From positions 519 to 64,518 of the IMG/VR virus record IMGVR_UViG_3300044904_000088: a stretch of DNA of 64,000 nt. One strand, given 5' to 3'. A program made the position numbers and the translations under genes. Positions within the stretch are counted from its first letter, which is position 1. Each line of letters begins with the position of its first letter. Below the pieces are notes generated by a model. It was not told where the DNA came from, did no database searches, and saw nothing but the letters and a program-made list of their open reading frames with translations. Source of the stretch: a virus (taxonomy: Duplodnaviria; Caudoviricetes). Shown here one piece after another: positions 1 to 64,000 of the stretch.

Positions 1-327
1 GTTACCCGAGATGGTGCGGAGATAGTAGCCGTTCGCTCCCTTAGAGACGATACCTTGGCCGCTCCCCTGGCTCGGGATATTCACGAGGGCCATGACGGTG
101 AGATTGTCGCCAAGGTCAAAGGCCGCGTTCTCCACGAGGTAGATGTAGCCGGAACTAAACGCACACGAGTTGGCCGTGGGATCGCTGAGGGTGAGGCGTC
201 CTTGACCAAAGGCCACCCCAGCCGTTGCGATGCCGCTCAGGTGATTTGGGGACGAGTCGGCGACCTGAGGTCCTGTCTGTTCATTGAGACGCCAATAGCC
301 CACGAGGGACGGCGTGGCCAGTATCAA
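1..327 (-). CDS. LamG/concanavalin A-like domain protein (tail-tip or receptor-binding candidate), runs off the left edge; start uncertain
   Basis: Manual translation gives ..LVGYWRLNEQTGPQVADSSPNHLSG..FDLGDNLTVMALVN..QGIVSKGANGYYL, a typical LamG_3 opening motif (YWRLNE..ADSS). Not in the ORF track because no stop falls inside the window. Confidence 0.6.
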   Translation of the reverse strand, partial: MILATPSLVGYWRLNEQTGPQVADSSPNHLSGIATAGVAFGQGRLTLSDPTANSCAFSSGYIYLVENAAFDLGDNLTVMALVNIPSQGSGQGIVSKGANGYYLRTISGN

Positions 328-472
328 TCTCGGCAGGGGAGTCAGGGCCGAGCGTCTCGCGCGCCCACTTCTGCGACTGGACAATAGAGGGGATCGGTGG
401 GTCGGGCGCGATACGCGCGGGCCACACCGGGGCTACGGCCGTGAGGGCCAGTAGCAGCGCGAGCAGGCTCAT
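281..472 (-). pseudogene. Short signal-peptide ORF resembling a truncated N-terminus of a lytic transglycosylase
   Basis: Hydrophobic N-terminus, then PSIVQSQKWARETLG, similar to PTVADAKAWARATLG in the SLT gene at 26247-26786; no catalytic part follows. Confidence 0.35.
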
Positions 473-485
473 GCTCGCTACTGTA

Positions 486-1988
486 TTACGAGGTTGCGAG
501 CCCGATCTTGCTGTAGGTCGAGCCGGTCCAGCAATAGAGCCCGCCCGTGATCGACGTGCTGTCGAACCAGAGCGGGGCGACGTAGCTGCTGCCCGGCGCG
601 CCGGCGTAAACGTATACCAGGTTCGCCCAGCCGATGCCGTCGGTCACTGCCGAGTTGGCCACTAGGACGGCCCCCGTAGCGCCAATGGTGAGCTTATCGG
701 GAAGGCCCGCACCAGCGCCGAACAGCGAAGCCGTGTAGACGCCCCACCAGGTTGCCGTCGCGACGAACTGCCAGTACCGCGCCGTCTGCGCAGCGAATGA
801 CCAGGTGTCGTCGTTGCTCGTGTAGAAGTTGTGGGTGTCGGCCGTGTACCAGGTCGCGTCGTCGGTGCTGTACTGGACCGTGCAGGAGCCGACTCGGTCG
901 CCGGAGGCGTTCTGCTTGATGCGCGCTCCGGCGACGCTTTGAGCGGTTTGGAGGTCGATACGCAGGGTGATTACTCCAGCCTCCTGGTACATGTCGACCG
1001 AAGATCCGTCGTTGCCGTCGTTGGCCGGGTCTTCAGTACTGTGAGAGGGCTCTTTCGTAGCTCTAGCCCCCGTCGCATATAGGGCGACATCCATTCCGGC
1101 CGCGTGCCCGACGATGAGGTCGCCGCCTGCAGTCATCGGGTTGGTCATGCCACCGCCGGTCACATCGGCAATCGTGGCGAAGACATTGGCCCCGGATGGA
1201 CTGGCCGCCCCGGTGATAGCCGCCACTTCGTCGCTGCTCAGACCGCCCGCCCCGAACACTGTCTCCGCGCCCGAGTCATCCTTGACGGCGAGGGCCGGCC
1301 CGGTCTTGGCGTAGACGCGCAGCTTCCCGGAGCCGGGAGTGCCCGGAGCCGCCGCTACCGTGGCATCGAGGTAGGTGAACACGCCCTCGTCGGCCAGCCC
1401 GCTTCCACCCGACACGGCTACCCACGTTCCCGACGTGCCAGCTCCGGTGCAGATGTAAATGCTGCCGTCCTGTGTGACTACGTAGTCACCCACGGCGAAG
1501 GTGCCGGTGATGGGATGGCCCGAGGTCGTGCCCCCCACGTAGCGCGTGGCGGCTACCGCGCCGGTGAGGCCCATCGGCTGGCCGTTGGCGGCATCGCTTC
1601 CTGCCGCACCGGTTGCGCCGACACCTAGCTGCTGGCCCTGGTCCGAGTAGACGTGCCAGCCGTTGTCGTCCCATACCGCCATGTAGTCGGCCGGGAGCGT
1701 GATCGTCCCGGTGATCGCGTTCGCCGCCACCAGCCCGCCCCGGAACAGTTGGAACGTGTGAGACGAGCTATCAGTATTGACGACGGAGATCGTCTTGACG
1801 ACGGTGACGGTGCCAGCCGGGACGGTGTAGATCGTGGCGGCAGAGGCCGCGAGCTGTCCCTGGTACAGCACCTTGCCCGCGTCCGCTCCCGTGGAGGTGG
1901 TGATCTCGTCTCCGGAGATCGTGCAGGTCAGCTTGCTCGCGGCAGAGGCCACGCCCGCGAGGGTATCGGCAGCGGCGAGGAACAGCAT
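486..1988 (-). CDS. Tail fibre/receptor-binding protein with F5/8 type C (discoidin)-like domain, copy 1
   Basis: ATG at 1988 after GGGAGG. Gly/Ala/Thr-rich. LRIDLQTAQSVAGARI..TVQYSTDDATW..TARYWQF is discoidin-like. N-terminus shared with 48144-49268. Confidence 0.7.
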   Translation of the reverse strand: MLFLAAADTLAGVASAASKLTCTISGDEITTSTGADAGKVLYQGQLAASAATIYTVPAGTVTVVKTISVVNTDSSSHTFQLFRGGLVAANAITGTITLPADYMAVWDDNGWHVYSDQGQQLGVGATGAAGSDAANGQPMGLTGAVAATRYVGGTTSGHPITGTFAVGDYVVTQDGSIYICTGAGTSGTWVAVSGGSGLADEGVFTYLDATVAAAPGTPGSGKLRVYAKTGPALAVKDDSGAETVFGAGGLSSDEVAAITGAASPSGANVFATIADVTGGGMTNPMTAGGDLIVGHAAGMDVALYATGARATKEPSHSTEDPANDGNDGSSVDMYQEAGVITLRIDLQTAQSVAGARIKQNASGDRVGSCTVQYSTDDATWYTADTHNFYTSNDDTWSFAAQTARYWQFVATATWWGVYTASLFGAGAGLPDKLTIGATGAVLVANSAVTDGIGWANLVYVYAGAPGSSYVAPLWFDSTSITGGLYCWTGSTYSKIGLATS

Positions 1989-1989
1989 G

Positions 1990-2316
1990 TCAGCCTCCCA
2001 GGGCGAAAATGCGAAGTATGTTGACGCCAGCCGCTGGCGTTTCCCAGTCGGTGGCGTAGTCGGTCCCGGAGGTCTTGGTGAGAACCTGGTGGATCGTGCC
2101 GCCCGTGGGCACACCCACTCCGTTCGTGCCATTCGTCCCGTTCGTGCCAGGGGCGCCGGGGGCACCAGGGGCACCGCCGCCGCCACTGCCGCCCCCACCA
2201 CCGCTGACGCCGCCCGGGCCACCGGCTCCGCCTCCGCCGCCGCCCGCCGCCGTGCCGGGGATGCCCGCCAGCGATGCCTTGCGGACTTCCTTAGTGACGT
2301 GCAGCCGGACGCTCAT
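1990..2316 (-). CDS. Small Gly-rich/collagen-like minor tail protein, copy 1
   Basis: Poly-Gly and GAP/GTN triplet repeats; paralogue at 49270-49770. Confidence 0.65.
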   Translation of the reverse strand: MSVRLHVTKEVRKASLAGIPGTAAGGGGGGAGGPGGVSGGGGGSGGGGAPGAPGAPGTNGTNGTNGVGVPTGGTIHQVLTKTSGTDYATDWETPAAGVNILRIFALGG

Positions 2317-2317
2317 G

Positions 2318-4090
2318 TCAGTCCACCAACGTCCCGCCGACGATGCCGACATAGGTGCCAGCGCCGCCCGGAACGACGGTCATCTCGGTCCGGTAGGTGT
2401 CCACGAGCCAGAGGGAATCCTCGCCCATAACCGGGTCCACGACCCCTACCGTGTCGCCCTTCTGCAATCCCGGATGCCCGACGATGCCGAAGTCGAAGAT
2501 GCGCCGGAAGCCGTCCTGCTTCGCAAGCTGGGCCAGGGCCGTGACTCCGGCCTCAGTCGTGGTAGCGATGGCGGTCTCATTGACGATCACCCGGCGGATC
2601 GCGTTGTTCAGGGACGCCTCCATCGGGCCGGTCACACCTTGCGGCTCCGGCAGGGAGACGAGCCCTACTCCAGCGATGGCGACGGCCACCACGTCCGCCC
2701 TGGTCGAATCCTTGCCGACGACCTTGACGCGGGTGGCCAGCTCATACTCATCGCTGGCCCGCTCCAGAGAGAGCATGTCCACCCCCGCGTGGAACGTGTA
2801 GGCCGCAGAGCCGAGGGCGATGGGATCGAAGTGGTAGCCGCCCTGCTCGTCGGCGAAACTCTGAAAGCCGACCATCGTGGCGAGCTGGCTGAACGCCGCC
2901 GCGAAGCTGGTCCCATCCGTCACCTCGAAGTCGGCCACGAGGTAGTCCGTCGTCGTGACGTGGGCCGACGGGAACTGGAGATGCGTCAACAGGTCGAGCA
3001 CGATGTCGCTGACCTGCATGTTCAGATAGACGTAGTTCGACGGATCCCGCACTGCCCCGGACGCGCCCGCTGCCTGTGGATAGGACACGATGGCGGACTG
3101 GACCAGGGCGTTTTTCATCCAGTCTCGCGCCGTCAGGGTGATCTCGCGGACCTTCGAGTCCCGCGTCTCGTCCGGCTTGTCGAGGAAGCCATAGAAGGTC
3201 TGGATCTTGTTAGCGTCATCCCCGTACCACTGGTGAACCCAGATCTTGCGATCGCACACGCAGAGGGGCAACCAGGCCGACCAGAGGGCCTCGTCCATCG
3301 CGGCCAGCTCGCACACCACCTCAAGCCCGTCCGAGTCGGTCTGGAGCGACTTGTCGATGGAGATCCGCTTTACTGGGATGGGCGCGGTTCCGACCGTGCC
3401 GCCCCAGAGCAGCATGGCGTAACAGGTCGTGAACATCCCACCTTCGGGGTTCGTCTGGCCCGCCGCAATGTGGATCGACCAATAGCGGTGCGGCCCGGCA
3501 GCCACCGATCCTTGAAGTGATCCCTCGGCCCCGGGGTCGATGGTGGAGTCCGTCGTCCAGGTCGTCCCATCGTCGGAATGTTCGACCGACCAGTGCGCCC
3601 AGCAACCAGGGTTGTTCTCCTGAATGATCCCCTGGACCATCCAATGGGACACGATGGTCCCGGCGCCGAGGTCCCAGGAGAAGCGGCCCTCCCAGGATGC
3701 GCCGCCCTCTAGCGTCACGGAGGAGTTCATGCCGAACGTACAGTTTCCCGGCCAGCATGCGTCCCCGTTGGCATCCGTGAGCGTGTCGCTGTAGTAGCCG
3801 GGGACCCAGGGACCGCTGAATGAGGAGGATGCCGTGTAGGGACGGAGCGGAGAGTCGCCGTTCGGCAGTCCGTCGGTCCTGCTCGGCTGGTGGGTAGACG
3901 GGTAATACTGCGCTCCCCCGAAGCACCCGCCGAGGAGGTCCTGCGAGGTCGGGTTGCCTCCAGTCTCGGGCACGTAGTCCGACGTCACATCACTGGGGTT
4001 CTCCAGTTCCACCAGCGCCCGGAAGCCGTGGGCACCCGCCTGGAACTTAGAGACGAGGATCTCCTCTAGGTCACCGGACAGCCCTTGCAC
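2318..4090 (-). CDS. Minor tail protein (tail-tip hub/Tal-like, N-terminal carbohydrate-binding-like domain), copy 1
   Basis: 590 aa, second gene after the tape measure; hub-like C-terminal GHPGLQKGDTV motif; near-identical paralogue at 49773-51545. Confidence 0.7.
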   Translation of the reverse strand: MQGLSGDLEEILVSKFQAGAHGFRALVELENPSDVTSDYVPETGGNPTSQDLLGGCFGGAQYYPSTHQPSRTDGLPNGDSPLRPYTASSSFSGPWVPGYYSDTLTDANGDACWPGNCTFGMNSSVTLEGGASWEGRFSWDLGAGTIVSHWMVQGIIQENNPGCWAHWSVEHSDDGTTWTTDSTIDPGAEGSLQGSVAAGPHRYWSIHIAAGQTNPEGGMFTTCYAMLLWGGTVGTAPIPVKRISIDKSLQTDSDGLEVVCELAAMDEALWSAWLPLCVCDRKIWVHQWYGDDANKIQTFYGFLDKPDETRDSKVREITLTARDWMKNALVQSAIVSYPQAAGASGAVRDPSNYVYLNMQVSDIVLDLLTHLQFPSAHVTTTDYLVADFEVTDGTSFAAAFSQLATMVGFQSFADEQGGYHFDPIALGSAAYTFHAGVDMLSLERASDEYELATRVKVVGKDSTRADVVAVAIAGVGLVSLPEPQGVTGPMEASLNNAIRRVIVNETAIATTTEAGVTALAQLAKQDGFRRIFDFGIVGHPGLQKGDTVGVVDPVMGEDSLWLVDTYRTEMTVVPGGAGTYVGIVGGTLVD

Positions 4091-4091
4091 G

Positions 4092-4460
4092 TCAGTCCTC
4101 GACCAGCGTGGCGTCCACGGTCCAGAGGCCGGGCGCGATCTGTGACGGCTTGAGTTCCTCCACGATTACGGTCAGCGTCTCTTCCGGCGCGACCCAAGTG
4201 ACCGGCGTGACGGTCTCGTGATAGCCGCTCATCGTGGCCCAATCGGCGTCAGTGACCCACGGGAATGTCACCGTCGCCTGCCGGCGTGGTAAAGAGCCGC
4301 TCTGAATAACCTCGTTCTCGGTGGACGGCGTGCCCGCGATGGTCCCGATGATCCCGACGAGGGTGATGAATGGCGGGTGCTCAAAGCCGCTGTACTTGCC
4401 GTCCTCCACCCAGATCGGGCTGATCGAGCCGAGGGCGAAGCCGGAGGTCGGAGCTGTCAT
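4092..4460 (-). CDS. Distal tail protein-like, copy 1
   Basis: MTAPTSGFALG.. directly after the tape measure gene; paralogue at 51547-51915. Confidence 0.65.
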   Translation of the reverse strand: MTAPTSGFALGSISPIWVEDGKYSGFEHPPFITLVGIIGTIAGTPSTENEVIQSGSLPRRQATVTFPWVTDADWATMSGYHETVTPVTWVAPEETLTVIVEELKPSQIAPGLWTVDATLVED

Positions 4461-7105
4461 GGCCGTACTCCGCTGTACGAACTGAACCGGGAGTTCTGTT
4501 TCTGCATCTCTGCCGCGATCTCGTCGTGGACCATAACGGCGAAGCGCTTGGCCGTCGCCCGGTCGGGGTTGCCCTCGAGCGTGAGTTGGATCGTGCCGAT
4601 CGTGACGCCGCCGAGGCCGCCCGTGTTCTGGCTGGCCGGGATCACGGCCTCGCCCTTGTGGATATAGGCGAGCTGGTCGCTGGCCACGAAGGGCGTGCCG
4701 GTGGCGTAGTGCTTGGGTATCACCGGCGCCTTCGGCACATTCGCGCTGCTCGGCGAGCTGACCGTGCCGCCCGGAGTAGACCAGCTTGCGGTAGGCGGCT
4801 TCGCGTCGTTCCACCATGCGTCGATCGCAGCCTGAGCCGGAGGAGCGGCGTTCAGCGCTTCGTTGAATCCGAGGCCGAATTGCGTCGCTATGTTCGCGCC
4901 GTACACATAGGCATCGCTGCCGAGGGCGGCGAGGGCCGTCTCTGTGTCGGTCTGGACCGCCTGCCACATCGTGACCACGTTTGGATCGAGGCTGGCCAGC
5001 CCGTCCTTCATGGCTTGGCTTTGGAGCAGGACGTTGAGCTTGGTCCTCTGCTGAGCCTTCGTGCCGTACTGAGAGTCTTCCTCGAGCAGCGTCATGTAGG
5101 CCGACTGCTGCGTGTAGTACTGCTCTTGAAGCGCGTCCTTCTGTGCCTGGGAGAGCTTCGCATAGGTCTTCTTGTCTGCGAGGCTCTTCTTGGTCGCATT
5201 GAGCGCATCGAGGGCGTCGCGCTCTCGGTAGCTGATCGTGGCCTCGTCCGTGACCGCGGAGAGCGCCTCCGACCACGCGCCCGACAGCGCGGAGCGGCTA
5301 CTCTTGATGAGGGCCACTTGAGCGTCCGTGCCCTGGCCGACCGTGGCGGTTGCGCTGTCCATCGTCGACTGGACGGCCGGAACGACGCCGCTAAAGGCCG
5401 TGGTCGTTGCGGCCGTGATCGACGACTTGCTCCCAGCGAGGGCGACGGCGGAGCCTGAGAAGGTGGCCCCGTAGTCCGGCACGGCGGGCGTGACGGTGGG
5501 CGTTAGAACGCCAGCGTTGGTGGCCGGCACGGGGGTCGCAGCGGTTCCGTAGCCGTAGGGCTGGCCGGTGATCGGGTTGATGCTGCCCGCGTTGAACATC
5601 GAGTTGTTGGCGGGGTGGGGGGCGCCCAGTTTCACGCCGAGGAGGTAGGGCAGAGCCCCGATCCCGAGCATGGCCGCCAACGGGGCGAGAGAGACTCCCA
5701 CGGCTGCTAGGAAGCCGCCACCGAAGGTCGTCCCAAGAGCGCCTCCGACCGTGAGCAGATCCGCGCTCCCGGCCGCCGCTGCAATCTCAGGGCCGCCAGC
5801 CGCTACCGCGCCAGCCTCCGCCTCCACGAGCGCTCCGCCAGCCTCCAAGCCTACGGCGCCAGCGGCAACGTCAACCTCCGGGGATTGCGCCACGACGGCC
5901 GCGGCGACCGCGGGGCCGCCCGCTGCTACCGCCCCGGCCGTCCCGGTGACTTCGGCTCCGCCAGCTGCGGCTCCGCCGCCGAGCCAGGTGGGGAGAGTCA
6001 GACCGAGCTGCTCAGCGATCTTCGGGATGAGGGCACCAGCGAGACTGCCGAACCCGGCTGCGATCTTCGGCGTCATCTGGGCGCCGATTATCAGGAGCGG
6101 CCCGAAGCTCTGGCTGACGGAGGCGAGTGCCCCGCCGATGTTGTGCATGAGCAGCGTGAACTGATTGCCCCAATCGCTGCGGATCGCGTCCGCTGCCTTC
6201 TGCGTCGCGTCCTGCGTATCGACGGTCGAGGTTTGGAACTGATCGAGGCTGGTGATCCCGGGCTTGAGAGCGTCGGCCAGTTGCGCGCCGGCCCGCGTGC
6301 CGAAGTCCTTGGCGGCCACCTGGGCGCGCTGCAAGGGGTCCTGGATCGAGCTGATCTGGGCGATGAGATCGTTGAGCGTCTGGCCGGGCTTGAGTTGCTT
6401 GATGGCCGTGTTCAGTGCCGTGGGCGCCTTGCTCGCGTCGATGCCTGCGGCGGCGAACATATTGAGCAGGTCGACGCCGTCGGAGAACTGCATGCCCATC
6501 GCGGTCAGCGCCGGCGCCATCTTCTGAAGGGACGTCTGGTCGTCGGTCACGCTCGTCCCGTACTTCTGGTGGCTGGCAACGAGCTGGTCCATGATCGTCC
6601 CCTCGTCGCTGGCCGAGAGGTTCCATGCGTCGGTGACCATCTTGAGCGCCGTCACGGCCTGGGCGTCCTGGCCGGTGGCCGTCTCGAAGGTCAACATCTT
6701 CTGGGTGAAGTCGTCGGCCGCCTGCCCGGACAGATTGAAGCCGCTGATGACCTCTGCCAGCGAGGCCTCGACCGAGTCCATCGACTGGAGATTGCCTCGG
6801 TACATCGAGTCGATGGCAGCGCTCTGCTGGGCGAGCGCCTGGCCCGTTAGCCCAGTGTCAGCCGCAAGCTTCTGAGTGGCGGCGTCGAGTGCCGCGCCCT
6901 GCTGGATGGCGATCCCGAAGAGAGCGCCGGCACCCGCGCCGATGGCGGAGCCCATGGCGCTCCGCAGCTTCGAGCCGAGCTGCTCTCCCATCGTCTGGCC
7001 GGCCGACTTGCCAGCCGTGTTCGCGGCGCTTACGGCGTCGGTCTGGAATTGGCCGGTGTCGAGTTGGAGCCGGACACTAGCGAATATGTCGGCAATGGCG
7101 CTCAT
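4457..7105 (-). CDS. Tape measure protein, copy 1
   Basis: 882 aa, Ala/Gly-rich helical; follows tail assembly chaperones; C-terminal YATGT..AYIHKGEAVIP motif. Confidence 0.9.
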   Translation of the reverse strand: MSAIADIFASVRLQLDTGQFQTDAVSAANTAGKSAGQTMGEQLGSKLRSAMGSAIGAGAGALFGIAIQQGAALDAATQKLAADTGLTGQALAQQSAAIDSMYRGNLQSMDSVEASLAEVISGFNLSGQAADDFTQKMLTFETATGQDAQAVTALKMVTDAWNLSASDEGTIMDQLVASHQKYGTSVTDDQTSLQKMAPALTAMGMQFSDGVDLLNMFAAAGIDASKAPTALNTAIKQLKPGQTLNDLIAQISSIQDPLQRAQVAAKDFGTRAGAQLADALKPGITSLDQFQTSTVDTQDATQKAADAIRSDWGNQFTLLMHNIGGALASVSQSFGPLLIIGAQMTPKIAAGFGSLAGALIPKIAEQLGLTLPTWLGGGAAAGGAEVTGTAGAVAAGGPAVAAAVVAQSPEVDVAAGAVGLEAGGALVEAEAGAVAAGGPEIAAAAGSADLLTVGGALGTTFGGGFLAAVGVSLAPLAAMLGIGALPYLLGVKLGAPHPANNSMFNAGSINPITGQPYGYGTAATPVPATNAGVLTPTVTPAVPDYGATFSGSAVALAGSKSSITAATTTAFSGVVPAVQSTMDSATATVGQGTDAQVALIKSSRSALSGAWSEALSAVTDEATISYRERDALDALNATKKSLADKKTYAKLSQAQKDALQEQYYTQQSAYMTLLEEDSQYGTKAQQRTKLNVLLQSQAMKDGLASLDPNVVTMWQAVQTDTETALAALGSDAYVYGANIATQFGLGFNEALNAAPPAQAAIDAWWNDAKPPTASWSTPGGTVSSPSSANVPKAPVIPKHYATGTPFVASDQLAYIHKGEAVIPASQNTGGLGGVTIGTIQLTLEGNPDRATAKRFAVMVHDEIAAEMQKQNSRFSSYSGVRP

Positions 7106-7802
7106 GCGTCGTAGCCCTTCACGCTGCCCGGAACGAGCCGGGCGAGGCGTCGCATCTGGGCTCGGCCCCTGGCCTTGCTAGGCGGCGGGGTGGGCGGCAG
7201 ATACCACGGCGGTTCGAGGTCATGGCGAGTTACGGCCACCTCGTACACCGGCACGGGTGCCCGCACGTTCGCGTCGTAGGTCGCCGCGTAGGTCTCGGCC
7301 ATTCGGTCTCGCTGGTCTTTCGCTATGCGCGTTTGCGCCGCCTGGTGGTAGAGGAGGACCTGGCGGTAGGTGAAGGCTTGCTCGAGGTCGTCAGGGCGGA
7401 TATGCCAGACGGCAAGGGCCCACTCGAGGAGTTCTGCGAGGCTGACTCCACGGCGCGGCGGATGATCGTCAGAACGAGGGCCGTCTGGCTGGAAGTTTTT
7501 GGGTAGGCCACTTCTAGGAGCTTGTCGTAGATCACGTCGATGTCGCGTTCCGTAGCGTCCTCTAGGTCGCCCAGGGCATGCGTCTGGTCGTAGGCCAACA
7601 CGAGCTCGCGCTCGGTGTCGGACATAGCCCGTACGCCCTCTGGTGTGTCGGTGCGAACGTTGGCCAGCGCGATAAGCGCGGACTCGAGCCGTTCCTGCCA
7701 TTCCCGGTTCGGCCGCCACTTGAGCTCGGGCACGAGGCGCTCGACGCCACCGATGGTGAAGGGGAGGAGACCGCGAACGATCTCCTCCTCGTTCGCGCTC
7801 AT
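7102..7802 (-). CDS. Tail assembly chaperones G (7323-7802) and GT via -1 frameshift (ends 7102), copy 1
   Basis: Lies between the tail tube and tape measure genes. Two overlapping frames; slippery heptamer C CCA AAA at 7497-7503. Confidence 0.8.
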
Positions 7803-8326
7803 ACCGTCAAGCGCTCAATGCTATAGGGGGCCAGAGTGGGATTGGCCGGGTCGCCGTAGCCGGTGAAGGTCACGGGAGTGCCGGCGGTCTCGGTGGTGCC
7901 GAACGTGCAGGTGATAGGGCCGGTCTGGAGTGCATCGGTGATCGTCACCGTGGCGGGCTGGCCGTCCGGACCAGTGGCCTTCATCACGACGTCGTGGTGA
8001 TCGGCGGTGAGTACCACGCCGATGCTCTGGGTGAGCTTGGTCATGCCAGGCGTGCCGGCCACGCTGGCCAGTGAGGTGTTCTGGAGCGCGGCCTGGAGCT
8101 TGGTGAGGGCGAGCTCGTTGAGCTTGGTCGTGAGCTCGGCCTTGATCTTGACGATCCGGGTCAGGCCCTTGATGGGACCGACGGCCCCCTGAAAGTCGGG
8201 CTCGTACCGGGTCACCGTGATCACGAGCTTGGCCGGGTCCTCGGACGCGCCCAGCTCGACGCTGTCGTACTGGAGAGAGTCTGGCGGCCCGAAGAAGACG
8301 TCTTCGGGCGTGATCGTCATTGGCAT
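7799..8326 (-). CDS. Major tail (tube) protein, copy 1
   Basis: 175 aa, beta-rich, in the canonical position before the chaperones. Confidence 0.8.
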   Translation of the reverse strand: MPMTITPEDVFFGPPDSLQYDSVELGASEDPAKLVITVTRYEPDFQGAVGPIKGLTRIVKIKAELTTKLNELALTKLQAALQNTSLASVAGTPGMTKLTQSIGVVLTADHHDVVMKATGPDGQPATVTITDALQTGPITCTFGTTETAGTPVTFTGYGDPANPTLAPYSIERLTV

Positions 8327-8401
8327 TTGCGACTCCCCGCGAGAGGGGCTTGCCTCACCGCCCCCACTCGCATTCAGGGCGGATCGGTTGCGCCAGCGGC
8401 G

Positions 8402-8821
8402 CTAGGTTACGGTTTCGGTCCTCGTGACCGGGTACTCGATGGTGCTGTGCCAGAGGGGCTGGCGGGTGTCCGGATCGGTCTCGGGGGTGGACGCCGACAC
8501 ATAGCTGTGCCACGTCCCCAGTCCCGACGCCGCCGTCCGCCCGCCTTTGTCGTGGAAGACGGCTTCGACCGCCATGCCCATCGCCTCGGCGTCTGCCGGG
8601 GTCTTCCCATAGGAGCGCACGCCGAGCACCACCATCCGGATCGGAAGGCGGCGCCGTGGCATGCCATCGAGCCAGTTGACGACGATGAACCTTTGATATT
8701 CGCTCGGCCCTTTGGCATCGCCCGGGGCGGGTTCGAAGGCGCGGACCGGAGCCTTGAGCGCGATGATCGCCGCGTCGGCATTGAGTTCGGCGACGGCACT
8801 GGTCAGGGGTGAGGAGATCAT
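8402..8821 (-). CDS. Tail terminator-like protein, copy 1
   Basis: MISSPLTSAVAEL..; position between the gp10-like and tube genes; VRSYGKT..AEAM..V..VFH pattern. Confidence 0.65.
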   Translation of the reverse strand: MISSPLTSAVAELNADAAIIALKAPVRAFEPAPGDAKGPSEYQRFIVVNWLDGMPRRRLPIRMVVLGVRSYGKTPADAEAMGMAVEAVFHDKGGRTAASGLGTWHSYVSASTPETDPDTRQPLWHSTIEYPVTRTETVT

Positions 8822-9393
8822 TTGAGTGCCTGGTTCCATGCGGTCTTGCGCGCCTTGGCAGCAGCGACGTTGCCCTGCTTGGACGTCCCGCCAGCGGCCG
8901 TCACCGTCGCCCGGGCTGCACCGCCTGCGATGCGAGCCGCCATTGCCGGAAGCACGTATTTGCCGGTGCCCGGGATACCGGCATTGACAGCCGGGAGGAA
9001 GAACGGCCGGGGAGCTTCCTTGACAGTGCCGTGCTCCGCGAAGTGGGATAGCGGCGAGCTGAACCACATTACGAGCACTATCTGATCGGCCGGCACCTTG
9101 AGGCCGCGGGGCTTCTGCGATGAGGCCGCCAGCGAGGAGTCGCCCTCAACGAGCTTGCCCATCGCCCATACGGCGCAATGCCCGGTGTCCTTCAGCATCG
9201 GGACTCCGCGCCTGGCCGCCTCGGCAGCATCCTTGGGCGCGCGGCTGGAGGCGTCGGCGATGATCGTCGTGCCGAGGGCGAACAGGCCGTCCGCGATGCC
9301 GAGCCCGGCCGCATCCAGCGCGGCCTGGTTCATGACGATCACGGCGGCACGGTTGGCCAGGACCTTGGCGGAGGGAGCCTTAGAAACCGGCAT
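8818..9393 (-). CDS. HK97 gp10-like tail completion protein, copy 1
   Basis: SRAPKD..DTG and HFAEHGTVKEAPRPFFLPA motifs. Confidence 0.75.
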   Translation of the reverse strand: MPVSKAPSAKVLANRAAVIVMNQAALDAAGLGIADGLFALGTTIIADASSRAPKDAAEAARRGVPMLKDTGHCAVWAMGKLVEGDSSLAASSQKPRGLKVPADQIVLVMWFSSPLSHFAEHGTVKEAPRPFFLPAVNAGIPGTGKYVLPAMAARIAGGAARATVTAAGGTSKQGNVAAAKARKTAWNQALK

Positions 9394-9792
9394 TTACTTC
9401 ACCAGCTTCGCGTCGAGCTGGAGGTGGTGGCCGCGGCCGGCGGGGTCGACAACGCCGCTGACCTCCCAATACGGGCCGGCCGTGTCGGTGTTGAGGTGGA
9501 TCCGATCCGCCGTGATCACGTCGACGTCGGGCAGCAGGAAGATCCGCGCCCAGATATCCTGGGCACCGCCCTGGCTGAACAGCGGGACCTCGGTTGCCTT
9601 GAGCGCTTGGATGGAGCCCATCTGCCACGTCGGGTTGGCGGGGTCGATCGGCTCCGGATCCTTCAGCGCTACCCAATCCCGGATCGGGTGCCCGTAGTCG
9701 GTCAGTTGCTCGACGGGCGGCGTGCCCGCGATCATGCGGTCATAGGCCCGCTCGATGACAAGCAACTGCCGGAGGCCCTGGGCGATGCTCAT
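9394..9792 (-). CDS. Head closure/head-tail adaptor (SPP1 gp16-like), copy 1
   Basis: MSIAQGLRQLLVIER..DYGHP..DVITADRI..YWEV..VVDPAGRGHHLQL. Confidence 0.75.
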   Translation of the reverse strand: MSIAQGLRQLLVIERAYDRMIAGTPPVEQLTDYGHPIRDWVALKDPEPIDPANPTWQMGSIQALKATEVPLFSQGGAQDIWARIFLLPDVDVITADRIHLNTDTAGPYWEVSGVVDPAGRGHHLQLDAKLVK

Positions 9793-10475
9793 GACGCCAC
9801 CGGGCCGGGGTACTGATGCTTGATCCGCTGGCGGATGCTGATTTGATGCATGCCGACGTTCGTTCCCTGTGCGCCGAGCCGTTCCAGCAGGGCGTGGCCG
9901 GCGACCATGCCCGGCACCTGGCCGATACGCATCCCAGCCGCGCGGAGGGCCATGCAGAAGTAGATATCCTGCTGGCCGAAGCGGCGGGCGTTGTCCTGTG
10001 GGCCCAGCTTCTTCTCCCAGCCCGCGCCGTGGTGGAAGTCGATGTACTGGTAGTCGGTGGAGAACCACGGCCGCGGCAGCTTCTCGAAGACCTCGCGGCG
10101 GATGAGGGTGCAACCGAGGCCGCACCATTCGATCTCACCCTTAGCGTCGCGCACCAGGCAGCCCCAACCGCTCTCAGCCGAGCCGACGGGATAGTCGACT
10201 GCCGCCACGTCCCAGCCCTCGTCCAGCAAGGCGATGCTCCGCTCCAGGGCATCTGCCGGCGGGATCACGTCTTCCTCTATGTACCAGAGGAGATCGGCGT
10301 TGCTCGCCATGCCCACCTCAGCCAGCCTCTCGTCGCAGTCTGGGATTGGTAGGTCGTGGGTAAAGTGCCAATCCCACAGCGGCATCGAGCGGGTATTGGC
10401 AAGCACCGCCTCGACCGTGCGGCTGTGAACAAGCCCACGGGAAGGCGTGAGAATGGCGATCGCCCGGTTGCTCAT
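9789..10475 (-). CDS. Glycosyltransferase, GT-A fold (GT2-like), copy 1
   Basis: ADLLWYIEEDV (DxD-like) and GLGCTLIRREVFEKL.RPWF..QDIYFC motifs. Confidence 0.75.
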   Translation of the reverse strand: MSNRAIAILTPSRGLVHSRTVEAVLANTRSMPLWDWHFTHDLPIPDCDERLAEVGMASNADLLWYIEEDVIPPADALERSIALLDEGWDVAAVDYPVGSAESGWGCLVRDAKGEIEWCGLGCTLIRREVFEKLPRPWFSTDYQYIDFHHGAGWEKKLGPQDNARRFGQQDIYFCMALRAAGMRIGQVPGMVAGHALLERLGAQGTNVGMHQISIRQRIKHQYPGPVAS

Positions 10476-11251
10476 GCCTTCACCAGATCCTTCGGCGCAG
10501 TCCATTCGGCCCACCATCTCGCCAAAGCGCCGTCGTCCATCGCCCCGAGCTCGCGCCAATGGAAGCCGACGCCCTCGGCGTACGGCGTGGCCTCAATGGC
10601 CATCCGTCCGTGGCGGACCTTGGCCCGCGTCTGCTCGAACGTCCGGTACGGGTAGTGGCGCAGCACGATCGGCTGGCCCTCGAAGCTGGCCGCGCCCACC
10701 ACCTTGGTGTAACGGGGCTCGCCCTCCAGCGCATGGTTGCCGACCATCGGGACGTTCCAAGCGCTGGGCCGCCAGACAACCTTCTGCTGGTTGGAGTAGC
10801 GCCGACGCCAGACGATGCGCTTGAACGGGTCGACCTCGTTCGGATCGTCGCTCCGCTGAGGCACCATCTCCCACGAGCCGACCGGCACGGAGCGGCCGGT
10901 GTGGGCGGCCAGGACGTCGGCGATCCGCTGGCCGGATGGGCAGAACCACATTTCGTCCGCGTCGAAAGCCAGGACCCACGAGGCACCACGCTCGACCGCA
11001 AGCGAGACAAGCCGTAAGGTCGTCTCTTGCTGGAGATAGGCCACGCGCGGTTCATCGACGATGATTAGGCGCCCACTCCCCACAGGATCTTGCAAGTCGG
11101 GCGTGGCCATCACCTCAAGGATGTCGCGGGTCCGGTCGGTCGAGTTGTTGTCAGCCACGATGACCAGGTCGCACTCGGCGAGCATGTGGCGGACGACATA
11201 CTCGACCACGTCCTCCTCGTTGCGCATCATGGCTACGGCCGCGACGGTCAT
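10472..11251 (-). CDS. Glycosyltransferase family 2 protein, copy 1
   Basis: MMRNEED..VIVADNNSTDRTRDIL..WVLAFDADE..LRHYPYRT.EQ. Confidence 0.85.
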   Translation of the reverse strand: MTVAAVAMMRNEEDVVEYVVRHMLAECDLVIVADNNSTDRTRDILEVMATPDLQDPVGSGRLIIVDEPRVAYLQQETTLRLVSLAVERGASWVLAFDADEMWFCPSGQRIADVLAAHTGRSVPVGSWEMVPQRSDDPNEVDPFKRIVWRRRYSNQQKVVWRPSAWNVPMVGNHALEGEPRYTKVVGAASFEGQPIVLRHYPYRTFEQTRAKVRHGRMAIEATPYAEGVGFHWRELGAMDDGALARWWAEWTAPKDLVKA

Positions 11252-11835
11252 AGGACGTCCGCCGTCATGGTCAGGCGCAGCGTCGCGCGGTAGGGAGCGA
11301 ACGGACCGTCGTCCGTAAGCGCGGCGATCTCCCGGCCGATAGCAGGCCGAATGTCGGTTCCGCACGCCGGGCACTTCATGTGGCTGGGCCGTTCGGGCGA
11401 TCGCATGCTCATGTGCCGGGCTGGCGGCCAGTGCCAGTGCGCCTCGTTGTATCCGGCGAGCCGAAGGTGGTTGATCCACGCCGAGTCGAGCGACTCCCAA
11501 TGGCGCGCCTTGATCTCATCCGGCAGGTTCGGTAGGCGGCGAGTGAAACTGCCCCGGTAACGGACCGTACCGTGCCAGCAGCCCCACGTCTCGTGCATAA
11601 AGTAGGGGAGGCCGCACCACTCGCGCGGGCAGCGCTCGAAACTCCAGACCGTACCTTCCGGCAGAACCATGTCCTGCTCTACGATCATGAAATCTTCGCC
11701 AGACAGCCAAGCCTCGCGCAGAAGACGCCAGTACGCCTCGGTGTCCTGAGGGTCGAGCCGGCTGCGCTCCGCCTCGGCCGGGAGCGCAGCGACCGCCTCG
11801 GGGAAGGATGTGACGTAGGGGTAGATCACGCGCAT
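11248..11835 (-). CDS. Glycosyltransferase-like protein with C-terminal CxxC, copy 1
   Basis: YWRLLREAW..DFMIVEQDMV (GT-A DxD-like); lies within the GT cluster. Confidence 0.55.
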   Translation of the reverse strand: MRVIYPYVTSFPEAVAALPAEAERSRLDPQDTEAYWRLLREAWLSGEDFMIVEQDMVLPEGTVWSFERCPREWCGLPYFMHETWGCWHGTVRYRGSFTRRLPNLPDEIKARHWESLDSAWINHLRLAGYNEAHWHWPPARHMSMRSPERPSHMKCPACGTDIRPAIGREIAALTDDGPFAPYRATLRLTMTADVL

Positions 11836-12272
11836 CGCGGCTTCCTCAGCACGGCGCGGCCCCACGGCCCCCACTCGGCCTCGCCGGTCTCCCACGAGAC
11901 CATCTCCCAGAGGTGGATGCCGTACTCGGCGTTGGCGACCATGCGCCCCGTGAAGTACCAGAAGGACTGCTCGACCCAGAAGCTGACGTGGGTCGGGTCC
12001 GCGACCGCCGCCCAGCTCGGGAACAGCGGCACGATGACCTCGAACGTGCCGCCGGGCTCCAGGACGCGCCAGACCTCGTTGAAGGCCTCAATGCGCTCCT
12101 GGCCGGCCGGCACGTGCTCCATGAGGTGCGAGCAGCGAGCGGCCTCAACGGAGTCGTGCTCGCACGGGATGCCGTCCTGGATGCGCCGCTGCATGACGCC
12201 CTGGCCGTGGATGGGGTCTAGATTCGTGAAGCCTTCGTTGAGCGCCAGGCCGCCGCCGATGTCGAGTTTCAT
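11826..12272 (-). CDS. SAM-dependent methyltransferase (Methyltransf_11-like), copy 1
   Basis: KLDIGGG..F.NLD..SHLMEHV..NEVWRVLEPGG..DPTH. Confidence 0.85.
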   Translation of the reverse strand: MKLDIGGGLALNEGFTNLDPIHGQGVMQRRIQDGIPCEHDSVEAARCSHLMEHVPAGQERIEAFNEVWRVLEPGGTFEVIVPLFPSWAAVADPTHVSFWVEQSFWYFTGRMVANAEYGIHLWEMVSWETGEAEWGPWGRAVLRKPRCA

Positions 12273-13135
12273 CAGTAGATGACGACCTCCTCATCTGTCC
12301 GCAAGGCCGCCAGGATGTCCTGCCGCTCGTCCTCCAAGCCGAAGCCCGCGCGCACCGGGTACTTCTCGCTCCATTCGCCGACCGTCTGCCCCTGCAGACC
12401 GGGGACGGAGTTGAGGTCGAGCTTGACGAGATGCAATTGCACGCGCTTCCGGCTGAGCGTGTCGTCGAACCGCGTGTACGTCACGGTGATGAGTTGGTTC
12501 GGGTACCAATAGCCGAAGCCAAAGGGATTGCCGAAGCCCCAGCCGCCCCAGCCCCACGCTGGGTTCGGGCCTGTGTTGAGGCGCCGGATCATGAGCCCGG
12601 TCCGCGACAGGATGTAGTCGGCCGGCTCCAGCGTTATGTCGCAGTCGATGACCTGCTGGATGCTCGAGGCCCGGTTATGGAGCATCAACAGATCGCCACC
12701 ACGGCGCTGGGCCGAGTGCATGTATAGCTCGGTGACGCTCCCCAGCGGCCCGACGGCCTTCTCGATCGCCTCCTGTTCGGAGTCGAGGTAGAACTGCAGC
12801 GCTTCGTCGGGCAACTCCGAGCGGACGACCTGCCGAAAATCGGCAACGCTGAGCAGCCCGGGCACCACGCCCGCCTCGAAGGCGGCCGAGTAATCAGAGA
12901 ACGACGAGCCAGCGGCGTCGGAGACGCGCGAGCGATACCAGGCACCGGGGTGCCCGGTCGGCGTCTCGTCGTCTATCGGGTAGAGGTACGTCCCAGACAC
13001 GAGCGCAGCGGTCGCGACTTCGGCCCATGGACCCGTGTTTGCTTCAGCCGACTCCACCCGGAGCAGCGCGCCGGTGCCATAGGCAATCAGCAGCGTGTCC
13101 GGATCCGAGATTACGAAGCTGACTTGCTGTCCCAC
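12272..13135 (-). CDS. Head-tail connector (gp6/gp15-like) with N-terminal beta-sandwich extension, copy 1
   Basis: LLSVADFRQ..DEALQFYLDSEQEAIE..ITVTYT; position after the capsid gene. Confidence 0.65.
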   Translation of the reverse strand: MGQQVSFVISDPDTLLIAYGTGALLRVESAEANTGPWAEVATAALVSGTYLYPIDDETPTGHPGAWYRSRVSDAAGSSFSDYSAAFEAGVVPGLLSVADFRQVVRSELPDEALQFYLDSEQEAIEKAVGPLGSVTELYMHSAQRRGGDLLMLHNRASSIQQVIDCDITLEPADYILSRTGLMIRRLNTGPNPAWGWGGWGFGNPFGFGYWYPNQLITVTYTRFDDTLSRKRVQLHLVKLDLNSVPGLQGQTVGEWSEKYPVRAGFGLEDERQDILAALRTDEEVVIY

Positions 13136-13295
13136 GCTAGAAGTCCTCGCACCAGTGCTCGCCAGCGAACCAGGTCATGCACCAACGGCAGTACAGCGCT
13201 CCGCACATTGCATTCGCCTTTCGTGCGCATTTCGTGCGCCAGAGACGCCGACGCCCCGCCCGATGCGGACGAGGCGCCGTACATTGCTCATCGAC

Positions 13296-13583
13296 TTACG
13301 CCGCCGACCGGATTGCGCCCTCGGGATCCGCTGATGCGGCCACGGTCTCTTGCCCTGCGGCCTTTGCCTCAGGCGCGGGCGCGGGTGAGGCGGCCGGCTG
13401 CGGCCTGGGCCCGATGGGCCCGAAGGTGGGCTCGAACGGATCGAAGGCATCCGGATGCCTGCGCAGGATCGGGTGCCCTTCGATGATGGTGTCGCCCTCG
13501 CGGACCCAGATGTTGCCGCCCACGAGGAACGTCTTGCGAGCTCGGTACAGCCCGAACTCTGTTCGGATCAGCTTCTCGGCCAT
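13296..13583 (-). CDS. Small head-associated protein, copy 1
   Basis: Follows the capsid gene; VREGDTI.EGHPILRRHPDAF plus Pro/Ala tail; conserved at 60696-60974. Confidence 0.6.
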   Translation of the reverse strand: MAEKLIRTEFGLYRARKTFLVGGNIWVREGDTIIEGHPILRRHPDAFDPFEPTFGPIGPRPQPAASPAPAPEAKAAGQETVAASADPEGAIRSAA

Positions 13584-13611
13584 CGGCCTTGTTCCCTTTC
13601 CGAACGGTGAG

Positions 13612-13636
13612 GCGGCGGCTGAGGGGCCGCCGCCGC
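13612..13636 (-). terminator. GC-rich hairpin downstream of the major capsid gene
   Basis: GCGGCGGC-TGAGGG-GCCGCCGC inverted repeat, also present at ~61003-61027; no U-tract. Confidence 0.4.
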
Positions 13637-13655
13637 GTTCAGCTAGTCGCTGCGG

Positions 13656-15155
13656 TTAGGAATGGGCCGCGAGCACGAAGGCGTTGGGGACGAGGAGCTT
13701 GGCGCCGGTGCGCCAGCGGCAGTAGATGCCGCGCTGGCCGAGCACGTTGCCGGACCCATCGAACATCTGCGGAATGAACTCCGTGGCCAGGCCGAGGCGG
13801 TCGACGACCACGTAGCCGGTGGCGAAGTCTCCGAAGACGTCGTAGTTCGTCTTGCTGGGCGTGCCGGCGAAGGTGGCGTCCATGTAGGAAGCCTCGAACA
13901 CCGGGTAGCCGTGCAGAGTCGCGGAGAGCGGGTCGTAGATGCTGTTGGCCGGCTGGCCCGCGACGCCCAACTGCCGGTACTTCTGGAGCATGCCGAGGTT
14001 GGCCATGTGAGCGGCGCGCCCGCCATTGCGGAAGCGCGGTCCCAAGGTCAGTTCCTGGAAGTCGAGGGCGTCCAGATCGAACGTCCCGCTCGTCACCAAC
14101 CTGGTCGGCGAGGCCGCGATCAGCGCCGTGACCAGGCCCCAGGGCTCGTTGGTGCCCGAGCCGGTGATGAACTTGTTGGCCTCGAGGACGTCCTTGGCGT
14201 CCGCGACGATCCGGCCGAGCTCGGAGCTGATCGCGGCGGCGCCGTAATCCTCCTGGTACTCGGCGGTGAACTGGACGAGCACGTGGCCCCGGACTGGAGT
14301 CACGGTGAGGTCCGTGAAGTCGGACGGCGCCACGTCCTGCGCTGCCGTGATTTCAGAAGCGGCATAGGCGGCCACTACGCCCGCCGTCGCGACAGGCTCC
14401 CAGGCCTTGGTGACGATCGTTTCGATGCGGGCGAGGGGCTGACCCGTTTTGGGGTTGGTCTGCCGCATCGGGCAGGCCGCGCCCACGTTGGTCAGGATGA
14501 AGGTCGGGTCGATGGTGAACGGGATGGCGTAGCCACCGTCCGCGCCGGTGTAGGTCTGCAAGGCAGCCTGCATCCGCGGCGTGAGGGAACTCAGGCCGCC
14601 AGTCGCGTAGCGCGCCCACGCCTCCTGGTACAGCGGATCGCTGGTGCCGAGGACGTGGCGGCTGACCCAGCCGTGCTCCTGGTCGGCATGCTTGGTGAGC
14701 AAGCGCTCGACGGCCGTCCGGAAGCGGTCGGCCTCGGTCGAGGTTTGCGCGGACGGGAAGGCGATCTTCTCGATGACCCGCTTGGCGCCGTCGCGGTAGG
14801 CCATCGGCAGGTCATCGATCGAACTGACCTGCTTGCGGTATGCCGCCAGGTCGTGGACGTTCTCCGGGACGCGAGGCTTGACGTTGAACAGCGGGAAGGC
14901 GGGGCCTTCGACGCCGGTGCCCTGCTCGCCAGCCAAGCGAGCGATGTCGGCCGAGCGGATCTCCAGCTCGTCGATACTGGCGCCGAACTGCTCGAGCAAG
15001 CCGCCCTTGCCCATGATCTGCTCGTATTCCTGGCGCTGCGTGTCCGTGAAGGGCTTGCCGTCCGCTAGGGCGTCGAGCTCCTTGACCCTGTCGCGCAACT
15101 CGGCATCGGCCGCCTTGAAGGCGTCGAGGCCACGAAGCGATCCGATGTCGATCAT
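13656..15155 (-). CDS. Major capsid protein, HK97 fold, copy 1
   Basis: N-terminal delta-like coiled coil; GGYAIP, FITGSGTNEPWG, VFGDF..Y.VVDR and RTG.K...AF motifs. Confidence 0.92.
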   Translation of the reverse strand: MIDIGSLRGLDAFKAADAELRDRVKELDALADGKPFTDTQRQEYEQIMGKGGLLEQFGASIDELEIRSADIARLAGEQGTGVEGPAFPLFNVKPRVPENVHDLAAYRKQVSSIDDLPMAYRDGAKRVIEKIAFPSAQTSTEADRFRTAVERLLTKHADQEHGWVSRHVLGTSDPLYQEAWARYATGGLSSLTPRMQAALQTYTGADGGYAIPFTIDPTFILTNVGAACPMRQTNPKTGQPLARIETIVTKAWEPVATAGVVAAYAASEITAAQDVAPSDFTDLTVTPVRGHVLVQFTAEYQEDYGAAAISSELGRIVADAKDVLEANKFITGSGTNEPWGLVTALIAASPTRLVTSGTFDLDALDFQELTLGPRFRNGGRAAHMANLGMLQKYRQLGVAGQPANSIYDPLSATLHGYPVFEASYMDATFAGTPSKTNYDVFGDFATGYVVVDRLGLATEFIPQMFDGSGNVLGQRGIYCRWRTGAKLLVPNAFVLAAHS

Positions 15156-16789
15156 CGCCGGTGTCTCCTTTGCATACGCTGGTTCCACTCCTTATCGGAG
15201 CGTCGGGTGGATGCGGCAATCGCCGCTGGTGCTAGGACGACCTCGCCCTGGTGGAGGATCGCCAAAGTGCCCGGCGCGAACTCGGAAGCCGCGCTGGTGT
15301 TCGTGGCCTTGGGCTTAGGCAGAAGACCGCGAACCGTGTCCTCGAGCGTGCCGATACGGTCGACCATTCCGGCAGCCTTGGCCTTGGCCGCGAGCAACGT
15401 TCGGCCACCGCCGTAGTCGGCCGCAACTGCCTCGGAAGTGGTCATGCGGCCCCTCGCGACGTCGCCGAGGAACATGCCGTAGAAGGTGTCGATCTGGTCC
15501 TGGAGGGCTGCCCGCGCGTCGTCAGTGAGCGGGGCGAAGCTGGAGAGCTCCGTCTTGTACGGGCCCGCCGAGACGAGCGTGATCGCCACGCCCTGCATCT
15601 CGAGGGCTTCGCTGTCGTCCTCGTGCGCCGCGAAGACACCGATCGAGCCGACCTCGCCCGAAGGCGTGCAGACGATCTGGTCGCACTGCGACGCGATCCA
15701 ATAGGCGGCCGAGGCGCAGAGGGTGTTGACGCAGGCGATGATCCGCTTGCCCTGGCCGACGACCGACCGCACGTAGGCAGCGAACTCGGGCACGCCATCG
15801 GTCGATCCGCCCGGCGAATCGATGTCGAAGACGATCGCGCTGATGGCGGTGTCCTTGAGCGCGTCGTCGAGGTCGGCCCGCATCGCCTCGACGCTCGTCC
15901 CTCCAGACATGTCCTCCATGAGCGACATCCGCTGGCTGAGCGCGCCGTACATCGGGATGATCGCCACCGAGCCGACGGCGCCGCCGCCGGTGCGGTCGCC
16001 GTTGAACTGCGCGGCTGCTGCGAGGCGCCGCTCGATCTCCTCGGAACTGAACCGGCCGCCAGCTGCCCGGAAGGAGACGAGCTCCGCGACCTGCTTCAGC
16101 TTCCGGGGCTCCATCGCCCAAGGCACGTCGAAGACGGCGCGGGCGATATGCACATACCGGCGGCCGGCCTTCTGGTACTCGGCCACGCTCCGATAGGGGA
16201 CGAAGCCGGTGCCCTTGAGCGTCGGCGGCTCGTAGTCCTCCTCGCCCTTGTGCGCGTCGCGCAGGTGGGCGACCAGATGGTCGTACACGCCGTGGCGGTT
16301 TGCCTCGGTCATGTCGCCAGGGCCGGCGCGACCGCCGTTGAGGACGCCGATGTGGTCGGAGCAGTGCTGCGTGCTGGCGGCTCCGATCGAGCCGTCCTGG
16401 TTCACGAAGTGGTGCTCGTAGGCGTAGTTGCTCTTGACCTCAGGGTTGCCGCCGGCGAAGTAGGCGAACAGCGCCTCGCACTTGGCCTGGGACCAAGCGT
16501 CGTCCGGGATCCGGCTCGACTGGTCTTCCCACGGATCGTCCGAGGTGGCTGTGTGGTGGGGCGGGATCGCGCGTGCTGGTAGGTCCTCTGGCTCAGCGGC
16601 GGCTACGCGTCTGTTCTCTTGCTGGACAAGCGTGACCACGGCGCGGCCGATACGCGTGGCGGCGACTGTCTCGGGATTGCTTTGGAGGGCGTGGGCGGGA
16701 CAGGCGCACTGATCGCAGTTGCAGACGTATGGATGCCCGCAGTCAGCGCATGCACCCGGCCAAGGAGTGGGCGCGGTGATCTTTGGCAT
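15152..16789 (-). CDS. Prohead protease, S49/SppA-ClpP-like, with long N-terminal extension, copy 1
   Basis: FDIDSPGGS, CASAAYWIAS, VGSIGV, SAGPYK, FLGDVARGR and GMVDRI motifs. Confidence 0.88.
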   Translation of the reverse strand: MPKITAPTPWPGACADCGHPYVCNCDQCACPAHALQSNPETVAATRIGRAVVTLVQQENRRVAAAEPEDLPARAIPPHHTATSDDPWEDQSSRIPDDAWSQAKCEALFAYFAGGNPEVKSNYAYEHHFVNQDGSIGAASTQHCSDHIGVLNGGRAGPGDMTEANRHGVYDHLVAHLRDAHKGEEDYEPPTLKGTGFVPYRSVAEYQKAGRRYVHIARAVFDVPWAMEPRKLKQVAELVSFRAAGGRFSSEEIERRLAAAAQFNGDRTGGGAVGSVAIIPMYGALSQRMSLMEDMSGGTSVEAMRADLDDALKDTAISAIVFDIDSPGGSTDGVPEFAAYVRSVVGQGKRIIACVNTLCASAAYWIASQCDQIVCTPSGEVGSIGVFAAHEDDSEALEMQGVAITLVSAGPYKTELSSFAPLTDDARAALQDQIDTFYGMFLGDVARGRMTTSEAVAADYGGGRTLLAAKAKAAGMVDRIGTLEDTVRGLLPKPKATNTSAASEFAPGTLAILHQGEVVLAPAAIAASTRRSDKEWNQRMQRRHRR

Positions 16790-16976
16790 GGAGCGAGCCT
16801 GAGGCGTGTCGGCATGCTCACGTCAAGACGTGTCGCCTGCTCATTTGCGGGGTGTCGGGTGATCAATTGCAGCGAAGTGGGCGTACAATCGGGCGGTCGG
16901 CTGTGCTGGAGCCGCTTTCTCATGCCCGGCCCTCGGCCAGTACCCGGGGACCGGGCTATCCGTCTGGAGGACGGGA

Positions 16977-17339
16977 ATGACTGCTGAAAGGGAGCAAAGA
17001 GAGCGACTCGCCCAACAGCGGGCCACGAGGCTCGGCCTCGAATTGGTGGGCAGAGGCAAGGTCCAGATTTTCTGTCCGGTGTGCGGGCAGAAGCACTGGC
17101 TTGCCACCGCCGCCGCGCGAACCCATCTGACGAGGCTGGAGCGGGCACTGCCGCTGGGTTACCTTGACGCCGTAAGGACGATTTCGGCCATGACCGACCA
17201 GATGGAGGAAGTCGCGCGCAAGCACCCTCGTCAACTTGTAGAAGTCTCGGTGGAACTGTTCGCGGATACCGTGTCGGACCCCCTCCGCGCACTCGCTACG
17301 AAGCTGCGAGGGCGATCCGCCAAGTTGCGCGAGGTCTAA
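16977..17339 (+). CDS. Moron gene 1, hypothetical with CPVC..H motif
   Basis: GGAGG RBS; opposite strand to the phage genes; first of three tightly packed ORFs. Confidence 0.55.
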   Translation: MTAEREQRERLAQQRATRLGLELVGRGKVQIFCPVCGQKHWLATAAARTHLTRLERALPLGYLDAVRTISAMTDQMEEVARKHPRQLVEVSVELFADTVSDPLRALATKLRGRSAKLREV

Positions 17340-17342
17340 ACG

Positions 17343-17636
17343 ATGCCAAAACCGCGCGAGGATGTGACCATCCCTCTCAGCCAAGGCGAGGCCGATGCGC
17401 TCGCCGATTGGCTCAAATGTCTCATCCCCGGTGAGCCAGTCAGTCGCAAGTTCCGGCTGGCCGTTACCGCTGAGATGTACGTCGCGGCCAACGACGCGGG
17501 GTGCCGTGCGCCCGTTCGCCGCGTCGCCGCCTTGCAGTCTTTGTCTTTCGAGGGGGCGTGGAACAAGATCGCCGAGGTGACGCCCGAGATGGCGTCGACC
17601 CCGTTCCCGGCGCTCGCTGGCGAGGGCGGAGGATGA
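17343..17636 (+). CDS. Moron gene 2, hypothetical
   Basis: Starts 3 nt after gene 1; GAGG RBS. Confidence 0.5.
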   Translation: MPKPREDVTIPLSQGEADALADWLKCLIPGEPVSRKFRLAVTAEMYVAANDAGCRAPVRRVAALQSLSFEGAWNKIAEVTPEMASTPFPALAGEGGG

Positions 17637-17899
17637 GCGTCGAGATGCAGCGCAGCGCCTACGTCACCGTTGCTGTCTCCCGCCAGTTGTGGTGGGAGGG
17701 GCCGAGATCCTTCTGGCGCCGGGACCTTCGGAAAATGCGGCAGGAGGCCCTGCGGGAGTTGGCCATCGAGGTGTCTGGACCATCCGTCGTTTCGGTCGTC
17801 GCCAGCCTCGCACTCCTGGAATTCACTTGGTTCTATGGCCCGACCCGACTGAGACTCCTAGAACGGGTCAGGCTAGACCAGGTGCCTCCCCGTAGGTGA
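17633..17899 (+). CDS. Moron gene 3, hypothetical
   Basis: ATGA overlap with gene 2; ends abutting the portal stop. Confidence 0.4.
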   Translation: MSVEMQRSAYVTVAVSRQLWWEGPRSFWRRDLRKMRQEALRELAIEVSGPSVVSVVASLALLEFTWFYGPTRLRLLERVRLDQVPPRR

Positions 17900-19774
17900 C
17901 TAGGTGGGCGCCTTCAGGCGACGGCGTACCGTTTCGCGAGAGACTCCAAGAGCGCCGGCCACGGACTCGTATCCGGCCGGCCGGCCGGCCGTCAGCAGCT
18001 TGGATCGGGCCGCCAGGACCTGCTCTCGACTAACAATCGGGCTCACGGTGATCCGTTCGGGTGTCTGGACCGACTCGAACAAGCTCGGGAAAGCCCGCAC
18101 GATCGGATGTGCCGCGCTGAACGTGTCGCCCGCCTCGATCACCTCGCCGTCCCATTGACCCAAGACGACGGAGGCTTTTGCGTCCGCCGGACCGCTGCCC
18201 GCCGTGAATGTCGTCACGGCGCGCACGCTGGTAGAGCGATAGCTGCTGACCAGGCAGGGGCCGCCCGACGTCGGGCTCCGAAGATTGATCGCGGTGATGC
18301 CCATCGAATGTAGCCGACCCCAGTCGCCGGCAACCAGAGCCTCGATCGCAGCGGCATCGGTCGCGGATGCGGCCACGTAGCCGACACGCAGGAGAGAGCC
18401 GATCTCAGCCGCTGGCTGCCGCGGTGCGCCCAGGCCGGTCGGCATGATGTCCGCGCTGCCCGCCGGCGCGGTGAGCGATGGCTGCAACTGGACGGAGGTC
18501 AGACCCGTGTCCACGAGCCGGCCCCAATCCCCGTCTGCCGTGACGGCGTCGACGACACTGGCCTTCACCCAGCCGTTGTTGACGAGGGTCGCGATCTGGG
18601 CGGCCTCGGCGGAACGGATGTCCGCGCGGTCCTTCGCGTCGCCGCGCAGGAAGGCGATGTCGCGGTCGTCATACCAGAGACGCGTGCCCGGGCGGATCGG
18701 GATCAGCGTCTGCATCGAGCCGGAGAAGTTGCGCCAGAGCGGGCGGAGCGTGGCGTCGCCGACGAGGCGGGCGGCGCTCTGGAAGTTACCGGCGTTCAGA
18801 GACGAACCACTCAGCCCCTCGGACAGCGCGGCCACCACGGGGTGCATGCCGGTGAGGGAGGCGATGCGCGTCTCGACCTTGCCCTGCATCTCGGAGAAGG
18901 TCATCTGCTCGAAGTTGAGACCCACGGATACCGGCTCGGCCCCGCCGCCGAAGTAGATCGTCCGGTAGGCGTTCATGGCGCCGCGATGGTCCGCCTCGAA
19001 CAGTTCGATCCACTCCTCGGCCTTCTCGCGGTTGAGGGTCGGGGGCAGCTTCAAAGCCAGGTTGGGGGTGGCAGCATTCTCGAAGAAGCTGAGCTTGTGG
19101 CTGGTGGCTGCAGTGTCCGCCATGATCTCGCGCAGCGCGGAGGTGATCAGGCTGATGCCCCGGTTGCGCGCGAGCGGATCCCGGTGAGGGGCGAAGTGGC
19201 AGATCTCGTTCGGCATGAAGGTCTGGACCGTCTCGCCCGAAGAGAGGCCGCCCGGGTGGTAGCCATAGCCGATGACCTCGGCGTCCGGATCCCAGCCGCC
19301 GAGTTCGGACGCCCGCCCCTTCGTGCCGTAGACGATGGTGACCCAGTCTGGGCGCAGGCGGCGGATCGCGGTGGGCCGCCCCAAGTTGAACGAGTTGCCA
19401 GCCAGGTCCGCATCGATGATCGCCGTGGTCAGGAGGTCGCCCGTCACTTTGCCGTTCTCGGGGTTCTCAAGCACGGCAAGGTCTTGTGTCCCAAAGAGGT
19501 TGCCTGGCCGGCCGCCGCGCAGCTGCTGGAATTGGAAACGGGCCTCGGAGAAGAGGCGAGCGCGGATCGCCAGGCAGGAGAACACAACGGAGTTCCGCAT
19601 GTAGGTGCCAGCGACGTAGCCGATGAAGGTCGGCTGGATCTGTTCGCGGTCGCCGGTCATCGTCGTGTTGAGCAGGAATTGCATGTTGTCCGGACTGAAC
19701 CAGGACACCCACTCCTCGAACGAAAGCGAGGCCTGCCGCCGGCCGGACATCAGGGAACGGATCAGGGCAGGCAT
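17900..19774 (-). CDS. Portal protein (HK97 family) with C-terminal extension ending in an HTH
   Basis: NSVVFSC, L.GNSF, LRPDWV, EICHF..RGIS, FFENAATP and IASLTGMHP motifs; C-terminus YESVAGALGVSRETVRRRL. Confidence 0.9.
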   Translation of the reverse strand: MPALIRSLMSGRRQASLSFEEWVSWFSPDNMQFLLNTTMTGDREQIQPTFIGYVAGTYMRNSVVFSCLAIRARLFSEARFQFQQLRGGRPGNLFGTQDLAVLENPENGKVTGDLLTTAIIDADLAGNSFNLGRPTAIRRLRPDWVTIVYGTKGRASELGGWDPDAEVIGYGYHPGGLSSGETVQTFMPNEICHFAPHRDPLARNRGISLITSALREIMADTAATSHKLSFFENAATPNLALKLPPTLNREKAEEWIELFEADHRGAMNAYRTIYFGGGAEPVSVGLNFEQMTFSEMQGKVETRIASLTGMHPVVAALSEGLSGSSLNAGNFQSAARLVGDATLRPLWRNFSGSMQTLIPIRPGTRLWYDDRDIAFLRGDAKDRADIRSAEAAQIATLVNNGWVKASVVDAVTADGDWGRLVDTGLTSVQLQPSLTAPAGSADIMPTGLGAPRQPAAEIGSLLRVGYVAASATDAAAIEALVAGDWGRLHSMGITAINLRSPTSGGPCLVSSYRSTSVRAVTTFTAGSGPADAKASVVLGQWDGEVIEAGDTFSAAHPIVRAFPSLFESVQTPERITVSPIVSREQVLAARSKLLTAGRPAGYESVAGALGVSRETVRRRLKAPT

Positions 19775-19777
19775 GGC

Positions 19778-19978
19778 CTACTTCCTCCGCTGCGCAGTGA
19801 GGTGGCCTGCCCCTGGGGCGAGCAGCGCGTCGAAGTCCAGGAGCAGTGTGCCGAACAGCAAGAGGCCGGCGCAGATCAAGCCCCAGGGCAGGTAGACCAA
19901 GGCGACGCCGACGGTCACGAGCAGGCCGCTGGCGACGACCAGGGCCAGCGCGAGCAGGGTGCGCCGACGTTGGATCAT
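19778..19978 (-). CDS. Small two-TM membrane protein between terL and portal
   Basis: Hydrophobic LALVVASGLLVTVGVALVYLPWGLICAGLLL; a common position in HK97-like phages. Confidence 0.6.
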   Translation of the reverse strand: MIQRRRTLLALALVVASGLLVTVGVALVYLPWGLICAGLLLFGTLLLDFDALLAPGAGHLTAQRRK

Positions 19979-21810
19979 CGCCGGCTCCCGATTACGAAGG
20001 GCTCGACCACCTCGTCGCCGGCGTGCGCCATCAAGCGGGCGATGGCCATATCCAGGGCGACCATGCCGTCGATCTTTTCGGACGACCGGGCCTTCGACGG
20101 TTTCTGGTTGCCAGCGGCATCCGTCTCGGTTTCGACGTTGCCAGCCATCCACCGCAAGATCGGGTGGCCGCCGTGGCGCACCTTGTGCTCGAGGACTAGC
20201 CGTTCGAATTCATGCCAGCCGGGCGCAAGGCCAGTCCAGGTCTGCGAGATCTTGAAGATGGAGGCGCCATCCTGCGGCAGTTCGGCCTCGAGGTTGCCCA
20301 TGCCCCAGCTGTCGTATCCCAGGTCCACGAGTTCGTAGACGGCCGCCAGCTTGTTGATCTCGGCGCGGATGAACTCGTGGTCGGTCACGTTCCCGGGCGT
20401 GGCGATCAGGTAGCCGTCGCGGATCCAGTCGTCGTAGGGCACGCCGTCGCGCCTTGAGCGTTCGACCGTTCCCTCCTCTGGGCACCAGAAACGGCAGAGG
20501 ACATCGACGGTCCCCTCCGGCCCTCGGCCGACCGCCACGAGCGCCGTCAGGTCCTGCAGGGAGGCGAGGTCCAGCCCTGCGTAAATGAGAGTCCGTTCGG
20601 GCAGGACCCTCGCCGTCCATTCCTCGTATGTCTCGGGGTTGCCGTCGGCATCGGTCACCAGACCAGCGCACTTGTCCCACTCGTCAATGTCGATCGCTCG
20701 CGTCGACTGCTGCGTCGGGACGTTCATGTGGAAGCGCAGATAGGCCTGCAGCGCGCCAGGCGATCGCTTCGCCTTGGCTGCCCGCTCGCGCAGGAAATCG
20801 AGCCCTACCGAGACACCGAGGTTCGGGTTGGCCTTGATCCAGACCGCCTCGTCGAATGGATCGTCGCCCTCGTCGAGCGTGTAGACGATGGCGAACATCG
20901 AGTCGTCGGTCGCGCGGCCCTCCAGCACGGCGATGGCGTCGGACCGCTCCTCCCACCAGACGCCCTCGCGCTTGACGCCGGCCGTCGTGATCTTCCAGAC
21001 CATCGGCTGGCGCCGGGTCGAGCCCGCCTTCTCGATGTTGTCTAGGAGGTCGCGGCTGTCGTGGACGTGGAGTTCGTCGATGATCGCGCCGTTCGGGCGG
21101 ATGCCCTGGTCGGAATCGGAGTCCCGCCCCAGTGGCTGGAAGAAGCTCGCCGAACTGATCTGCGAGAGGCTGTCGGCATTGATCTGGATCCGTTTCCGGA
21201 GGCTGGCGCTCTTGAGAACCATCTGCATCGCAGCGGTCCAGGGGATCTTGGCCTGCTGGTGCTTGGTGGCCGCCGAATAGACCTCGCCACCGGGCTCGCC
21301 GTCGAAGAAGGCCAGGCGCAGGCCGGCGCCGCCGGCAATCGTCGATTTCCCATTCCCCGAGCCGACCTCGAGATAGACGGTCCGGAAGCGCCGGGAGCCA
21401 TCGGCGCGCTTCCAGCCAAAGGCCGAGCCGACGACGAACTTCTCCCAGCCCTCGAGCACGATCAGATCGTCCCGGCCCTTGTAGTGGTGGAGCAGGTGGT
21501 AGAACCCGATCGAATGCTGTGCCTGCTTCGCTTCCCACCGCAGTCCGCGTTCTCCTCCGGTCGCGAGGTCGGACAAATGGCGCTCGCAGGCTTTGCGGAC
21601 ATAGCGGCAGGCCACGATCCGGGCGGCCACCACATCGAGTGCGTACTGCGTCACCGGGTCGGTCGGTGGAGGCGGGACCATCTTGTGGAGGGCGCGCGGG
21701 GCGAGGCTGGTGATCTTCGCCCGCGGAGTTGCCGCGACGTCGACGAGGCGCCCCTGGCCAGCGCGGCCATAGGCGTCCCCCGCGACGATTGGAGTGTGGC
21801 TGGTCGTCAT
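19975..21810 (-). CDS. terL: Terminase large subunit
   Basis: GSRRFR..Y.EVGSGNGKST (Walker A), IIDELH (Walker B), ITTAG, KANPNLG, GLDLAS..DLTA and KIDGMVA. Confidence 0.95.
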   Translation of the reverse strand: MTTSHTPIVAGDAYGRAGQGRLVDVAATPRAKITSLAPRALHKMVPPPPTDPVTQYALDVVAARIVACRYVRKACERHLSDLATGGERGLRWEAKQAQHSIGFYHLLHHYKGRDDLIVLEGWEKFVVGSAFGWKRADGSRRFRTVYLEVGSGNGKSTIAGGAGLRLAFFDGEPGGEVYSAATKHQQAKIPWTAAMQMVLKSASLRKRIQINADSLSQISSASFFQPLGRDSDSDQGIRPNGAIIDELHVHDSRDLLDNIEKAGSTRRQPMVWKITTAGVKREGVWWEERSDAIAVLEGRATDDSMFAIVYTLDEGDDPFDEAVWIKANPNLGVSVGLDFLRERAAKAKRSPGALQAYLRFHMNVPTQQSTRAIDIDEWDKCAGLVTDADGNPETYEEWTARVLPERTLIYAGLDLASLQDLTALVAVGRGPEGTVDVLCRFWCPEEGTVERSRRDGVPYDDWIRDGYLIATPGNVTDHEFIRAEINKLAAVYELVDLGYDSWGMGNLEAELPQDGASIFKISQTWTGLAPGWHEFERLVLEHKVRHGGHPILRWMAGNVETETDAAGNQKPSKARSSEKIDGMVALDMAIARLMAHAGDEVVEPFVIGSRR

Positions 21811-22280
21811 CCGAGTTCGTCCAGCCAGTCCTGGGTCGCGTCGCCGGAGCCCGTCGCGGGCATCGTCAGGCCCTCGCGCGCGGCCGGCGAGAAGCCGAGT
21901 TCGCGGGCCAAGGCGCGCAGCAAAAGAGCGTCAGCGCGGACCAGCGAGTGGAGGGGGTTCTTGACGAGTTCGCCGTGCCGGGCCCCGCGGATGAGGGGGC
22001 CGCTGTTCGCCAGCGAAAGCGACTCCTGAGCGTGCCGGGCCTCGGTCTCGCAATAGGCCCGGAACAGGCCGCCCCCGTCGACGCGCGTCAGGATCCCGGT
22101 CTGGCCGAAGTCCCGCATAATCTTTCGCCAGACGCGTTTCCCGGCGTCGCTCATGTCTGCCGGCATGACCGGGCGGTTGGACCGCGGCTTCGGAGCCGCG
22201 CGGTTCAAACGCGACTCGCGCTTCTCGCCGTGGAGGAGCTTGAGGCCCGTCGGCATCTTGGGGGGACCGCTCCTACCCAT
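21807..22280 (-). CDS. terS: Terminase small subunit, P27 family
   Basis: GPPKMPT.LK.LHG, YC, KNP and ELGFSPAAR motifs. Confidence 0.9.
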   Translation of the reverse strand: MGRSGPPKMPTGLKLLHGEKRESRLNRAAPKPRSNRPVMPADMSDAGKRVWRKIMRDFGQTGILTRVDGGGLFRAYCETEARHAQESLSLANSGPLIRGARHGELVKNPLHSLVRADALLLRALARELGFSPAAREGLTMPATGSGDATQDWLDELG

Positions 22281-23181
22281 CGAGGTGCTCCGCCTTCCGG
22301 CCGGTGAAGTTCTGCCAGCGGTCGATGGTTACCTGGGCGTAGCGGGGCTCCAGTTCCAGGGCGAAGCAACGGCGGCGCAAACGCTCTGCGGCGATGATCG
22401 TCGTGCCGGAGCCAACGAAGGGGTCATAGACGTCGCCGGTGTGGTTGGCGATGGGGATCTCGAAGAGGACGACCGGCTTTTGCGCGGGGTGGTCGTACTT
22501 CTCCTCGGTCGAGCCGCCCATGATCATCTTGGGGGAGGGTGCCCGCCAGATCGTGCTCTGGGTGTGGTCGGACCCGACGAAGAGGTTAGGCACGCCCGGA
22601 CGTCTCACCGCCCAGCAGGGTTCGTGGCCCCAGTGATACCAGGACCGGCCCATGGCGAAGAGGCCCTTGTCCCAGATGATCTGGGAAACGATCTCGAAGC
22701 CGATCCGCTCGAGGCCGACGGCCACGTCTGCCGCGTGGACGCCGGCGTGCCAGACGTAGCCAACCTGGAGACTCGGGACCAGGGCGAACGCCTCCGACCA
22801 GTCCGCCCGCGTGTCACCGCTGAGCGTGGTGTTGCGATGGCCCTCCGTTCGCCTGTGGCTACCAGACGGCGCTTGAGTGGCGTCATCTGCCTCGGTCTGG
22901 CCATCGATCCGCATATACGGCTTCTCTGCCGGGCCCAGGGCGTTGTAGACACCGTCGCGCCAGGTCGGGTCGAGAGCCACGCCGTATGGCGGGTCGGTCG
23001 CGAGGAGGGTCGGCTCCGCGCCAGCTAGGAGGCGCGCCACATCCTCGGGGTCGATGGCATCGCCCGCGCGCTGCGCCTTCGGATGCGTGCGCCAGTTGAG
23101 CGGATTGGCGAGGAGTTGCTCGGGCGCTTCCTCGCCCTGGCCGACGATCCGGTTGCGCCAGGGAGCGGCGGGGGCGGTCAT
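22273..23181 (-). CDS. DNA adenine/N4-cytosine methyltransferase (beta class) with vestigial ParB-like N-terminus
   Basis: TDPPYG, IIWDK, HPAQKPV and YDPFVGSGTT motifs; WRNRIVGQGEEAPEQLLANPLNWRTHP followed almost directly by GDA.D. Confidence 0.85.
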   Translation of the reverse strand: MTAPAAPWRNRIVGQGEEAPEQLLANPLNWRTHPKAQRAGDAIDPEDVARLLAGAEPTLLATDPPYGVALDPTWRDGVYNALGPAEKPYMRIDGQTEADDATQAPSGSHRRTEGHRNTTLSGDTRADWSEAFALVPSLQVGYVWHAGVHAADVAVGLERIGFEIVSQIIWDKGLFAMGRSWYHWGHEPCWAVRRPGVPNLFVGSDHTQSTIWRAPSPKMIMGGSTEEKYDHPAQKPVVLFEIPIANHTGDVYDPFVGSGTTIIAAERLRRRCFALELEPRYAQVTIDRWQNFTGRKAEHLDG

Positions 23182-23513
23182 GCCACGGCCTTCCGATCCC
23201 GGCGCAGGCCGATCCGATCGTGGCAGCGGTGATTGGCGGATCGACAGAGCCAGCGCTTGTTCGAGGCGATCTCGGGACCGCCGAGCCCGACCGGCACCCG
23301 GTGATCACGCTGGAGGCAGGAGAGGTCGGTGCAGCCGCAGGATTCGCAACGGGCGCCCGGGAGGGCCGCGCGGCGCTCGCGCTGATGTGCCGTTCCGTAC
23401 CCGCGCTCAGTCGTGTTTTGGCGATGCTCTTCGCAGCGGCCACGGCCACCCGGCACCGCCCGGTTGGGGCAGCGGGGTTCGAGGCAGGCTGGGGCCGGGG
23501 CGTAGGGCATCAC
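23178..23513 (-). CDS. HNH endonuclease (gp74-like, packaging-associated)
   Basis: CLEPRC..CEEH..RGYG; CESC..DHRVP..GG..N..LC..CH. Confidence 0.85.
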   Translation of the reverse strand: MMPYAPAPACLEPRCPNRAVPGGRGRCEEHRQNTTERGYGTAHQRERRAALPGARCESCGCTDLSCLQRDHRVPVGLGGPEIASNKRWLCRSANHRCHDRIGLRRDRKAVA

Positions 23514-23857
23514 TGCGGCTCCGCCGTCAAGACAATCGCGATGGGATCACCTAGGCTGGCCTGCATCCGACCGCCTATCTCCCAAGGCGAGCAGCCGATG
23601 CTGATGTCATATCGCAGACCGTTGGCCAGGATCACGATGGCGCGGTGCGAAAGAATCGGGAGACGGCAGCCTATGCGCATGAGCATCCAGCGCCATAGGG
23701 GACGCCAGCGCATCCGGACTTTGACATTGAAGGTGGCGGTCGTGCCGGACACGCGGAAGGCCGGGACGTCTCCCGGCTCATTCCGCCTAGCCGCCCGATT
23801 CGGCTCCGGTCCAGCGGCCCCATCGGGGCTCGGCCGCTGGCCGCCCAGCACGCTCAA
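23510..23857 (-). CDS. Hypothetical protein
   Basis: Fills the gap with coupled ends; no motif recognised. Confidence 0.4.
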   Translation of the reverse strand: MSVLGGQRPSPDGAAGPEPNRAARRNEPGDVPAFRVSGTTATFNVKVRMRWRPLWRWMLMRIGCRLPILSHRAIVILANGLRYDISIGCSPWEIGGRMQASLGDPIAIVLTAEPQ

Positions 23858-23867
23858 GGCAAGCCTT

Positions 23868-24071
23868 TCAGACGGCAGGTGGCGAGGGCGGCGTCGCGGC
23901 GGTGGTGATCGCGTTCACCGCCGCGTCGATCGTGGCGACCGTGGCGTCCAGGGTGTCGACCTGAGCCTGCGTGATCACGCCAGCGACCAGGGCGCCTACC
24001 GCCGTGTTGAGCGTGCCCACGTCGGTGCCGAGTTGAGCGAGGTCCGCCTGTAGCTTCGTGAGATCGGCCAT
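23868..24071 (-). CDS. Small coiled-coil protein (lysis region)
   Basis: MADLTKLQADLAQL.. heptad pattern. Confidence 0.55.
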   Translation of the reverse strand: MADLTKLQADLAQLGTDVGTLNTAVGALVAGVITQAQVDTLDATVATIDAAVNAITTAATPPSPPAV

Positions 24072-24133
24072 GACCTTTTCCCGTCCTTTCAGGACTTCCT
24101 CGAGTGGATGACGATGAAACCAGCGCGGCATGG

Positions 24134-24331
24134 CTACGGCTTACGGCCGAGCATCGTGCCTGTGACGGACTGATTGGCGAGCAGGCCGAGCGTGGCCAGG
24201 ACCAGCGCGACCACCGTGGCCACGACAGCGGCGGGGATGCTGTTTCCCATCCACGCCGCGCCCGCTACGACAGCGGCGGCGATGGCCTGGACGAGGTTCG
24301 TCCAGAGTTGAATGCTGCGGCCAAATAGCAC
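24134..24331 (-). CDS. Holin-like two-TM protein
   Basis: 65 aa, two hydrophobic helices, directly after the putative lysin; GGAAGG RBS. Confidence 0.7.
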   Translation of the reverse strand: MLFGRSIQLWTNLVQAIAAAVVAGAAWMGNSIPAAVVATVVALVLATLGLLANQSVTGTMLGRKP

Positions 24332-24346
24332 GGTGAACCTTCCTTC

Positions 24347-25405
24347 CTAGACGAGACGTACCTGGCCCTGATTGACGAGCAGGCCGTTCGGGTGGGCGAC
24401 TGTGTGACCGTAGACGCCGTCAGCCACTTCGAGATACGGGCCGCCGCGAGGGAACGGGGCCGAAGTGCCGGGAAACCCGGGCCAGGTGACATAGACGACT
24501 GCATCGGCATGAGCACTCGAGGCGAAAGGCCAGGGCGTCAGCCGACCGAACCGGCCGTCCGGATAGGCCGGGTCGAAGCCGACGAGAGTCGTGCCCTTCG
24601 AGATGAAGAACTGCCGCGGAGCCGGGAACGGCGTCCTGGCGATGACGGGGACTGGTGCCGGGTTGATCAGGTCGACTGCCTTCCAGGCTTCCCAGCCGAG
24701 GTTGTCCCACCAATCCCCGTGGACCCGGAAGTGATCTGGGTAATCGGGGTCGTGGCCGAACGTGCCCCACGTCTGGTGATGGATCGTGTCGAAGCCGCAG
24801 CGACATGTTGAGCAGGGGACCCAGCCGCAGCCCTCGAAGGCATGGCCGCCCTTGGTCGGCCCGGGATTCGGCATATAGCCCGCTGTATTCGTGTTCCACC
24901 AGTTGTTCGGCCAAGCGGCCGTGAACTGGCAGGGGCCGAGCTGCAGCAACGTCTGCTGATAGGCGTCCAGGAACACCGCGTTGCTACCCGGCTTGCCGAT
25001 CATCAGGTAGCTGGCGTCTTTGCGCGGTGCGCTGCCATCCTTCGTCGGCCAGCCGTGCGCCTTGGTGTACGACCACAGTTGGACCGGGTCCAGGCCCGGG
25101 TTCGCATCCTGCTTCGGATTTATGAGCGGCCAGGGCAGCCCCTTGACGAGGGCGTAGGCGTGCAGCGGGTCGATCACGTTCGGCAGGTCGCCGGGCTCCT
25201 GGTCGGCCTGGACGTAGGCACCGCTGTAAGCCACGCACGCGCCGAAACCGTCCTGGTCGATGGTGATGTGCTGGCACTTCGGGGAATGGAAAGAGGCAGG
25301 CGCGGGCACTGGCGCCTCTGCCAGGGCGAGCCCGATAGGCCACGCCTGAGCCAGGATCTCGGGCGGAGTCTGGAGAGCGCCGGTGGAACGTCGAATGTCT
25401 GTCAT
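24347..25405 (-). CDS. Papain-like (C1) cysteine peptidase, putative endolysin
   Basis: DQDGFGACVAYS (Gln/Cys), GGHAF (His) and QTWG (NSWG-like) motifs; adjacent to the holin. Confidence 0.7.
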   Translation of the reverse strand: MTDIRRSTGALQTPPEILAQAWPIGLALAEAPVPAPASFHSPKCQHITIDQDGFGACVAYSGAYVQADQEPGDLPNVIDPLHAYALVKGLPWPLINPKQDANPGLDPVQLWSYTKAHGWPTKDGSAPRKDASYLMIGKPGSNAVFLDAYQQTLLQLGPCQFTAAWPNNWWNTNTAGYMPNPGPTKGGHAFEGCGWVPCSTCRCGFDTIHHQTWGTFGHDPDYPDHFRVHGDWWDNLGWEAWKAVDLINPAPVPVIARTPFPAPRQFFISKGTTLVGFDPAYPDGRFGRLTPWPFASSAHADAVVYVTWPGFPGTSAPFPRGGPYLEVADGVYGHTVAHPNGLLVNQGQVRLV

Positions 25406-25623
25406 GGTTGCTCCGCGTCTGCCTCCCGCGCGATGATTTCGGTGCAGTTATCACAGGGGCGGCGATCGCCGAGCAGATCGACCCAGCGCCATTCCTCGTC
25501 AGGGTTCGCGGCCGGGATGCCGCAGACGGTCGTTGGCGACTGCTGGCGGACGGCGTGCCAGATGTCCTCACTGACCCTGATCGGTGGCGTCCCCAGGCAG
25601 CACCAGTCGTAGGGATCGATCAT
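25402..25623 (-). CDS. Small Cys/His protein
   Basis: WHAV..TVCG..CDNC zinc-finger-like; coupled ends. Confidence 0.5.
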   Translation of the reverse strand: MIDPYDWCCLGTPPIRVSEDIWHAVRQQSPTTVCGIPAANPDEEWRWVDLLGDRRPCDNCTEIIAREADAEQP

Positions 25624-25853
25624 GGCGGTGGCTCCTTCTCGTCATCCGGCTCGCATGTGTTGGCCTCGAGGTTGGCGCCGAAATCGCCCCGGAGGCGGTA
25701 TTTCTGGTCGCCGAAGCCGCCCTCCGGTGGCGTCAGTGCCTTGGCCATCCGGGCCCGCGCCTTGCGATTGTCGCGTTCGTCCAGCCAGACGGCGAGGCAC
25801 CAGAGGCCGAAGACGGCGGCGAAGACCACGAGGACGATCTGCCAGTCGGTCAT
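25620..25853 (-). CDS. Small membrane-anchored protein
   Basis: N-terminal TM segment. Confidence 0.5.
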   Translation of the reverse strand: MTDWQIVLVVFAAVFGLWCLAVWLDERDNRKARARMAKALTPPEGGFGDQKYRLRGDFGANLEANTCEPDDEKEPPP

Positions 25854-26182
25854 ATCACGCCCAGCCAGTGCAGCAGGCTCGCGCTGTTGTTGGCGATGAT
25901 CAGGAGAACGCTCACCAGCACGAGGATGGCCATCCCCCAGCGGAGAACCCGGAGGGTGGCTGCCATCGAACTCTCGAGCTTGTCCTGCCTGTTGCAAACC
26001 TCGTCGGCGACCTTCTTCGCATCGGTTGCCTGTTGCTTGGCCTCGTCGATCCGTCGCGCCATCTCGCGGCCGGCGTGGGTCGAGTCGGGATCCTCGTTCG
26101 CTCTTTCGAGACGCTGGACGGCCTGACTGATCTCCTCGAGCTTCGGCTTGAAGGTCTCCTCGAGCAGGGTCTCGATCCTCAC
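25850..26182 (-). CDS. Coiled-coil protein with C-terminal TM helix
   Basis: GGAGG then GTG at 26182; heptads followed by a hydrophobic tail. Confidence 0.55.
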   Translation of the reverse strand: MRIETLLEETFKPKLEEISQAVQRLERANEDPDSTHAGREMARRIDEAKQQATDAKKVADEVCNRQDKLESSMAATLRVLRWGMAILVLVSVLLIIANNSASLLHWLGVI

Positions 26183-26246
26183 GAGGCGACCTCCTACATC
26201 GGTGGGACGGGACAGGGACGGCGACGCGGCGCGGGCTGGCATCAGA

Positions 26247-26786
26247 TCAGTACCAGCCCTGCTGGAGCCAGGTCGCCCAGGCGTTGCAGGCCGAGCCGTA
26301 CCGCTCCTTCACGTACCAAGCCATCCAGTGGACCTGGGTCATCGGATCGGTCAGGTAGTCGTCCCCGAAGGCGGCCATCTTGCTGGCTGGCTTCGCTTGC
26401 GGGATGCCGTAGGCGCCCGAGCCTTTGCGGTTCCACACCAGCGGATCCCAACGGCTCTCGGCCTGGGCGATCGCGTCGAGACAGGCATATTGCCTCGCTC
26501 CGAGTGTCGCGCGGGCCCAGGCCTTCGCGTCGGCGACCGTCGGTTGCTCGAACGACCCGCCATAGGTCTGGACCACGGCGATAGGCGTCGGGGCTGGCGT
26601 GGATGTTGGAGCCAGGATCAGGAGATCCGGGAGCAGGGCGAGAGGTGCCACCGGGAGCAGGGAGGGCGCAGATGATACGGCCACCGGAGATGCAGAGGGC
26701 CGCGATGCCGGGGTAATCACCGGCGCGGCGGCCGCCATCCCAAACAACGCCGTCAATGCTGCCCCCGCCAGCCAGCGCCTCAACAT
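26247..26786 (-). CDS. Secreted lytic transglycosylase (SLT/lysozyme-like)
   Basis: Signal peptide; CL..I..AESRW.P..N..SGAYGIPQA..Q..W...Y...RYGSAC.AW. Confidence 0.85.
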   Translation of the reverse strand: MLRRWLAGAALTALFGMAAAAPVITPASRPSASPVAVSSAPSLLPVAPLALLPDLLILAPTSTPAPTPIAVVQTYGGSFEQPTVADAKAWARATLGARQYACLDAIAQAESRWDPLVWNRKGSGAYGIPQAKPASKMAAFGDDYLTDPMTQVHWMAWYVKERYGSACNAWATWLQQGWY

Positions 26787-26844
26787 GATCCGAGCCGGCT
26801 CGTGCGGCCAAAGAAGAAGCAGGCGAGTCGGTGCATGGGGCACC

Positions 26845-27042
26845 TCCGAGTTGGGGAAGCGCACCAGGCACGCCGTCACATGCGCCCGGGCGCCGCTCGA
26901 CCGGGGGAAGGCAAAGGGAACGGGGCGCCGGTGCTGTGAGGCCATCAGGCGCCCCGACGAAAAGTGAAAGGCCGTTCGCACCCGCGACCACACGGGCGAA
27001 ACCGCATGGGCTGTCAGACATCGCGGACGAATCGGCCTTCAC
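26845..27042 (-). promoter_or_regulatory. Highly structured leader upstream of the late (lysis/virion) genes
   Basis: Three consecutive hairpins: GTGAAGGCCG..CGGCCTTTCAC; CGGGGCGCC..GGCGCCCCG followed by TTCCCTTT; GCGCCCGGGCGC..GTGCCTGGTGC. Confidence 0.45.
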
Positions 27043-27062
27043 AGCTTTTGAGCGTAGCCGCG

Positions 27063-27299
27063 CTAGCTGCCAGTGGCTACCCGCTCAATCAGGCCATCCT
27101 CATCCGGCAGGGTCGTCCACCGAAGAGCGATCGTCGCGGCGAGACGGGAAGCGACGCCCTCCTTGCGATAGACGGCTTGGACGTGGTGGTGGACGGTCGA
27201 GTACGAGAGCCCGAGTTCGGTCGCGGCGCACTTCTCGCTGTCAAGTCGGCAGACGGCGAGGAAGACTTCGAGCTCGCGATCACTGGGCTCGGCGCTCAT
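27063..27299 (-). CDS. LuxR-type HTH regulator (candidate late activator)
   Basis: SDRELEVF..K..ATELGLSYSTVHHHV..VYRK.GV.SR. Confidence 0.8.
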   Translation of the reverse strand: MSAEPSDRELEVFLAVCRLDSEKCAATELGLSYSTVHHHVQAVYRKEGVASRLAATIALRWTTLPDEDGLIERVATGS

Positions 27300-28825
27300 G
27301 CCATCCGCCAGAGGGAATCGTCTGGTGCCAGTTTGTCGACCACTGGCTCAGGTTCGTGGTTGTCCCATTCGACCGTCGCGCGCTTAAGCATCTGCGCCAA
27401 GTAGCCGGAGTTCAGGTCGATCAGGATCGAGCGGCGGCCTAGGGCGCGGCTCACCATACCTACGGTGCCCGAGCCGCCAAAGGGGTCGAGGACGACGCAG
27501 GGCACGAGCTGACGCGGCGTGAGAGTCAATGTCGCATCTCCAATGCCAAGAGCTGCAGTTTCCGGCGAGGGCGTCAGTGGGATTCGTGGGCGGTGCTTGC
27601 AGGTGGGATGCCAGCCGGTCGTCTCGGTTGAGCCAAGTCGGTTCCACTCCTGCCCACTTAGACGCCCCGCGGCATAGTTAGCGTCTGACTCATCATTCCA
27701 AGGTTGGTCTTGCTCGTGTGGCGCGAACTGCGAGAGGTCGGGCCGCACCTTCGTCGTCTCTCGATCCCACGGAACGCCGCACTCCGGGCAGCAGCCGCGC
27801 TCTGACGTGCCGGCCAGGATCATCGGCTCCACGAGCTTCGGAGGGAACGTGGCGAAATGGGCTTCGGGGTAGGGGGCTGTGGGGATTGTCCAGACGCTTC
27901 GCTTGTTGCGACCCGAAACGAGGATGTCCCGAGGTCCAGATGAGCCGGGGTAGGTGTTGTTCTCGTGCCCGGTGTTCTTCTGTGAGCCGTCGTAGGAGAC
28001 GACGCGCCCTTCGTTGATGGCGGCCTCCTTAATAGCCTCCGCGTCATAGAAGTACCGCGCGCTCCGCGTCAGCAGGTACACCATCTCATGAGCGGGCGTC
28101 GTGCGATCCGTGACAGAGGATGGCATCGGGTTCGGCTTGGCCCATACGATCTCGTCGCGGAGCCACCAGCCGTCAGCCTGCAACTCCAAGGCGACGCGGG
28201 CCGGGACCATCATGCGGTCCTTGGGTTTCAGACTCCCGAGGTCCATCCGCCGGGGCTCATATCTAGACGCGCCGTTGGCATGACCCTCGGGGTGAAAGCC
28301 GCCGCCGGCATCCCGCTTGCAGTTCAGACCGCTGGACGTGCCATCGCCGCCCGACCCTTTCGTCCCGCTGGCGTAGCTATCCCCCATGTTCAGCCAGACC
28401 GTGCCGTCCTTTCGCAGCACGCGCCGCACGCCTCGGAAGATCTCTACTAGGTGGGCGACGTACAACTCGATTGTGGGCTCCAAACCCAGGACGCCGAGCC
28501 ATGCGCCACAGGGACAGAAGTTGCCCATTGACGAAACAAAGGCGGTGCGTTGAGCGCTTGGATGCATGTCTCGCGGACCCACCACACCCTGCTGCCCGTT
28601 GCGGGATTGCTGTGGCGAGGATGACCGAACTCCGGCGCTACCGCCCCACTCGTGCTCGTGCGCCTCTCCGCCCCAAACGGTCGGCTCGATGCCGTAGTCC
28701 CGCAGTCCGAGATAGGGCGGGCTCGTCACGACGCACTGGACGGACTCGGGCTCCATCGCCGCCATGACTTCGCGACAGTCGCCAGAGTAGACGGTCAGCA
28801 TCCGGTCGGCGTAGTACGGCGTCAT
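27296..28825 (-). CDS. DNA N4-cytosine/N6-adenine methyltransferase
   Basis: GDCRE, VTSPPY.GLRDY, WLNMGDSY, IVWAKPNPMP, HFATFPP.L and VLDPFGGSGT motifs. Confidence 0.92.
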   Translation of the reverse strand: MTPYYADRMLTVYSGDCREVMAAMEPESVQCVVTSPPYLGLRDYGIEPTVWGGEAHEHEWGGSAGVRSSSPQQSRNGQQGVVGPRDMHPSAQRTAFVSSMGNFCPCGAWLGVLGLEPTIELYVAHLVEIFRGVRRVLRKDGTVWLNMGDSYASGTKGSGGDGTSSGLNCKRDAGGGFHPEGHANGASRYEPRRMDLGSLKPKDRMMVPARVALELQADGWWLRDEIVWAKPNPMPSSVTDRTTPAHEMVYLLTRSARYFYDAEAIKEAAINEGRVVSYDGSQKNTGHENNTYPGSSGPRDILVSGRNKRSVWTIPTAPYPEAHFATFPPKLVEPMILAGTSERGCCPECGVPWDRETTKVRPDLSQFAPHEQDQPWNDESDANYAAGRLSGQEWNRLGSTETTGWHPTCKHRPRIPLTPSPETAALGIGDATLTLTPRQLVPCVVLDPFGGSGTVGMVSRALGRRSILIDLNSGYLAQMLKRATVEWDNHEPEPVVDKLAPDDSLWRMA

Positions 28826-28829
28826 GCCA

Positions 28830-29010
28830 CTGGACCGATTGACTGGACCGATTGCCAGGCATCTGGTGGCCGCTGGTGGCTGCCCCTGGCCAGTCGGGCA
28901 CGAGGGAAAGGTGCGCGTCCTGAGTGAACAGAGGCCCCCACCATCTGAGGTGGAAACAGATGGTATTGAGCGTGAAACGGGCGATTCTGGACCGATTGCT
29001 GGACCGATTG
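28830..29010. repeat. Four copies of the 12-mer CTGGACCGATTG as two tandem pairs
   Basis: Copies at 28830-28841, 28843-28854, 28987-28998 and 28999-29010. Confidence 0.8.
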
Positions 29011-29045
29011 AGGGCGGCGGAGGGGCATCGACCGGTCCATCGGGG

Positions 29046-29543
29046 CTACTCGCCCCCGCGTCGATACTGGTTTGCAAAGGCGCGGTGGCCTGCAGTGTCG
29101 CCGAGCCGTGACGGCGCCATCAATTCATAGGACTCGATGACGGCGACGGCGCGTCCTGGACTAGCTGACTCGTGGTCATCTTCCAGCGACGAGCCCGGTG
29201 CCATTACCCAGACGCGCCGGGTGGCCTGCGGGGGGCCACTGCGATAACGCTCTCGCAGCAAACGACCAATCTTGTCGGCTCCGTCGATCCAGAACAATTC
29301 CCGCACCGCGTCGCCGAGGCTCTGGTATACATACTCGGGGATGAAATCGAGATGGCGGTGGTCTCCGCCCTCGTTCTCTTGCCAGGTCCAACCGTGAGAA
29401 CAGAGGCTGTCGCGCCAGCATTGACAGTCCTCGCCCGGATCGTAAATGACCCATACCCGGTTCACCCTTCGCCTCGCAGTTTCGCCGCCCACCATTTGCC
29501 CATATCGGCCACGGCCAAGTCCGGATGGTCGCAGACGGGACAT
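29046..29543 (-). CDS. Hypothetical protein (start uncertain)
   Basis: Part of the packed early-gene series. Confidence 0.4.
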   Translation of the reverse strand: MSRLRPSGLGRGRYGQMVGGETARRRVNRVWVIYDPGEDCQCWRDSLCSHGWTWQENEGGDHRHLDFIPEYVYQSLGDAVRELFWIDGADKIGRLLRERYRSGPPQATRRVWVMAPGSSLEDDHESASPGRAVAVIESYELMAPSRLGDTAGHRAFANQYRRGGE

Positions 29544-29646
29544 CGCAGCGCAGGCCGTCTACCGCTAGGCCAGGGAGGATTGGGCAGCGCGTGGCAGGGG
29601 CAATACCAGCCGGTCACACGGCAGAATCTCTGCTCGGCCGTCTCGC

Positions 29647-29964
29647 TCACCGTTCGCCCCGCTTGGCCGCGGCGAACCAGCGGTCGACCTCGCGGCCGAT
29701 CCGGATGGCCAGCGTGACCTTGGGGTCGCAGTCCGAGTACGACAGGCCGAACAACCATGCCGCCTCTGCGGCCTCCTGGACCGAGACGGTCCAGCGTTCT
29801 AGCACGAGCGAAACGAGGGGCCAAGCCGCCCCCGCCGCGAGATCACTGAAAGCGTCGTTCAGCGCCTCCATGTGTGCGGACATCGTGCCGGGCCAGCCAC
29901 AGCCAGCCTCCGCCCAATCGCGGAGCCGTTGCGCTCGTGCCTCGCGCCGCTCTCGGGTGGTCAT
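29647..29964 (-). CDS. Hypothetical protein
   Basis: GGAGAGG RBS; coupled ends. Confidence 0.5.
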   Translation of the reverse strand: MTTRERREARAQRLRDWAEAGCGWPGTMSAHMEALNDAFSDLAAGAAWPLVSLVLERWTVSVQEAAEAAWLFGLSYSDCDPKVTLAIRIGREVDRWFAAAKRGER

Positions 29965-30300
29965 GGCCTCTCCCGGCGGTTGTACGTCACGACGATCGTC
30001 TGCTCGCAGCCCACCGCGTGGCCGGTCCGGCGTGCGTGAAGACTGGCCAGAGCCATCCCGTTTCGCCGGTAGGAACCCGACCAGCCGCAGTCATGGCACT
30101 CGACGGAGCTGAAGACCACGCCGGACCAGCGGTTGCGGAGCGGCGGCAGCCTCATCGCCGGTACTTCCGACGCTTCGGTCTTGGTGCCGCCCAAGCCCAT
30201 AGATAGCGCTCATACCGGTACTGCGCCCGGGCTGCAAAGACGATGAGGGTCGTCCCTGCCGCTATCACCAGAGCAACAGCAGCGCCGACCAAGGCGTCGC

Positions 30301-30480
30301 TCATCCCAGGACCTTGCGCCGCGACCAAAGCCAGCGCCAGAAGACCCCGGGGGCGATTCGGACCATGAGCAGCCAGAAGCCCGGGTGGCGACGGTTGACC
30401 TCAAAGGTGAAGATGACCGAGCGGCCATCGGGCGCGAGTTCGGGCTTTCCCACCTGCCGCAGATAGCCGGGGAGATTCAT
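30301..30480 (-). CDS. Small hypothetical protein
   Basis: MNLPGYLRQVGKPEL.. with ATGA coupling. Confidence 0.45.
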   Translation of the reverse strand: MNLPGYLRQVGKPELAPDGRSVIFTFEVNRRHPGFWLLMVRIAPGVFWRWLWSRRKVLG

Positions 30481-31034
30481 CGCAGCACCTCCGCGATGTC
30501 CGCCAGTTGACTGGGCCGCCAGACGAAGACTTCGATTCGTGGAGCCCGGGCGGCGGATTTGTCCATGCCATCGCACACGCCGTCCATGTAGGAGCGGAGC
30601 TTCATCGGCGGCAGATCGTCGGGCAATTCGGTCACGTCGACCACCAGGCACCGCAGCAAGTCCAGGACAGCCGCCTGGCGCGCGGACAGTTCGCGGGCTT
30701 CGCCTTTGAGTTCGGCGAAGATCAGCCGGCGATCGCGACGGCGGACCAGAGTCAGGTCGGGCCAACCCTTCTCGGCCTGATGCATGGCGCTCGCCGCGTG
30801 GTAGACGAGTCCGGGCAGTACGTCCTCGTCTTTGTAGCCGCAGGACCAACCGCCGCGATGCACGAGTTCCATGACCTTGGCCCGGAACTGGTCCTTGCCC
30901 TCCTCGTTCATCCACAGCCAGGCTGGATCGATCTCGTGGCCATCGGCGGTGTGCGTCTTCCGGCCGCGGCGGATTGGCGGGACCGGGAGCAGGCCGAGGT
31001 CCTGCGCCTGGGCGACGGTGTAGCGGAGGGTCAT
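30477..31034 (-). CDS. VRR-NUC domain nuclease
   Basis: KGWPDLTL..LIFAELK...LS..Q..VWRP PD-(D/E)xK pattern. Confidence 0.85.
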   Translation of the reverse strand: MTLRYTVAQAQDLGLLPVPPIRRGRKTHTADGHEIDPAWLWMNEEGKDQFRAKVMELVHRGGWSCGYKDEDVLPGLVYHAASAMHQAEKGWPDLTLVRRRDRRLIFAELKGEARELSARQAAVLDLLRCLVVDVTELPDDLPPMKLRSYMDGVCDGMDKSAARAPRIEVFVWRPSQLADIAEVLR

Positions 31035-31336
31035 GGCAGCCAGTCCTGTTTCGGTCCCACCAATCGGTCGAACTCGGGATAGGCCATTAGCCGGGCGGCG
31101 AGACTAGCGGTGGAGTGGGCGCCCCGGCGCTCCATGAGCCTGCCTAGCGTCTTGGCAAGCGTGCCATATGCGATGCCAAGGGCGCTGGCAGCTTCCTTGT
31201 AGCCACCGCACCGCACGACGGCGGCGGCGACTTCCAACTGACGGGGCGTAGGTGTGGACCCGTGCATTGCAGTCAGCGACTTGACCGCGACCGGTTGGTC
31301 TCGGAAAAGATGAACAGGTCCACACTTGCGCCTCAT
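31031..31336 (-). CDS. LuxR/LysR-like HTH protein
   Basis: TPRQLEV..GYKEAASALGIAYGT. Confidence 0.7.
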   Translation of the reverse strand: MRRKCGPVHLFRDQPVAVKSLTAMHGSTPTPRQLEVAAAVVRCGGYKEAASALGIAYGTLAKTLGRLMERRGAHSTASLAARLMAYPEFDRLVGPKQDWLP

Positions 31337-31412
31337 CGCAGCACCGCCCCGAGTACCACGCCGACGAACAGGCCCACGAAGAAGCCGAACGCCGCGAAGT
31401 CGAGGCGCCAGC

Positions 31413-31856
31413 TCATGGCAGTGTCCGCTCTGAGCCATCAAGGTTCAGCCAGGGGTGCCTTGGCGTCGGCGGACGGTCCCAGTGGCTCAGCCCGTCACCG
31501 CGCATGTCGCCGAACCAGACAAGCTCCCAGTGCAGGTCGGTCGGCTCGCCGTCCCGAATAGACCACTCACGGCGGAGGCACCTGAGGCGGCCCAGGCCCC
31601 GGTCTGCGCCGTAGGCAAGCACTGCCGCGAGCGCCCGCCAGCCCTCGCAACGAGAACCCGCAAACGCCACGGTCGGCTCAGGGTAGGCGTGGTTCTGCCC
31701 ACCCTGGCAAGACTCGAAAGTCTCAATACCGGCTTGATCAAGCAACTCGACAGCGGCTCGGATGCCGGGGTCCAGCTCGTCCAGTGTTTCAGACGACAGA
31801 CGGCCCTTTCCCAGACGCGGAGCACCAATGCTCGGGAGCATTTCGGAGACGGTCAT
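31413..31856 (-). CDS. Hypothetical phage protein (LDPGI..L...GIETFESCQG family)
   Basis: Conserved-looking TxxSCxG motif, reminiscent of TYW3-like N-termini. Confidence 0.55.
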   Translation of the reverse strand: MTVSEMLPSIGAPRLGKGRLSSETLDELDPGIRAAVELLDQAGIETFESCQGGQNHAYPEPTVAFAGSRCEGWRALAAVLAYGADRGLGRLRCLRREWSIRDGEPTDLHWELVWFGDMRGDGLSHWDRPPTPRHPWLNLDGSERTLP

Positions 31857-32269
31857 GGTCTTGGCTCGCCGAACTTCGAGCAGCACCAGTACTCGAACTG
31901 GCCGCCGCCCGTATCGGACAGGATGTAGTCATGGACGCACCCGAGCGGCTCCCCGATGGTGGCGCTCTCGCCCATCTCGACCTTTATGCCGACCGTCGGT
32001 TCCCCGGTGCCCGCGTGGGCCAGGGTCGGCTCCAGGGCTGCGCGGGCGAACGCGAGATCCTCTTTGAGAATGCGACGAAGACGCTTGGAACCATACCGTT
32101 CGGCGTGGACGGTGAGGTGTCGCAGCGCCGCTCGCAGCCGCTCGATTTCACGGTCGCCCTCGGCGGCTTCGGCCATGCGGATGAGTTCGAGGGCCTCGTC
32201 GCCGAAGATGCCAGCGGTCTGCGTGCTGACGATGCGTTCCCTGAGTTCGGCTAGTCGCTTCAGATCCAT
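31853..32269 (-). CDS. Hypothetical protein
   Basis: MDLKRLAEL.. after GGAGG. Confidence 0.5.
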   Translation of the reverse strand: MDLKRLAELRERIVSTQTAGIFGDEALELIRMAEAAEGDREIERLRAALRHLTVHAERYGSKRLRRILKEDLAFARAALEPTLAHAGTGEPTVGIKVEMGESATIGEPLGCVHDYILSDTGGGQFEYWCCSKFGEPRP

Positions 32270-32694
32270 TCGTCCTCCTCCTTCGGCGGCTCGGCATCGG
32301 GCGTGACGGGGGCGGCTGGCTCGGGCAGTCTGCCCTTCTGCAGGTCGCCAATTAGCGCCGGGTTCAGCGGCGGGGGCACCGGAGCTGACCGCGTAAGAGG
32401 CGCCGGTTCCCGCTTCGCGTCCGGCTGCTCGCCGCGCTCGAGCAGCGGCCAGGCCTCGCCGGCGGCCAGGACACGGGACCGGCAGGCGTCGACGTCGAGG
32501 CAGCGCGGGATCGTGGTGATCTGCTTGCCGTCGGATCCGGGCTCGCGCCACCAGGCGGGCTTGAGCCAGACCTCCGCCGTCGTCGCCTCGAGCCCACAGA
32601 GCAGGCAGGTGGCGGGCTGCGGACCTCGGCCTTCCGCGTCGACCGGGAAGTCGCGCTCGGTGTCGAAGTACGGCTGGGGCTGGCTCACGACCAC
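32260..32694 (-). CDS. Hypothetical Cys-containing protein
   Basis: CLLC..RCLD..AC. Confidence 0.5.
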   Translation of the reverse strand: MVVSQPQPYFDTERDFPVDAEGRGPQPATCLLCGLEATTAEVWLKPAWWREPGSDGKQITTIPRCLDVDACRSRVLAAGEAWPLLERGEQPDAKREPAPLTRSAPVPPPLNPALIGDLQKGRLPEPAAPVTPDAEPPKEEDEWI

Positions 32695-32919
32695 AGCCCC
32701 TGAAGAGGTGGCAGTTGGACCGGGGCTGGACGGGTCTTTTCGGGACAGATTCGGGGTTCGGGGATGACGCGCTGGTGGGCGTCCGTGCTCACGGGCTGCT
32801 CCCGGGAGGCCATTTCGGCCCCCCTGACAGAAAACATGCCAACCTGGAGGCGGCGAATAAGGAGCGCGCGGGACAGGGAGAAGCGGCCTCGCGCCCCGTC
32901 GCGACCTATCCCCCTACCC

Positions 32920-33624
32920 TTATGCATCATCGCCGCTTCCTATCCATTCGTCTGGCGTTCTATCCACGACAATCGGCTTGACGGCCGGGATTTGATCTGT
33001 AGGGTGCGCCGCGTTCCACGCCGCCGCTCGCTCCGCCAGATTCGCCAGCGCCCGGGAATCAACCTCCGGGGTCCCCTCGAGCAACTGACGAGGGCTACGC
33101 CCACTAGCCCGTAGCGTCTCGCCTCTTTGTCGTCTTGAATTCCGGTACCCCCTTTTAGGGGGTAAGGGGGTAGTAGATTCATATGGGACGGGACGGGGGC
33201 TAGCCCCGCGTGCTTGGATTGTGCTTAGCACTGTGCTAGCGGCTTGCTTAGCACTCTGCCTGCCGTCTGCTAAGTCGCTCGCCTGCCCTCTGGCTCGGGC
33301 GTAGCCACCCTTGCGGCCGGCCTCGACCTTCTGTTCACGCTCAATCTCGACCTGGTCGCGGCTCTTGTTGCGGCTCAGGAAGTCGTGGATGGCGTAGCCC
33401 TCGCCCTCGTGGTCGAACAGCCCCGCCTCGACCAACCTCTCGGCGAGTGCACAGGACCCGCCGAGAGTTCGTATGCGGTTCAAGTCGAGTTTGCCGTCAG
33501 TTAAGTACCGGTTCGACCACGAGATCGCGAGGAAGTACAGGCCGATGCAGGGCAGCCGCTGGCGACCGAGGGCCAGCACCTTCGGGTGGTCGTAGAAGTC
33601 GTCGTCCACGCGGCCCCAGGGCAT
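32920..33624 (-). CDS. Phage replication initiator-like protein
   Basis: PWGRVDDDFYDHPKV..LTDG..LVEAGLF..Y.IHDF; coiled coil, then PRPVP..PLPP low-complexity linker. Confidence 0.75.
   Translation of the reverse strand: MPWGRVDDDFYDHPKVLALGRQRLPCIGLYFLAISWSNRYLTDGKLDLNRIRTLGGSCALAERLVEAGLFDHEGEGYAIHDFLSRNKSRDQVEIEREQKVEAGRKGGYARARGQASDLADGRQSAKQAASTVLSTIQARGASPRPVPYESTTPLPPKRGYRNSRRQRGETLRASGRSPRQLLEGTPEVDSRALANLAERAAAWNAAHPTDQIPAVKPIVVDRTPDEWIGSGDDA
33211..33274. repeat. Iteron-like repeats inside the replication gene (putative origin)
   Basis: TGCTTAGCACT at 33222 and 33245, plus TGCTTGG, TGCTAGC and TGCTAAG variants; locally lower GC. Confidence 0.55.
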
Positions 33625-33909
33625 CTAGGCACCTCCCTGCTGGGCAGCCAGCATCTCGCGCTGTATCCCCCGTCGCGCCTTGGCTCTGGCGCGTTCGAGC
33701 TCGACATGACGCCAGTAATACCGGTGGCGCCGGAGTCGCGCTCCCGCCTTCCGGTTCTCCCGGCAACAGGCCTTGCAGCGGTGCCAGCCGCGCTTCTGGT
33801 ACCAGAAATCGTTACTGAGCGGCCACCAGGAATGGCACTGTTCGCAGCGCATCTCGGGCTCGCCGCGGAAGCGGATGGCGTGCCAGGGCGGAAGATTGTC
33901 CACATGCAT
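33625..33909 (-). CDS. Zinc-finger protein
   Basis: CEQC..W.PL..F....CKAC and basic tail. Confidence 0.6.
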   Translation of the reverse strand: MHVDNLPPWHAIRFRGEPEMRCEQCHSWWPLSNDFWYQKRGWHRCKACCRENRKAGARLRRHRYYWRHVELERARAKARRGIQREMLAAQQGGA

Positions 33910-33911
33910 GG

Positions 33912-34262
33912 CTAGTCGACCGTCTCGACAGTTTCGAGCGAGGGCGGCTTGGCCTTGACCGCCCGGGCGGCGGCGAAGCGGTCACTGATCGCCTGGCGCT
34001 GCCCGGGACTGAGGTTCATCACGCGCTTGGGCGCATCTGTGGCCGCCGGGGCGGCCTTGTGGCCTTTCTTCTCCGGCAGGTAGGCCTCGCAGTCCACCGT
34101 GGCGCTCAGGACGAGCGTGAGGCCCGCAGGGAGGCCCTGATCGTCGGCGACGTACATCTCGCCACCGAGCTTTTCGATCGCCGCGCGCCACCCGCACACG
34201 AGTTCGTGCAGGCAACTGGCGCAGGGCGCCGAGATCGCAACTCGGGTGTTCGCGATAGACAT
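33912..34262 (-). CDS. Hypothetical protein
   Basis: AAAGGAG RBS; CASC.H..VC..C; C-terminal LSPGQRQAISDR. Confidence 0.55.
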   Translation of the reverse strand: MSIANTRVAISAPCASCLHELVCGWRAAIEKLGGEMYVADDQGLPAGLTLVLSATVDCEAYLPEKKGHKAAPAATDAPKRVMNLSPGQRQAISDRFAAARAVKAKPPSLETVETVD

Positions 34263-34607
34263 CTGGCGGATCTCCTTTCTCGCCGGCAATGCCGGCTCGT
34301 CTTCGTCGCGTTCCTGGCCGCCCGGCTGGCCGTTGCAGCGGCCAGCCGGCTCGCATCTCCTGAGCGAATGGCAGCAGGCAGTCATGGCAGGGCAGCACCC
34401 GGTCTTGCCGGGCGCTCCAGCCGTTCCAGCGAGCCAGTTCCTCGGCGTCGAAGCAGAGCGGGACGAAGGCCGGAGCCTGTTCAGAAGGCTGCTCAGAAGT
34501 AGACGGCTCCGGCTCGCTGCCTTTCGCGCGCCACTCGCGGCTGAACACGCGAACGCCGTCATCGGCGTGGCGCTGGGCATGCCAGGAGGTGGGCGGCGGG
34601 GCCTTGG

Positions 34608-35579
34608 TCATTGCTTAGTCCCACCCTTCGAGCAGTCGCCGCCCGATGACTTCGATGACTTGCGGCACGACGGCGTTTCCGAGGGACCTAAGTCGGTCCA
34701 CCCGAGAGGGAACCCCATGAGCCACTCGACCCACGTTGGGTTCAACGAGCCACCAACCTGATTGGCTAGTTGCTCCCCGTGGTCCACCTTCCGGGGCGTA
34801 TGCGTCCGGGGATGGGCCGTCGGAGTCGCCCAACGTTCGTTGAGGGCTGTCTGAGCCAGTGACGGTGCCCCTGTCCGCTTGCGGTCCTGAGCCCCCCGTA
34901 GCGTCCGCCCATCCCGTGCTGTCATCGTCGGGAAACGGCGGTAGAACTCCGTCCGGCTCATCCCACTCGAGCGTTTCCCCGAGCAGGGGCGAGGCGTGGG
35001 ATAGCGGGTCGCCTGCGAGTAGGCTGGCCGTCGTGGATCGGAACCCGCGAAACGCGCTTGGTCCTGATCCTGCGCAGTCACCATTGAGTTGGTGGGCGTG
35101 GGCCACGATGTAGACCCGATAACGGAGGTGGGGGGCACCGATGGCCGCAGCAGGTATGCAGTCCCATTCCGCGTCATACCCGAACGCGACCAGGTCCCCG
35201 AGTACGTCCCCGAACCCTCCGTGAGCCCCAAGGAGCCCTGGGACGTTTTCCACGAGGACGAGTCGGGGTCGTAGCTCGCGAATGGCGCGTGCGAACTCGG
35301 GCCAGAGCCATCGCTCGTCGGCCTGAGCGAGTTGCTTTCCGGCGACGGAGACGGGCTGGCAGGGGAAGCCTCCAGCGAGGAGGTCGACCCGCTCGATTCC
35401 GCTCCAGTCGATGGTGCGGATGTCGCCGTAGCGGGCCACATCGGGCCAGTGCTTGGCGAGGACGCGGTTGCAGAAGGGGTCGATCTCGACCTGCCAGCGT
35501 GGCGTCCAGCCTGCCCGTTCGAGGCCGAGGTCGATGCCGCCGATGCCAGCGAAGAGGCTGCCGAAGGTACGCACGTCAC
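34608..35579 (-). CDS. Overlapping-frame C5-MTase beta-like subunit (true start uncertain)
   Basis: Frame open along the whole MTase gene; WSRSGMTRNG, repeated W/YPTP and LNPTWVEWLMGFPLGWT (motif IX-like). Confidence 0.7.
   Translation of the reverse strand: MTCVPSAASSLASAASTSASNGQAGRHAGRSRSTPSATASSPSTGPMWPATATSAPSTGAESSGSTSSLEASPASPSPSPESNSLRPTSDGSGPSSHAPFASYDPDSSSWKTSQGSLGLTEGSGTYSGTWSRSGMTRNGTAYLLRPSVPPTSVIGSTSWPTPTNSMVTAQDQDQARFAGSDPRRPAYSQATRYPTPRPCSGKRSSGMSRTEFYRRFPTMTARDGRTLRGAQDRKRTGAPSLAQTALNERWATPTAHPRTHTPRKVDHGEQLANQVGGSLNPTWVEWLMGFPLGWTDLGPSETPSCRKSSKSSGGDCSKGGTKQ
34615..35574 (-). CDS. C5-cytosine DNA methyltransferase, alpha-like subunit
   Basis: SLFAGIGG (I), GGFPCQ (IV), ENVPG (VI), H.R.RVYIVA (VIII) and LGNAVVP (X); motif IX is not evident in this frame. 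Confidence 0.9.
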   Translation of the reverse strand: MRTFGSLFAGIGGIDLGLERAGWTPRWQVEIDPFCNRVLAKHWPDVARYGDIRTIDWSGIERVDLLAGGFPCQPVSVAGKQLAQADERWLWPEFARAIRELRPRLVLVENVPGLLGAHGGFGDVLGDLVAFGYDAEWDCIPAAAIGAPHLRYRVYIVAHAHQLNGDCAGSGPSAFRGFRSTTASLLAGDPLSHASPLLGETLEWDEPDGVLPPFPDDDSTGWADATGGSGPQADRGTVTGSDSPQRTLGDSDGPSPDAYAPEGGPRGATSQSGWWLVEPNVGRVAHGVPSRVDRLRSLGNAVVPQVIEVIGRRLLEGWD

Positions 35580-36169
35580 GGCACCCGCCTCTCGCTCGGC
35601 TCGATCCACGGCAGCCCGAGCGCGGTGTAGACGCTCTCCTCGCTCGGCGTCGGGATGACCGGGCAGGTGCAATCCTCGCGGCCCGGCGTGCCAAGGCCCC
35701 TGTGCAGCCGTCCGCCGATGACGTGGAAGCCCCTATGGCGGGCGTAGGTCACCAGCCACTGGCTGTAGTCGGCTGGACCCGTTCTGATCAGGAGGATCAG
35801 GCCCCATTGCTCTGCGGTCGTCAGGAACAGGTCGACCTGCATGCCACTGGCCAGGTGGCGCAGCTTGACGTAGCGATCGCCGCCGGAGAGCCGTTCCAGC
35901 ATCGCGCTGTGCGTGCGCTCCGGCCGCTCGCCTTCGAGCATGGCCAGCGTCTCGGATAGGACGCTCACCTGGGCGGTGTCGCCCCACAGGCTCGCCGGCT
36001 CCTCGCGGTACCGCGGGATGGCCACGAACTCGATGTCGCCCACGTCCGCCTTTTCGCGGCGGACCGAACCCGCTACTCCGAGGCGGACGCAGGACGGGGC
36101 GAGTTGGCCATAGATCTCCTGGGCGACGCGGGCGGCGTCGGCGAGGGGTAGGCGGAGGCCAGTGCTCAT
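35576..36169 (-). CDS. Minimal family X DNA polymerase/nucleotidyltransferase (palm and thumb only)
   Basis: AGSVRR.K..VGDIEFV, QVDLF, WG..L..RTGP and EE.VY..LGLPWIEP.ER motifs. Confidence 0.85.
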   Translation of the reverse strand: MSTGLRLPLADAARVAQEIYGQLAPSCVRLGVAGSVRREKADVGDIEFVAIPRYREEPASLWGDTAQVSVLSETLAMLEGERPERTHSAMLERLSGGDRYVKLRHLASGMQVDLFLTTAEQWGLILLIRTGPADYSQWLVTYARHRGFHVIGGRLHRGLGTPGREDCTCPVIPTPSEESVYTALGLPWIEPSERRVP

Positions 36170-36178
36170 GGCGCGGAT

Positions 36179-36886
36179 TCAGACCGGGAAGACGTGGTCG
36201 CCCGGGTGCTCGGCGGGCATGTTGCAACCGGGCATCGGGCAGCCTTCGACCGTGTTGACCGTGATCGAGCGCCGCTCCTTGTCGACGACGGCGCCGGGGA
36301 AGTACTCATCAGCGTGGTCCAGGACGGCATCGACGATGCGTTCCGGCAGGTCTTTCTCAGGCCGCGCGAACGGGACGACCTTCTGCTCGCCCTCGGTGGG
36401 CGCAGTGCCGAAGCCGGGCTCGAACATCGCCAACTGGCGGTCGAAGAGCGCGATCTCGTCCTGCCAGGCGCCGTACTTGCGCACCACGAACCCGAACTCC
36501 TCGAGGTCGTGCTTCATGACGCGCAGGGCGCCTTTCTCGGACATCGAGCCGTGGCAGAGCTCGTGGCTGACGAGCGCTTCCTGCTGGCTGGCGGAGAGCC
36601 GCGTCCAAGCCCATTCCTCGACGCGGATGATGGCGTCGTAGGCGGTCAGGCCGTGCCAGAGCGGGGCGACTTTGACGAAGCGGGCCAGGACGACGCAACC
36701 GCCATGCTCCTTGGGCTTGGCGCCGCGGACGATGACGCAGCCGAGCTTGAAGTTGTTAGCCCAGCCGAACTGGACCGGGTTGAGGCGGATGAGGCGGTGC
36801 ATAACCGTCTCGATCTCGCCGCTGATCTCGTAGACGACCGGCGCGGCCGGCTCCCTGTGGGCGCGAACATGACGTGGCATGGCCAT
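36179..36886 (-). CDS. Putative phage metallopeptidase
   Basis: W..LS..QQEALVSHELCH..KHDLEEF..VVRKYG.W (HExxH). Confidence 0.75.
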   Translation of the reverse strand: MAMPRHVRAHREPAAPVVYEISGEIETVMHRLIRLNPVQFGWANNFKLGCVIVRGAKPKEHGGCVVLARFVKVAPLWHGLTAYDAIIRVEEWAWTRLSASQQEALVSHELCHGSMSEKGALRVMKHDLEEFGFVVRKYGAWQDEIALFDRQLAMFEPGFGTAPTEGEQKVVPFARPEKDLPERIVDAVLDHADEYFPGAVVDKERRSITVNTVEGCPMPGCNMPAEHPGDHVFPV

Positions 36887-36902
36887 GGGAACAGGACTCC
36901 TT

Positions 36903-37187
36903 TCAGCGCCGCGGCAGGGCGACGCGCTGGCTCGGGCTGGGCTGCGGCCCGCCCGCATCCGCATTGGCTGGGTAGAGATCGCCGACGACGGTCCTGATGA
37001 CGGTGAGTTGGAGAACATCGACTGCCAGGGCCTCTGGCACCTTGCCGTCCGCGCCGACCCTGGGCTGGACCAAGGCGCGGGCGCATCCCGTTAGGTACTG
37101 AAGGACGGCGATGGCGGTGCCCTCCACCTGAGTGATCTCGTCCCGGACGTAATCGCCGAGGCCGATGCCGTTGGTTTCGATCTGCAC
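36903..37187 (-). CDS. Small SH3-like phage protein
   Basis: LGD.VRD.IT..EG..IA...YLTGC....VQP. Confidence 0.6.
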   Translation of the reverse strand: MQIETNGIGLGDYVRDEITQVEGTAIAVLQYLTGCARALVQPRVGADGKVPEALAVDVLQLTVIRTVVGDLYPANADAGGPQPSPSQRVALPRR

Positions 37188-37199
37188 TTGACGAACCTC

Positions 37200-39476
37200 C
37201 TAGTAGATCTGGGTGACTACGGACCCGGACGGGCCCTTGACGACCTCGTAGACCGAGTCGCCGACGTCGGCGAGATCCTGGTGGTGAGAGACGAGCACGA
37301 CCCGCTCCAGTTCGCCCTGGTGGGCGAGGATGCGGAGCGCCTGGCCGAAGGAGCGGCGGGCGTCGGCATCCAGCCCATCCGGCTCGTCGATGACCAGCGT
37401 GCGTATAGCCGTGCCCGCGCGCCGCGCAACCAGGCGCGAGAGTCCGACGGCGATGGCCAATGACACGCTCATGCGCTCACCGCCGCTGTAGAGCGCTAAC
37501 GCGCGCTCACCGGCGTCGTCTGAGACAATCAGGTCGAGCGCCTCGACGATGCCCTTGCCGTCCTTCTTGGCCCGTTGGGCGCGGATGTCCAGCGTCATGC
37601 CCGGGCGCAGTTGCTCGAGCAGTGCATTCGCGCTGGAAGTGAGCTCCGGCAGGACGGATTCGATAATCCGGGCCGGGATACCGGTGGCGCCGAAGGCGGC
37701 CACGAGACGGCGCAGACGGGCGAGCCACAGGTCGGCGGCCCTGAGCGTGTCCCGCAAGACGTCCCGCTCCTCAGCGATGCGCTCGAGGCGCTCAAGGCCA
37801 GCCACAGCCTGGGCGATGGTGCCTGCGACGCGCCGGCGCTCCTCAGCCCGCGCCCGCAGGTTGCTCTCGACCTGGCCCAGGGCGAACTTGGTCTCTTCGG
37901 CCCGGGAGCGCAGGGCATCGCCCTCGCTGGCTCGGGCTTCTGCCTCGCCCAGCGCGGTGCGGGCGGCCTTGCCAGCGGCCTCGATCTCTGCCAGTTCGGC
38001 CTCGGCCTCGGCGATGGTGGCGCGGGCCGTCTCGGCTGCGGAGCGCATCGACTCGAGGAAGCGAGCCGCCTCGCGAGCCGCCAGAGCGGCACGGTGCCCC
38101 GCGCGGGCGTCCGTGAGATTGATCGGGTCGTATGCCAGGGCGTGCCGATTGATCCTCAGGCGCTCCACCTTCGCAGCCTCCATCGCGAGGTGCAGCGGCT
38201 CCTGGGGCTCGGCTCCGATGTCTGCGATGTCCAGTCGCGCCTGCCGCAGCTTCTCCCCGAGGCCTGCCTGATCGTGCTGCCAGGAGTGGTTGCAGTTCGG
38301 GCAGGTGATCGGCGGCAGCTTCCGCAGGTCATCGACCAGTTCGTCGACGCGGCTCTGGCGGGTGGAGCGCTCGTGGAGCCAAGCTTCGTGCAGGACATCA
38401 AAACGGTGTCGGTCGGCTTCGACCGCCGCCGCGTTGGTGGCGATCGCCCGCTCCAGTTCGCGGTCTTCGGCCTCAGCCCGCTCGAGGCGGCCGACCTCGA
38501 TCTCCAATGCTTGGACGTCGGGGATAGCGGAGAGGTCGGGATCTGCGGCCGCGATTGCCCGCGTCGCCTCCTGGCCTTTGCCGAGGGCATCCATTCTTCG
38601 TGCGTTCACGCGCCGGTAGCGGACCGCCTGCTCCTCGAGGTCGGCCTTGCGTTGAGCGGCCTCGCGGGAAGCTGCCTCGCCGGCCGCGATCCCCACCGCA
38701 AGCCCCTGCAAGGTGGCCGCCAGGTTGGCGCGTGTCGCCTCGTCCTGCTGGTCTTCCGCCTCGAGGCCCGCCGCCAGAGCGACCGCCTGTGCCCGGTCGG
38801 CCTCCATCGCCTCGCGCGCCTCCAACTCCGCCTCGAGTCGCGCCACGGTGGCGCGGTCGGCTGCAGTCTTGCCTTCGACGCCGCGCGTCTCTTCCCGAGC
38901 TCGGACCTCTGCCCGTTCCCACAGATCGAGCCCCAGGACGGTCCCCAGGATCCGCTTGCGGTCGCCAGCGGTGGCCTCGGCGAAGCGGTTAGCCTGGCCC
39001 TGGCCGAGCAGGACGGCGGTGTCGAAGGTCGGGGCGTCCATACGCAGGAGGGCCTCGATCTTGGCCTGCGTGTCGCGGATCGTGTCGCCGGTCAGCGGCC
39101 GCCAGCCGCCCGCGTCCCCTTCTTCGCAAGCTGCGCCGTGCTCGAGAGGATTGGGGCAGACATGAGGCGCACGGATCGCGAGTTCGAGGAAGGAGGAGCC
39201 GCGCGCTTTGGTCGAGCGGCCGCGAGTGATGGCGTACTCGGCGCCGGCGAAGGCGATCTCCGCGCGGACGCTCATCTCGTTCTGCCCGAGCTGCACCAGG
39301 TCGTCGGTGCGGCCGCGGGCGTCATCGAACAAGCTGTACCTGAGGGCATCGATCGCGAGTGCCGATTTACCTGATCCATTCGAACCCACGAACGTGGCGA
39401 GCCTCGCCCCCCCGAAGGCCAAGTCCGTGTGCTCGTGCGAAATGAAATGGCGCAAGCTGAGGCTGTTCAGGCGCAC
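37200..39476 (-). CDS. sbcC: SbcC/Rad50-like SMC ATPase
   Basis: GSNGSGKS Walker A, LGQG Q-loop, coiled coil with CPNC hook, YSGGE signature, LVIDEP Walker B, VSH. Confidence 0.92.
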   Translation of the reverse strand: MRLNSLSLRHFISHEHTDLAFGGARLATFVGSNGSGKSALAIDALRYSLFDDARGRTDDLVQLGQNEMSVRAEIAFAGAEYAITRGRSTKARGSSFLELAIRAPHVCPNPLEHGAACEEGDAGGWRPLTGDTIRDTQAKIEALLRMDAPTFDTAVLLGQGQANRFAEATAGDRKRILGTVLGLDLWERAEVRAREETRGVEGKTAADRATVARLEAELEAREAMEADRAQAVALAAGLEAEDQQDEATRANLAATLQGLAVGIAAGEAASREAAQRKADLEEQAVRYRRVNARRMDALGKGQEATRAIAAADPDLSAIPDVQALEIEVGRLERAEAEDRELERAIATNAAAVEADRHRFDVLHEAWLHERSTRQSRVDELVDDLRKLPPITCPNCNHSWQHDQAGLGEKLRQARLDIADIGAEPQEPLHLAMEAAKVERLRINRHALAYDPINLTDARAGHRAALAAREAARFLESMRSAAETARATIAEAEAELAEIEAAGKAARTALGEAEARASEGDALRSRAEETKFALGQVESNLRARAEERRRVAGTIAQAVAGLERLERIAEERDVLRDTLRAADLWLARLRRLVAAFGATGIPARIIESVLPELTSSANALLEQLRPGMTLDIRAQRAKKDGKGIVEALDLIVSDDAGERALALYSGGERMSVSLAIAVGLSRLVARRAGTAIRTLVIDEPDGLDADARRSFGQALRILAHQGELERVVLVSHHQDLADVGDSVYEVVKGPSGSVVTQIY

Positions 39477-39543
39477 GTCGCCCACCTCTTCCCTTGGGCG
39501 GCCACTCGGTGATCGCACCCCTCGACGGAGTACTTCGTCGGTC

Positions 39544-40704
39544 TCACGACGCCACCTCCGCCAGCAGCCGCCGGCCCTCTTCGACCAGCGCGGGTTCGTC
39601 GTCGTCGCCGCGGAAGAACGTTTCCAGCGCGTCGCCCGGGCTCATGGCCTCAGACAGCCCGCCAGCCAGTTCCGGGATGACCATGGGGCGGCGGCGGATC
39701 TCAGCCACCTCGAAGGCGCCGTGGCTTTCTAGGAACCTGCGGACCTCGCCGGCGTCAATCTCGGGGGGCAGGTTGTGAACACGGACGATGGCGCCCATGA
39801 AACGCATCTGATCGACGGCGGCGTCGATCGCGAAGTCCTCTCCGTCGATCGTCACGAACCGCCGCGTGGGCGTTTCGACAAAGCGCCAGTCGAACCGACC
39901 CGGGCCGACGTCGGCGATGACAAAGCCCTTGATCTCCCGCTCCTCGCCGAAATCCACACGTTCGATCGAACCCGGAATCACGACCGGGCAAGCGAGGCCC
40001 TCGAGCATCTGGTGCCGATGCAGGTGGCCCGCCACGATCCCCTCGAAGCCGATGGCCGCCAAGCGGCCCGCGTCGACCACGGTTCCGCGATCCCCGAGGA
40101 AGGCCTGTTGCGTCTCGCTCATGTGGGCGCCAGCGAGCGTCTGGTGGAGGACCAGGACGACGCCATCCGCGACATTCAATGGCGTCGAGGCGGCCCCGGC
40201 CAATGCCTGGGCATAGAGCCCGCCCGCGATCGCCACGATCTGGTCGGCGAGTATCCCGAAGACCTCGTCGTCGGGAATGTGCTCCATGCCCGGCTGGGCG
40301 CGGAGCCAGTGGCGGTCAAGGTACGGGATGCAGCAGATCGCAGTCCGGCCGATCCACGCCACGCCCGGGCGCGCGAAGGCGCGATCCTCGCCGGAAAGCG
40401 TGCGGCCCAGGACCGTGACGATGGATTCGCCGGCGATCTCTCCGTCGTGGTTGCCGCGAAGGAGCACGAGTTTGTCGCCTAGCGCGCCGGCGATCTTGCC
40501 GACCAGCCAAGGGGAGGGATGGCGTCGCTCGGTGAAATCCCCAGCGACCACGAGGGCGTCGCAGCCCTGGCGGAGGGCTTCGGCTGCGCTCCACCGGAGC
40601 GTCGCGAGATCGTCGACCAGGCGGGCGTTCAGGCCCGTCTGCGGGTCGATCCGCTGGCCGTAGGCATCGATGTGGAGGTCAGCGGTGAAGGCGATGCGGC
40701 TCAT
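39544..40704 (-). CDS. sbcD: SbcD/Mre11-like metallophosphoesterase nuclease
   Basis: ADLH, AGD, GNHD, GHLH and GS.ERVDFGE motifs. Confidence 0.92.
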   Translation of the reverse strand: MSRIAFTADLHIDAYGQRIDPQTGLNARLVDDLATLRWSAAEALRQGCDALVVAGDFTERRHPSPWLVGKIAGALGDKLVLLRGNHDGEIAGESIVTVLGRTLSGEDRAFARPGVAWIGRTAICCIPYLDRHWLRAQPGMEHIPDDEVFGILADQIVAIAGGLYAQALAGAASTPLNVADGVVLVLHQTLAGAHMSETQQAFLGDRGTVVDAGRLAAIGFEGIVAGHLHRHQMLEGLACPVVIPGSIERVDFGEEREIKGFVIADVGPGRFDWRFVETPTRRFVTIDGEDFAIDAAVDQMRFMGAIVRVHNLPPEIDAGEVRRFLESHGAFEVAEIRRRPMVIPELAGGLSEAMSPGDALETFFRGDDDEPALVEEGRRLLAEVAS

Positions 40705-41012
40705 GCCTCTGCCTCCGCGCCAGCCAGATCGTCCTCGAGCCCGAGCGGCGTATCGCTTGGCGCGATCCAGTCGGCGACGATGCTCTGGCCAGCGGCGCGG
40801 AGATCGAACTCGGCCTCGTCGACGGCGTGGCAGGTCCCGCGGTAGCGCCCGCCCGCGCAGCCGTCGCAGACCAGGATCCCGGCGGTGACGAGGCCGTTTA
40901 GGACGCGGCGGTCGTCTGGGGCGGCCGGGTGCACGAGGTGGTAGTAGGTGCCCTCCCGAGACAGAATCACGAACGTCCGGCGGTCGATGTCGTAGAAGAC
41001 GGGACCGCTCAT
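40701..41012 (-). CDS. SWIM-like zinc-finger protein
   Basis: CDGC.G.RYRGTCH. Confidence 0.5.
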   Translation of the reverse strand: MSGPVFYDIDRRTFVILSREGTYYHLVHPAAPDDRRVLNGLVTAGILVCDGCAGGRYRGTCHAVDEAEFDLRAAGQSIVADWIAPSDTPLGLEDDLAGAEAEA

Positions 41013-41182
41013 GCCGCCGCCGGCTTCCGAACCGGGCAGCGCTTCAGGTCGCGCAGCCGCCGGTGGTTATGACCGCAGGGCGGCTTTGGGCCGCTGCAGG
41101 GGAAGCAGATGGAGGCCCTCTCGCGGGAACGCGTCTTGGCGGTAAGCCCGCGGCCGCAGAGGGTGCAGTACTTACCACTCAT
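41009..41182 (-). CDS. Small Cys-rich protein
   Basis: MSGKYCTLCGR..ICFPC with ATGA coupling at both ends. Confidence 0.45.
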   Translation of the reverse strand: MSGKYCTLCGRGLTAKTRSRERASICFPCSGPKPPCGHNHRRLRDLKRCPVRKPAAA

Positions 41183-42282
41183 GCCGCTTGCCCCGCCTTG
41201 ATTGCCGCGATCTGGGCGAGTTCGATCCAGAGCGAGCGGAACTCCTCGGCCGGCAGGCTCTTGAACACTGCCTCGAGTGCCTCGGCCTGGGCTGCGCTGA
41301 AGGTGAGGCCGCCCTTCGGATGCTTCTCGTCGACGACGGGCTGCAGCGCGAATACCAAGCCCATGACCGTGCGGATGGACTCACCGCCGAACGGGCCCAG
41401 GATGGCCTTGAGCACCGTCTGCTGCTCTTCGGTTGCGGCTCCGGTCTTGATCGAGCCCGCGGCACCGTCCTGGAGCAGCGCGAGGAGCCTATGGCGGGGC
41501 GGGCCGATCGGCGCGGTGGACGTGCCGCTGATCCAGTCGGGCTCCTCGATGGCCTGGCCCTCGATGACGCCGTCATCGTCGGCTGCCTCGGGCAACTGGT
41601 AGTCCTGGCCCGGACCGACCGCCTTGGCCTGTTCGGGCCCGTAGAGCGCTGGCACGGCTCCGGCCATCGCCTGGAGCATCGCCTTGCGGACGTCGGGGTG
41701 GGCGGTGTTGGGGACGAAGGTGACGACCGCGAAGGGCCTGCGGATCTCCTCGTTCGTATAGCTCGACTTGAGTGAGAGGATCGCGCGGATGGCGCGGCAG
41801 CGGGCCCGGGTGGCCACATGCTCGTAGAAGAAGCCGCGGAACTTCGCGCGCTCCTTGTCGCTGGCCCACGCACGGCGATTGAGATCGACCTCCTTGGTCC
41901 CGGTCGCGGTGATGCGCTGGCCGGTCGGCAGGATCATGGCCACGCCGACGGTGACCCGGATGAGGTCCGGGTTGGTGCCGTCGTCGACGCGGCGCTCATC
42001 GAAGAAGCTGAGGCCGGCGACGCTCGCGAACTTGTTGAGCGCCCGAGCTCCGGGGGCGCGATGGCCATCCGGGACATCGTTGCTCTTGTAGGTGTCGTCC
42101 TCCCAATCGAGGGTCACCACATGGACGACGGGCACCAGCAGATCGGTCGTCATGATCGTCTGCGTGGGCACCAGGCGGTTGAATTTGTCCTCGGGGAAGC
42201 CATCGAGGCTGAACTTGCTGGCAGGCTTGGCGACCAATGCGCCAGCCAGCGCCGCTGTGGCGAGGCCCTTCTCCTCGGTCAT
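41179..42282 (-). CDS. Putative single-strand annealing/recombination protein
   Basis: AAAGGA RBS; TRARCRAIR..L...YT.EE pattern reminiscent of Rad52/ERF/RecT-type SSAPs; upstream of sbcD-sbcC. Confidence 0.5.
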   Translation of the reverse strand: MTEEKGLATAALAGALVAKPASKFSLDGFPEDKFNRLVPTQTIMTTDLLVPVVHVVTLDWEDDTYKSNDVPDGHRAPGARALNKFASVAGLSFFDERRVDDGTNPDLIRVTVGVAMILPTGQRITATGTKEVDLNRRAWASDKERAKFRGFFYEHVATRARCRAIRAILSLKSSYTNEEIRRPFAVVTFVPNTAHPDVRKAMLQAMAGAVPALYGPEQAKAVGPGQDYQLPEAADDDGVIEGQAIEEPDWISGTSTAPIGPPRHRLLALLQDGAAGSIKTGAATEEQQTVLKAILGPFGGESIRTVMGLVFALQPVVDEKHPKGGLTFSAAQAEALEAVFKSLPAEEFRSLWIELAQIAAIKAGQAA

Positions 42283-42547
42283 TGGGACTGTCCTTTCTGG
42301 CCGCGCACCTTCGCTCGGCGCGCGTGTCGTGACGGCTGATTGATGAGGCGCCTGTTCGGCCAGCCGGTCCTGGCGGCGCGAAGTACCTTCTCGGTGCAGC
42401 GGGCGCAGGTCCCAGAGGCTCCGCGGCCGGCCATCGGGCTCTCGCAGATCGAACACTTCAGCGGCTCGGGCTCGGGACGGGCGACGGGCGGGCGAGGAAG
42501 CCCTCGGCGGTCGTCGCCGGCGAGACGGCGGAGGCGGGCAAGACCCA

Positions 42548-42979
42548 TCAGCCGCCCGCCACTGGATCGCGCCACTGATAGCGGCAGGTTCGGCAATAGC
42601 GGTGAAGATGCTCGCCTGTCTGGCCCTCGGCGATCTGATCGCCCCATGAGCATTGAGGCTGCCCACTGCCACTCTCGAACAGGCCCGCGTGCCAGGTTGT
42701 ATGGATATCCGCGCCTAGACACTTGGCGCACGAGAGAGCCGAACCCGTCGGCGGCGCGGCGGGCAGTGAAGGCGTCGTGAACCCGCCCCAGACGTCATGG
42801 AAGGGACAACTGCCGGAGGTGCCCACGGGGGGGCAGTTGCACCGGAACTCAACCGCAGGAGGCACCCAGCGAATCTCTCGCGACCTCGTGCTCTCTGCGA
42901 TCTCAGCCAGCGAGCCCTCGATTCGGCGCAACAGGCTCATGAGGTTCAGGAAGTCGGCGTCAGTCATCAGCGGTTCCAT
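42548..42979 (-). CDS. Hypothetical Cys-rich protein
   Basis: CNC..CPFH; CAKC..EHLH..CRTC.Y.W. Confidence 0.55.
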   Translation of the reverse strand: MEPLMTDADFLNLMSLLRRIEGSLAEIAESTRSREIRWVPPAVEFRCNCPPVGTSGSCPFHDVWGGFTTPSLPAAPPTGSALSCAKCLGADIHTTWHAGLFESGSGQPQCSWGDQIAEGQTGEHLHRYCRTCRYQWRDPVAGG

Positions 42980-43385
42980 TCCCGAAGAGCCTCAAGCACC
43001 TGCTCGCGGTCGAGATAGTCGCCATCGCGGTCGTTTCTCATCTGGACGTCGGTGCCGGTCTCGGTCAGTTCCGCGTCGTAGCGGTCGAGCGCTCGCACCG
43101 CGTCCTCGATATCCGCGCGGACCGACTCCTCGATCCCCTCGACGGCTGGCCGGATGCTGTCGACCAGGCGCTATCCCCTCGGTGGTCTTGATCTTGTTCA
43201 TGCCTGTCTCCTTGCCATCTCCCCGAGCGCCCGCATCCAGCGGTTCGGGCTGCTCGCCAGCGCCTCTGCAGCGATCCTGTCGAGCACCTTCTGCTCGCGG
43301 CGATCGGCCTCGCGGTTGACGCGCTGCCGGATGGCGAACCCGCGTCCGCGGCGGATCTGGTGCTTTGATCTCATGTGGCGGGATC

Positions 43386-44615
43386 TCATCCGAGCGCCTT
43401 CCACGCCGTAAGAAGATCGCCCACGAACGCCTTGACGGCGACCTTGCGGGCGATGCCTTCGATCTGGATGGGACGCAGGGAGCCAGGGGGGGCCTCGATC
43501 TCACGGTCGGGCTCGGCTCCCTGCGTCTCGATTGCGATGGGCCGGAGGCCAGGCGCTTTCCCGATCCCACGGCGCAACTCGGCATCCGGCCCCTCCGGAA
43601 GCGCTGAACCATCCCAGGCGGCGGCCTCAATGGCAGCAACGGCTCCGCGCTCCCGCTGTAGCCGCTCTTTGGCCGCGTCATAGATCTCTCGGTAGACGGG
43701 CACCCGATGGCGCACGATCTGTTCGGCGATGCCCCCGGGCTGCAGGCAGATGGTCCGGCCGATGGGGTTCCAATCGGCTTTCTGGAGCTTGGCCTTGCGC
43801 GGACTCTTGCCGTTGACGACGTGCAGGCCGAGGTAGTGCCAGAGCGAGCGCGTGCCTGTCCCGCGCCGCGGTTCGAGCATCGTGCCAGCGCAAGCGGCCA
43901 CCGCGCCATCGGCGTCGGGCTTGGACCGTCGGGGGCAGGGATCGCCGACGGCGAAGCGCGCCGGCGCGATGTGGCCCTCGGTGCAGGGCTGGCCGGGGAA
44001 ACGGTGCGGATCGCCGATGAGAGCCACCAGGCGGGCCACGTGAACGCCGCCGAGGCCGGGGAACTGCGAGAGCCAGGGCCAGATCGGCTGGCGGCGCAGT
44101 TCGCGCTTCACCTGCTCGGCGAGGCTGGTCCCGACTTTCAGGAGCGACTCAGAGAGCGTCGTCAGGCCGCGCTGCTCGGCGGCGAGACGGGCCTGCTGAA
44201 TGTCGCGCCAGGACCAGGAAAGAGAGGCGAGGAGGGAGCCAGACCGTGCGTCGATCTCAGTTTCGTCTACGGCTTCCTCCTCGTCTTCTGGGAAGGAGGC
44301 AGGCAAGCCACTGGTTGAATCGCCCACATAGTCTTCCTCGGCCTGCCCGCCTCCGTTTGGTGGGGTGGAGATGGGCAGGCCTTGGGCGACGTCGATCTCA
44401 CGGACTACGTCGGCCTGCCCGTCTCCGTTGGTGCCCGGACCATGGTCGGGATCGCTCTCAGTTCGAAGCTCGGTCCGGGCTCCATCTGTTGCGGGAGGAA
44501 AGTGGACGAGCAGGCCAAGAAGTGCATCGATCTCACCAGGGACTTCGGCCTGCTCGTCTACCTCGGCTCGGCCATGACCAGCGTTGTTGTCGATCTCAGG
44601 CAGTCGTTCGGTCAT
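43386..44615 (-). CDS. Tas-like (TasA-type) Nop/IS110-Tnp domain RNA-binding protein, no nuclease domain recognised
   Basis: Short coiled coil then PIWPWLSQFPGLG...ARLVALIGDP.RF, SLWHYLGL, WN, YREIYD..K.R and IARKVAVK.F..DL..W. No N-terminal DEDD RuvC and no HNH; stem-loop arrays embedded in the ORF. Confidence 0.8.
   Translation of the reverse strand: MTERLPEIDNNAGHGRAEVDEQAEVPGEIDALLGLLVHFPPATDGARTELRTESDPDHGPGTNGDGQADVVREIDVAQGLPISTPPNGGGQAEEDYVGDSTSGLPASFPEDEEEAVDETEIDARSGSLLASLSWSWRDIQQARLAAEQRGLTTLSESLLKVGTSLAEQVKRELRRQPIWPWLSQFPGLGGVHVARLVALIGDPHRFPGQPCTEGHIAPARFAVGDPCPRRSKPDADGAVAACAGTMLEPRRGTGTRSLWHYLGLHVVNGKSPRKAKLQKADWNPIGRTICLQPGGIAEQIVRHRVPVYREIYDAAKERLQRERGAVAAIEAAAWDGSALPEGPDAELRRGIGKAPGLRPIAIETQGAEPDREIEAPPGSLRPIQIEGIARKVAVKAFVGDLLTAWKALG
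43472..43653 (-). ncRNA. TIGR-like stem-loop guide array 2 (3 units) inside the 3' part of the tas ORF
   Basis: 33-nt cores at 43609-43641, 43549-43581 and 43483-43515, each closed by its own inverted repeat (e.g. GACGCAGGGAGC..GCTCCCTGCGTC). Confidence 0.8.
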
Positions 44616-44617
44616 GA
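44228..44617 (-). ncRNA. TIGR-like stem-loop guide array 1 (6 units) inside the 5' part of the tas ORF
   Basis: 33-nt cores CGA-N9-TGAGAT-CGA-N9-TGG at 44578-44610, 44515-44547, 44440-44472, 44380-44412, 44308-44340 and 44239-44271, each flanked by a distinct GC-rich stem. Confidence 0.88.
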
Positions 44618-45175
44618 CCAGGCCGCCTTCGCAATCACCTTGAGACTGTCGCGGGCCGGTGCTGCGAGTTCGGCCACGGTCGCCTTGCCGTCGCGCACCA
44701 GGAGCTCGATCGCCCGCTCGGCGACATTCTTCTGCTTGAGGGCGGTGGCCGCACGAGAGCCGCGGTCGGCGGCGATGAACTGCCAGTCGGCGAGAGTGAA
44801 ATGCAGCAGCGAGCGGCGAATGCCGTCGGCGCCGACCAGAGTCAGCGTGAGGGGATCGCCGAGCACTCGCGACGGTGCGACGGCCGCCTGGCGGGCGGAC
44901 CGCTCGCGGTCGGGATCGGCCGCGGCTTGCTCATGCCGAAGTTCGTCGAGAATCGCCTGAATGCCCGACGCCAGGCCGACGCGGATGAGTTCGGTCGTCG
45001 CCTGCTTGTTCGGTTGCATCCGATCGAGGATGGCAACAGCCGCGCGCTCGGCGGTCAGTTGCTCAGCCTCTGCCAGCTTTCCCCCTGCGAGTTCGAGCTC
45101 AGTACGGCCGACGAGGGGCAGAGGCTTGGCGAGGATGGCCTTTGCGGTCATCGGTCGGGCAGCGGCGATGGTCAT
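44612..45175 (-). CDS. Hypothetical protein translationally coupled to the tas-like gene
   Basis: 187 aa helical; its TGA overlaps the tas ATG (ATGA). Confidence 0.7.
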   Translation of the reverse strand: MTIAAARPMTAKAILAKPLPLVGRTELELAGGKLAEAEQLTAERAAVAILDRMQPNKQATTELIRVGLASGIQAILDELRHEQAAADPDRERSARQAAVAPSRVLGDPLTLTLVGADGIRRSLLHFTLADWQFIAADRGSRAATALKQKNVAERAIELLVRDGKATVAELAAPARDSLKVIAKAAWS

Positions 45176-45497
45176 GAGGTGACGGGCCTTTCGATTGAGG
45201 CCGGGGGGCGTAACACCCGGAGACGCCCCCCGGCCGCTGGCTAGCTAGGGCCGGGCGGCAACATCGCCGAAGCGCTCGGCCCTACTGAGCCGACCGGGGG
45301 GGGGCGCGATCGGCTCAGTGCGGACGAGGTTCGGAGTGGCGAGGGATAGTGGGGTGAGCGAGGCGGGATGGCGTGCTGGAGGTAGCCCGGGAAGCGCCCG
45401 GAGGCGACCAGCGGGATGCCGCATGGCGCACCAGCCCGCCCATGGCGGCAGAGCGGCCCTGCGTGGCCCACGCTGGCGGTCCGTGGCTCGTGGGCGG

Positions 45498-45701
45498 TCA
45501 TCGCGTGATCTCCGGGTCGAACATCTCGTTGGAATGGGCCTGACGCAGCAAGTTCAGGAGCCAGCGGAAGCCCGCCGCCCGCTCCTGCATGCCAGCCCGC
45601 CGACAGGCGTCCTCGCAGGCACGGAAGTGGACGACCTGCCGGGCGATCTGCAGGAGCACGGCCTTGCGGGCGGCCTCGTCGAGGGCGGTCAGGTCGTTCA
45701 T
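45498..45701 (-). CDS. Small hypothetical early protein
   Basis: MNDLTALDEAARK..; one of several short coupled ORFs in 45240-46135. Confidence 0.45.
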   Translation of the reverse strand: MNDLTALDEAARKAVLLQIARQVVHFRACEDACRRAGMQERAAGFRWLLNLLRQAHSNEMFDPEITR

Positions 45702-45834
45702 GGCGCCGGCACCAGGAGGTACACCAACGCCACGCCCGCCGCGAGGAACGCGAGGAAGACGGCGCACTCGGCGGCGCTCACGACTAAGACGCGCCACCAC
45801 GGCGGCGTACGGCGTTCGTGCGCCTGCCAGCGGG

Positions 45835-46032
45835 TCATGCCGGCCGCTCGCAGTACCGCGTCGTCAGGTGCGTCGCGTCGGCGAAGGGGCGGCCGCAGTA
45901 CGGGCAGGTGGCGAGCTGGCGGGCCAGGTGGGCCGCCTCGCGCGCGTCGATCAGGGTGAGGACGGCCGGAGACGAGGATGCTCGGCCCGCCTCCGGCCGC
46001 GTGGAGCCGCTCATCTTCGGCTCCGTAGTCAT
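45835..46032 (-). CDS. Small zinc-finger protein
   Basis: CPYCGR..H..YC. Confidence 0.5.
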   Translation of the reverse strand: MTTEPKMSGSTRPEAGRASSSPAVLTLIDAREAAHLARQLATCPYCGRPFADATHLTTRYCERPA

Positions 46033-46135
46033 GGCCGCACCAGCGGGGCTAGCTGCGCTGCGGCAAAAGCGGCGATCGCCAGGGCGAAGACCAGCATGCC
46101 GACGAGGGTGACGGCGAGGCGAAGGTCGTAGGGAG

Positions 46136-46339
46136 TCACGCCGTGGCCTCCGGGCTCGGCGTGGCGCCGATCAGGACAGCACGCAGCTTGTTGGCCTCCG
46201 CCTCTGTGGGCGGCACGCCGCGTTCAATAATCGACAGCCGCCCCGGGTTGATGCCTGTGCGCCGGGAGACCTCTCGGAGAGAGAGGCTCAGGGTCTCGCG
46301 CCAGGAGCGCCATGGGGTAGAAGCTTGCGTGGTTGCCAT
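46136..46339 (-). CDS. Cro/XRE-family HTH regulator
   Basis: WRETLSLSLREVSRRTGINPGRLSIIERG..PT. Confidence 0.85.
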   Translation of the reverse strand: MATTQASTPWRSWRETLSLSLREVSRRTGINPGRLSIIERGVPPTEAEANKLRAVLIGATPSPEATA

Positions 46340-46346
46340 GCGCGGC

Positions 46347-46374
46347 AGCCTAGCACGTTATACGGCGTTGTCAA
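46347..46374 (-). promoter_or_regulatory. Sigma70-type early promoter giving a leaderless cro transcript
   Basis: TTGACA-16 nt-TAGGCT with an extended TG; ATG 7 nt downstream of the -10; no RBS. Confidence 0.7.
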
Positions 46375-46445
46375 GCCCCTCGGAGACCTGCCGCTGCTCG
46401 CCGTGCCGCTCCTGGCATGGGCCGGCTCAGCGCCCCGCGGGAATA

Positions 46446-46703
46446 TCACCCGTGACTGGCTAGCCCGTAGACCGGCTCGATCCTGACGACGATCGGCGTG
46501 GGGTTCGTCTGCGGGATGCCGGGGTTGTCCTGCACGATGCACTGCAAGAGATACTGCGTCACCCGCGCCTTTCCGGTCGGGTTCTGCAACAGCGCCTCCA
46601 CGACAAACTGAGTCACGCCCGCCCCGGTCGGAGTCGCGGGATTACGGGCCGGGGTCGGCGCTATGACCTCGACGACGAACTGGCTGACTCGCGCCTTTGC
46701 CAT
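46446..46703 (-). CDS. Small tail-tip accessory protein with three internal repeats
   Basis: ARVSQFVVEV / AGVTQFVVEA / ARVTQYLLQC. Confidence 0.6.
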   Translation of the reverse strand: MAKARVSQFVVEVIAPTPARNPATPTGAGVTQFVVEALLQNPTGKARVTQYLLQCIVQDNPGIPQTNPTPIVVRIEPVYGLASHG

Positions 46704-47731
46704 CAGGAGATCAGCTTGTATCCGCCTTCCATGGCGTTGACGTCCGTCACGGACCAGGCTGGCGTTCCACCTACCGGCTCCGTGTCGTAAATCTGCGTCA
46801 GGAAGGCGTAGCTCGTGCCGAGTGATTGGGTCGTCCCAACGTAGTCCGCTCCGCCGATGCGGAGTAGCGGGGCGATGGTCCGCGCTGCGCCTGCGTCCTT
46901 GCGCCCCACGATGATCGGCTGGACGGCGTAGACCGTGGACCCGGACGCTACGGGGAGGTCCTGCATCTCGTAGCTGTCGATGTTGTTGGCCGTGGCCGAC
47001 ATGTTGAATGTGGAGTCGCCGTCCTCGAACATGTCATCCACACAACCGACGTTCGTACCGCCGTTCGGCGTCCAGTCTCCGTAGAACCCAGCGGCTGCTG
47101 GGTAGACCGGGATAACACGCACGTCGCCAAGGAACGTCGTGTTGGTGCCGGTAGACGTGTCGAGGGCGTAAATGTCATCATACTTCGCCGAATTGTTCGA
47201 CCCGGCTATGCCAAAGCCGTTCCACTGCACGTTGGCGGTTGCCTTCGTGTTGAGCGAGCCGGTCGAGGCGATCTCTGTCGCGCCGTTCAGGTGAAGCTCG
47301 ACCACGCCGGTCGAGCCGTTGATTGTGAACTTGAGTTCGACGTAATACCACGTGTTGGAAGTCAGAACAGTCGTTCCGGTTGCCAGCAGAGTGTCTTCTC
47401 GCGAAACAGTCAGGACGCCGGAGTCGTTTGTCCTGACACTAATCTGTTCGCTTGTCCCGTCCAGAATAAAGAGCACCCCAGACTGGCGGGCGGCCGCAGG
47501 CAAGTTTACAGCAAAGCCGACGCACCCAGAGACATAGTTGGCGCCGAATGACTTGCTGATCCACCCGGGAACACCGTTGAAGTTATAGGACAATAGTCCC
47601 TGCCCATCCCCCCTCGAAGAGGAAGAACTGATCGACCCGTTTTCTCCACTGTTATAGACTTGCGTCCATCGCCTTAGAAGATCGGTCATAGACTGGTAGT
47701 AATCGAAACCGTCCATGAAGATGCAGGCCAT
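46703..47731 (-). CDS. ConA/LamG-like virion protein (receptor-binding candidate), unit 2
   Basis: MACIFMDGFD..NTWYYVELK...G.VELHLNG..YDDIY; lower GC in its 5' half. Confidence 0.65.
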   Translation of the reverse strand: MACIFMDGFDYYQSMTDLLRRWTQVYNSGENGSISSSSSRGDGQGLLSYNFNGVPGWISKSFGANYVSGCVGFAVNLPAAARQSGVLFILDGTSEQISVRTNDSGVLTVSREDTLLATGTTVLTSNTWYYVELKFTINGSTGVVELHLNGATEIASTGSLNTKATANVQWNGFGIAGSNNSAKYDDIYALDTSTGTNTTFLGDVRVIPVYPAAAGFYGDWTPNGGTNVGCVDDMFEDGDSTFNMSATANNIDSYEMQDLPVASGSTVYAVQPIIVGRKDAGAARTIAPLLRIGGADYVGTTQSLGTSYAFLTQIYDTEPVGGTPAWSVTDVNAMEGGYKLIS

Positions 47732-48123
47732 CAGTAATCGCCTCCACTCGCCACCATATCGGTCGTCTTTCCGGCGGTCATCGCGGCGACACACCCGGCC
47801 TGTAGCGTCCAGCCGGAGGGGACCACGAGGTACCCTAGTTTCGGCGAGAGCGTGGACATGGCCTCGACTCTCGGCACGGTCGTATATCCCGATCCCGCCG
47901 GAACGGCCACCACGCCGATGTAGTGATTGGTCGAGCCGTCGTTCAGGTAGAACGCCAGGTTCACCGCCGCCGTGTCGTTGGTGCTGCACATGATCGAGTC
48001 GAAGCGCGTGCCGTTTGATCCGATGGAGCCGAGCGACTTAGCGACGGTCGTGTCGGTGATCGTGAACTGGACTGCATCGACGCAGATCGCAGCCTCGAAG
48101 ATCGGGGAAGTTCCTGCTGACAT
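47731..48123 (-). CDS. Small beta-rich virion protein, unit 2
   Basis: 130 aa ending GGDY; coupled to its neighbours. Confidence 0.6.
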   Translation of the reverse strand: MSAGTSPIFEAAICVDAVQFTITDTTVAKSLGSIGSNGTRFDSIMCSTNDTAAVNLAFYLNDGSTNHYIGVVAVPAGSGYTTVPRVEAMSTLSPKLGYLVVPSGWTLQAGCVAAMTAGKTTDMVASGGDY

Positions 48124-48143
48124 GGTCGTCTCCTAGTCGTCTC

Positions 48144-49268
48144 CTAACGGAAAAGGTTATAGGCGGTGATGAGCCCTTCGGCACTCTGGACAGCCGGGAC
48201 GCTCCCGCCGCCACCCGCTGGGTGAACATGGTCTTCGTGGCTCGCGGTCGCCGCCGTTCCGACCGAGCCGGAACCGGACTCTACAAGCGGCGTATCGGAA
48301 CCCAGGCTCACGCCCGAGCCGAAGGTTGTCTCTGCGCCCGTATCGTCCTTGACGGCGAGGATCTTGCCGGTCTTGGCATAGACGCGCAGCTTGCCCGAGC
48401 CGGGCGTCCCCGGAGCAGCGGCCACCGTGCCGTCGAGGTAGGTGAACACGCCTTCGTCGGCGAGCCCGCTGCCGGCCGCCGGCATACCGTGCTTGTGGTC
48501 GCGCCGAGCGGCCACGGTGGCCGAGCCTGCGGCGGCCGCGTCGCTGTAGGCTTGCGTCACGGGCACGGTCGCATCGAAGACCAGGATCGTGTCGTCATCC
48601 CGGAGGAAGGTGCCCGAAGACCCGGCGCTATTCGCGGTCCCTAGCGTCAGGGCAGGCGTCCCACCCGATGCACCGCCGCCAGACACAGCCGCCCACGTTC
48701 CCGGCGAGCCTGCCGACGTGCAGATGTAGATGCTGCCGTCCTGCGTGACCACGAAGTCACCCACGGCGAAGGTGCCAGTGGCAGGAGCGCCGGAGGCCGT
48801 GCCGCCGACGTAGCGCGTGGCCGCCACGGCTCCGGTGAGGCCCATCGGCTGGCCGTTGGCGGCATCGCTCCCTGTCGCACCGGCTGCCCCGGTTGCCCCG
48901 ACGCCCAACTGCTGGCCCTGGTCGCTGTAGACGTGCCAGCCGTTGTCATCCCAGAGAGCCGAGTAGTCGGCTGGCAGTGTGATCGTCCCGGTGATCGCGT
49001 TGGCCGCTGCTGTGCCACCCCGGAACAGTTGGAACGTCCGCGAGACGCTATCGGTGTTGACCACCGTGATCGTCTTGACGACGGTGACGGTGGTAGCCGG
49101 AACGGTGTAGATCGTGGCGGCAGAGGACGCGAGTTGGCCCTGGTACAGCACCTTGCCCGCGTCGGCCCCGGTAGCGGTGTTGATCTCGTCCCCGGAGATC
49201 GTGCAGGTCAGCTTGCTTGCGGCAGAGGCCACGCCTGCGAGGGTGTCGGCGGCGGCGAGGAATAGCAT
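48144..49268 (-). CDS. Tail fibre protein, copy 2
   Basis: Same N-terminal ~195 aa as 486-1988; ARRDHKHGMP and ASHEDHVHP fibre motifs. Confidence 0.75.
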   Translation of the reverse strand: MLFLAAADTLAGVASAASKLTCTISGDEINTATGADAGKVLYQGQLASSAATIYTVPATTVTVVKTITVVNTDSVSRTFQLFRGGTAAANAITGTITLPADYSALWDDNGWHVYSDQGQQLGVGATGAAGATGSDAANGQPMGLTGAVAATRYVGGTASGAPATGTFAVGDFVVTQDGSIYICTSAGSPGTWAAVSGGGASGGTPALTLGTANSAGSSGTFLRDDDTILVFDATVPVTQAYSDAAAAGSATVAARRDHKHGMPAAGSGLADEGVFTYLDGTVAAAPGTPGSGKLRVYAKTGKILAVKDDTGAETTFGSGVSLGSDTPLVESGSGSVGTAATASHEDHVHPAGGGGSVPAVQSAEGLITAYNLFR

Positions 49269-49269
49269 G

Positions 49270-49770
49270 TCAGCCTCCCAGGGCGAAGATGCGAAGGATG
49301 TTGACGCCGGCGACGTGCCATGTCGGCTCCGTGGCCGCGCCGTTGGAGGTTAGGACGGTGCCTGCCGCTCCCGCTCCGATCCGATCCGGTACTCCGACCG
49401 GCGGCGTACCAGCGATGACAGCCGAGGCGGTGACCAGATCTCCCACGGTGGTCATGGGGTTCGCCATGCCGCCCCCGTCGCCGCTCGGCCAGAGCCAGCC
49501 CGTGTCGTAGTCAGCGCCGGAGAACTTCGTCAGCACCTCGCCGAGCGAGCCGCCCGTGGGCACTCCCACGCCGGGCGCTCCAGGCGCACCGGGCGATCCG
49601 GGGGCTCCAGGCGCACCAGGCGCTCCGGGAGGACCACCGCTACCGCCGCCGCCGCCGCTGACACCCCCGGGGCCTCCCGCACCGCCGCCGCCGCCGCCTG
49701 CAGCCGTACCGGGGACACCGGCGAGGGATGCCTTGCGGACTTCCTTGGAGACGTGCAGCCGGACGCTCAT
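49270..49770 (-). CDS. Gly-rich/collagen-like minor tail protein, copy 2
   Basis: Paralogue of 1990-2316 with a ~57-aa insertion. Confidence 0.7.
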   Translation of the reverse strand: MSVRLHVSKEVRKASLAGVPGTAAGGGGGGAGGPGGVSGGGGGSGGPPGAPGAPGAPGSPGAPGAPGVGVPTGGSLGEVLTKFSGADYDTGWLWPSGDGGGMANPMTTVGDLVTASAVIAGTPPVGVPDRIGAGAAGTVLTSNGAATEPTWHVAGVNILRIFALGG

Positions 49771-49772
49771 TG

Positions 49773-51545
49773 TCAGTCCACCTTCGTTCCGCCGACCGCG
49801 CCGACGTAGGTGCCAGCGCCGCCGGGGACCACGGTCATCTCGGTCCGATAGGTGTCCACGAGCCAGAGGGAGTCCTCGCCCATGACCGGGTCCACAACCT
49901 CCACCGTGTCACCCTTCTGGAGCGCCGGGTGGCCCACGATGCCGAAGTCGAAGATGCGCCGGAAGCTGTCTTGCTTCGCCAGTTGAGCCAGGGCCGTGAC
50001 CCCCGCCTCAGCCGCAGTGGCGATAGCGGTCTCGTTGACGATGACCCGCCGGATCGCGTTGTTCAGGGAGGTCTCCATCGGGCCGGTCACACCTTGCGGC
50101 TCCGGCAGAGAGACGAGCCCGACCCCAGCGATGGCAACGGCTACCACGTCCGCCCCGGTCGAGTCCTTGCCGACAACCTTGACGCGAGTAGCCAGCTCAT
50201 ACTCGTCGCTCGACCGTTCCAGCGAGAGCATGTCGACTCCGGCGTGGAACGTGTAGGCCGCGGAGCCGAGGGCGATGGGATCGAAGTGGTAGCAGCCCTG
50301 CTCGTCTGCGAAGCTCTGGAAGCCGACCATCGTGGCAAGCTGGCTGAACGCCGCCGCGAAGCTGGTTCCGTCCGTCACCTCGAAGTCGGCCACGAGGTAG
50401 TCCGTCGTCGTGACGTGGTGGGATGGGAACTGAAGGTGCGTCAGCAGGTCGAGCACGATGTCGGAGACCTGCATGTTGAGGTAGACGTAGTTCGCCGTGG
50501 TGCGCACAGCCCCGGTCGCTCCTACCGCCTGGGGATAGGAAACGATGGCACTCTGAACCAGGGCGTTTTTCATCCAGTCCCGCGCCGTCAGGGTGATCTC
50601 GCGGACCTTCGAGTCCCGTGTCTCGTCCGGCTTGTCGAGGAAGCCGTAGAACGTCTGGATCTTGTTGGCGGCGTCCCCGTACCACTGGTGAACCCAGATC
50701 TTACGGTCGCAGACGCAGAGCGGAAGCCAGGCCGACCAGTCGGCCTCGTCCATCGGTGCCAGCTCGCACACAACCTCGAGACCATCCGAGTCGGTCTGGA
50801 GGCTCTTGTCGATGGAGATGCGTTTCACGGGGATCGGCGCGGTCCCTACCTTTCCGCCCCAGAGCAGCATGGCGTAACAGGTCGTGAACATGCTGCCGGT
50901 CCCGGTCTGCCCCGCCGTAATGTGGATCGACCAGTAGCGATGCGGCCCGGCAGCCACCGATCCTTGAAGTGGTCCCTCGGCCTCGGCCCCGGGGTCGATG
51001 GTGGAGTCCGTCGTCCAGGTCGTCCCATCGTCGGAATGTTCGACCAACCAGTGCGCCCAGCATCCAGGGTTGTTCTCCTGAATGATCCCCTTGACCATCC
51101 AGTAGGTCACGACGGTCCCGGCTCCGAGGTCCCAGGAGAAGCGGCCTTCCCACGACGCGCCGCCGTCTAGCGTCACGGAGTCGTTCATGCCAAAGCGGCA
51201 GTTGCCCGGCCAACAGGCGTCCCCGTTGGCATTCGTGAGCGTGTCAGAGAAGTAACCAGGAACCCAGGGACCGCTGAACGAGGATGACGCCGTGTAGGGA
51301 CGGAGCGGAGAGTTGCCGTTCGGCAGCCCGTCCGTCCTGCTCGGCTGGTGGGTAGACGGATAGTACTGCGCGCCATGGAAGCAGCCGCCGAGGAGGTCCT
51401 GCGAGGTCGGGTTGTTTCCCTCGGGCACGTAGTCCGAGGTCACGTCGGCAGGGTTCTCCAGCTCCACCAGCGCCCGGAAGCCGTGAGCGCCGGCCTGGAA
51501 CTTGGAGACCAGGATCTCTTCCAGGTCGCTGGAGATGGTTTGCAC
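49773..51545 (-). CDS. Minor tail (hub/Tal-like) protein, copy 2
   Basis: Paralogue of 2318-4090. Confidence 0.7.
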   Translation of the reverse strand: MQTISSDLEEILVSKFQAGAHGFRALVELENPADVTSDYVPEGNNPTSQDLLGGCFHGAQYYPSTHQPSRTDGLPNGNSPLRPYTASSSFSGPWVPGYFSDTLTNANGDACWPGNCRFGMNDSVTLDGGASWEGRFSWDLGAGTVVTYWMVKGIIQENNPGCWAHWLVEHSDDGTTWTTDSTIDPGAEAEGPLQGSVAAGPHRYWSIHITAGQTGTGSMFTTCYAMLLWGGKVGTAPIPVKRISIDKSLQTDSDGLEVVCELAPMDEADWSAWLPLCVCDRKIWVHQWYGDAANKIQTFYGFLDKPDETRDSKVREITLTARDWMKNALVQSAIVSYPQAVGATGAVRTTANYVYLNMQVSDIVLDLLTHLQFPSHHVTTTDYLVADFEVTDGTSFAAAFSQLATMVGFQSFADEQGCYHFDPIALGSAAYTFHAGVDMLSLERSSDEYELATRVKVVGKDSTGADVVAVAIAGVGLVSLPEPQGVTGPMETSLNNAIRRVIVNETAIATAAEAGVTALAQLAKQDSFRRIFDFGIVGHPALQKGDTVEVVDPVMGEDSLWLVDTYRTEMTVVPGGAGTYVGAVGGTKVD

Positions 51546-51546
51546 G

Positions 51547-51915
51547 TCAGTCCTCGACCAGCGTCGCGTCCACCGTCCAGAGACCAGGCGCGATCTGGTT
51601 CGGCTTGAGTTCCTCCACGATCACGGTGAGCGTCTCCTCCGGCGCGACCCAGGTGACCGGCGTGACAGTCTCGTGGTAGCCGCTCATCGTGGCCCAATCG
51701 GCGTCAGTGACCCATGGGAAGGTCACCGTCGCCTGCCGGCGCGGCAGGGAGCCGCTCTGAATGACCTCGTTCTCGGTAGAGGGCGTGCCCGCGATGGTGC
51801 CGATAATCCCGACGAGGGTGATGAATGGCGGGTGCTCAAAGCCGCTGTACTTGCCGTCCTCGACCCAGATCGGGCTGATCGAGCCGAGGGCGAAGCCGGA
51901 GGTCGATGCTGTCAT
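51547..51915 (-). CDS. Distal tail protein-like, copy 2
   Basis: Paralogue of 4092-4460. Confidence 0.65.
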   Translation of the reverse strand: MTASTSGFALGSISPIWVEDGKYSGFEHPPFITLVGIIGTIAGTPSTENEVIQSGSLPRRQATVTFPWVTDADWATMSGYHETVTPVTWVAPEETLTVIVEELKPNQIAPGLWTVDATLVED

Positions 51916-54563
51916 GGCCGTATCCCGCTGTACGAGCTGAACCGGGAGTTCTGTTTCTGCATCTCGGCCGCGATCTCGTCGTGGACCATGACGGCAAACC
52001 TCTTGGCCGCCGCCCGGTCCGGGTTACCCTCGAGCGTGAGTTGGATCGTGCCGATCGTCACGCCGCCGAAGCCGCCCGTGTTCTGACTCGCTGGGATGAC
52101 CGCCTCGCCCTTGTGGATGAAGGCGAGCTGATCGCTGTCCACGTACACCGTGCCGGAGGCGAAGGCTTTGACTGCGGCCCGGGGCTTCGGCCCGGGGGTC
52201 ACGGGCACCTTGGCGCTGCTCGTCGAACTGACAGTCCCGCCCGGCGTGGACCAGCTTGCGACGGACCCCGGGGGCGGCGTCACCAGGCTCGGGCTGTTGA
52301 GCAGGGCCGTCGCCCACTTCCCGTTAGCGATGCCAGCCAGGAAGCCCGCGGAATATGCCGTGCCAGCGGCCGTCCCGCCCGTCGATACCGTGCCGTTCAG
52401 CGTGGCCAGGGCTTGCTCCGTATCGCTCTGGACCGCCTGCCACATCGTCACCGTGTCGGGGTCCATCGACGCCAGCCCGTCCTTGAGCGCCTGGCTCTGG
52501 AGCAGGGCCTGCATCTTGGTGGCCTTCTGCGCGTCGGTGCCGTACTGCGTGTCCTCCTCGAGCAGCGTGAGGTACGCCGCCTTCTGGGTGATGAGTTGGG
52601 TCTGCAGCGCGTCTTTCTGGGTAGCGGTGAGCTTGGCATAGGTCGCTTTGTTGTTGACCTGCTTCTGCGTCGCGTCCAGAGCCGCCTTGGCATCCTGCTC
52701 GCGATAGCCGATGGTCTGGGCCGCGACCACGTTGTTCATGGCCTCGGTCCACGCCCCGGACAGGGCAGTCCGGGCGGTCTTGATCAGGCCCACCTGCGCG
52801 TCGGTGCCTTGGGCCAGCGCATCGGTGGCACCAGCAGCGGCGTCGGTAGCCGCCGGGGCGATGCCGGAGTAGGCCTCCGTCGCGGCAGCGGTTATGGCGG
52901 GCTGCTGTCCGGCGAGGGCGGTGGCGGAGCCGGAGAAGGTGGCTCCGTAGTCCGGCACGGTGGGGGCAGGGGTACCGCCGAGGATGTTCTTGAAGGGGCC
53001 GAGGTCGATGGTCGGCGTGTTCTTCGGTCCGAGCGGCCAGGGGAGATTGTTCGCCCAATCGCCAATCCCGGCGAGCGGGCCGCCGCCGGATCCGAAGAGC
53101 ATCGAGTTGAGGTTCAGGTTCTTGTTGAGCCAGTCCTGGATCGTGGGTGCCGCTGCGGCCAGGCCGACCATGAGAGCGAGGGGCAGGGCCACGGCCAGCG
53201 CTCCGCCAGCCAGGGTGCCGACGCCTCCTGCCGCCACGGCTACCTCTGCCCCGCCGGCTGTGACCGCTCCGGCCTCTGCCGTGGCCATCGCCCCGCCCGC
53301 CTCGAGGCCGGACGCGCCTGCGGCGGCATCGATCTCTGGAGATTGCGCCACGACGGCCGCCGCGACAGCGGGGCCACCGGCCGCGACCGCCCCGGCCTCG
53401 CCCGTCACCGTGGCACCGCCGGCGGCGGCTCCGCCGCCAAGCCAGGTGGGAAGCGTCAGGCCGAGCTGCTCTGCGATCTTCGGGATGATTGCCCCGGCAA
53501 GGCCTCCGAACCCGGCCGCGATCTTCGGGGTCATCTGGGCGCCGATTATCAGGAGCGGACCGAAGCTCTGGCTGACGGACGCTAGGGCGCCGCCGATGTT
53601 GTGCATGAGCAGCGTGAACTGGTTGCCCCAATCGCTCCTGATCGCATCCGCCGCCTTCTGCGTCGCATCCTGCGTGTCGACAGTCGAGGTTTGGAACTGG
53701 TCGAGGCTGGTGATCCCGGGCTTGAGAGCGTCGGCCAGTTGCGCGCCGGCGCGGGTGCCGAAGTCCTTTGCGGCTACCTTGGCACGCTCGAGCGGGTCCT
53801 GGATCGAGCTGATCTGGGTGATGAGGTCGTTGAGTGTCTGGCCGGGCTTGAGTTGCTTGATGGCCGTGTTCAACGCCGTGGGGGCCTTGCTCGCATCGAT
53901 GCCTGCGGCGGCGAACATGTTGAGCAGGTCGACGCCATCGGAGAACTGCATGCCCATCGCGGTCAGCGCGGGTGCCATCTTCTGAAGGGACGTCTGGTCG
54001 TCGGCGACGCTCGTCCCGTACTTCTGGTGGCTCGCGACGAGCTGGTCCATGATCGTCCCCTCGTCGCTGGCCGAGAGGTTCCACGCGTCCGTGATCATCT
54101 TCAAGGCGGTGACCGCCTGAGCGTCCTGGCCGGTCGCAGTCTCGTAGGTGAGCATCTTCTGAGTGAGGTCGTCGGCCGCCTGACCGGACAGGTTGAAGCC
54201 GCTGATGACCTCTGCCAGCGAGGCCTCAACCGAGTCCATCGACTGGAGGTTGCCCCGATACATCGAATCGATGGCACTGCTCTGCTGGGCGAGCGCCTGG
54301 CCGGTCAGGCCGGTGTCGGCCGCAAGCTTCTGAGTGGCAGCGTCGAGTGCCGCGCCCTGCTGGATGGCGATCCCGAACAGTGCGCCGGCACCCGCGCCGA
54401 TGGCGGAGCCCATCGCGCTCCGCAGCTTGGAGCCGAGCTGTTCGCCCATCGTCTGGCCGGCCGACTTGCCAGCCGAGTTCGCGGCGCTTACGGCGTCAGT
54501 CTGGAACTGGCCCGTGTCGAGTTGGAGCCGGACGGAGGCAAAGATGTCTGCGATCGCGCTCAT
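51912..54563 (-). CDS. Tape measure protein, copy 2
   Basis: 883 aa paralogue of 4457-7105. Confidence 0.9.
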   Translation of the reverse strand: MSAIADIFASVRLQLDTGQFQTDAVSAANSAGKSAGQTMGEQLGSKLRSAMGSAIGAGAGALFGIAIQQGAALDAATQKLAADTGLTGQALAQQSSAIDSMYRGNLQSMDSVEASLAEVISGFNLSGQAADDLTQKMLTYETATGQDAQAVTALKMITDAWNLSASDEGTIMDQLVASHQKYGTSVADDQTSLQKMAPALTAMGMQFSDGVDLLNMFAAAGIDASKAPTALNTAIKQLKPGQTLNDLITQISSIQDPLERAKVAAKDFGTRAGAQLADALKPGITSLDQFQTSTVDTQDATQKAADAIRSDWGNQFTLLMHNIGGALASVSQSFGPLLIIGAQMTPKIAAGFGGLAGAIIPKIAEQLGLTLPTWLGGGAAAGGATVTGEAGAVAAGGPAVAAAVVAQSPEIDAAAGASGLEAGGAMATAEAGAVTAGGAEVAVAAGGVGTLAGGALAVALPLALMVGLAAAAPTIQDWLNKNLNLNSMLFGSGGGPLAGIGDWANNLPWPLGPKNTPTIDLGPFKNILGGTPAPTVPDYGATFSGSATALAGQQPAITAAATEAYSGIAPAATDAAAGATDALAQGTDAQVGLIKTARTALSGAWTEAMNNVVAAQTIGYREQDAKAALDATQKQVNNKATYAKLTATQKDALQTQLITQKAAYLTLLEEDTQYGTDAQKATKMQALLQSQALKDGLASMDPDTVTMWQAVQSDTEQALATLNGTVSTGGTAAGTAYSAGFLAGIANGKWATALLNSPSLVTPPPGSVASWSTPGGTVSSTSSAKVPVTPGPKPRAAVKAFASGTVYVDSDQLAFIHKGEAVIPASQNTGGFGGVTIGTIQLTLEGNPDRAAAKRFAVMVHDEIAAEMQKQNSRFSSYSGIRP

Positions 54564-55308
54564 GCGTCGTAGCCCTTCACGCTGCCCGGCACGAGCCGAG
54601 CGAGGCGTTGCATCTGGGCGCGTCCCCGGGCCTTGCTAGGCGGCGGGGCAGGCGGCAGATACCAGGGCGGTTCGAGGTCATGGCGAGCCACGGTCACCTC
54701 GTACACAGGCACGGGTGCCCGCACGTTCGCGTCGTATGTCGCCGCGTAGGTCTCTGCCATTCGGTCTCGCTGTTCTTTGGCTACGCGCGTTTGCGCCGCC
54801 TGGTGGTAGAGGAGGACCTGGCGGTAGGTGAAGGCTTGCTCGAGGTCGTCAGGGCGGATATGCCAGACGGCAAGGGCCCACTCGAGGAGTTCTGCGAGGC
54901 TGACTCCACGGCGCGGCGGATGATCGTCAGAACGAGGGCCGTCTGGCTGGCCGCTTTTGGGTAGGCCACTTCTAGGAGCTTGTCGTAGATCACGTCGATG
55001 TCGCGCTCGGTGGCGTCTTCGAGGTCGCCGAGGGCATGGCCGGGGTGGCAGCGCGGCACGACGCCCGGCTTGTAGTCCGGGCAGCTTCCGGCGTCGTAGG
55101 CCAGCACGAGCTCGCGCTCGGTGTCGGACATGGCACGCACGCCTTCGGGGGTATCGGTGCGGGTATTGGCCAGGGCGATGATCCCGGCCTCGAGCCGCTC
55201 CTGCCACTCCCGGTTGGCCCGCCACTTGAGCTCCGGCACGAGGCGCTCTTCGCCGTTGATGGTGAACGGGAGGAGACCGCGAACGACCTCCTCCTCATCC
55301 GCGCTCAT
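54560..55308 (-). CDS. Tail assembly chaperones G (54781-55308) and GT (-1 frameshift), copy 2
   Basis: C CCA AAA at 54955-54961 is conserved. Confidence 0.8.
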
Positions 55309-55832
55309 ACCGTCAAGCGCTCAATGCTGAACGGAGCCAGGGTCGGGACGGCGGGATCGCCATAGGCCGTGAATGTCACAGGCGTGCCGGCGGTCGAGGA
55401 GACGCCGAACTCGCAGGTGATGTTGCCCGTCTGGAGCGCGTCGGTCAGGGTGACCACCACGGGCTGGCCGTCCGGCCCAGTGGCCTTCATCACGACGTCG
55501 TGATGATCGGCGGTCAGGACAACGCCGATGCTCTGGGTGAGCTTGGTCATGCCAGGCGTGCCGGCCACGCTGGCGATGGACGTGTTCTGAAGGGCCGCCT
55601 GGAGCTTCGAGAGCGCCAGCTCGTTGAGCTTGGTGGTCAGCTCGGCCTTGATCTTGGTGATCCTGGTCAAGCCCTTGAGCGGGCCGACGGCCCCCTGAAA
55701 CTCGGGCTCGTAACGGGTCACGGTGATGACGAGCTTGGCCGGGTCCTCGGACGCGCCCAGCTCGATGCTGTTGTACTGGAGACTGTCTGGCGGTCCGAAG
55801 AAGACGTCCTCGGCCGTGATCGTCATTGGCAT
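55305..55832 (-). CDS. Major tail protein, copy 2
   Basis: Paralogue of 7799-8326. Confidence 0.8.
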   Translation of the reverse strand: MPMTITAEDVFFGPPDSLQYNSIELGASEDPAKLVITVTRYEPEFQGAVGPLKGLTRITKIKAELTTKLNELALSKLQAALQNTSIASVAGTPGMTKLTQSIGVVLTADHHDVVMKATGPDGQPVVVTLTDALQTGNITCEFGVSSTAGTPVTFTAYGDPAVPTLAPFSIERLTV

Positions 55833-55906
55833 TTGCGACTCCCCGCGAGAGGGGCTTCCCTCCCCGCCCCCACTCGCATTCAGGGCGGATCGGTTGCGCT
55901 AGCGCG

Positions 55907-56326
55907 CTAGGTTACGGTTTCGGTCCTCGTGACCGGGTACTCGATGGTGCTGTGCCAGAGGGGCTGTCGGGTGTCTGGGTCGGTCTCGGGACTGGACGCC
56001 GACACATACGAGTGCCACGTACCCAGGCCCGACGCCGCCTGACGCCCCCCCCTGTCGTGGAAGACGGCTTCGACCGCCATGCCCATCGCCTCGGCGTCTG
56101 CCGGGGTCTTCCCATAAGAGCGCACGCCGAGAACCACCATCCGAATCGGGAGGCGGCGACGTGGCATGCCATCGAGCCAGTTGACGACGATGAACCTTTG
56201 ATATTCGCTCGGCCCCTTGGCGTCGCCCGGAGCGGGCTCGAAGGCGCGGACCGGAGCGCGGAGCGCGATGATCCCCGCGTCCGCATTGAGTTCCGCGATC
56301 GCGCTGGTCAGGGGTGAAGAGATCAT
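55907..56326 (-). CDS. Tail terminator-like protein, copy 2
   Basis: Paralogue of 8402-8821. Confidence 0.65.
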   Translation of the reverse strand: MISSPLTSAIAELNADAGIIALRAPVRAFEPAPGDAKGPSEYQRFIVVNWLDGMPRRRLPIRMVVLGVRSYGKTPADAEAMGMAVEAVFHDRGGRQAASGLGTWHSYVSASSPETDPDTRQPLWHSTIEYPVTRTETVT

Positions 56327-56898
56327 TTGAGCGCCTGGTTCCATGCGGCCTTGCGAGCTTTGGCGGCGGCGACGTTGCCTGCCTTGGCGGAGCCGCCGGA
56401 GGCCGTCACCATCGCCCGGGCTGCCCCGCCTGCGATGCGAGCAGCCATCGCGGGGAGCACGTACTTACCGGTGCCCGGCACACCCGCATTGACAGCCGGG
56501 AGGAAGAATGGCCGGGGGGCCTCCTTGACCGTGCCATGCTCCGCGAAGTGGGCCAGCGGCGAGCTGAACCACATTACGAGCACCATCTGGTCGGCTGGCA
56601 CCTTGAGGCCGCGGGGCTTCTGCGACGAGGCGGCCAGACTCGAGTCGCCCGCGACCAGCTTGCCCATCGCCCACACGGCGCAGTGCCCGGTGTCCGCCAT
56701 CATCGGGACGCCGCGCTTAGCTGCCTCGGCGGCATCTTTGGGCGCACGGCTGGAAGCGTCGGCGATGATCTGCGTGCCGAGGGCGAACAGGCCATCCGCA
56801 ATGCCGAGCCCGGCCGCGTCCAGGGCGGCCTGGTTCATGACGATCGCGGCGGCGCGGTTGGCGAGCACCTTGGCGGAAGGAGCTGCGGAGACTGGCAT
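56323..56898 (-). CDS. HK97 gp10-like protein, copy 2
   Basis: Paralogue of 8818-9393. Confidence 0.75.
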   Translation of the reverse strand: MPVSAAPSAKVLANRAAAIVMNQAALDAAGLGIADGLFALGTQIIADASSRAPKDAAEAAKRGVPMMADTGHCAVWAMGKLVAGDSSLAASSQKPRGLKVPADQMVLVMWFSSPLAHFAEHGTVKEAPRPFFLPAVNAGVPGTGKYVLPAMAARIAGGAARAMVTASGGSAKAGNVAAAKARKAAWNQALK

Positions 56899-56905
56899 CG
56901 TCAGG

Positions 56906-57304
56906 TCACTTCACTAGTTTGGCGTCGAGCTGGAGATGGTGGCCACGGCCGGCGGGATCCACGACGCCGCTGACTTCCCAATACGGGCCGGCCGTGTCGG
57001 TGTTGAGGTGGATGCGATCCGCCGTGATCACGTCGACGTCGGGCAGCAAGAAGATCCGCGCCCAGATGTCCTGAGCGCCGCCCTGGCTGAACAGCGGGAC
57101 CTCGGTTGCCTTGAGCGCTTGGATGGAGCCCATCTGCCACGTCGGGTTGGCGGGGTCGATCGGCTCCGGATCATCCAGCGCGACCCAGTCCCGGATCGGG
57201 TGCCCGTAGTCGGTCAGTTGCTCGACCGGCGGCGTGCCCGCGATCATGCGGTCGTAGGCCCGCTCGATGACAAGCAACTGCCGAAGGCCCTGGGCGATGC
57301 TCAT
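56906..57304 (-). CDS. Head closure protein, copy 2
   Basis: Paralogue of 9394-9792. Confidence 0.75.
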   Translation of the reverse strand: MSIAQGLRQLLVIERAYDRMIAGTPPVEQLTDYGHPIRDWVALDDPEPIDPANPTWQMGSIQALKATEVPLFSQGGAQDIWARIFLLPDVDVITADRIHLNTDTAGPYWEVSGVVDPAGRGHHLQLDAKLVK

Positions 57305-57990
57305 GGCGACACCGGACCGGGGTACTGCTCTTTGATCTGTCGGCGGACGCTGATCCGGTGCATGCCTACGTTCGTCCCGGGGAGGCCCAGCTGCTCCACG
57401 AAGGCCTGCCCGGCGACCATGTCCGGCACTTGGCCGATGCGAAAGCCAGCGGCACGGACGTTCATGCAGAAGTAGATGTCCTGCCCCCCCCACCGGCGGG
57501 CGTTGTCCGCAGGACTCGGATGCCTCTCCCAGCCCCTTCCGGTGTGGAAGTCGACGTACTGCCAGTCGGTGGAGAACCACGGGCGGGCGAGCTTCTCAAA
57601 CACCTCGCGGCGAATGAGGGTGCAGCCGAGGCCGCACCATTCGATATCGCCCTTCGGATCCCTTACGAGACAGCCCCAGCCACTTCCACCGACGGGGTAG
57701 TCGACCGCCGCGACGTCCCAGCCCTCGTCCAGCAAGGCCAGGCTCCGCTCCAGGGCATCTGGAGGCGGGATCACGTCTTCCTCGATCAGAAGCAGAACCT
57801 CTGCCCCCGTGGCGAGCCCCTTCTCAACGATGGCTTCGTCGCAGTCCGGAATCGGCAAGTCGTGGCTGAACACCCAACCGCGGAAGTCGTGCCCGCGTGC
57901 CTGCGCATTGGCCACGTTCGCCATCACCGCGTCGACGGTGCGCGAATGGATTAGCCCACGGGATGGGGTGCAGACGACAAAGCTGCTCAT
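57301..57990 (-). CDS. Glycosyltransferase GT-A, copy 2
   Basis: Paralogue of 9789-10475 with a more diverged N-terminus. Confidence 0.75.
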   Translation of the reverse strand: MSSFVVCTPSRGLIHSRTVDAVMANVANAQARGHDFRGWVFSHDLPIPDCDEAIVEKGLATGAEVLLLIEEDVIPPPDALERSLALLDEGWDVAAVDYPVGGSGWGCLVRDPKGDIEWCGLGCTLIRREVFEKLARPWFSTDWQYVDFHTGRGWERHPSPADNARRWGGQDIYFCMNVRAAGFRIGQVPDMVAGQAFVEQLGLPGTNVGMHRISVRRQIKEQYPGPVSP

Positions 57991-58745
57991 GCCTTCACCA
58001 GATCCTTCGGCGCGGTCCAGTCGGCCCACCAGATGCGCAGTGCCTCGTCGTCCATCGCCCCAAGCTCGCGCCAGTGGAAACCGGTGCCCGCGGGGTATGA
58101 CGTGGCTTCCAGCGCGGTCCGGCCGTGGCGCACCTTGGCGCGCGTCTGCTCGAAGGTCCGGTACGGGTAGTGGCGCAGGACGATCGGCTGCCCGATGAAG
58201 CTGGCCGCGCCGACCACCTCGGTAGACAGGGGCTCGCCTTCGAGGGCATGGTTCCCAACCGTGGGGACGTTCCACGGGCCGGGGCGCCAGACGACCTTCC
58301 GCTGGTTCGAGTAGCGACGCCGCCAGACGATGCGCCGGAAGGGGTCAGGCTCGTTCGAATCGTCGGTCGGCTGGGGCACCATCTCCCACGAGCCGACCGG
58401 CACGGAGCGGCCGGTGTAGGCGGGAAGGACATCGGCGATGCGCTGGCCAGTCGGGCAGAACCACCACTCGTCAAAGTCCGCCGGGACGACCCACTCCGCG
58501 CCCATCTCGATTGCGAGCGAGACGAGACGCATCATCGTTTCTTGCTGGAGGTAGGCGAAGCGTGGCTCGTCCACGATGAACAGACGCGGGTCGCCTATGG
58601 ACTCCAAGATCTTCCGTGTCCCGTCGGTCGAGTTGTTATCGGCCACGATGACGGCGTCGCATTCAGCCAGCATGTGAAGGGCAAACGGCCGAGCGGTGTC
58701 CGCCTCATTCCGACACATCGCAAGACCCACGACCTTGACGGTCAT
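57987..58745 (-). CDS. Glycosyltransferase family 2, copy 2
   Basis: RNEAD..DNNSTDGT..PADFDE. Confidence 0.85.
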   Translation of the reverse strand: MTVKVVGLAMCRNEADTARPFALHMLAECDAVIVADNNSTDGTRKILESIGDPRLFIVDEPRFAYLQQETMMRLVSLAIEMGAEWVVPADFDEWWFCPTGQRIADVLPAYTGRSVPVGSWEMVPQPTDDSNEPDPFRRIVWRRRYSNQRKVVWRPGPWNVPTVGNHALEGEPLSTEVVGAASFIGQPIVLRHYPYRTFEQTRAKVRHGRTALEATSYPAGTGFHWRELGAMDDEALRIWWADWTAPKDLVKA

Positions 58746-59329
58746 AGAACGTCCGCCGTCATGGTCAGGCGCAAGGTCGCGCGGTAGAGAGCGAACGGGC
58801 CGCCGTCCGTCAGCGCGGCGATCTCCTGGCCGATCGCGGGCCGGATATCGGTCCCGCAGGCCGGGCACTTCATGTGGCTGGGCCGCTCCGGCGAACGAGT
58901 GCTCAAGTGCCGGGCGGGCGGCCAGTGCCAGTGAGCTTCGTTGTAGCCGGCGAGACGAAGGTGATTGATCCACGCCGAGTCCAGCGACTCCCAATGGCGC
59001 GCCTTGATCTCGTCTGGCAGGTCCGGCAGGCGGCGGGTGAAGCTGCCCCGGTAGCGGACCGTGCCGTGCCAGCAGCCCCAGGTCTCGTGCATGAAGTAGG
59101 GGAGGCCGCACCACTCGCGCGGACACCGCTCGAAGCTCCAGACCGCGCCGGTGGGCAGGACCATGTCCTGCTCTACGACCATGAAGTCGTCGCCGGATCG
59201 CCATGCCTCACGCAGGAGGCGCCAGTACGCCTCGGTGTCGGCGGCCTTGATCTGGATGCGCTCAGCGCCGACCGGGAGCGCGGCCACGGCCTCCGGGAAC
59301 GACGTGACGTAGGGGTAGATCACGCGCAT
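58742..59329 (-). CDS. Glycosyltransferase-like protein, copy 2
   Basis: Paralogue of 11248-11835. Confidence 0.55.
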   Translation of the reverse strand: MRVIYPYVTSFPEAVAALPVGAERIQIKAADTEAYWRLLREAWRSGDDFMVVEQDMVLPTGAVWSFERCPREWCGLPYFMHETWGCWHGTVRYRGSFTRRLPDLPDEIKARHWESLDSAWINHLRLAGYNEAHWHWPPARHLSTRSPERPSHMKCPACGTDIRPAIGQEIAALTDGGPFALYRATLRLTMTADVL

Positions 59330-59766
59330 CGCGGCTTCCTCAGCACGGCGCGGCCCCACGGTCCCCACTCGGCCTCGCCCGTCTCCCAGGAGACCATCTC
59401 CCATAGGCGGATGCCGTACTCTGCGTTCGCGACCATGCGGCCCGTGAAGTACCAGAAGGACTGCTCGACCCAGAAGCTGACGTGGGTCGGGTCCGCGACC
59501 GCCGCCCAGCAGGGGAACAGCGGCACGATGATCTCGAACGTCCCGCCGGGCTCCAGGACCCGCCAGACCTCGTTGAATGCGTCGATCCGCTCCTGGCCGG
59601 CCGGCACGTGCTCCATGAGGTGCGAGCAGCGGGCCGCCTCAACGGTGTCGTGCCCACACGGGATGCCCTCCTGGATACGCCGTTTCATGACGCCCTGGCC
59701 GTGAATAGGGTCGAGATTCGTGAAGCCTTCGTTGAGCGCCAACCCCCCGCCGATGTCGATCTTCAT
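59320..59766 (-). CDS. SAM-dependent methyltransferase, copy 2
   Basis: Paralogue of 11826-12272. Confidence 0.85.
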   Translation of the reverse strand: MKIDIGGGLALNEGFTNLDPIHGQGVMKRRIQEGIPCGHDTVEAARCSHLMEHVPAGQERIDAFNEVWRVLEPGGTFEIIVPLFPCWAAVADPTHVSFWVEQSFWYFTGRMVANAEYGIRLWEMVSWETGEAEWGPWGRAVLRKPRCA

Positions 59767-60629
59767 CAGTAGATCACGACCTCCTCGTCCGTCCGAAGTG
59801 CCGTGATGATGTCCTGCCGCTCGTCCTCCAAACCGAAGCCCGCACGGACCGGATACTTCTCGCTCCACTCGCCGACCGTCTGGCCCTGCAGGCCTGGGAC
59901 GGAGTTGAGGTCGAGCTTGACGAGGTGCAGTTGAACGCGCTTCCGGCTGAGCGTGTCGTCGAACCGCGTGTACGTCACGGTGATCAGTTGGTTCGGGTAC
60001 CAATAGCCGAAGCCGAACGGGTTGCCGAAGCCCCAGCCTCCCCACCCCCACGCCGGGTTCGGGCCCGTGTTGAGGCGCCGGATCATGAGTCCGGTCCGCG
60101 ACAGAACGTAGTCAGCCGGTTCCAGCGTTATATCGCAGTCGATGACCTGCTGGATGCTGGAGGCCCGGTTGTGGAGCATCAGGAGATCGCCACCGCGACG
60201 CTGGGCCGAGTGCATGTACAGCTCGGTGACGCTCCCCAGCGGGCCGACGGCCTTCTCGATCGCCTCCTGCTCGGAGTCGAGGTAGAACTGCAGCGCTTCG
60301 TCAGGCAACTCCGAGCGGATGACCTGCCGAAGGCTGGTGACGCTGAGCAGCGCGGGCACCACGCCCGCCTCGAAGGCTGCGGAGTAATCGGAGAACGACG
60401 AGCCAGCGGCGTCCGAGACGCGCGAGCGATACCAGGCACCAGGGTGCCCGGTGGGGGTCTCGTCGTCGATCGGGTAAAGGTACGTCCCAGACACGAGGGC
60501 AGCGGTTGCGACTTCGGCCCATGGACCCGTGTTTGCTTCAGCCGACTCCACCCGGAGCAGCGCGCCGGTGCCATAGGCAATCAGCAGCGTGTCCGGATCC
60601 GAGATTACGAAGCTGACTTGCTGTCCCAC
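59766..60629 (-). CDS. Head-tail connector, copy 2
   Basis: Paralogue of 12272-13135. Confidence 0.65.
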   Translation of the reverse strand: MGQQVSFVISDPDTLLIAYGTGALLRVESAEANTGPWAEVATAALVSGTYLYPIDDETPTGHPGAWYRSRVSDAAGSSFSDYSAAFEAGVVPALLSVTSLRQVIRSELPDEALQFYLDSEQEAIEKAVGPLGSVTELYMHSAQRRGGDLLMLHNRASSIQQVIDCDITLEPADYVLSRTGLMIRRLNTGPNPAWGWGGWGFGNPFGFGYWYPNQLITVTYTRFDDTLSRKRVQLHLVKLDLNSVPGLQGQTVGEWSEKYPVRAGFGLEDERQDIITALRTDEEVVIY

Positions 60630-60695
60630 GTTTGCTCCCCAGAGACGCCGGCGCCCCGCCCGATGCGGACGAGGCGCCGTGCATCGCTCATCGAC

Positions 60696-60974
60696 TTACG
60701 CCGCCGACCGGATCGCGCCCTCGGGATCCGCTGAGGCGGCCACGGTCTCTTGCGTCGCGGCCCTTGCCTCAGGCGCGGGCGCGGGTGAGGCGGCCGGCTG
60801 TGGCTTGGGTCCGAAGGTGGGTTCGAATGGATCGAAGGCATCCGGGTGCCTGCGCAGGATCGGGTGCCCTTCGACGATGGTGTCGCCCTCGCGGACCCAG
60901 ATGTTGCCGCCCACGAGGAACGTCTTGCGAGCTCGGTACAGCCCGAACTCTGTTCGGATCAGCTTCTCGGCCAT
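60696..60974 (-). CDS. Small head-associated protein, copy 2
   Basis: Paralogue of 13296-13583. Confidence 0.6.
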   Translation of the reverse strand: MAEKLIRTEFGLYRARKTFLVGGNIWVREGDTIVEGHPILRRHPDAFDPFEPTFGPKPQPAASPAPAPEARAATQETVAASADPEGAIRSAA

Positions 60975-61046
60975 CGGCCTTGTTCCCTTTCCGAACGGTG
61001 AGGCGGCGGCTGAGGGGCCGCCGCCGCGTTCAGCTAGTCGCTGCGG

Positions 61047-62546
61047 TTAGGAATGGGCCGCGAGCACGAAGGCGTTGGGGACGAGGAGCTTGGCGCCGGT
61101 GCGCCAGCGGCAGTAGATGCCGCGCTGTCCGAGCACGTTGCCGGACCCGTCGAACATCTGCGGAATGAACTCCGTGGCCAGGCCGAGTCGGTCGACGACC
61201 ACGTAGCCGGTGGCGAAGTCTCCGAAGACGTCGTAGTTCGTCTTCGAGGGCGTACCGGCGAAGGTGGCATCCATGTAGGAGGCCTCGAACACCGGGTAGC
61301 CGTGCAGGGTCGCGGAGAGCGGGTCGTAGATGCTGTTGGCCGGCTGGCCCGCGACGCCCAACTGGCGGTACTTCTGGAGCATGCCGAGGTTGGCCATGTG
61401 AGCGGCGCGCCCGCCATTGCGGAAGCGCGGTCCCAAGGTCAATTCCTGGGTGTCGAGGGCGTCCAGATCGAACGTCCCGGTCGTCACCGCCCTGGTCCCG
61501 TTCGCGACTAGCGCAGCGACGAGACCCCAGGGCTCGTTCGTGCCTGAGCCGGTGATGAACTTGTTGGCTTCGAGGACGTCCTTGGCATCCGCGATGATCC
61601 GACCGAGTTCGCTGGAGATTGCGGCGGCGCCGTAGTCCTCCTGGTACTCGGCGGTGAACTGGACCAGCACGTGGCCCCGGACCGGAGTCACGGTCAGGTC
61701 CGTGAAGTCGGACGGCGCGACGTCGGACGCTGGCGCGACTTCGGAGGCGGCATAGGAGGCCGTCACGCCCGCCGTCGCGACAGGCTCCCAGGCCTTGGTG
61801 ACGATCGTTTCGATGCGGGCGAGGGGCTGACCCGTTTTGGGGTTGGTCTGCCGCATCGGGCAGGCCGCGCCCACGTTGGTCAGGATGAAGGTCGGGTCGA
61901 TGGTGAACGGGATGGCATAGCCGCCGTCCGCGCCGGTGTAGGTCTGCAGGGCAGCCTGCATCCGCGGGCTGAGCGAACCGCGGCCGCCAGTCGCGTAGCG
62001 CGCCCACGCTTCCTGGTACAGCGGATCGCTCGTGCCGAGGATGTGGCGGCTGACCCAGCCGTGCTCCTGATCGGCATGCTTGGTGAGCAGCCGCTCGACG
62101 GCAGCCCGGAAGCGGTCTGCCTCAGCGCCCGTCTGGGCCGAGGGGAAGGCGATCTTCTCGATGACGCGCTTCGCGCCGTCGAGATAGGCCTTCGGCAGCT
62201 CGTCGATCGAACTGACCTGCTGGCGGTATGCCGCCAGGTCGTGCAGATTCTCGGGCACGCCCCGCTTGACGTTGAACATGGGGAAGGCCGGGCCCTCGAC
62301 GCCGCGAGGAGACTGCTGGCCAGCAAGCGCTTTGATGTCCTCCGAGCGAATCGTCAGCTCTTCGATGCTGGCGCCGAGCTGGTCGAGCAAGCCGCCCTTG
62401 CCCATGAGCTGCTCGTATTCCTGGTGCTGCGGCTCGGTGAAGGGCTTGCCGTCCGCGAGGGCGTCGAGCTCCTTGACCCTGTCGCGCGCCTCGGCATCGG
62501 CCGCCTTGAAGGCGTCGAGGCCACGAAGCGATCCGATGTCGATCAT
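61047..62546 (-). CDS. Major capsid protein HK97 fold, copy 2
   Basis: Paralogue of 13656-15155. Confidence 0.92.
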   Translation of the reverse strand: MIDIGSLRGLDAFKAADAEARDRVKELDALADGKPFTEPQHQEYEQLMGKGGLLDQLGASIEELTIRSEDIKALAGQQSPRGVEGPAFPMFNVKRGVPENLHDLAAYRQQVSSIDELPKAYLDGAKRVIEKIAFPSAQTGAEADRFRAAVERLLTKHADQEHGWVSRHILGTSDPLYQEAWARYATGGRGSLSPRMQAALQTYTGADGGYAIPFTIDPTFILTNVGAACPMRQTNPKTGQPLARIETIVTKAWEPVATAGVTASYAASEVAPASDVAPSDFTDLTVTPVRGHVLVQFTAEYQEDYGAAAISSELGRIIADAKDVLEANKFITGSGTNEPWGLVAALVANGTRAVTTGTFDLDALDTQELTLGPRFRNGGRAAHMANLGMLQKYRQLGVAGQPANSIYDPLSATLHGYPVFEASYMDATFAGTPSKTNYDVFGDFATGYVVVDRLGLATEFIPQMFDGSGNVLGQRGIYCRWRTGAKLLVPNAFVLAAHS

Positions 62547-64000
62547 CGCCGGTGTCTCCCTTGCATTCGCTTGTTCCACTCCCTATCGGAGCGTCGGGTG
62601 GAAAGTGCGGCAATCGCCGCTTGGTCCAGGACGGCCTCGCCCTGGTGAAGAACGGCCAGAGTACCCAGCGCGAAGTCGTAACCCGCGCGAGCGTCCGTGG
62701 CCTTGGGCTTGGGCAGGAGAGCGCGAACCGTGCCCTCGAGCGTGTCGATGCGGTCGACCATTCCGGCGGCCTTGGCCTTGGCCGCGAGCAGCGTTCGGCC
62801 GCCGCCGTAGTCGGCAGCGACTGCCCCGGGCGTGGTGCCGCGGCCCTTCGCGACGTCGCCGAGGAACATGCCGTAGAAGGTGTCGATCTGGTCCTGGAGG
62901 GCCGCGCGCGCGTCGTCTGAGAGCGGGGCGAAACTGGAGAGTTCCGTCTTGTATGGGCCTGCCGAGACGAGCGTGATCGCCACGCCCTGCATCTCGAGGG
63001 CCTCGCTGTCGTCCTCATGCGCCGCGAAGACGCCGATGGAGCCGACCTCGCCCGAAGGTGTGCAGACGATCTGGTCGCACTGCGACGCGATCCAATACGC
63101 GGCAGACGCGCAGAGCGTGTTGACGCAGGCCACGATTGGCTTCGCCTTGCCCGCGACCGACCGGATGTAGGCCGCAAACTCGGGCACGCCGTCAGTCGAT
63201 CCGCCCGGCGAGTCGATGTCGAAGACGACGGCGGTGATGGCGCTGTCCTTGAGCGCGTCATCGAGGTCGGCTCGCATCGCCTCGACGCTCGTGCCGCCGG
63301 ACATGTCCTCCATGAGGGACATGCGCTGGCTGATCGTGCCGTACATCGGGATGATCGCCACCGACCCCACGGCACCGCCGCCGGTGCGGTCGCCATTGAA
63401 CTGCGCGGCGGCTGCGAGGCGCCGCTCGATCTCCTCGGAACTGAGCCGGCCGCCAGCCGCCCGGAAGGAGACGAGCTCTGCGACCTGCTTTAGCTTCCGC
63501 GGCTCCATTGCCCAAGGCACGTCGAACACGGCTCGGGCGATGTGCACATACCGGCGGCCGGCATTCTGGTACTCGGCCACGCTCCGATAAGGGGCGAACC
63601 GCGCGCCCTTGAGCGTCGGCGGCTCGTAGTCCTCCTCGCCCTTGTGCGCGTCGTTGAGGTGAGCGACCAGATGGTCGTACACGCCATGGCGGTTGGTCTC
63701 CGTCATGTCGCCAGGGCCGGCGCGGCCCCCGTTGAGAACGCCGATGTGGTCGGAGCAGTGCTGCGTGCTCGCCGCACCAATCGAACCGTCCTGGTTCACG
63801 AAGTGGTGCTCGTAGGCGTAGTTGCTCTTGACCTCGGGGTTGCCGCCGGCGAAGTAGGCGAACAGCGCCTCGCACTTGGCCTGGGACCAGGCGTCGTCCG
63901 GGATCCGGCTCGACTGGTCTTCCCACGGATCGTCCGAGGTGGCCGTGTGGTGAACGGGGACCGCGCGTGCTGGCAGGTCCTCTGGCTGAGCGGCTACGCG
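62543..64000 (-). CDS. S49 prohead protease, copy 2 (5' end beyond the window)
   Basis: Paralogue of 15152-16789. Confidence 0.88.
   Translation of the reverse strand, partial: RVAAQPEDLPARAVPVHHTATSDDPWEDQSSRIPDDAWSQAKCEALFAYFAGGNPEVKSNYAYEHHFVNQDGSIGAASTQHCSDHIGVLNGGRAGPGDMTETNRHGVYDHLVAHLNDAHKGEEDYEPPTLKGARFAPYRSVAEYQNAGRRYVHIARAVFDVPWAMEPRKLKQVAELVSFRAAGGRLSSEEIERRLAAAAQFNGDRTGGGAVGSVAIIPMYGTISQRMSLMEDMSGGTSVEAMRADLDDALKDSAITAVVFDIDSPGGSTDGVPEFAAYIRSVAGKAKPIVACVNTLCASAAYWIASQCDQIVCTPSGEVGSIGVFAAHEDDSEALEMQGVAITLVSAGPYKTELSSFAPLSDDARAALQDQIDTFYGMFLGDVAKGRGTTPGAVAADYGGGRTLLAAKAKAAGMVDRIDTLEGTVRALLPKPKATDARAGYDFALGTLAVLHQGEAVLDQAAIAALSTRRSDREWNKRMQGRHRR

Follow-up and report, generated by a model that had tools for sequence, protein, structure and literature searches.

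A probable phage-borne stem-loop TIGR-TasA system with its guide array inside the tasA reading frame

We analyzed a stretch of 64,000 nucleotides (hereafter the window, to which all positions refer) of the virus record IMGVR_UViG_3300044904_000088, which comes from a peat sample and is complete by CheckV estimate. On the minus strand, the window carries an open reading frame (ORF) of 409 amino acids (aa), tasA (P0001, 43386..44615). We are fairly confident that the phage carries here a stem-loop TIGR-TasA system, its guide array located wholly within the tasA reading frame; by analogy with characterized members, the tasA product most likely binds or represses DNA targets under RNA guidance. 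An earlier note, based on the sequence alone, had proposed a TIGR-TasA system, a reading now backed by the family and fold matches of the protein and by the agreement of the units with the published stem-loop tigRNA layout. The system is not a new type, because stem-loop arrays with TasA, TasA repressors and in-frame guides embedded in tas genes are already in print (PMC12045711; 10.64898/2026.09.09.750476); the locus clearly exemplifies a type described only recently and does not alter the current view of TIGR-Tas systems. Four details may be undescribed: the fixed codon phase of the units, CGA as box C, an invariant clade-specific Cys-His-Cys-Cys insertion, and loops that differ among close relatives with stems retained. 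The contig may already be listed in the TIGRFinder or TIGRSafari tables or supplements. The interest of the locus is that it is compact and fully intragenic on a virus record estimated to be complete; TIGR-Tas research is young, and what is naturally targeted, how spacers are acquired and how stem-loop guides mature are still open questions in it.

Nine hairpin units were found on the minus strand, each with a unique complementary stem around a loop of exactly 30 nt arranged as (C)GA-N9-TG-AGAT-CGA-N9-TG, giving two 9-nt spacers per unit. All nine units of the earlier note were present, with 18 of 18 spacers as given there, and its description of 9-nt variable segments between differing but complementary stems was borne out in every unit by the loop lengths and the pairing statistics below. 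Absent from that description was the location of the array: all nine units lie within the tasA ORF in one common codon phase. They are confined to protein segments predicted to be disordered, with six hairpins in the codons of the acidic N-terminus (aa 1–131) and three in an insertion preceding the last helix (aa 321–382). The loops of U1 to U9 start at 44609, 44546, 44471, 44411, 44339, 44270, 43640, 43580 and 43514, respectively.

The consensus is kept throughout in U1 (44564..44625, aa −3 to 18; CGA/TG and CGA/TG), U2 (44499..44564, aa 18–39) and U9 (43470..43529, aa 363–382). The 5′ arm of U1 holds the tasA start codon and runs to 44625, into the upstream gene, so that the feature does not end at 44617 as had been stated, and the 3′ arm of U9 codes for the conserved GSLRP motif. 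U3 (44425..44488, aa 43–64) deviates in the central linker only (AGAG). In U4 (44367..44426, aa 64–83) the second box D is AG, so the TG formerly said to follow the second spacer uniformly is not uniform. U5 (44293..44356, aa 87–108) has a central TGTGGG variant that includes an in-frame GTG. U6 (44223..44288, aa 110–131) has CGT as its first box, and its 3′ arm codes for GSLLASL, with which the conserved core begins. U7 (43596..43655, aa 321–340) has the degenerate boxes CGT and CGC, and U8 (43536..43595, aa 341–360) the variants TGGGAT and CGG. The box substitutions previously reported in U5–U8 are therefore present, but that list was short, since U3 and U4 deviate too; four of the nine units, U5–U8, may be weak or dead. 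A candidate decayed tenth unit (43900..43957, minus strand) is a hairpin in phase 0 with a 30-nt loop starting with GA. It lacks the TG/CGA/TG boxes, and more distant relatives have intact units at this site. The CUU processing motif was looked for as CTT just past the 3′ arms; only four of the nine units have it there, and no claim is made from it.

A covariance model built on the nine units, R1, was used to evaluate them at the RNA level. In the window, R1 gave 13 matches at E≤10, all nine units scoring E≤1.2e-7 on the minus strand (U1 to U9: 8.7e-9, 4e-11, 2.6e-10, 4.5e-11, 2.8e-9, 1.5e-10, 1.2e-7, 3.5e-9 and 3.2e-11) and the remaining four E≥0.94; the candidate tenth unit was not matched. 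Within the 12-bp stems, 94.4% of cells were paired, compared with 63.9 ± 3.4% after shuffling (none of 500 shuffles as high), and pairing fell to 27.8–45.5% when the 3′ partner was shifted by 1–3 columns. Ten of the 12 stem pairs had changed on both sides, that is, in a compensatory manner. The 5′ array folds as six hairpins (z = −5.48, equalled by none of 100 shuffles), and folding of the 3′ sub-array was marginal (z = −1.91, equalled by 7 of 200). Of the checks named in the earlier note, the covariance model recovered exactly nine units in the window, and stem covariation was strong. The T of box D is a third codon position, occupied by T in 17 of 18 cases, whereas T makes up 9.1% of 232 third positions in the core; this bias is an RNA-level constraint at synonymous sites. 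The locus makes RNA-level and protein-level constraint separable by synonymous recoding. An Rfam search returned nothing but a chance miRNA match (E 0.22).

When PDB chains were searched with the family profile (hmmsearch), TIGR-TasR (9mty) was matched with E 2.4e-23 and TasH with E 3.8e-5, the other seven of the nine listed matches being noise (E≥0.86). The match covers residues 111–268 of 9mty and begins past its RuvC domain. The AlphaFold/Foldseek check that had been suggested agreed: the best match of the model was 9mty_A (E 5.2e-7, target TM 0.52), followed by TasH chains (E 1.5e-3 to 2.5e-2) and then IS621 (8wt6, E 0.59), while a fold search of BFVD gave no match at E≤0.001. NCBIfam NF052498 (TIGR_Tas_endo, an equivalog) matched with E 6.5e-24 and 85.1 bits, under its cut-off of 100; the model is named for endonuclease forms, and the protein here is without a nuclease. 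The only Pfam match, PF02371, was sub-threshold, and no RuvC or HNH domain was found in Pfam or NCBIfam searches, in line with the earlier note, which had seen neither nuclease. Residues 1–125 had mean pLDDT values of 37–51 in 10-residue blocks (67 for residues 121–130) and include 31 D+E and 6 K+R. The protein was assigned to the TasA type because these residues are predicted to be disordered and no nuclease family was found. The folded core (43641..44234, minus strand, aa 128–325; block mean pLDDT 89–98) consists of coiled-coil helices (aa 128–174) and a Nop-like C-terminal domain, and a conserved C-terminal helix (43389..43484, minus strand, aa 378–409) follows the last three units. The ORF is intact and all family-invariant residues are kept. 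A dimer model scored 0.63 against 0.00 for the best control, a score that may reflect likeness to the Tas dimers already solved. Its predicted interface is in the coiled coil (aa 131–165), the runs had at least 92% of contacts in common with a partner pLDDT of at least 77, and the mark applied was attained by 20 of 30 proteins whose solved structures are pairs but by 1 of 23 whose solved structures are single chains.

The Cys/His insertion that the earlier note had seen in the Nop domain is real. It spans aa 208–252 (43860..43994, minus strand), contains the candidate tenth unit, and its residues C211, H215, C227 and C242 are invariant or at least 90% conserved in 120 sequences of the clade. 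No counterpart was found in 9mty or in seven distant Tas proteins; TaTasR and SpTasH both lack the segment, in the case of 9mty because its residues run from 199 to 202. The insertion is a putative metal-binding module, and the TIGR papers searched make no mention of this conserved site.

TaTasR (9mty) and SpTasH (9w04, 21kl) give the best profile and fold matches, which span the coiled coil and the C-terminal domain, and both dimerize via the coiled coil, as is modelled here; they differ in having RuvC or HNH domains and 36-nt dual-repeat guides, neither of which is present here. Closer in organization are the TasA systems with stem-loop arrays, which are reported to be expressed and processed (PMC12045711) and for which the TIGRFinder survey covers 2,559 stem-loop arrays (10.64898/2026.09.09.750476). 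PlTasA, from a Peromyscus leucopus gut contig (PMC12045711), is described as sharing with the protein here a nuclease-less coiled-coil plus Nop architecture with a disordered N-terminus, and with the locus tandem hairpins with variable palindromic stems, a box C adenine abutting the spacer, and sub-arrays flanking the core on both sides. In its cryo-EM structure, each of the two DNA strands is reported to form a 9-bp heteroduplex, and the box C adenine is conserved (10.64898/2026.08.11.744272). The published description divides the PlTasA array into three sub-arrays with about 450 nt of "intergenic" sequence separating them, whereas all units here are in frame within the ORF; the clade here also has the Cys-His-Cys-Cys insertion. 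The comparison with PlTasA is one with its published description. A counterpart in gene layout is BlTasA of Bifidobacterium longum, which likewise has tigRNA units in the tas coding sequence, in disordered segments and with the frame unbroken. BlTasA is an RNA-guided repressor whose intragenic units were recovered as processed RNAs; the same report describes repression of transcription by TasA and places intragenic in-frame units in disordered regions (10.64898/2026.09.09.750476). BlTasA has additional upstream units and its intragenic ones are in a "wedge loop", whereas here they occupy the N-terminal tail and the insertion before the last helix. A fixed codon phase, present here, is not stated in the text of that report, and PateTasR is reported to have CUU as its box C, in contrast to CGA here. 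More distantly, IS110/IS621 recombinases share a related RNA-binding domain with scores below family thresholds (PF02371, 17.6 bits; 8wt6, E 0.59), and have a DEDD/RuvC domain and a single two-loop bridge RNA, both missing from this locus. Archaeal and eukaryotic box C/D sRNPs (Nop5, Nop56/58) resemble the locus in their dual-guide C/D-like RNA, Nop-type domain and the coiled-coil dimer that is modelled here (PMC12045711), but the locus shows no sign of a K-turn/L7Ae or fibrillarin partner, and their target is rRNA, whereas the expected target here is DNA. Nop5 was absent among the listed Foldseek matches of the TasA model.

By its sequence, a tasA transcript carries nine hairpins, each with two 9-nt spacers; every spacer is preceded by a box C-like CGA and followed by a box D-like UG. 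By analogy with the characterized TasA systems, the locus may work as follows. A host RNase would excise the hairpins. A TasA dimer, held together by the coiled coil, would bind each hairpin, with the Nop-like domains gripping the boxes. The ribonucleoprotein might then open the DNA over about 18 bp, where one strand would pair with spacer A and the adjoining stretch of the opposite strand with spacer B, and would block transcription of a target in the host or a competing phage, without cutting because TasA has no nuclease domain. As guides and message would reside on one RNA, excision should compete with TasA translation, a competition that would amount to built-in dosage coupling. The transcription unit is assumed, because a scan near tasA found no promoter-like site; the terminator scan gave two terminator-like sites, on the opposite strand. 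A more far-reaching proposal, which we regard as tentative and rather doubtful, is that in this clade the tasA message is the sole guide precursor, with every guide written in fixed phase into disordered parts of TasA and thereby coupled to TasA synthesis, that spacers are renewed by replacement of loop cassettes between conserved stems (through an unknown template-directed acquisition of paired spacers), and that the Cys-His-Cys-Cys module binds metal and serves to manage the long stems or to process them.

The units were also examined in 29 related loci, in which R1 gave 147 matches at E≤1; of these, 144 shared the strand of tas. Among 89 full-length (54-nt) matches, 71 were within the tas open frame (70 of these in phase 0) and 18 were outside the ORF. 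In 88 distinct units the elements CGA, TG, CGA and TG were 74–99% conserved while spacer columns carried 0.01–0.17 bits; this supports the CGA/TG boxes of the earlier note, although the box conservation is partly circular because R1 itself picked the matches. In close relatives, 17 of 80 loop-coded residues were identical, versus 60 of 75 stem-coded residues, and this combination of retained stems and different loops provides a handle for comparison. Contigs from four DNA sequencing runs were aligned to the window, and one that is near-identical may be its source. Those of relatives align over the core but have array segments missing or exchanged; joints of this kind, at 80% likeness in metagenomes, are weak evidence. 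A look for RNA runs of this DNA found none listed. No match to the locus or protein was found among 50,697 phage records (megablast and tblastn), and searches for related loci in viral contigs with a single-protein query and in 185,579 species genomes with an alignment query gave none. The closest terminase was less than 37% identical, and no host was assigned.

A search with spacer A joined to the reverse complement of spacer B had been suggested for finding targets, and it yielded none in the window or, for the two units scanned there in the expected order, in IMG/VR. In the window, no self-target was found in either spacer order with gaps of 0–2 at up to two mismatches; at three mismatches there were 15 matches, at least two of them the array itself, whereas 30 shuffled controls averaged 10.0, so that the number is at chance level. 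The IMG/VR scan in the expected order covered two of the nine units, with exact 18-mers at six loci for U1 (three unrelated sequences, 47–64% GC) and at one locus for U2. The opposite order of U1, as a control, gave nine loci in four unrelated groups; the loci are thus at chance level and no target is claimed. In relatives, where 89 full-length units were compared, the spacers of the window did not recur beyond chance either. This lack of targets would be expected if the hairpins were mainly cis-acting, as TasA-binding or RNase sites autoregulating the stability or translation of tasA mRNA, with spacers that guide nothing in trans. The position of all nine units within the message, the U1 arm spanning the start codon and the degenerate boxes of several units are also in keeping with a cis role. 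We nevertheless consider it improbable: cis regulation does not need nine units with two exact 9-nt variable segments each, boxes are conserved while spacer columns carry near-zero information, loops diverge where stems do not, relatives have units outside the ORF, and BlTasA intragenic units were reportedly recovered in the ribonucleoprotein as processed RNAs (10.64898/2026.09.09.750476).

Similarly improbable is a decaying remnant, in which the protein or the majority of its guides have lost their function and the array is retained only because it is locked in the reading frame. The box substitutions of U5–U8 with the smaller ones of U3 and U4, the possible fossil unit at 43900–43957 and the absence of targets in the searches would fit decay, but the ORF is intact with a confidently modelled core and every family-invariant residue, U1, U2 and U9 are fully consensus with U3 differing in the linker only, and stem pairing has been preserved through compensatory change. 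Finally, protein-level repeats of the acidic disordered tail (AE..EID..G) with incidental hairpins, or a remnant of an IS110-type transposase whose RNA folds resemble bridge RNAs, would account for the similar acidic unit translations and for the matches to PF02371, NCBIfam IS110 and a PHROG labelled "transposase", but can be set aside as highly improbable, considering that uniquely sequenced arms remain complementary, which is not demanded of protein repeats, that box D keeps its synonymous T in 17 of 18 cases, and that PF02371 and NF033542 scored 17.6 and 16.3 bits against cut-offs of 21.3 and 140, residues 1–125 are disordered with no RuvC/DEDD domain, and there are nine hairpins in place of one two-loop bridge RNA.

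Upstream of tasA is a gene of 187 aa (44612..45175, minus strand), whose stop codon overlaps the ATG of tasA in the sequence ATGA. Family searches including NCBIfam assigned its product to no family, and homologues are encoded immediately 5′ of tas in 6 of the 29 related loci.

On the minus strand, nine hairpin units (U1–U9, 5′ to 3′) were found from 44625 to 43470. Their 15–18-nt arms are unique in sequence to each unit, yet the 5′ and 3′ arms remain complementary, and the loop is exactly 30 nt in all nine units (GA-N9-TG-AGAT-CGA-N9-TG). Together with its closing C and the G that follows, the loop forms two symmetric halves, each C-G-A / N9 / U-G. All 18 nine-letter spacers were identical to those listed in an earlier note on this DNA, which had also reported box substitutions in U5–U8. 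These substitutions are present (TGTGGG in U5; CGT as the first box of U6; CGT and CGC in U7; TGGGAT and CGG in U8), but the list was incomplete, as U3 carries the linker AGAG instead of the consensus and the second box D of U4 is AG. A covariance model with a 12-bp stem, derived from these nine units, recovered every one of them from the 64 kb at E ≤ 1.2e-7; 13 matches were obtained at E ≤ 10, and the others were no better than E 0.94. Stem pairing reached 94.4%, compared with 63.9 ± 3.4% after shuffling (0 of 500 shuffles as high) and only 27.8 to 45.5% in slid-stem controls, and both-sided changes occurred in 10 of the 12 stem pairs. RNA folding, also suggested earlier, gave six hairpins in the 5′ block (z = −5.48) and a weaker result in the 3′ block (z = −1.91). 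The observation of a nine-unit array with unique complementary stems is confirmed.

All nine units lie within the 409-aa ORF of tasA (43386–44615, minus strand), where U1–U6 span aa 1–131 and U7–U9 span aa 321–382. The loop starts at codon position 1 in every unit, so the unit spacings are multiples of three. An AlphaFold model of TasA (120-sequence alignment, mean pLDDT 75.2, pTM 0.66) was confident at aa 128–325 and 378–409, with 10-residue block pLDDT means of 89–98, and the unit-coded regions were modelled as disordered (block means 37–67 and 51–55). The tasA ATG overlaps the stop codon of the gene before it. In frame, no further start codon occurs until aa 97, with others at aa 104 and 169, and neither of the other two frames is open, indicating that at least U6–U9 are translated if the conserved core is made. 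The N-terminal 125 aa contain 31 D+E and 6 K+R, an acidity that arises because the GA and GAG-ATC-GA boxes are read in this codon phase. Box D places its T at the third position of a codon, and 17 of the 18 boxes carry it, whereas T makes up 9.1% of 232 core third positions; RNA-level constraint is visible at these synonymous sites. Because guides and tasA share one RNA, guide excision would be coupled to tasA translation. The variant loop of U5 (44325–44345, minus strand) contains a GTG in frame at aa 97, preceded at 7 nt by GAGGA, and this GTG could be an internal start bypassing most of the acidic tail.

In Pfam, PF02371 alone was detected, below threshold (17.6 vs 21.3 bits), and the PHROGs match was a family labelled ‘transposase’ (E 2.2e-21). 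NCBIfam TIGR_Tas_endo matched at E 6.5e-24 (85.1 bits, below its cut-off of 100). A profile of 120 homologues searched against PDB chains identified the solved TIGR-TasR 9mty (E 2.4e-23) and the HNH-bearing Tas nuclease TasH (E 3.8e-5), the other seven chains listed being noise. In a Foldseek search with the model, 9mty again ranked first (E 5.2e-7), followed by TasH chains and then by IS621 (E 0.59). The alignment to 9mty starts at residue 111 of that protein, past its RuvC domain; the window protein has no nuclease domain and is thus of the TasA type, and the claim of a TasA-type protein lacking RuvC and HNH held. A two-copy model gave a symmetric dimer via aa 131–165 (score 0.63 vs 0.00 for the best control; at least 92% of contacts agreed between runs, pLDDT at least 77). 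Of 30 solved pairs, 20 attained this score mark, as did 1 of 23 single chains; since Tas dimers have already been solved, the score reflects likeness more than independent support.

A word-indexed search detected 154 homologues; at E 1e-3, 1e-10 and 1e-30, an exhaustive profile search yielded 2210, 777 and 136 cluster representatives, respectively. We retrieved 31 related loci and analysed 29 after dropping two duplicates (L008 and L016). Over these loci the unit model gave 147 matches at E ≤ 1, of which 144 share the strand of tas. Full-length (54-nt) matches numbered 89, and 71 of these lay within the tas open frame, 70 sharing the codon phase seen in the window and one using the other open phase. 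Phases were mixed among the 18 that fell outside the frame. Across 88 distinct units, C-G-A, T-G, C-G-A and T-G were conserved at 74–99% and the spacer columns held 0.01–0.17 bits, the box figures being partly circular because the model selected the matches; with this qualification, the CGA/TG box form proposed earlier is conserved among relatives. Two unit positions, immediately preceding the core helix and the last helix respectively, look ancestral, and the 3′ arms there code the conserved residues G-LLASL and G-LRP. Between TasA and its closest relative, P0002, 187/217 core, 60/75 stem-coded and 17/80 loop-coded residues were identical; for P0003, the values were 186/214, 38/56 and 12/62. 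At the protein level, the loop differences would fit block replacement or fast divergence alike. The window spacers did not recur beyond chance among the relatives' 89 full-length units. Relatives' contigs from two DNA runs matched the tasA core, with array segments 43485–43711 and 44235–44549 skipped or replaced: 225 nt replaced by 153 other letters in one contig, and 100 nt and 167 nt skipped in another, the joints, at 80% likeness in metagenomes, being weak in both.

The Cys/His insertion recognized earlier is real. It occupies residues 208–252, between a helix-hairpin-helix-like GDPxRF motif and the SLWHY helix, and C211, H215 and C227 do not vary among 120 sequences, in which C242 is at least 90% conserved. 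At the equivalent point of 9mty, residue 199 continues directly to 202, and the segment was absent from seven more distant Tas proteins compared. Its residue pattern, along with small modelled strands, suggests that this Cys-His-Cys-Cys module may bind metal. The main text of the TIGR papers compared mentions neither ‘zinc’ nor, outside the reference list, ‘cysteine’; in a literature search for ‘TIGR-Tas’ with ‘zinc’, the titles and abstracts among the matches listed look general-review or unrelated. More distant relatives carry intact guide units embedded within the same Cys/His segment. Inside the window's insertion, a hairpin at 43900–43957 (minus strand) has a 30-nt loop in phase 0 that starts with GA and is without the TG/CGA/TG boxes; the nearest relatives for which DNA was at hand (L011–L022) do not conserve this hairpin, which may be a decayed tenth unit.

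PMC12045711 describes stem-loop arrays as two 8–12-nt spacers between box C/D motifs with variable palindromic flanks, associated with TasA and processed according to small-RNA sequencing. In the PlTasA structures of bioRxiv 10.64898/2026.08.11.744272, both strands form 9-bp heteroduplexes and the box C adenine beside the spacer is conserved, which fits the CGA of the window units. A survey of 2,559 stem-loop arrays (bioRxiv 10.64898/2026.09.09.750476) reports units at the 5′ end, 3′ end or interior of tas, with the frame intact and typically in disordered regions, as in the window; it further reports intragenic BlTasA units recovered as processed RNAs and reversible repression of transcription by TasA. 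With stem-loop arrays, TasA repression and intragenic in-frame units published, this kind of system is already known, and the window's contig may already be catalogued in that survey. Four features merit attention here: a codon phase that is fixed, CGA as box C, the Cys-His-Cys-Cys module and the retention of stems against diverged loops between close relatives.

The units, the Tas profile and fold matches and the nuclease-less protein support the interpretation of the locus as a TIGR-TasA system, which we regard as very probably correct. By analogy, it probably acts on the DNA of the host or of competing phages, as an RNA-guided binder or repressor that does not cleave; identity and role combined are, in our judgement, likely. 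One strand of the target would read as spacer A and then spacer B reverse-complemented, as suggested by reported 3′ overhangs. A search covering both spacer orders found no target in the 64-kb window, and exact 18-mer scans of IMG/VR with U1 and U2 in the expected order gave chance-level matches, as many as the control order. This agrees with a remark in bioRxiv 10.64898/2026.09.09.750476 that short spacers yield many false positives. A 15/18 match to U9 spacer B plus reverse-complement A (a poly-C spacer), mismatched at the spacer edges, lies at 45288–45305 (minus strand), within the chance count of 3-mismatch matches in the window.

The window covers 64,000 of the 64,518 bases of an IMG/VR virus record and carries terminase, portal, protease, capsid, tape-measure and tail genes. 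Neither megablast nor tblastn gave a match among 50,697 phage records; the nearest terminase is <37% identical, and there is no close known phage. tasA lies in a minus-strand block. The stop codon of a 187-aa gene (44612–45175, minus strand) overlaps its start codon; no family was found for the 187-aa protein in Pfam, PHROG or NCBIfam, and in 6 of 29 related loci a homologue of the gene immediately precedes tas. Further upstream in the block is a 67-aa helix-turn-helix protein (46136–46339, minus strand; PF01381, E 9.5e-5, 22.8 bits vs cut-off 23), with homologues upstream of tas in loci L018 and L004. Downstream, in the same orientation, are SbcC-like (772 aa) and SbcD-like (386 aa) genes (37200–40704, minus strand), with no sign of a tie to TasA. 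A ~15-kb block with tail, tape-measure, capsid and protease genes occurs twice, within 1–16600 and 47400–64000, at 81–91% identity; the ‘linear 64.5 kb’ record may be a tandem of two related prophages or an assembly wrapping a ~47.4 kb genome over strain variants.

Follow-up and report, generated by a model that had tools for sequence, protein, structure and literature searches.

The window analysed here, a stretch of 64,000 nucleotides of phage DNA, is likely, and we hold this with good confidence, to carry a stem-loop TIGR-TasA system whose nine tigRNA units, its entire guide repertoire, all fall within the coding sequence of tasA, where the units are both selected as RNA and translated. A first-pass annotation of this stretch had proposed in-frame guide units inside the gene of their own effector in a TIGR-Tas system, and nine such units were recovered in the open reading frame (Table 1). 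U1 to U6 make up the first 125 codons of tasA. U7 to U9 are inserted after the Nop core and before the last helix, where, as had been noted, they split the Nop region between YDAAKERL and IEGIARKVAVK.

Table 1. Position and strand of the tasA gene, its upstream neighbour and the nine tigRNA units in the window (CM, covariance model).
Feature	Position	Strand	Remarks
Partner gene	44612..45175	(-)	187 aa; directly upstream of tas
tasA gene	43386..44615	(-)	ORF of 409 aa
tasA layout			Nop-type RNA-binding core, residues ~126-330; last helix 380-408
U1	44565..44624	(-)	CM 55.2 bits; 5' arm holds tas ATG and upstream gene TGA
U2	44502..44561	(-)	CM 61.6 bits; inverted repeat I10
U3	44427..44486	(-)	core TGAGAGCGA; CM 58.7 bits; hairpin scan
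U4	44367..44426	(-)	CM 65.1 bits; inverted repeat I9
U5	44295..44354	(-)	degenerate core TGTGGGCGA; CM 57.3 bits; hairpin scan
U6	44226..44285	(-)	CM 61.1 bits; inverted repeat I11
U7, first of internal array	43596..43655	(-)	degenerate core TGAGGCCGC; CM 49.1 bits; hairpin scan
U8	43536..43595	(-)	core TGGGATCGG; CM 53.9 bits; inverted repeat I13
U9	43470..43529	(-)	CM 63.6 bits; inverted repeat I12

The TasA protein and its guide units

The best sequence match of the protein in the PDB (phmmer) was 9mty_A (E 2.5e-10), and the same chain, TIGR-TasR with tigRNA and DNA, was the best Foldseek match of the predicted model (E 1.2e-6, TMt 0.55, rmsd 2.8, 291 columns), with TasH entries at ranks 3-10. 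A Pfam search at E up to 1 gave no RuvC or HNH match. On sequence and predicted structure, the protein is classed as a nuclease-less TIGR-associated protein, TasA rather than TasR or TasH. In the AF2 model pLDDT stays below 50 through residues 1-125, short gaps aside, and from about 331 to 371, the two parts with which the tigRNA units coincide, and is above 90 in the stretch between them and in the last helix (382-408). Two long helices (128-148 and 152-174, pLDDT above 95) may correspond to the dimerising coiled coil expected ahead of the Nop core in a stem-loop TasA. Residues 1-125 are strongly acidic (D+E = 31 against K+R = 6), and R390, A393, K395, F397, D400, L401 and L402 of the last helix are invariant in 27 sequences.

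That the locus is a remnant of an IS110-family transposase with bridge-RNA-like hairpins is extremely improbable. The protein does match phrog_4285, named 'transposase' (E 2.2e-21), it has a weak match to Pfam Transposase_20 at residues 182-207 (E 0.0052; 17.6 bits, under the 21.3-bit cut-off), and IS621 structures are among its weak fold matches (E 0.65). The Tas structures match far better, however; no DEDD/RuvC domain was found at the N-terminus of TasA, where residues 1-125 are guide units modelled with low confidence, and there are nine tandem dual-spacer units rather than a single bridge RNA. IS110/IS621 bridge-RNA recombinases resemble TasA in a related C-terminal RNA-binding domain and in a structured guide RNA beside or overlapping the gene, but TasA differs in that it has no DEDD catalytic domain, no recombination is expected, and many small guides replace one bispecific bridge RNA.

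The nine units, each of 60 nt, align without gaps and share 10 invariant columns. A unit consists of a variable stem of 13-16 bp and a 30-nt loop, GA-N9-TGAGATCGA-N9-TGG, which may also be written GA-N9-TGA GAn CGA-N9-TGG, with two 9-nt spacers. Six of the units were detected by an inverted-repeat search, with arms exactly 30 nt apart, and all nine by a hairpin scan. Searched with a covariance model made from the units, the window gave these nine and no others (E 3.6e-12 to 1.3e-8; next match E = 2), as did the whole 64,518-nt virus record, and a search against Rfam gave no family, the sole row being mir-483 at E 0.19, far under the gathering score. One correction to the first-pass annotation is needed. 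Its spacings stand, but the exact 8-mer core GAGATCGA is present in only five of the nine units (the window has 16 copies where chance predicts 4.3). The cores of U3, U5, U7 and U8 are degenerate, and U5, U7 and U8 may be decaying. The TGA box, as had been stated, never falls in frame; TGA occurs there in seven of nine units, with TGT in U5 and TGG in U8. A further hairpin, at 43899-43958, might have been a decayed tenth unit, but it lacks the box nucleotides, scores 5.6 bits with the covariance model and was not counted. The other 62.7 kb of the window contain 19 hairpins of this kind, about 0.3 per kb.

Selection on the units as RNA

Each unit is, on comparative sequence evidence, selected as RNA, with a compensatory stem and conserved loop boxes. 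Across the 15-bp stem 91.9% of cells are paired, compared with 61.7 +/- 2.9% after shuffling (0/500 shuffles reach 91.9%), pairing falls to 32-45% when the partner arm is slid, and 13 of the 15 stem pairs have changed on both sides. Array 1 folds as six hairpins (z = -5.04), and array 2 alone folds only modestly better than its shuffles (z = -1.91). In 147 units of relatives the loop nucleotides flanking the spacers are 80-100% conserved and the spacers vary, and the box nucleotides (G16 A17, T27 G28 A29 G30 A31, C33 G34 A35, T45 G46 G47) are equally conserved in the 116 coding and 31 non-coding units. By their position, the flanking GA...UGA and GA...UGG nucleotides are putatively assigned as box C/D. 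CUU, the putative processing motif, is only modestly enriched: between offsets +29 and +36, where the stem ends on its 3' side, CTT occurs in 38/147 units against 14 at mirrored 5' positions. In the window the motif was seen by eye after U2, U5, U6 and U7.

It is very improbable that selection acts here on the protein, the repeats being acidic A-E-x3-E-I-D-x3-G linkers kept as peptide and the hairpins incidental. The peptide motif is present in all homologues and the N-terminus is acidic, as described above, but the same nucleotides are kept in the 31 units outside any tas frame, the stems are maintained by compensatory changes, and residues coded by spacers are nearly all replaced between close relatives. 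Compared with the closest relative, 5 spacer-coded residues are the same and 42 different (about 11% conserved); for stem-coded residues the counts are 61 and 17 (78% conserved). Third codon positions of the spacers also lack coding bias (GC by codon position 0.685/0.576/0.595, with no GC3 excess), and stem-loop tigRNAs of such form are experimentally established in the literature. GC3 was discarded as a test of translation in the spacers, where it is uninformative because coding and non-coding units share composition.

Self-targets of each of the nine guides were sought on both strands of the window, in either order, rc(A)+B or B+rc(A), and allowing a gap of 0-2 nt. No site had two or fewer mismatches of 18, and the 15 sites with three mismatches were not a significant excess over the average of 9.0 obtained when the spacers were shuffled 30 times.

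Codon phase, translation and the partner gene

Judging from relatives, the units are very probably translated, the N-terminal array included, because their phase is shared, the spacings of non-coding units are free and a start codon recurs at the first unit. Within the tas open frame of relatives, 169 of 172 units are in phase 0, three in phase 2 and none in phase 1, and the three phase-2 units are all found at the far 5' end of that frame; for N-terminal units within the open frame, phase 0 was found in 29/30. Adjacent spacings are multiples of 3 in 81/84 coding pairs compared with 3/14 non-coding pairs. The core-to-core spacings in the window, 63, 75, 60, 72, 69, 630, 60 and 66 nt, were recovered as first reported, every one a multiple of 3. 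Read in phase 0, a unit is GCC GAN nnn nnn nnT GAG ATC GAN nnn nnn nnT GGC, with an acidic peptide of the form A-(D/E)-x3-E-I-(D/E)-x3-G, and the unit peptides given in the first-pass annotation are found in the translated ORF.

In 21 of 30 loci the 5' arm of the first unit contains an in-frame ATG or GTG, 18-27 nt ahead of the unit's core, and in relatives this start codon is often part of ATGA or GTGA and preceded by an SD-like run of purines. The same overlap had been noted in the window, where the tas ATG (44615-44613) and the TGA of the partner gene (44614-44612) form ATGA. The first-pass annotation had held that a random phase in homologues, or a start downstream of array 1 together with an inactivating C-terminal insertion, would speak against it. 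Homologues instead carry in-frame units in variable number at the same positions, their phase is not random, and the place of the start codon in most loci argues for a start at the first unit. It had also held that the C-terminal units must be translated, and we agree, because the helix that follows them is conserved (27 sequences), has high pLDDT and is in one frame with the Nop core in 48/48 loci. Duplication of units in frame could, however, have passed the phase lock on with no selection for it. A scan of genome contigs gave 83 pattern matches and no relatives, and a tblastn search of the cultured-phage collection gave no match.

We regard it as quite unlikely that U1 to U6 belong to an untranslated 5' leader, with TasA starting internally and the long open frame a side effect of high G+C. 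An in-frame GTG within U5, at tasA codon 96, could serve as an alternative start, or the start could be later still. The window is rich in long spurious ORFs on both strands, the tasA open frame extends beyond the ATG to 514 codons from stop to stop, residues 1-125 lack predicted structure, and many homologues are only 290-300 aa long. A leader of this kind is difficult to reconcile, however, with the behaviour of non-coding units of relatives, which are stop-free in phase 0 in 27/38 and in phase 2 in 25/38, yet N-terminal units keep almost entirely to phase 0. Confinement of the phase-2 units to the 5' edge, the fixed place of the start codon in the first unit's 5' arm, and array spacings that are all multiples of 3, compared with few in non-coding arrays, argue in the same direction.

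The family of the partner gene is directly upstream of tas in 25 of the 32 loci with enough flank, and in relatives this gene also hosts in-frame units. A search for a fossil unit in the window's own partner gene (minus strand, 44615-45175, filters off) found none above 5.1 bits. The possibility that the 187-aa protein is the tasParB of Faure et al. was considered, and the identity is not demonstrable. The protein has no sequence match in Pfam, PHROG or the PDB, and its model has no Foldseek match at E <= 0.001 in pdb or BFVD. The best VIA-align Z of the model was 5.8, on helical proteins, the Atlas gave unnamed clusters only (0.82), and homologues are named only 'hypothetical protein'.

Known systems, proposed mechanism and implications

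Eukaryotic box C/D snoRNAs in protein-coding host genes are a broader parallel, being box C/D-like guides processed from a host transcript, but those snoRNAs are intronic and untranslated, whereas the phage guides would be exonic and read by the ribosome. The first-pass annotation supposed the in-frame architecture to be undescribed, and in this it has been overtaken, as in-frame intragenic tigRNAs already appear in sections 5 and 11 of the September 2026 preprint of Xu et al. (bioRxiv 10.64898/2026.09.09.750476). According to its main text, that work includes small-RNA sequencing of intragenic tigRNAs of Bifidobacterium longum TasA and a survey of 2,559 stem-loop arrays, and it also proposes a link between maturation and translation, naming internal promoters as an alternative. 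The systems in that text and the phage tasA have in common a nuclease-less Nop-domain protein, two-spacer stem-loop units and the placing of units in disordered regions. They differ in that all nine units of the complete phage genome are intragenic, while BlTasA has upstream units too, and in that the internal array of the phage precedes the last helix, while that of BlTasA is in the wedge loop. The main text of Xu et al. (sections 5, 6, 11 and 12 and further passages) contains no fixed codon phase, first-stem start codon or unit-bearing partner gene. Measured against that text, the single-phase lock, the conserved partner gene with units of its own and sequestration of the start codon in U1 are possibly additional.

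The TasA from the Peromyscus leucopus gut (Faure et al. 2025, PMC12045711), as far as its description there extends, likewise has no nuclease and has palindromic variable stems, and in its array box C/D nucleotides flank two spacers of 8-12 nt. The N-terminal loop is unresolved in its structure as reported in the main account of Guan et al. (bioRxiv 10.64898/2026.08.11.744272), which we count as a likeness. Unlike the phage array, the Peromyscus array is presented in those accounts as three subarrays around the gene with intergenic sequence between them, and is not described there as translated. The dual-repeat TIGR proteins TaTasR and SpTasH (PDB 9mty, 9w04) have the same Nop core fold, and by analogy phage TasA would share their tandem-spacer recognition of both DNA strands; they differ in having RuvC or HNH nucleases, 36-nt dual-repeat tigRNAs, processing by their own Y/H loop, and arrays beside the gene.

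In the mechanism we propose, the ribosome would read across the units in a single fixed phase, so that the units would also be translated, as acidic disordered linkers whose peptide sequence would be a by-product of the RNA motif. A single transcript would serve as both mRNA and pre-tigRNA, and processing and translation of a given molecule would therefore be mutually exclusive. Guide maturation may also, as the first-pass annotation proposed, destroy the tas message and so give negative autoregulation. The tas SD and ATG may be sequestered in the U1 stem, in which case tas translation would need ribosomes that finish the upstream gene at the ATGA overlap. By analogy with characterised TasA proteins, which in the literature are RNA-guided repressors, TasA would dimerise and bind a processed unit, and the loaded protein would bind DNA with its two strands matching spacer A and spacer B. 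Its action would be that of a repressor, not of a nuclease.

There is a lesser though appreciable chance that the units are translated but the tigRNAs arise from separate internal promoters or another transcript pool, so that guide and TasA production would be uncoupled, with no built-in autoregulation. According to the main text of Xu et al. (bioRxiv 10.64898/2026.09.09.750476), processing of the tas transcript and internal promoters cannot be told apart from sequence alone. On the other side, a consensus scan found no sigma-70-like promoters in 43000-45700, which is weak evidence since the consensus may not be the host's, and the units abut (U1/U2 and U7/U8/U9), so that no promoter would fit in between. 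A terminator scan of 43000-45700 gave two terminator-like sites, both on the wrong strand. A further and rather unlikely extension of the dual-purpose transcript is that in this phage clade units are restricted to the translated sequence of a two-gene operon. One phase is used though a second is equally stop-free, so the acidic peptide would itself be selected. The upstream protein would act in processing or assembly, as the factor so far missing from stem-loop TIGR systems, and partner protein, TasA and guides would form a three-way switch, through terminating ribosomes that melt U1. If the peptide is selected it could, for example, mimic nucleic acid, as a tail that holds apo-TasA away from DNA or RNA until a guide is loaded; alternatively it could support cis loading on the nascent chain.

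The locus would be a clean natural case of one stretch of RNA that is structured guide and reading frame together, in a complete phage genome whose effector gene is the sole home of its guides. Under such double coding the spacers would evolve freely, and the protein would tolerate them as disordered acidic linkers. For TIGR-Tas systems, the strict phase rule, the start codon within the first guide stem and the partner gene are leads that may go beyond the main text of the Xu et al. preprint, and the conserved partner gene could bear on how stem-loop tigRNAs are processed. For annotation, phage 'transposase' genes with long disordered acidic tails may conceal guide arrays.

The tasA product and its embedded guide units

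The virus record is 64,518 nt long, is rated complete by CheckV and is nearly all covered by the window. Family searches of the tasA product returned only a sub-threshold Transposase_20 in Pfam and the label "transposase" in PHROGs (phrog_4285, 2.2e-21), and a sequence search of solved structures gave 9mty_A as the sole real match (E 2.5e-10). An AlphaFold2 model made with 27 homologues as input (mean pLDDT 72.7) was confident over residues about 126-330 and the helix 382-408. Its two low-confidence parts, below pLDDT 50, are the two arrays of guide units: residues 1-125 apart from short gaps, and residues about 331-371. The top Foldseek match (E 1.2e-6, TMt 0.55, rmsd 2.8) was 9mty, in which TIGR-TasR is bound to tigRNA and target DNA, and TasH complexes came next, with IS621 recombinases at E 0.65 only, and neither a RuvC nor an HNH domain was found in the product. 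An identity as an IS110 transposase is therefore rejected, and the protein is a nuclease-less Tas, i.e. TasA.

Inside the tasA ORF a repeat search found six inverted repeats with arms exactly 30 nt apart, and a hairpin scan recovered nine units (U1-U9), which as 60-mers centred on the core align without gaps as a 15-nt 5' arm, a 30-nt loop of the form GA-N9-TGAGATCGA-N9-T, and an arm starting GG. The two N9 parts are spacers A and B; U1-U6 form array 1, and U7-U9 form array 2, before the last helix. Arm sequences vary from unit to unit while complementarity is kept, with pairing in 91.9% of stem cells versus 61.7 +/- 2.9% after shuffling (0 of 500 shuffles reach 91.9%), 32-45% with the partner offset by 1-3 columns, and both-sided changes in 13 of the 15 stem pairs. 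Within the window, a covariance model from the nine units matched only these nine, at E 3.6e-12 to 1.3e-8 (the next match had E = 2), and it matched no others in the full virus record. Array 1 folded into six hairpins at z = -5.04 against dinucleotide shuffles, and array 2 gave z = -1.91. The units fit the definition of stem-loop TIGR arrays by Faure et al. (2025, PMC12045711), who describe two 8-12-nt spacers, box C/D flanks, and variable palindromic flanks replacing the edge repeats. The first-pass annotation had reported units in frame inside tasA, which is confirmed, and its core-to-core spacings were exact (63, 75, 60, 72, 69, 630, 60 and 66 nt, all multiples of 3). All nine units are real, with one correction: the 8-mer core is exact in five units only, and the TGA box, called invariant in that annotation, is TGT in U5 and TGG in U8.

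Coordinates of the tasA operon and of guide units in the loci of relatives
Feature	Locus	Position	Strand	Length
tasA ORF	window	43386-44615	minus	409 aa
Partner ORF upstream of tasA	window	44612-45175	minus	187 aa
G+C-rich palindrome, intergenic, upstream of operon	window	45200-45234
G+C-rich palindrome, intergenic, upstream of operon	window	45277-45326
Inter-cysteine unit (example)	L002	3331-3388
Inter-cysteine unit (example)	L034	709-769
Inter-cysteine unit (example)	L043	2670-2781
Unit in partner ORF	L001	2600
Unit in partner ORF	L002	2615
Unit in partner ORF	L003	2375
Unit in partner ORF	L006	2202
Unit in partner ORF	L013	551
Unit in partner ORF	L014	757
Unit in partner ORF	L016	733
Unit in partner ORF	L019	2163
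Unit in partner ORF	L025	144
Unit in partner ORF	L027	1007
Unit in partner ORF	L030	1126
Unit in partner ORF	L031	695
Unit in partner ORF	L042	1472

Phase and translation of units among relatives

Relatives of TasA numbered 154, none of them annotated and all from metagenomes or viruses. When 27 sequences were aligned, length varied at the N-terminus, in a loop bounded by two invariant cysteines, from ...ERGA to LRP..., and after the last helix, and every extra piece held (A/G)(D/E)x3-4(E/V)(I/S/T)(D/E)x3G. Across the fetched loci (9 viral and 64 metagenome) the covariance model gave 257 matches at E <= 1, five duplicate loci counted, with 252 on the tas strand. The tas frame was mapped by tblastn, and all 48 non-redundant loci had core and last helix in the same frame. 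Among the best 150 model matches, with L007, L020, L028, L029 and L037 dropped as duplicates, 118 units inside the tas open frame were in phase 0 (the register in which the core is read GAG ATC), one was in phase 2 and none in phase 1. A wider set of 220 tas-strand units in loci with a mapped core (E <= 0.3, L018 also dropped, the window added) gave 169/3/0 in phases 0/2/1 inside the tas frame and 8/27/13 in phases 0/1/2 outside it. The comparison of homologues proposed in the first-pass annotation thus finds that phase is not random, with 169/172 in phase 0 inside the tas frame; all three phase-2 units lie right at the 5' end of the stop-to-stop frame and are probably upstream of the true start. 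Spacing between adjacent units (<=200 nt) was a multiple of 3 in 81/84 coding pairs versus only 3/14 non-coding pairs, and therefore such spacing is not inherent to arrays.

Between the two invariant cysteines (C227 and C242 of the window TasA, part of a C-H-C-C quartet with C211 and H215) lie 22 in-frame units of relatives. The corresponding place in the window (43899-43958) is occupied by a hairpin (15-16 bp, 28-nt loop) that lacks box nucleotides, which may be chance, similar hairpins occurring at about 0.3 per kb elsewhere. One relative (P0003; 62% identical, 343 aa, on 4 contigs) has the helix before array 2 replaced by a piece that matches the opposite-strand reading of the U8-U9 region (window 43365-43607, plus strand; 18/24 identical, E 3e-9). 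The replacement resembles the outcome of a local inversion between hairpin arms, or else of faulty assembly.

Coding units (116) and non-coding units (31) conserved the box nucleotides equally and had spacer columns of the same composition, with no GC3 excess (values by codon position 0.685/0.576/0.595 coding and 0.683/0.576/0.53 non-coding). Between the window TasA and its closest relative (P0001 and P0002, alignment A1), 5 of 47 spacer-coded residues are identical and 42 different, compared with 61 of 78 identical and 17 different among stem-coded residues, and 194 identical and 34 different in the remaining protein. Conservation of boxes outside coding sequence and replacement of spacer-coded residues make the peptide motif a shadow of the RNA motif, and spacers turn over fast within a scaffold that is conserved. 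Gains and losses of units between close relatives are also in whole multiples of 3 nt. Avoidance of stop codons does not account for the near-exclusive phase 0 of coding units, since non-coding units are stop-free about equally in phase 0 (27/38) and phase 2 (25/38). Boxes read as Asp/Glu in phase 0 and as Arg in phase 2; non-coding units are 18% basic and 4% acidic when read in phase 2, and 10% basic and 16% acidic in phase 0, and the N-terminal 125 residues of the window TasA hold 31 D+E and 6 K+R. One reading of the phase lock is that selection favours a tail that is acidic, harmless or autoinhibitory; the other is that phase is inherited through in-frame duplication.

In 21/30 loci with N-terminal units the 5' arm of the first unit contains an in-frame ATG or GTG, 18-27 nt ahead of the core; it often reads ATGA or GTGA and follows, at a distance of 8-12 nt, a run resembling GGAG or AAGG. 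In six further loci the start is at -33 or -36. Phase, spacing and start codons make translation of both arrays very likely, and for the internal array it is all but certain, as read-through is needed to make the conserved last helix with its seven invariant residues. The phase lock, the shared frame and the recurrent starts support the translation inferred in the first-pass annotation.

The upstream partner gene

The tasA ATG overlaps the TGA of the upstream 187-aa ORF as ATGA, and the partner-tas junction in relatives is often an ATGA or GTGA overlap. The partner belongs to a family with the motif EGADGxR..L..FTLAD. Of 32 loci with 700 nt of flank or more, 25 have this family directly upstream of tas, and the seven that lack it are those of the most distant Tas relatives. 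The 187-aa protein was modelled as helical (pLDDT 81), with low confidence at residues 90-103. Pfam, PHROGs, PDB and fold libraries gave no match for it. An identity with tasParB, mentioned by Faure et al., is not demonstrable. Units inside the partner ORF of relatives were in phase 0 of the partner frame in 13/13 cases, which explains the "phase 1" excess among units upstream of tas and means that in relatives a second gene besides tas also houses guides in frame. No unit was detectable in the partner gene of the window.

Prior description and possible regulation

The first-pass annotation knew of no description of this architecture. Both the architecture and the regulatory idea are in fact already in print as a preprint on intragenic tigRNAs (Xu et al., bioRxiv 10.64898/2026.09.09.750476), which reports small-RNA sequencing of B. 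longum TasA tigRNAs embedded in coding sequence and a survey of 20,096 loci. A full-text literature search found no other paper treating it. The sections and passages of the preprint covered here mention neither one fixed codon phase, nor a start codon in the first stem, nor a partner gene with units, and the word stem "autoregul" is absent from the preprint.

By analogy with characterised TasA proteins (Xu et al.; Guan et al., bioRxiv 10.64898/2026.08.11.744272), a TasA dimer would bind a processed stem-loop and then DNA in which spacer A pairs with one strand and spacer B with the other, and would repress transcription instead of cutting. As argued by Faure et al., a guide does not target the array that encodes it, where its two spacers match one and the same DNA strand. 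A target scan found no natural target of the guides in the phage's own genome; a by-product was an identical 19-mer at window positions 2931-2949 and 50386-50404. The second palindrome upstream of the operon has a 15/18 match to the predicted U9 target (B+rc(A), 45288-45306), alone not significant, which sits where a self-repressing operator would lie.

In the predicted fold, both the AAGGCGG run and the ATG are paired within the extended stem of U1, and this pairing together with the ATGA overlap suggests that most translation of tasA may come from ribosomes that have just read the upstream gene. One transcript would serve as both mRNA and guide precursor, so that excision of a unit would destroy that copy of the message; internal promoters are explicitly left as an alternative by Xu et al. 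It is well supported that the window locus is a real instance of this recently described kind, with all guides intragenic, and the autoregulation proposed for it in the first-pass annotation is plausible.
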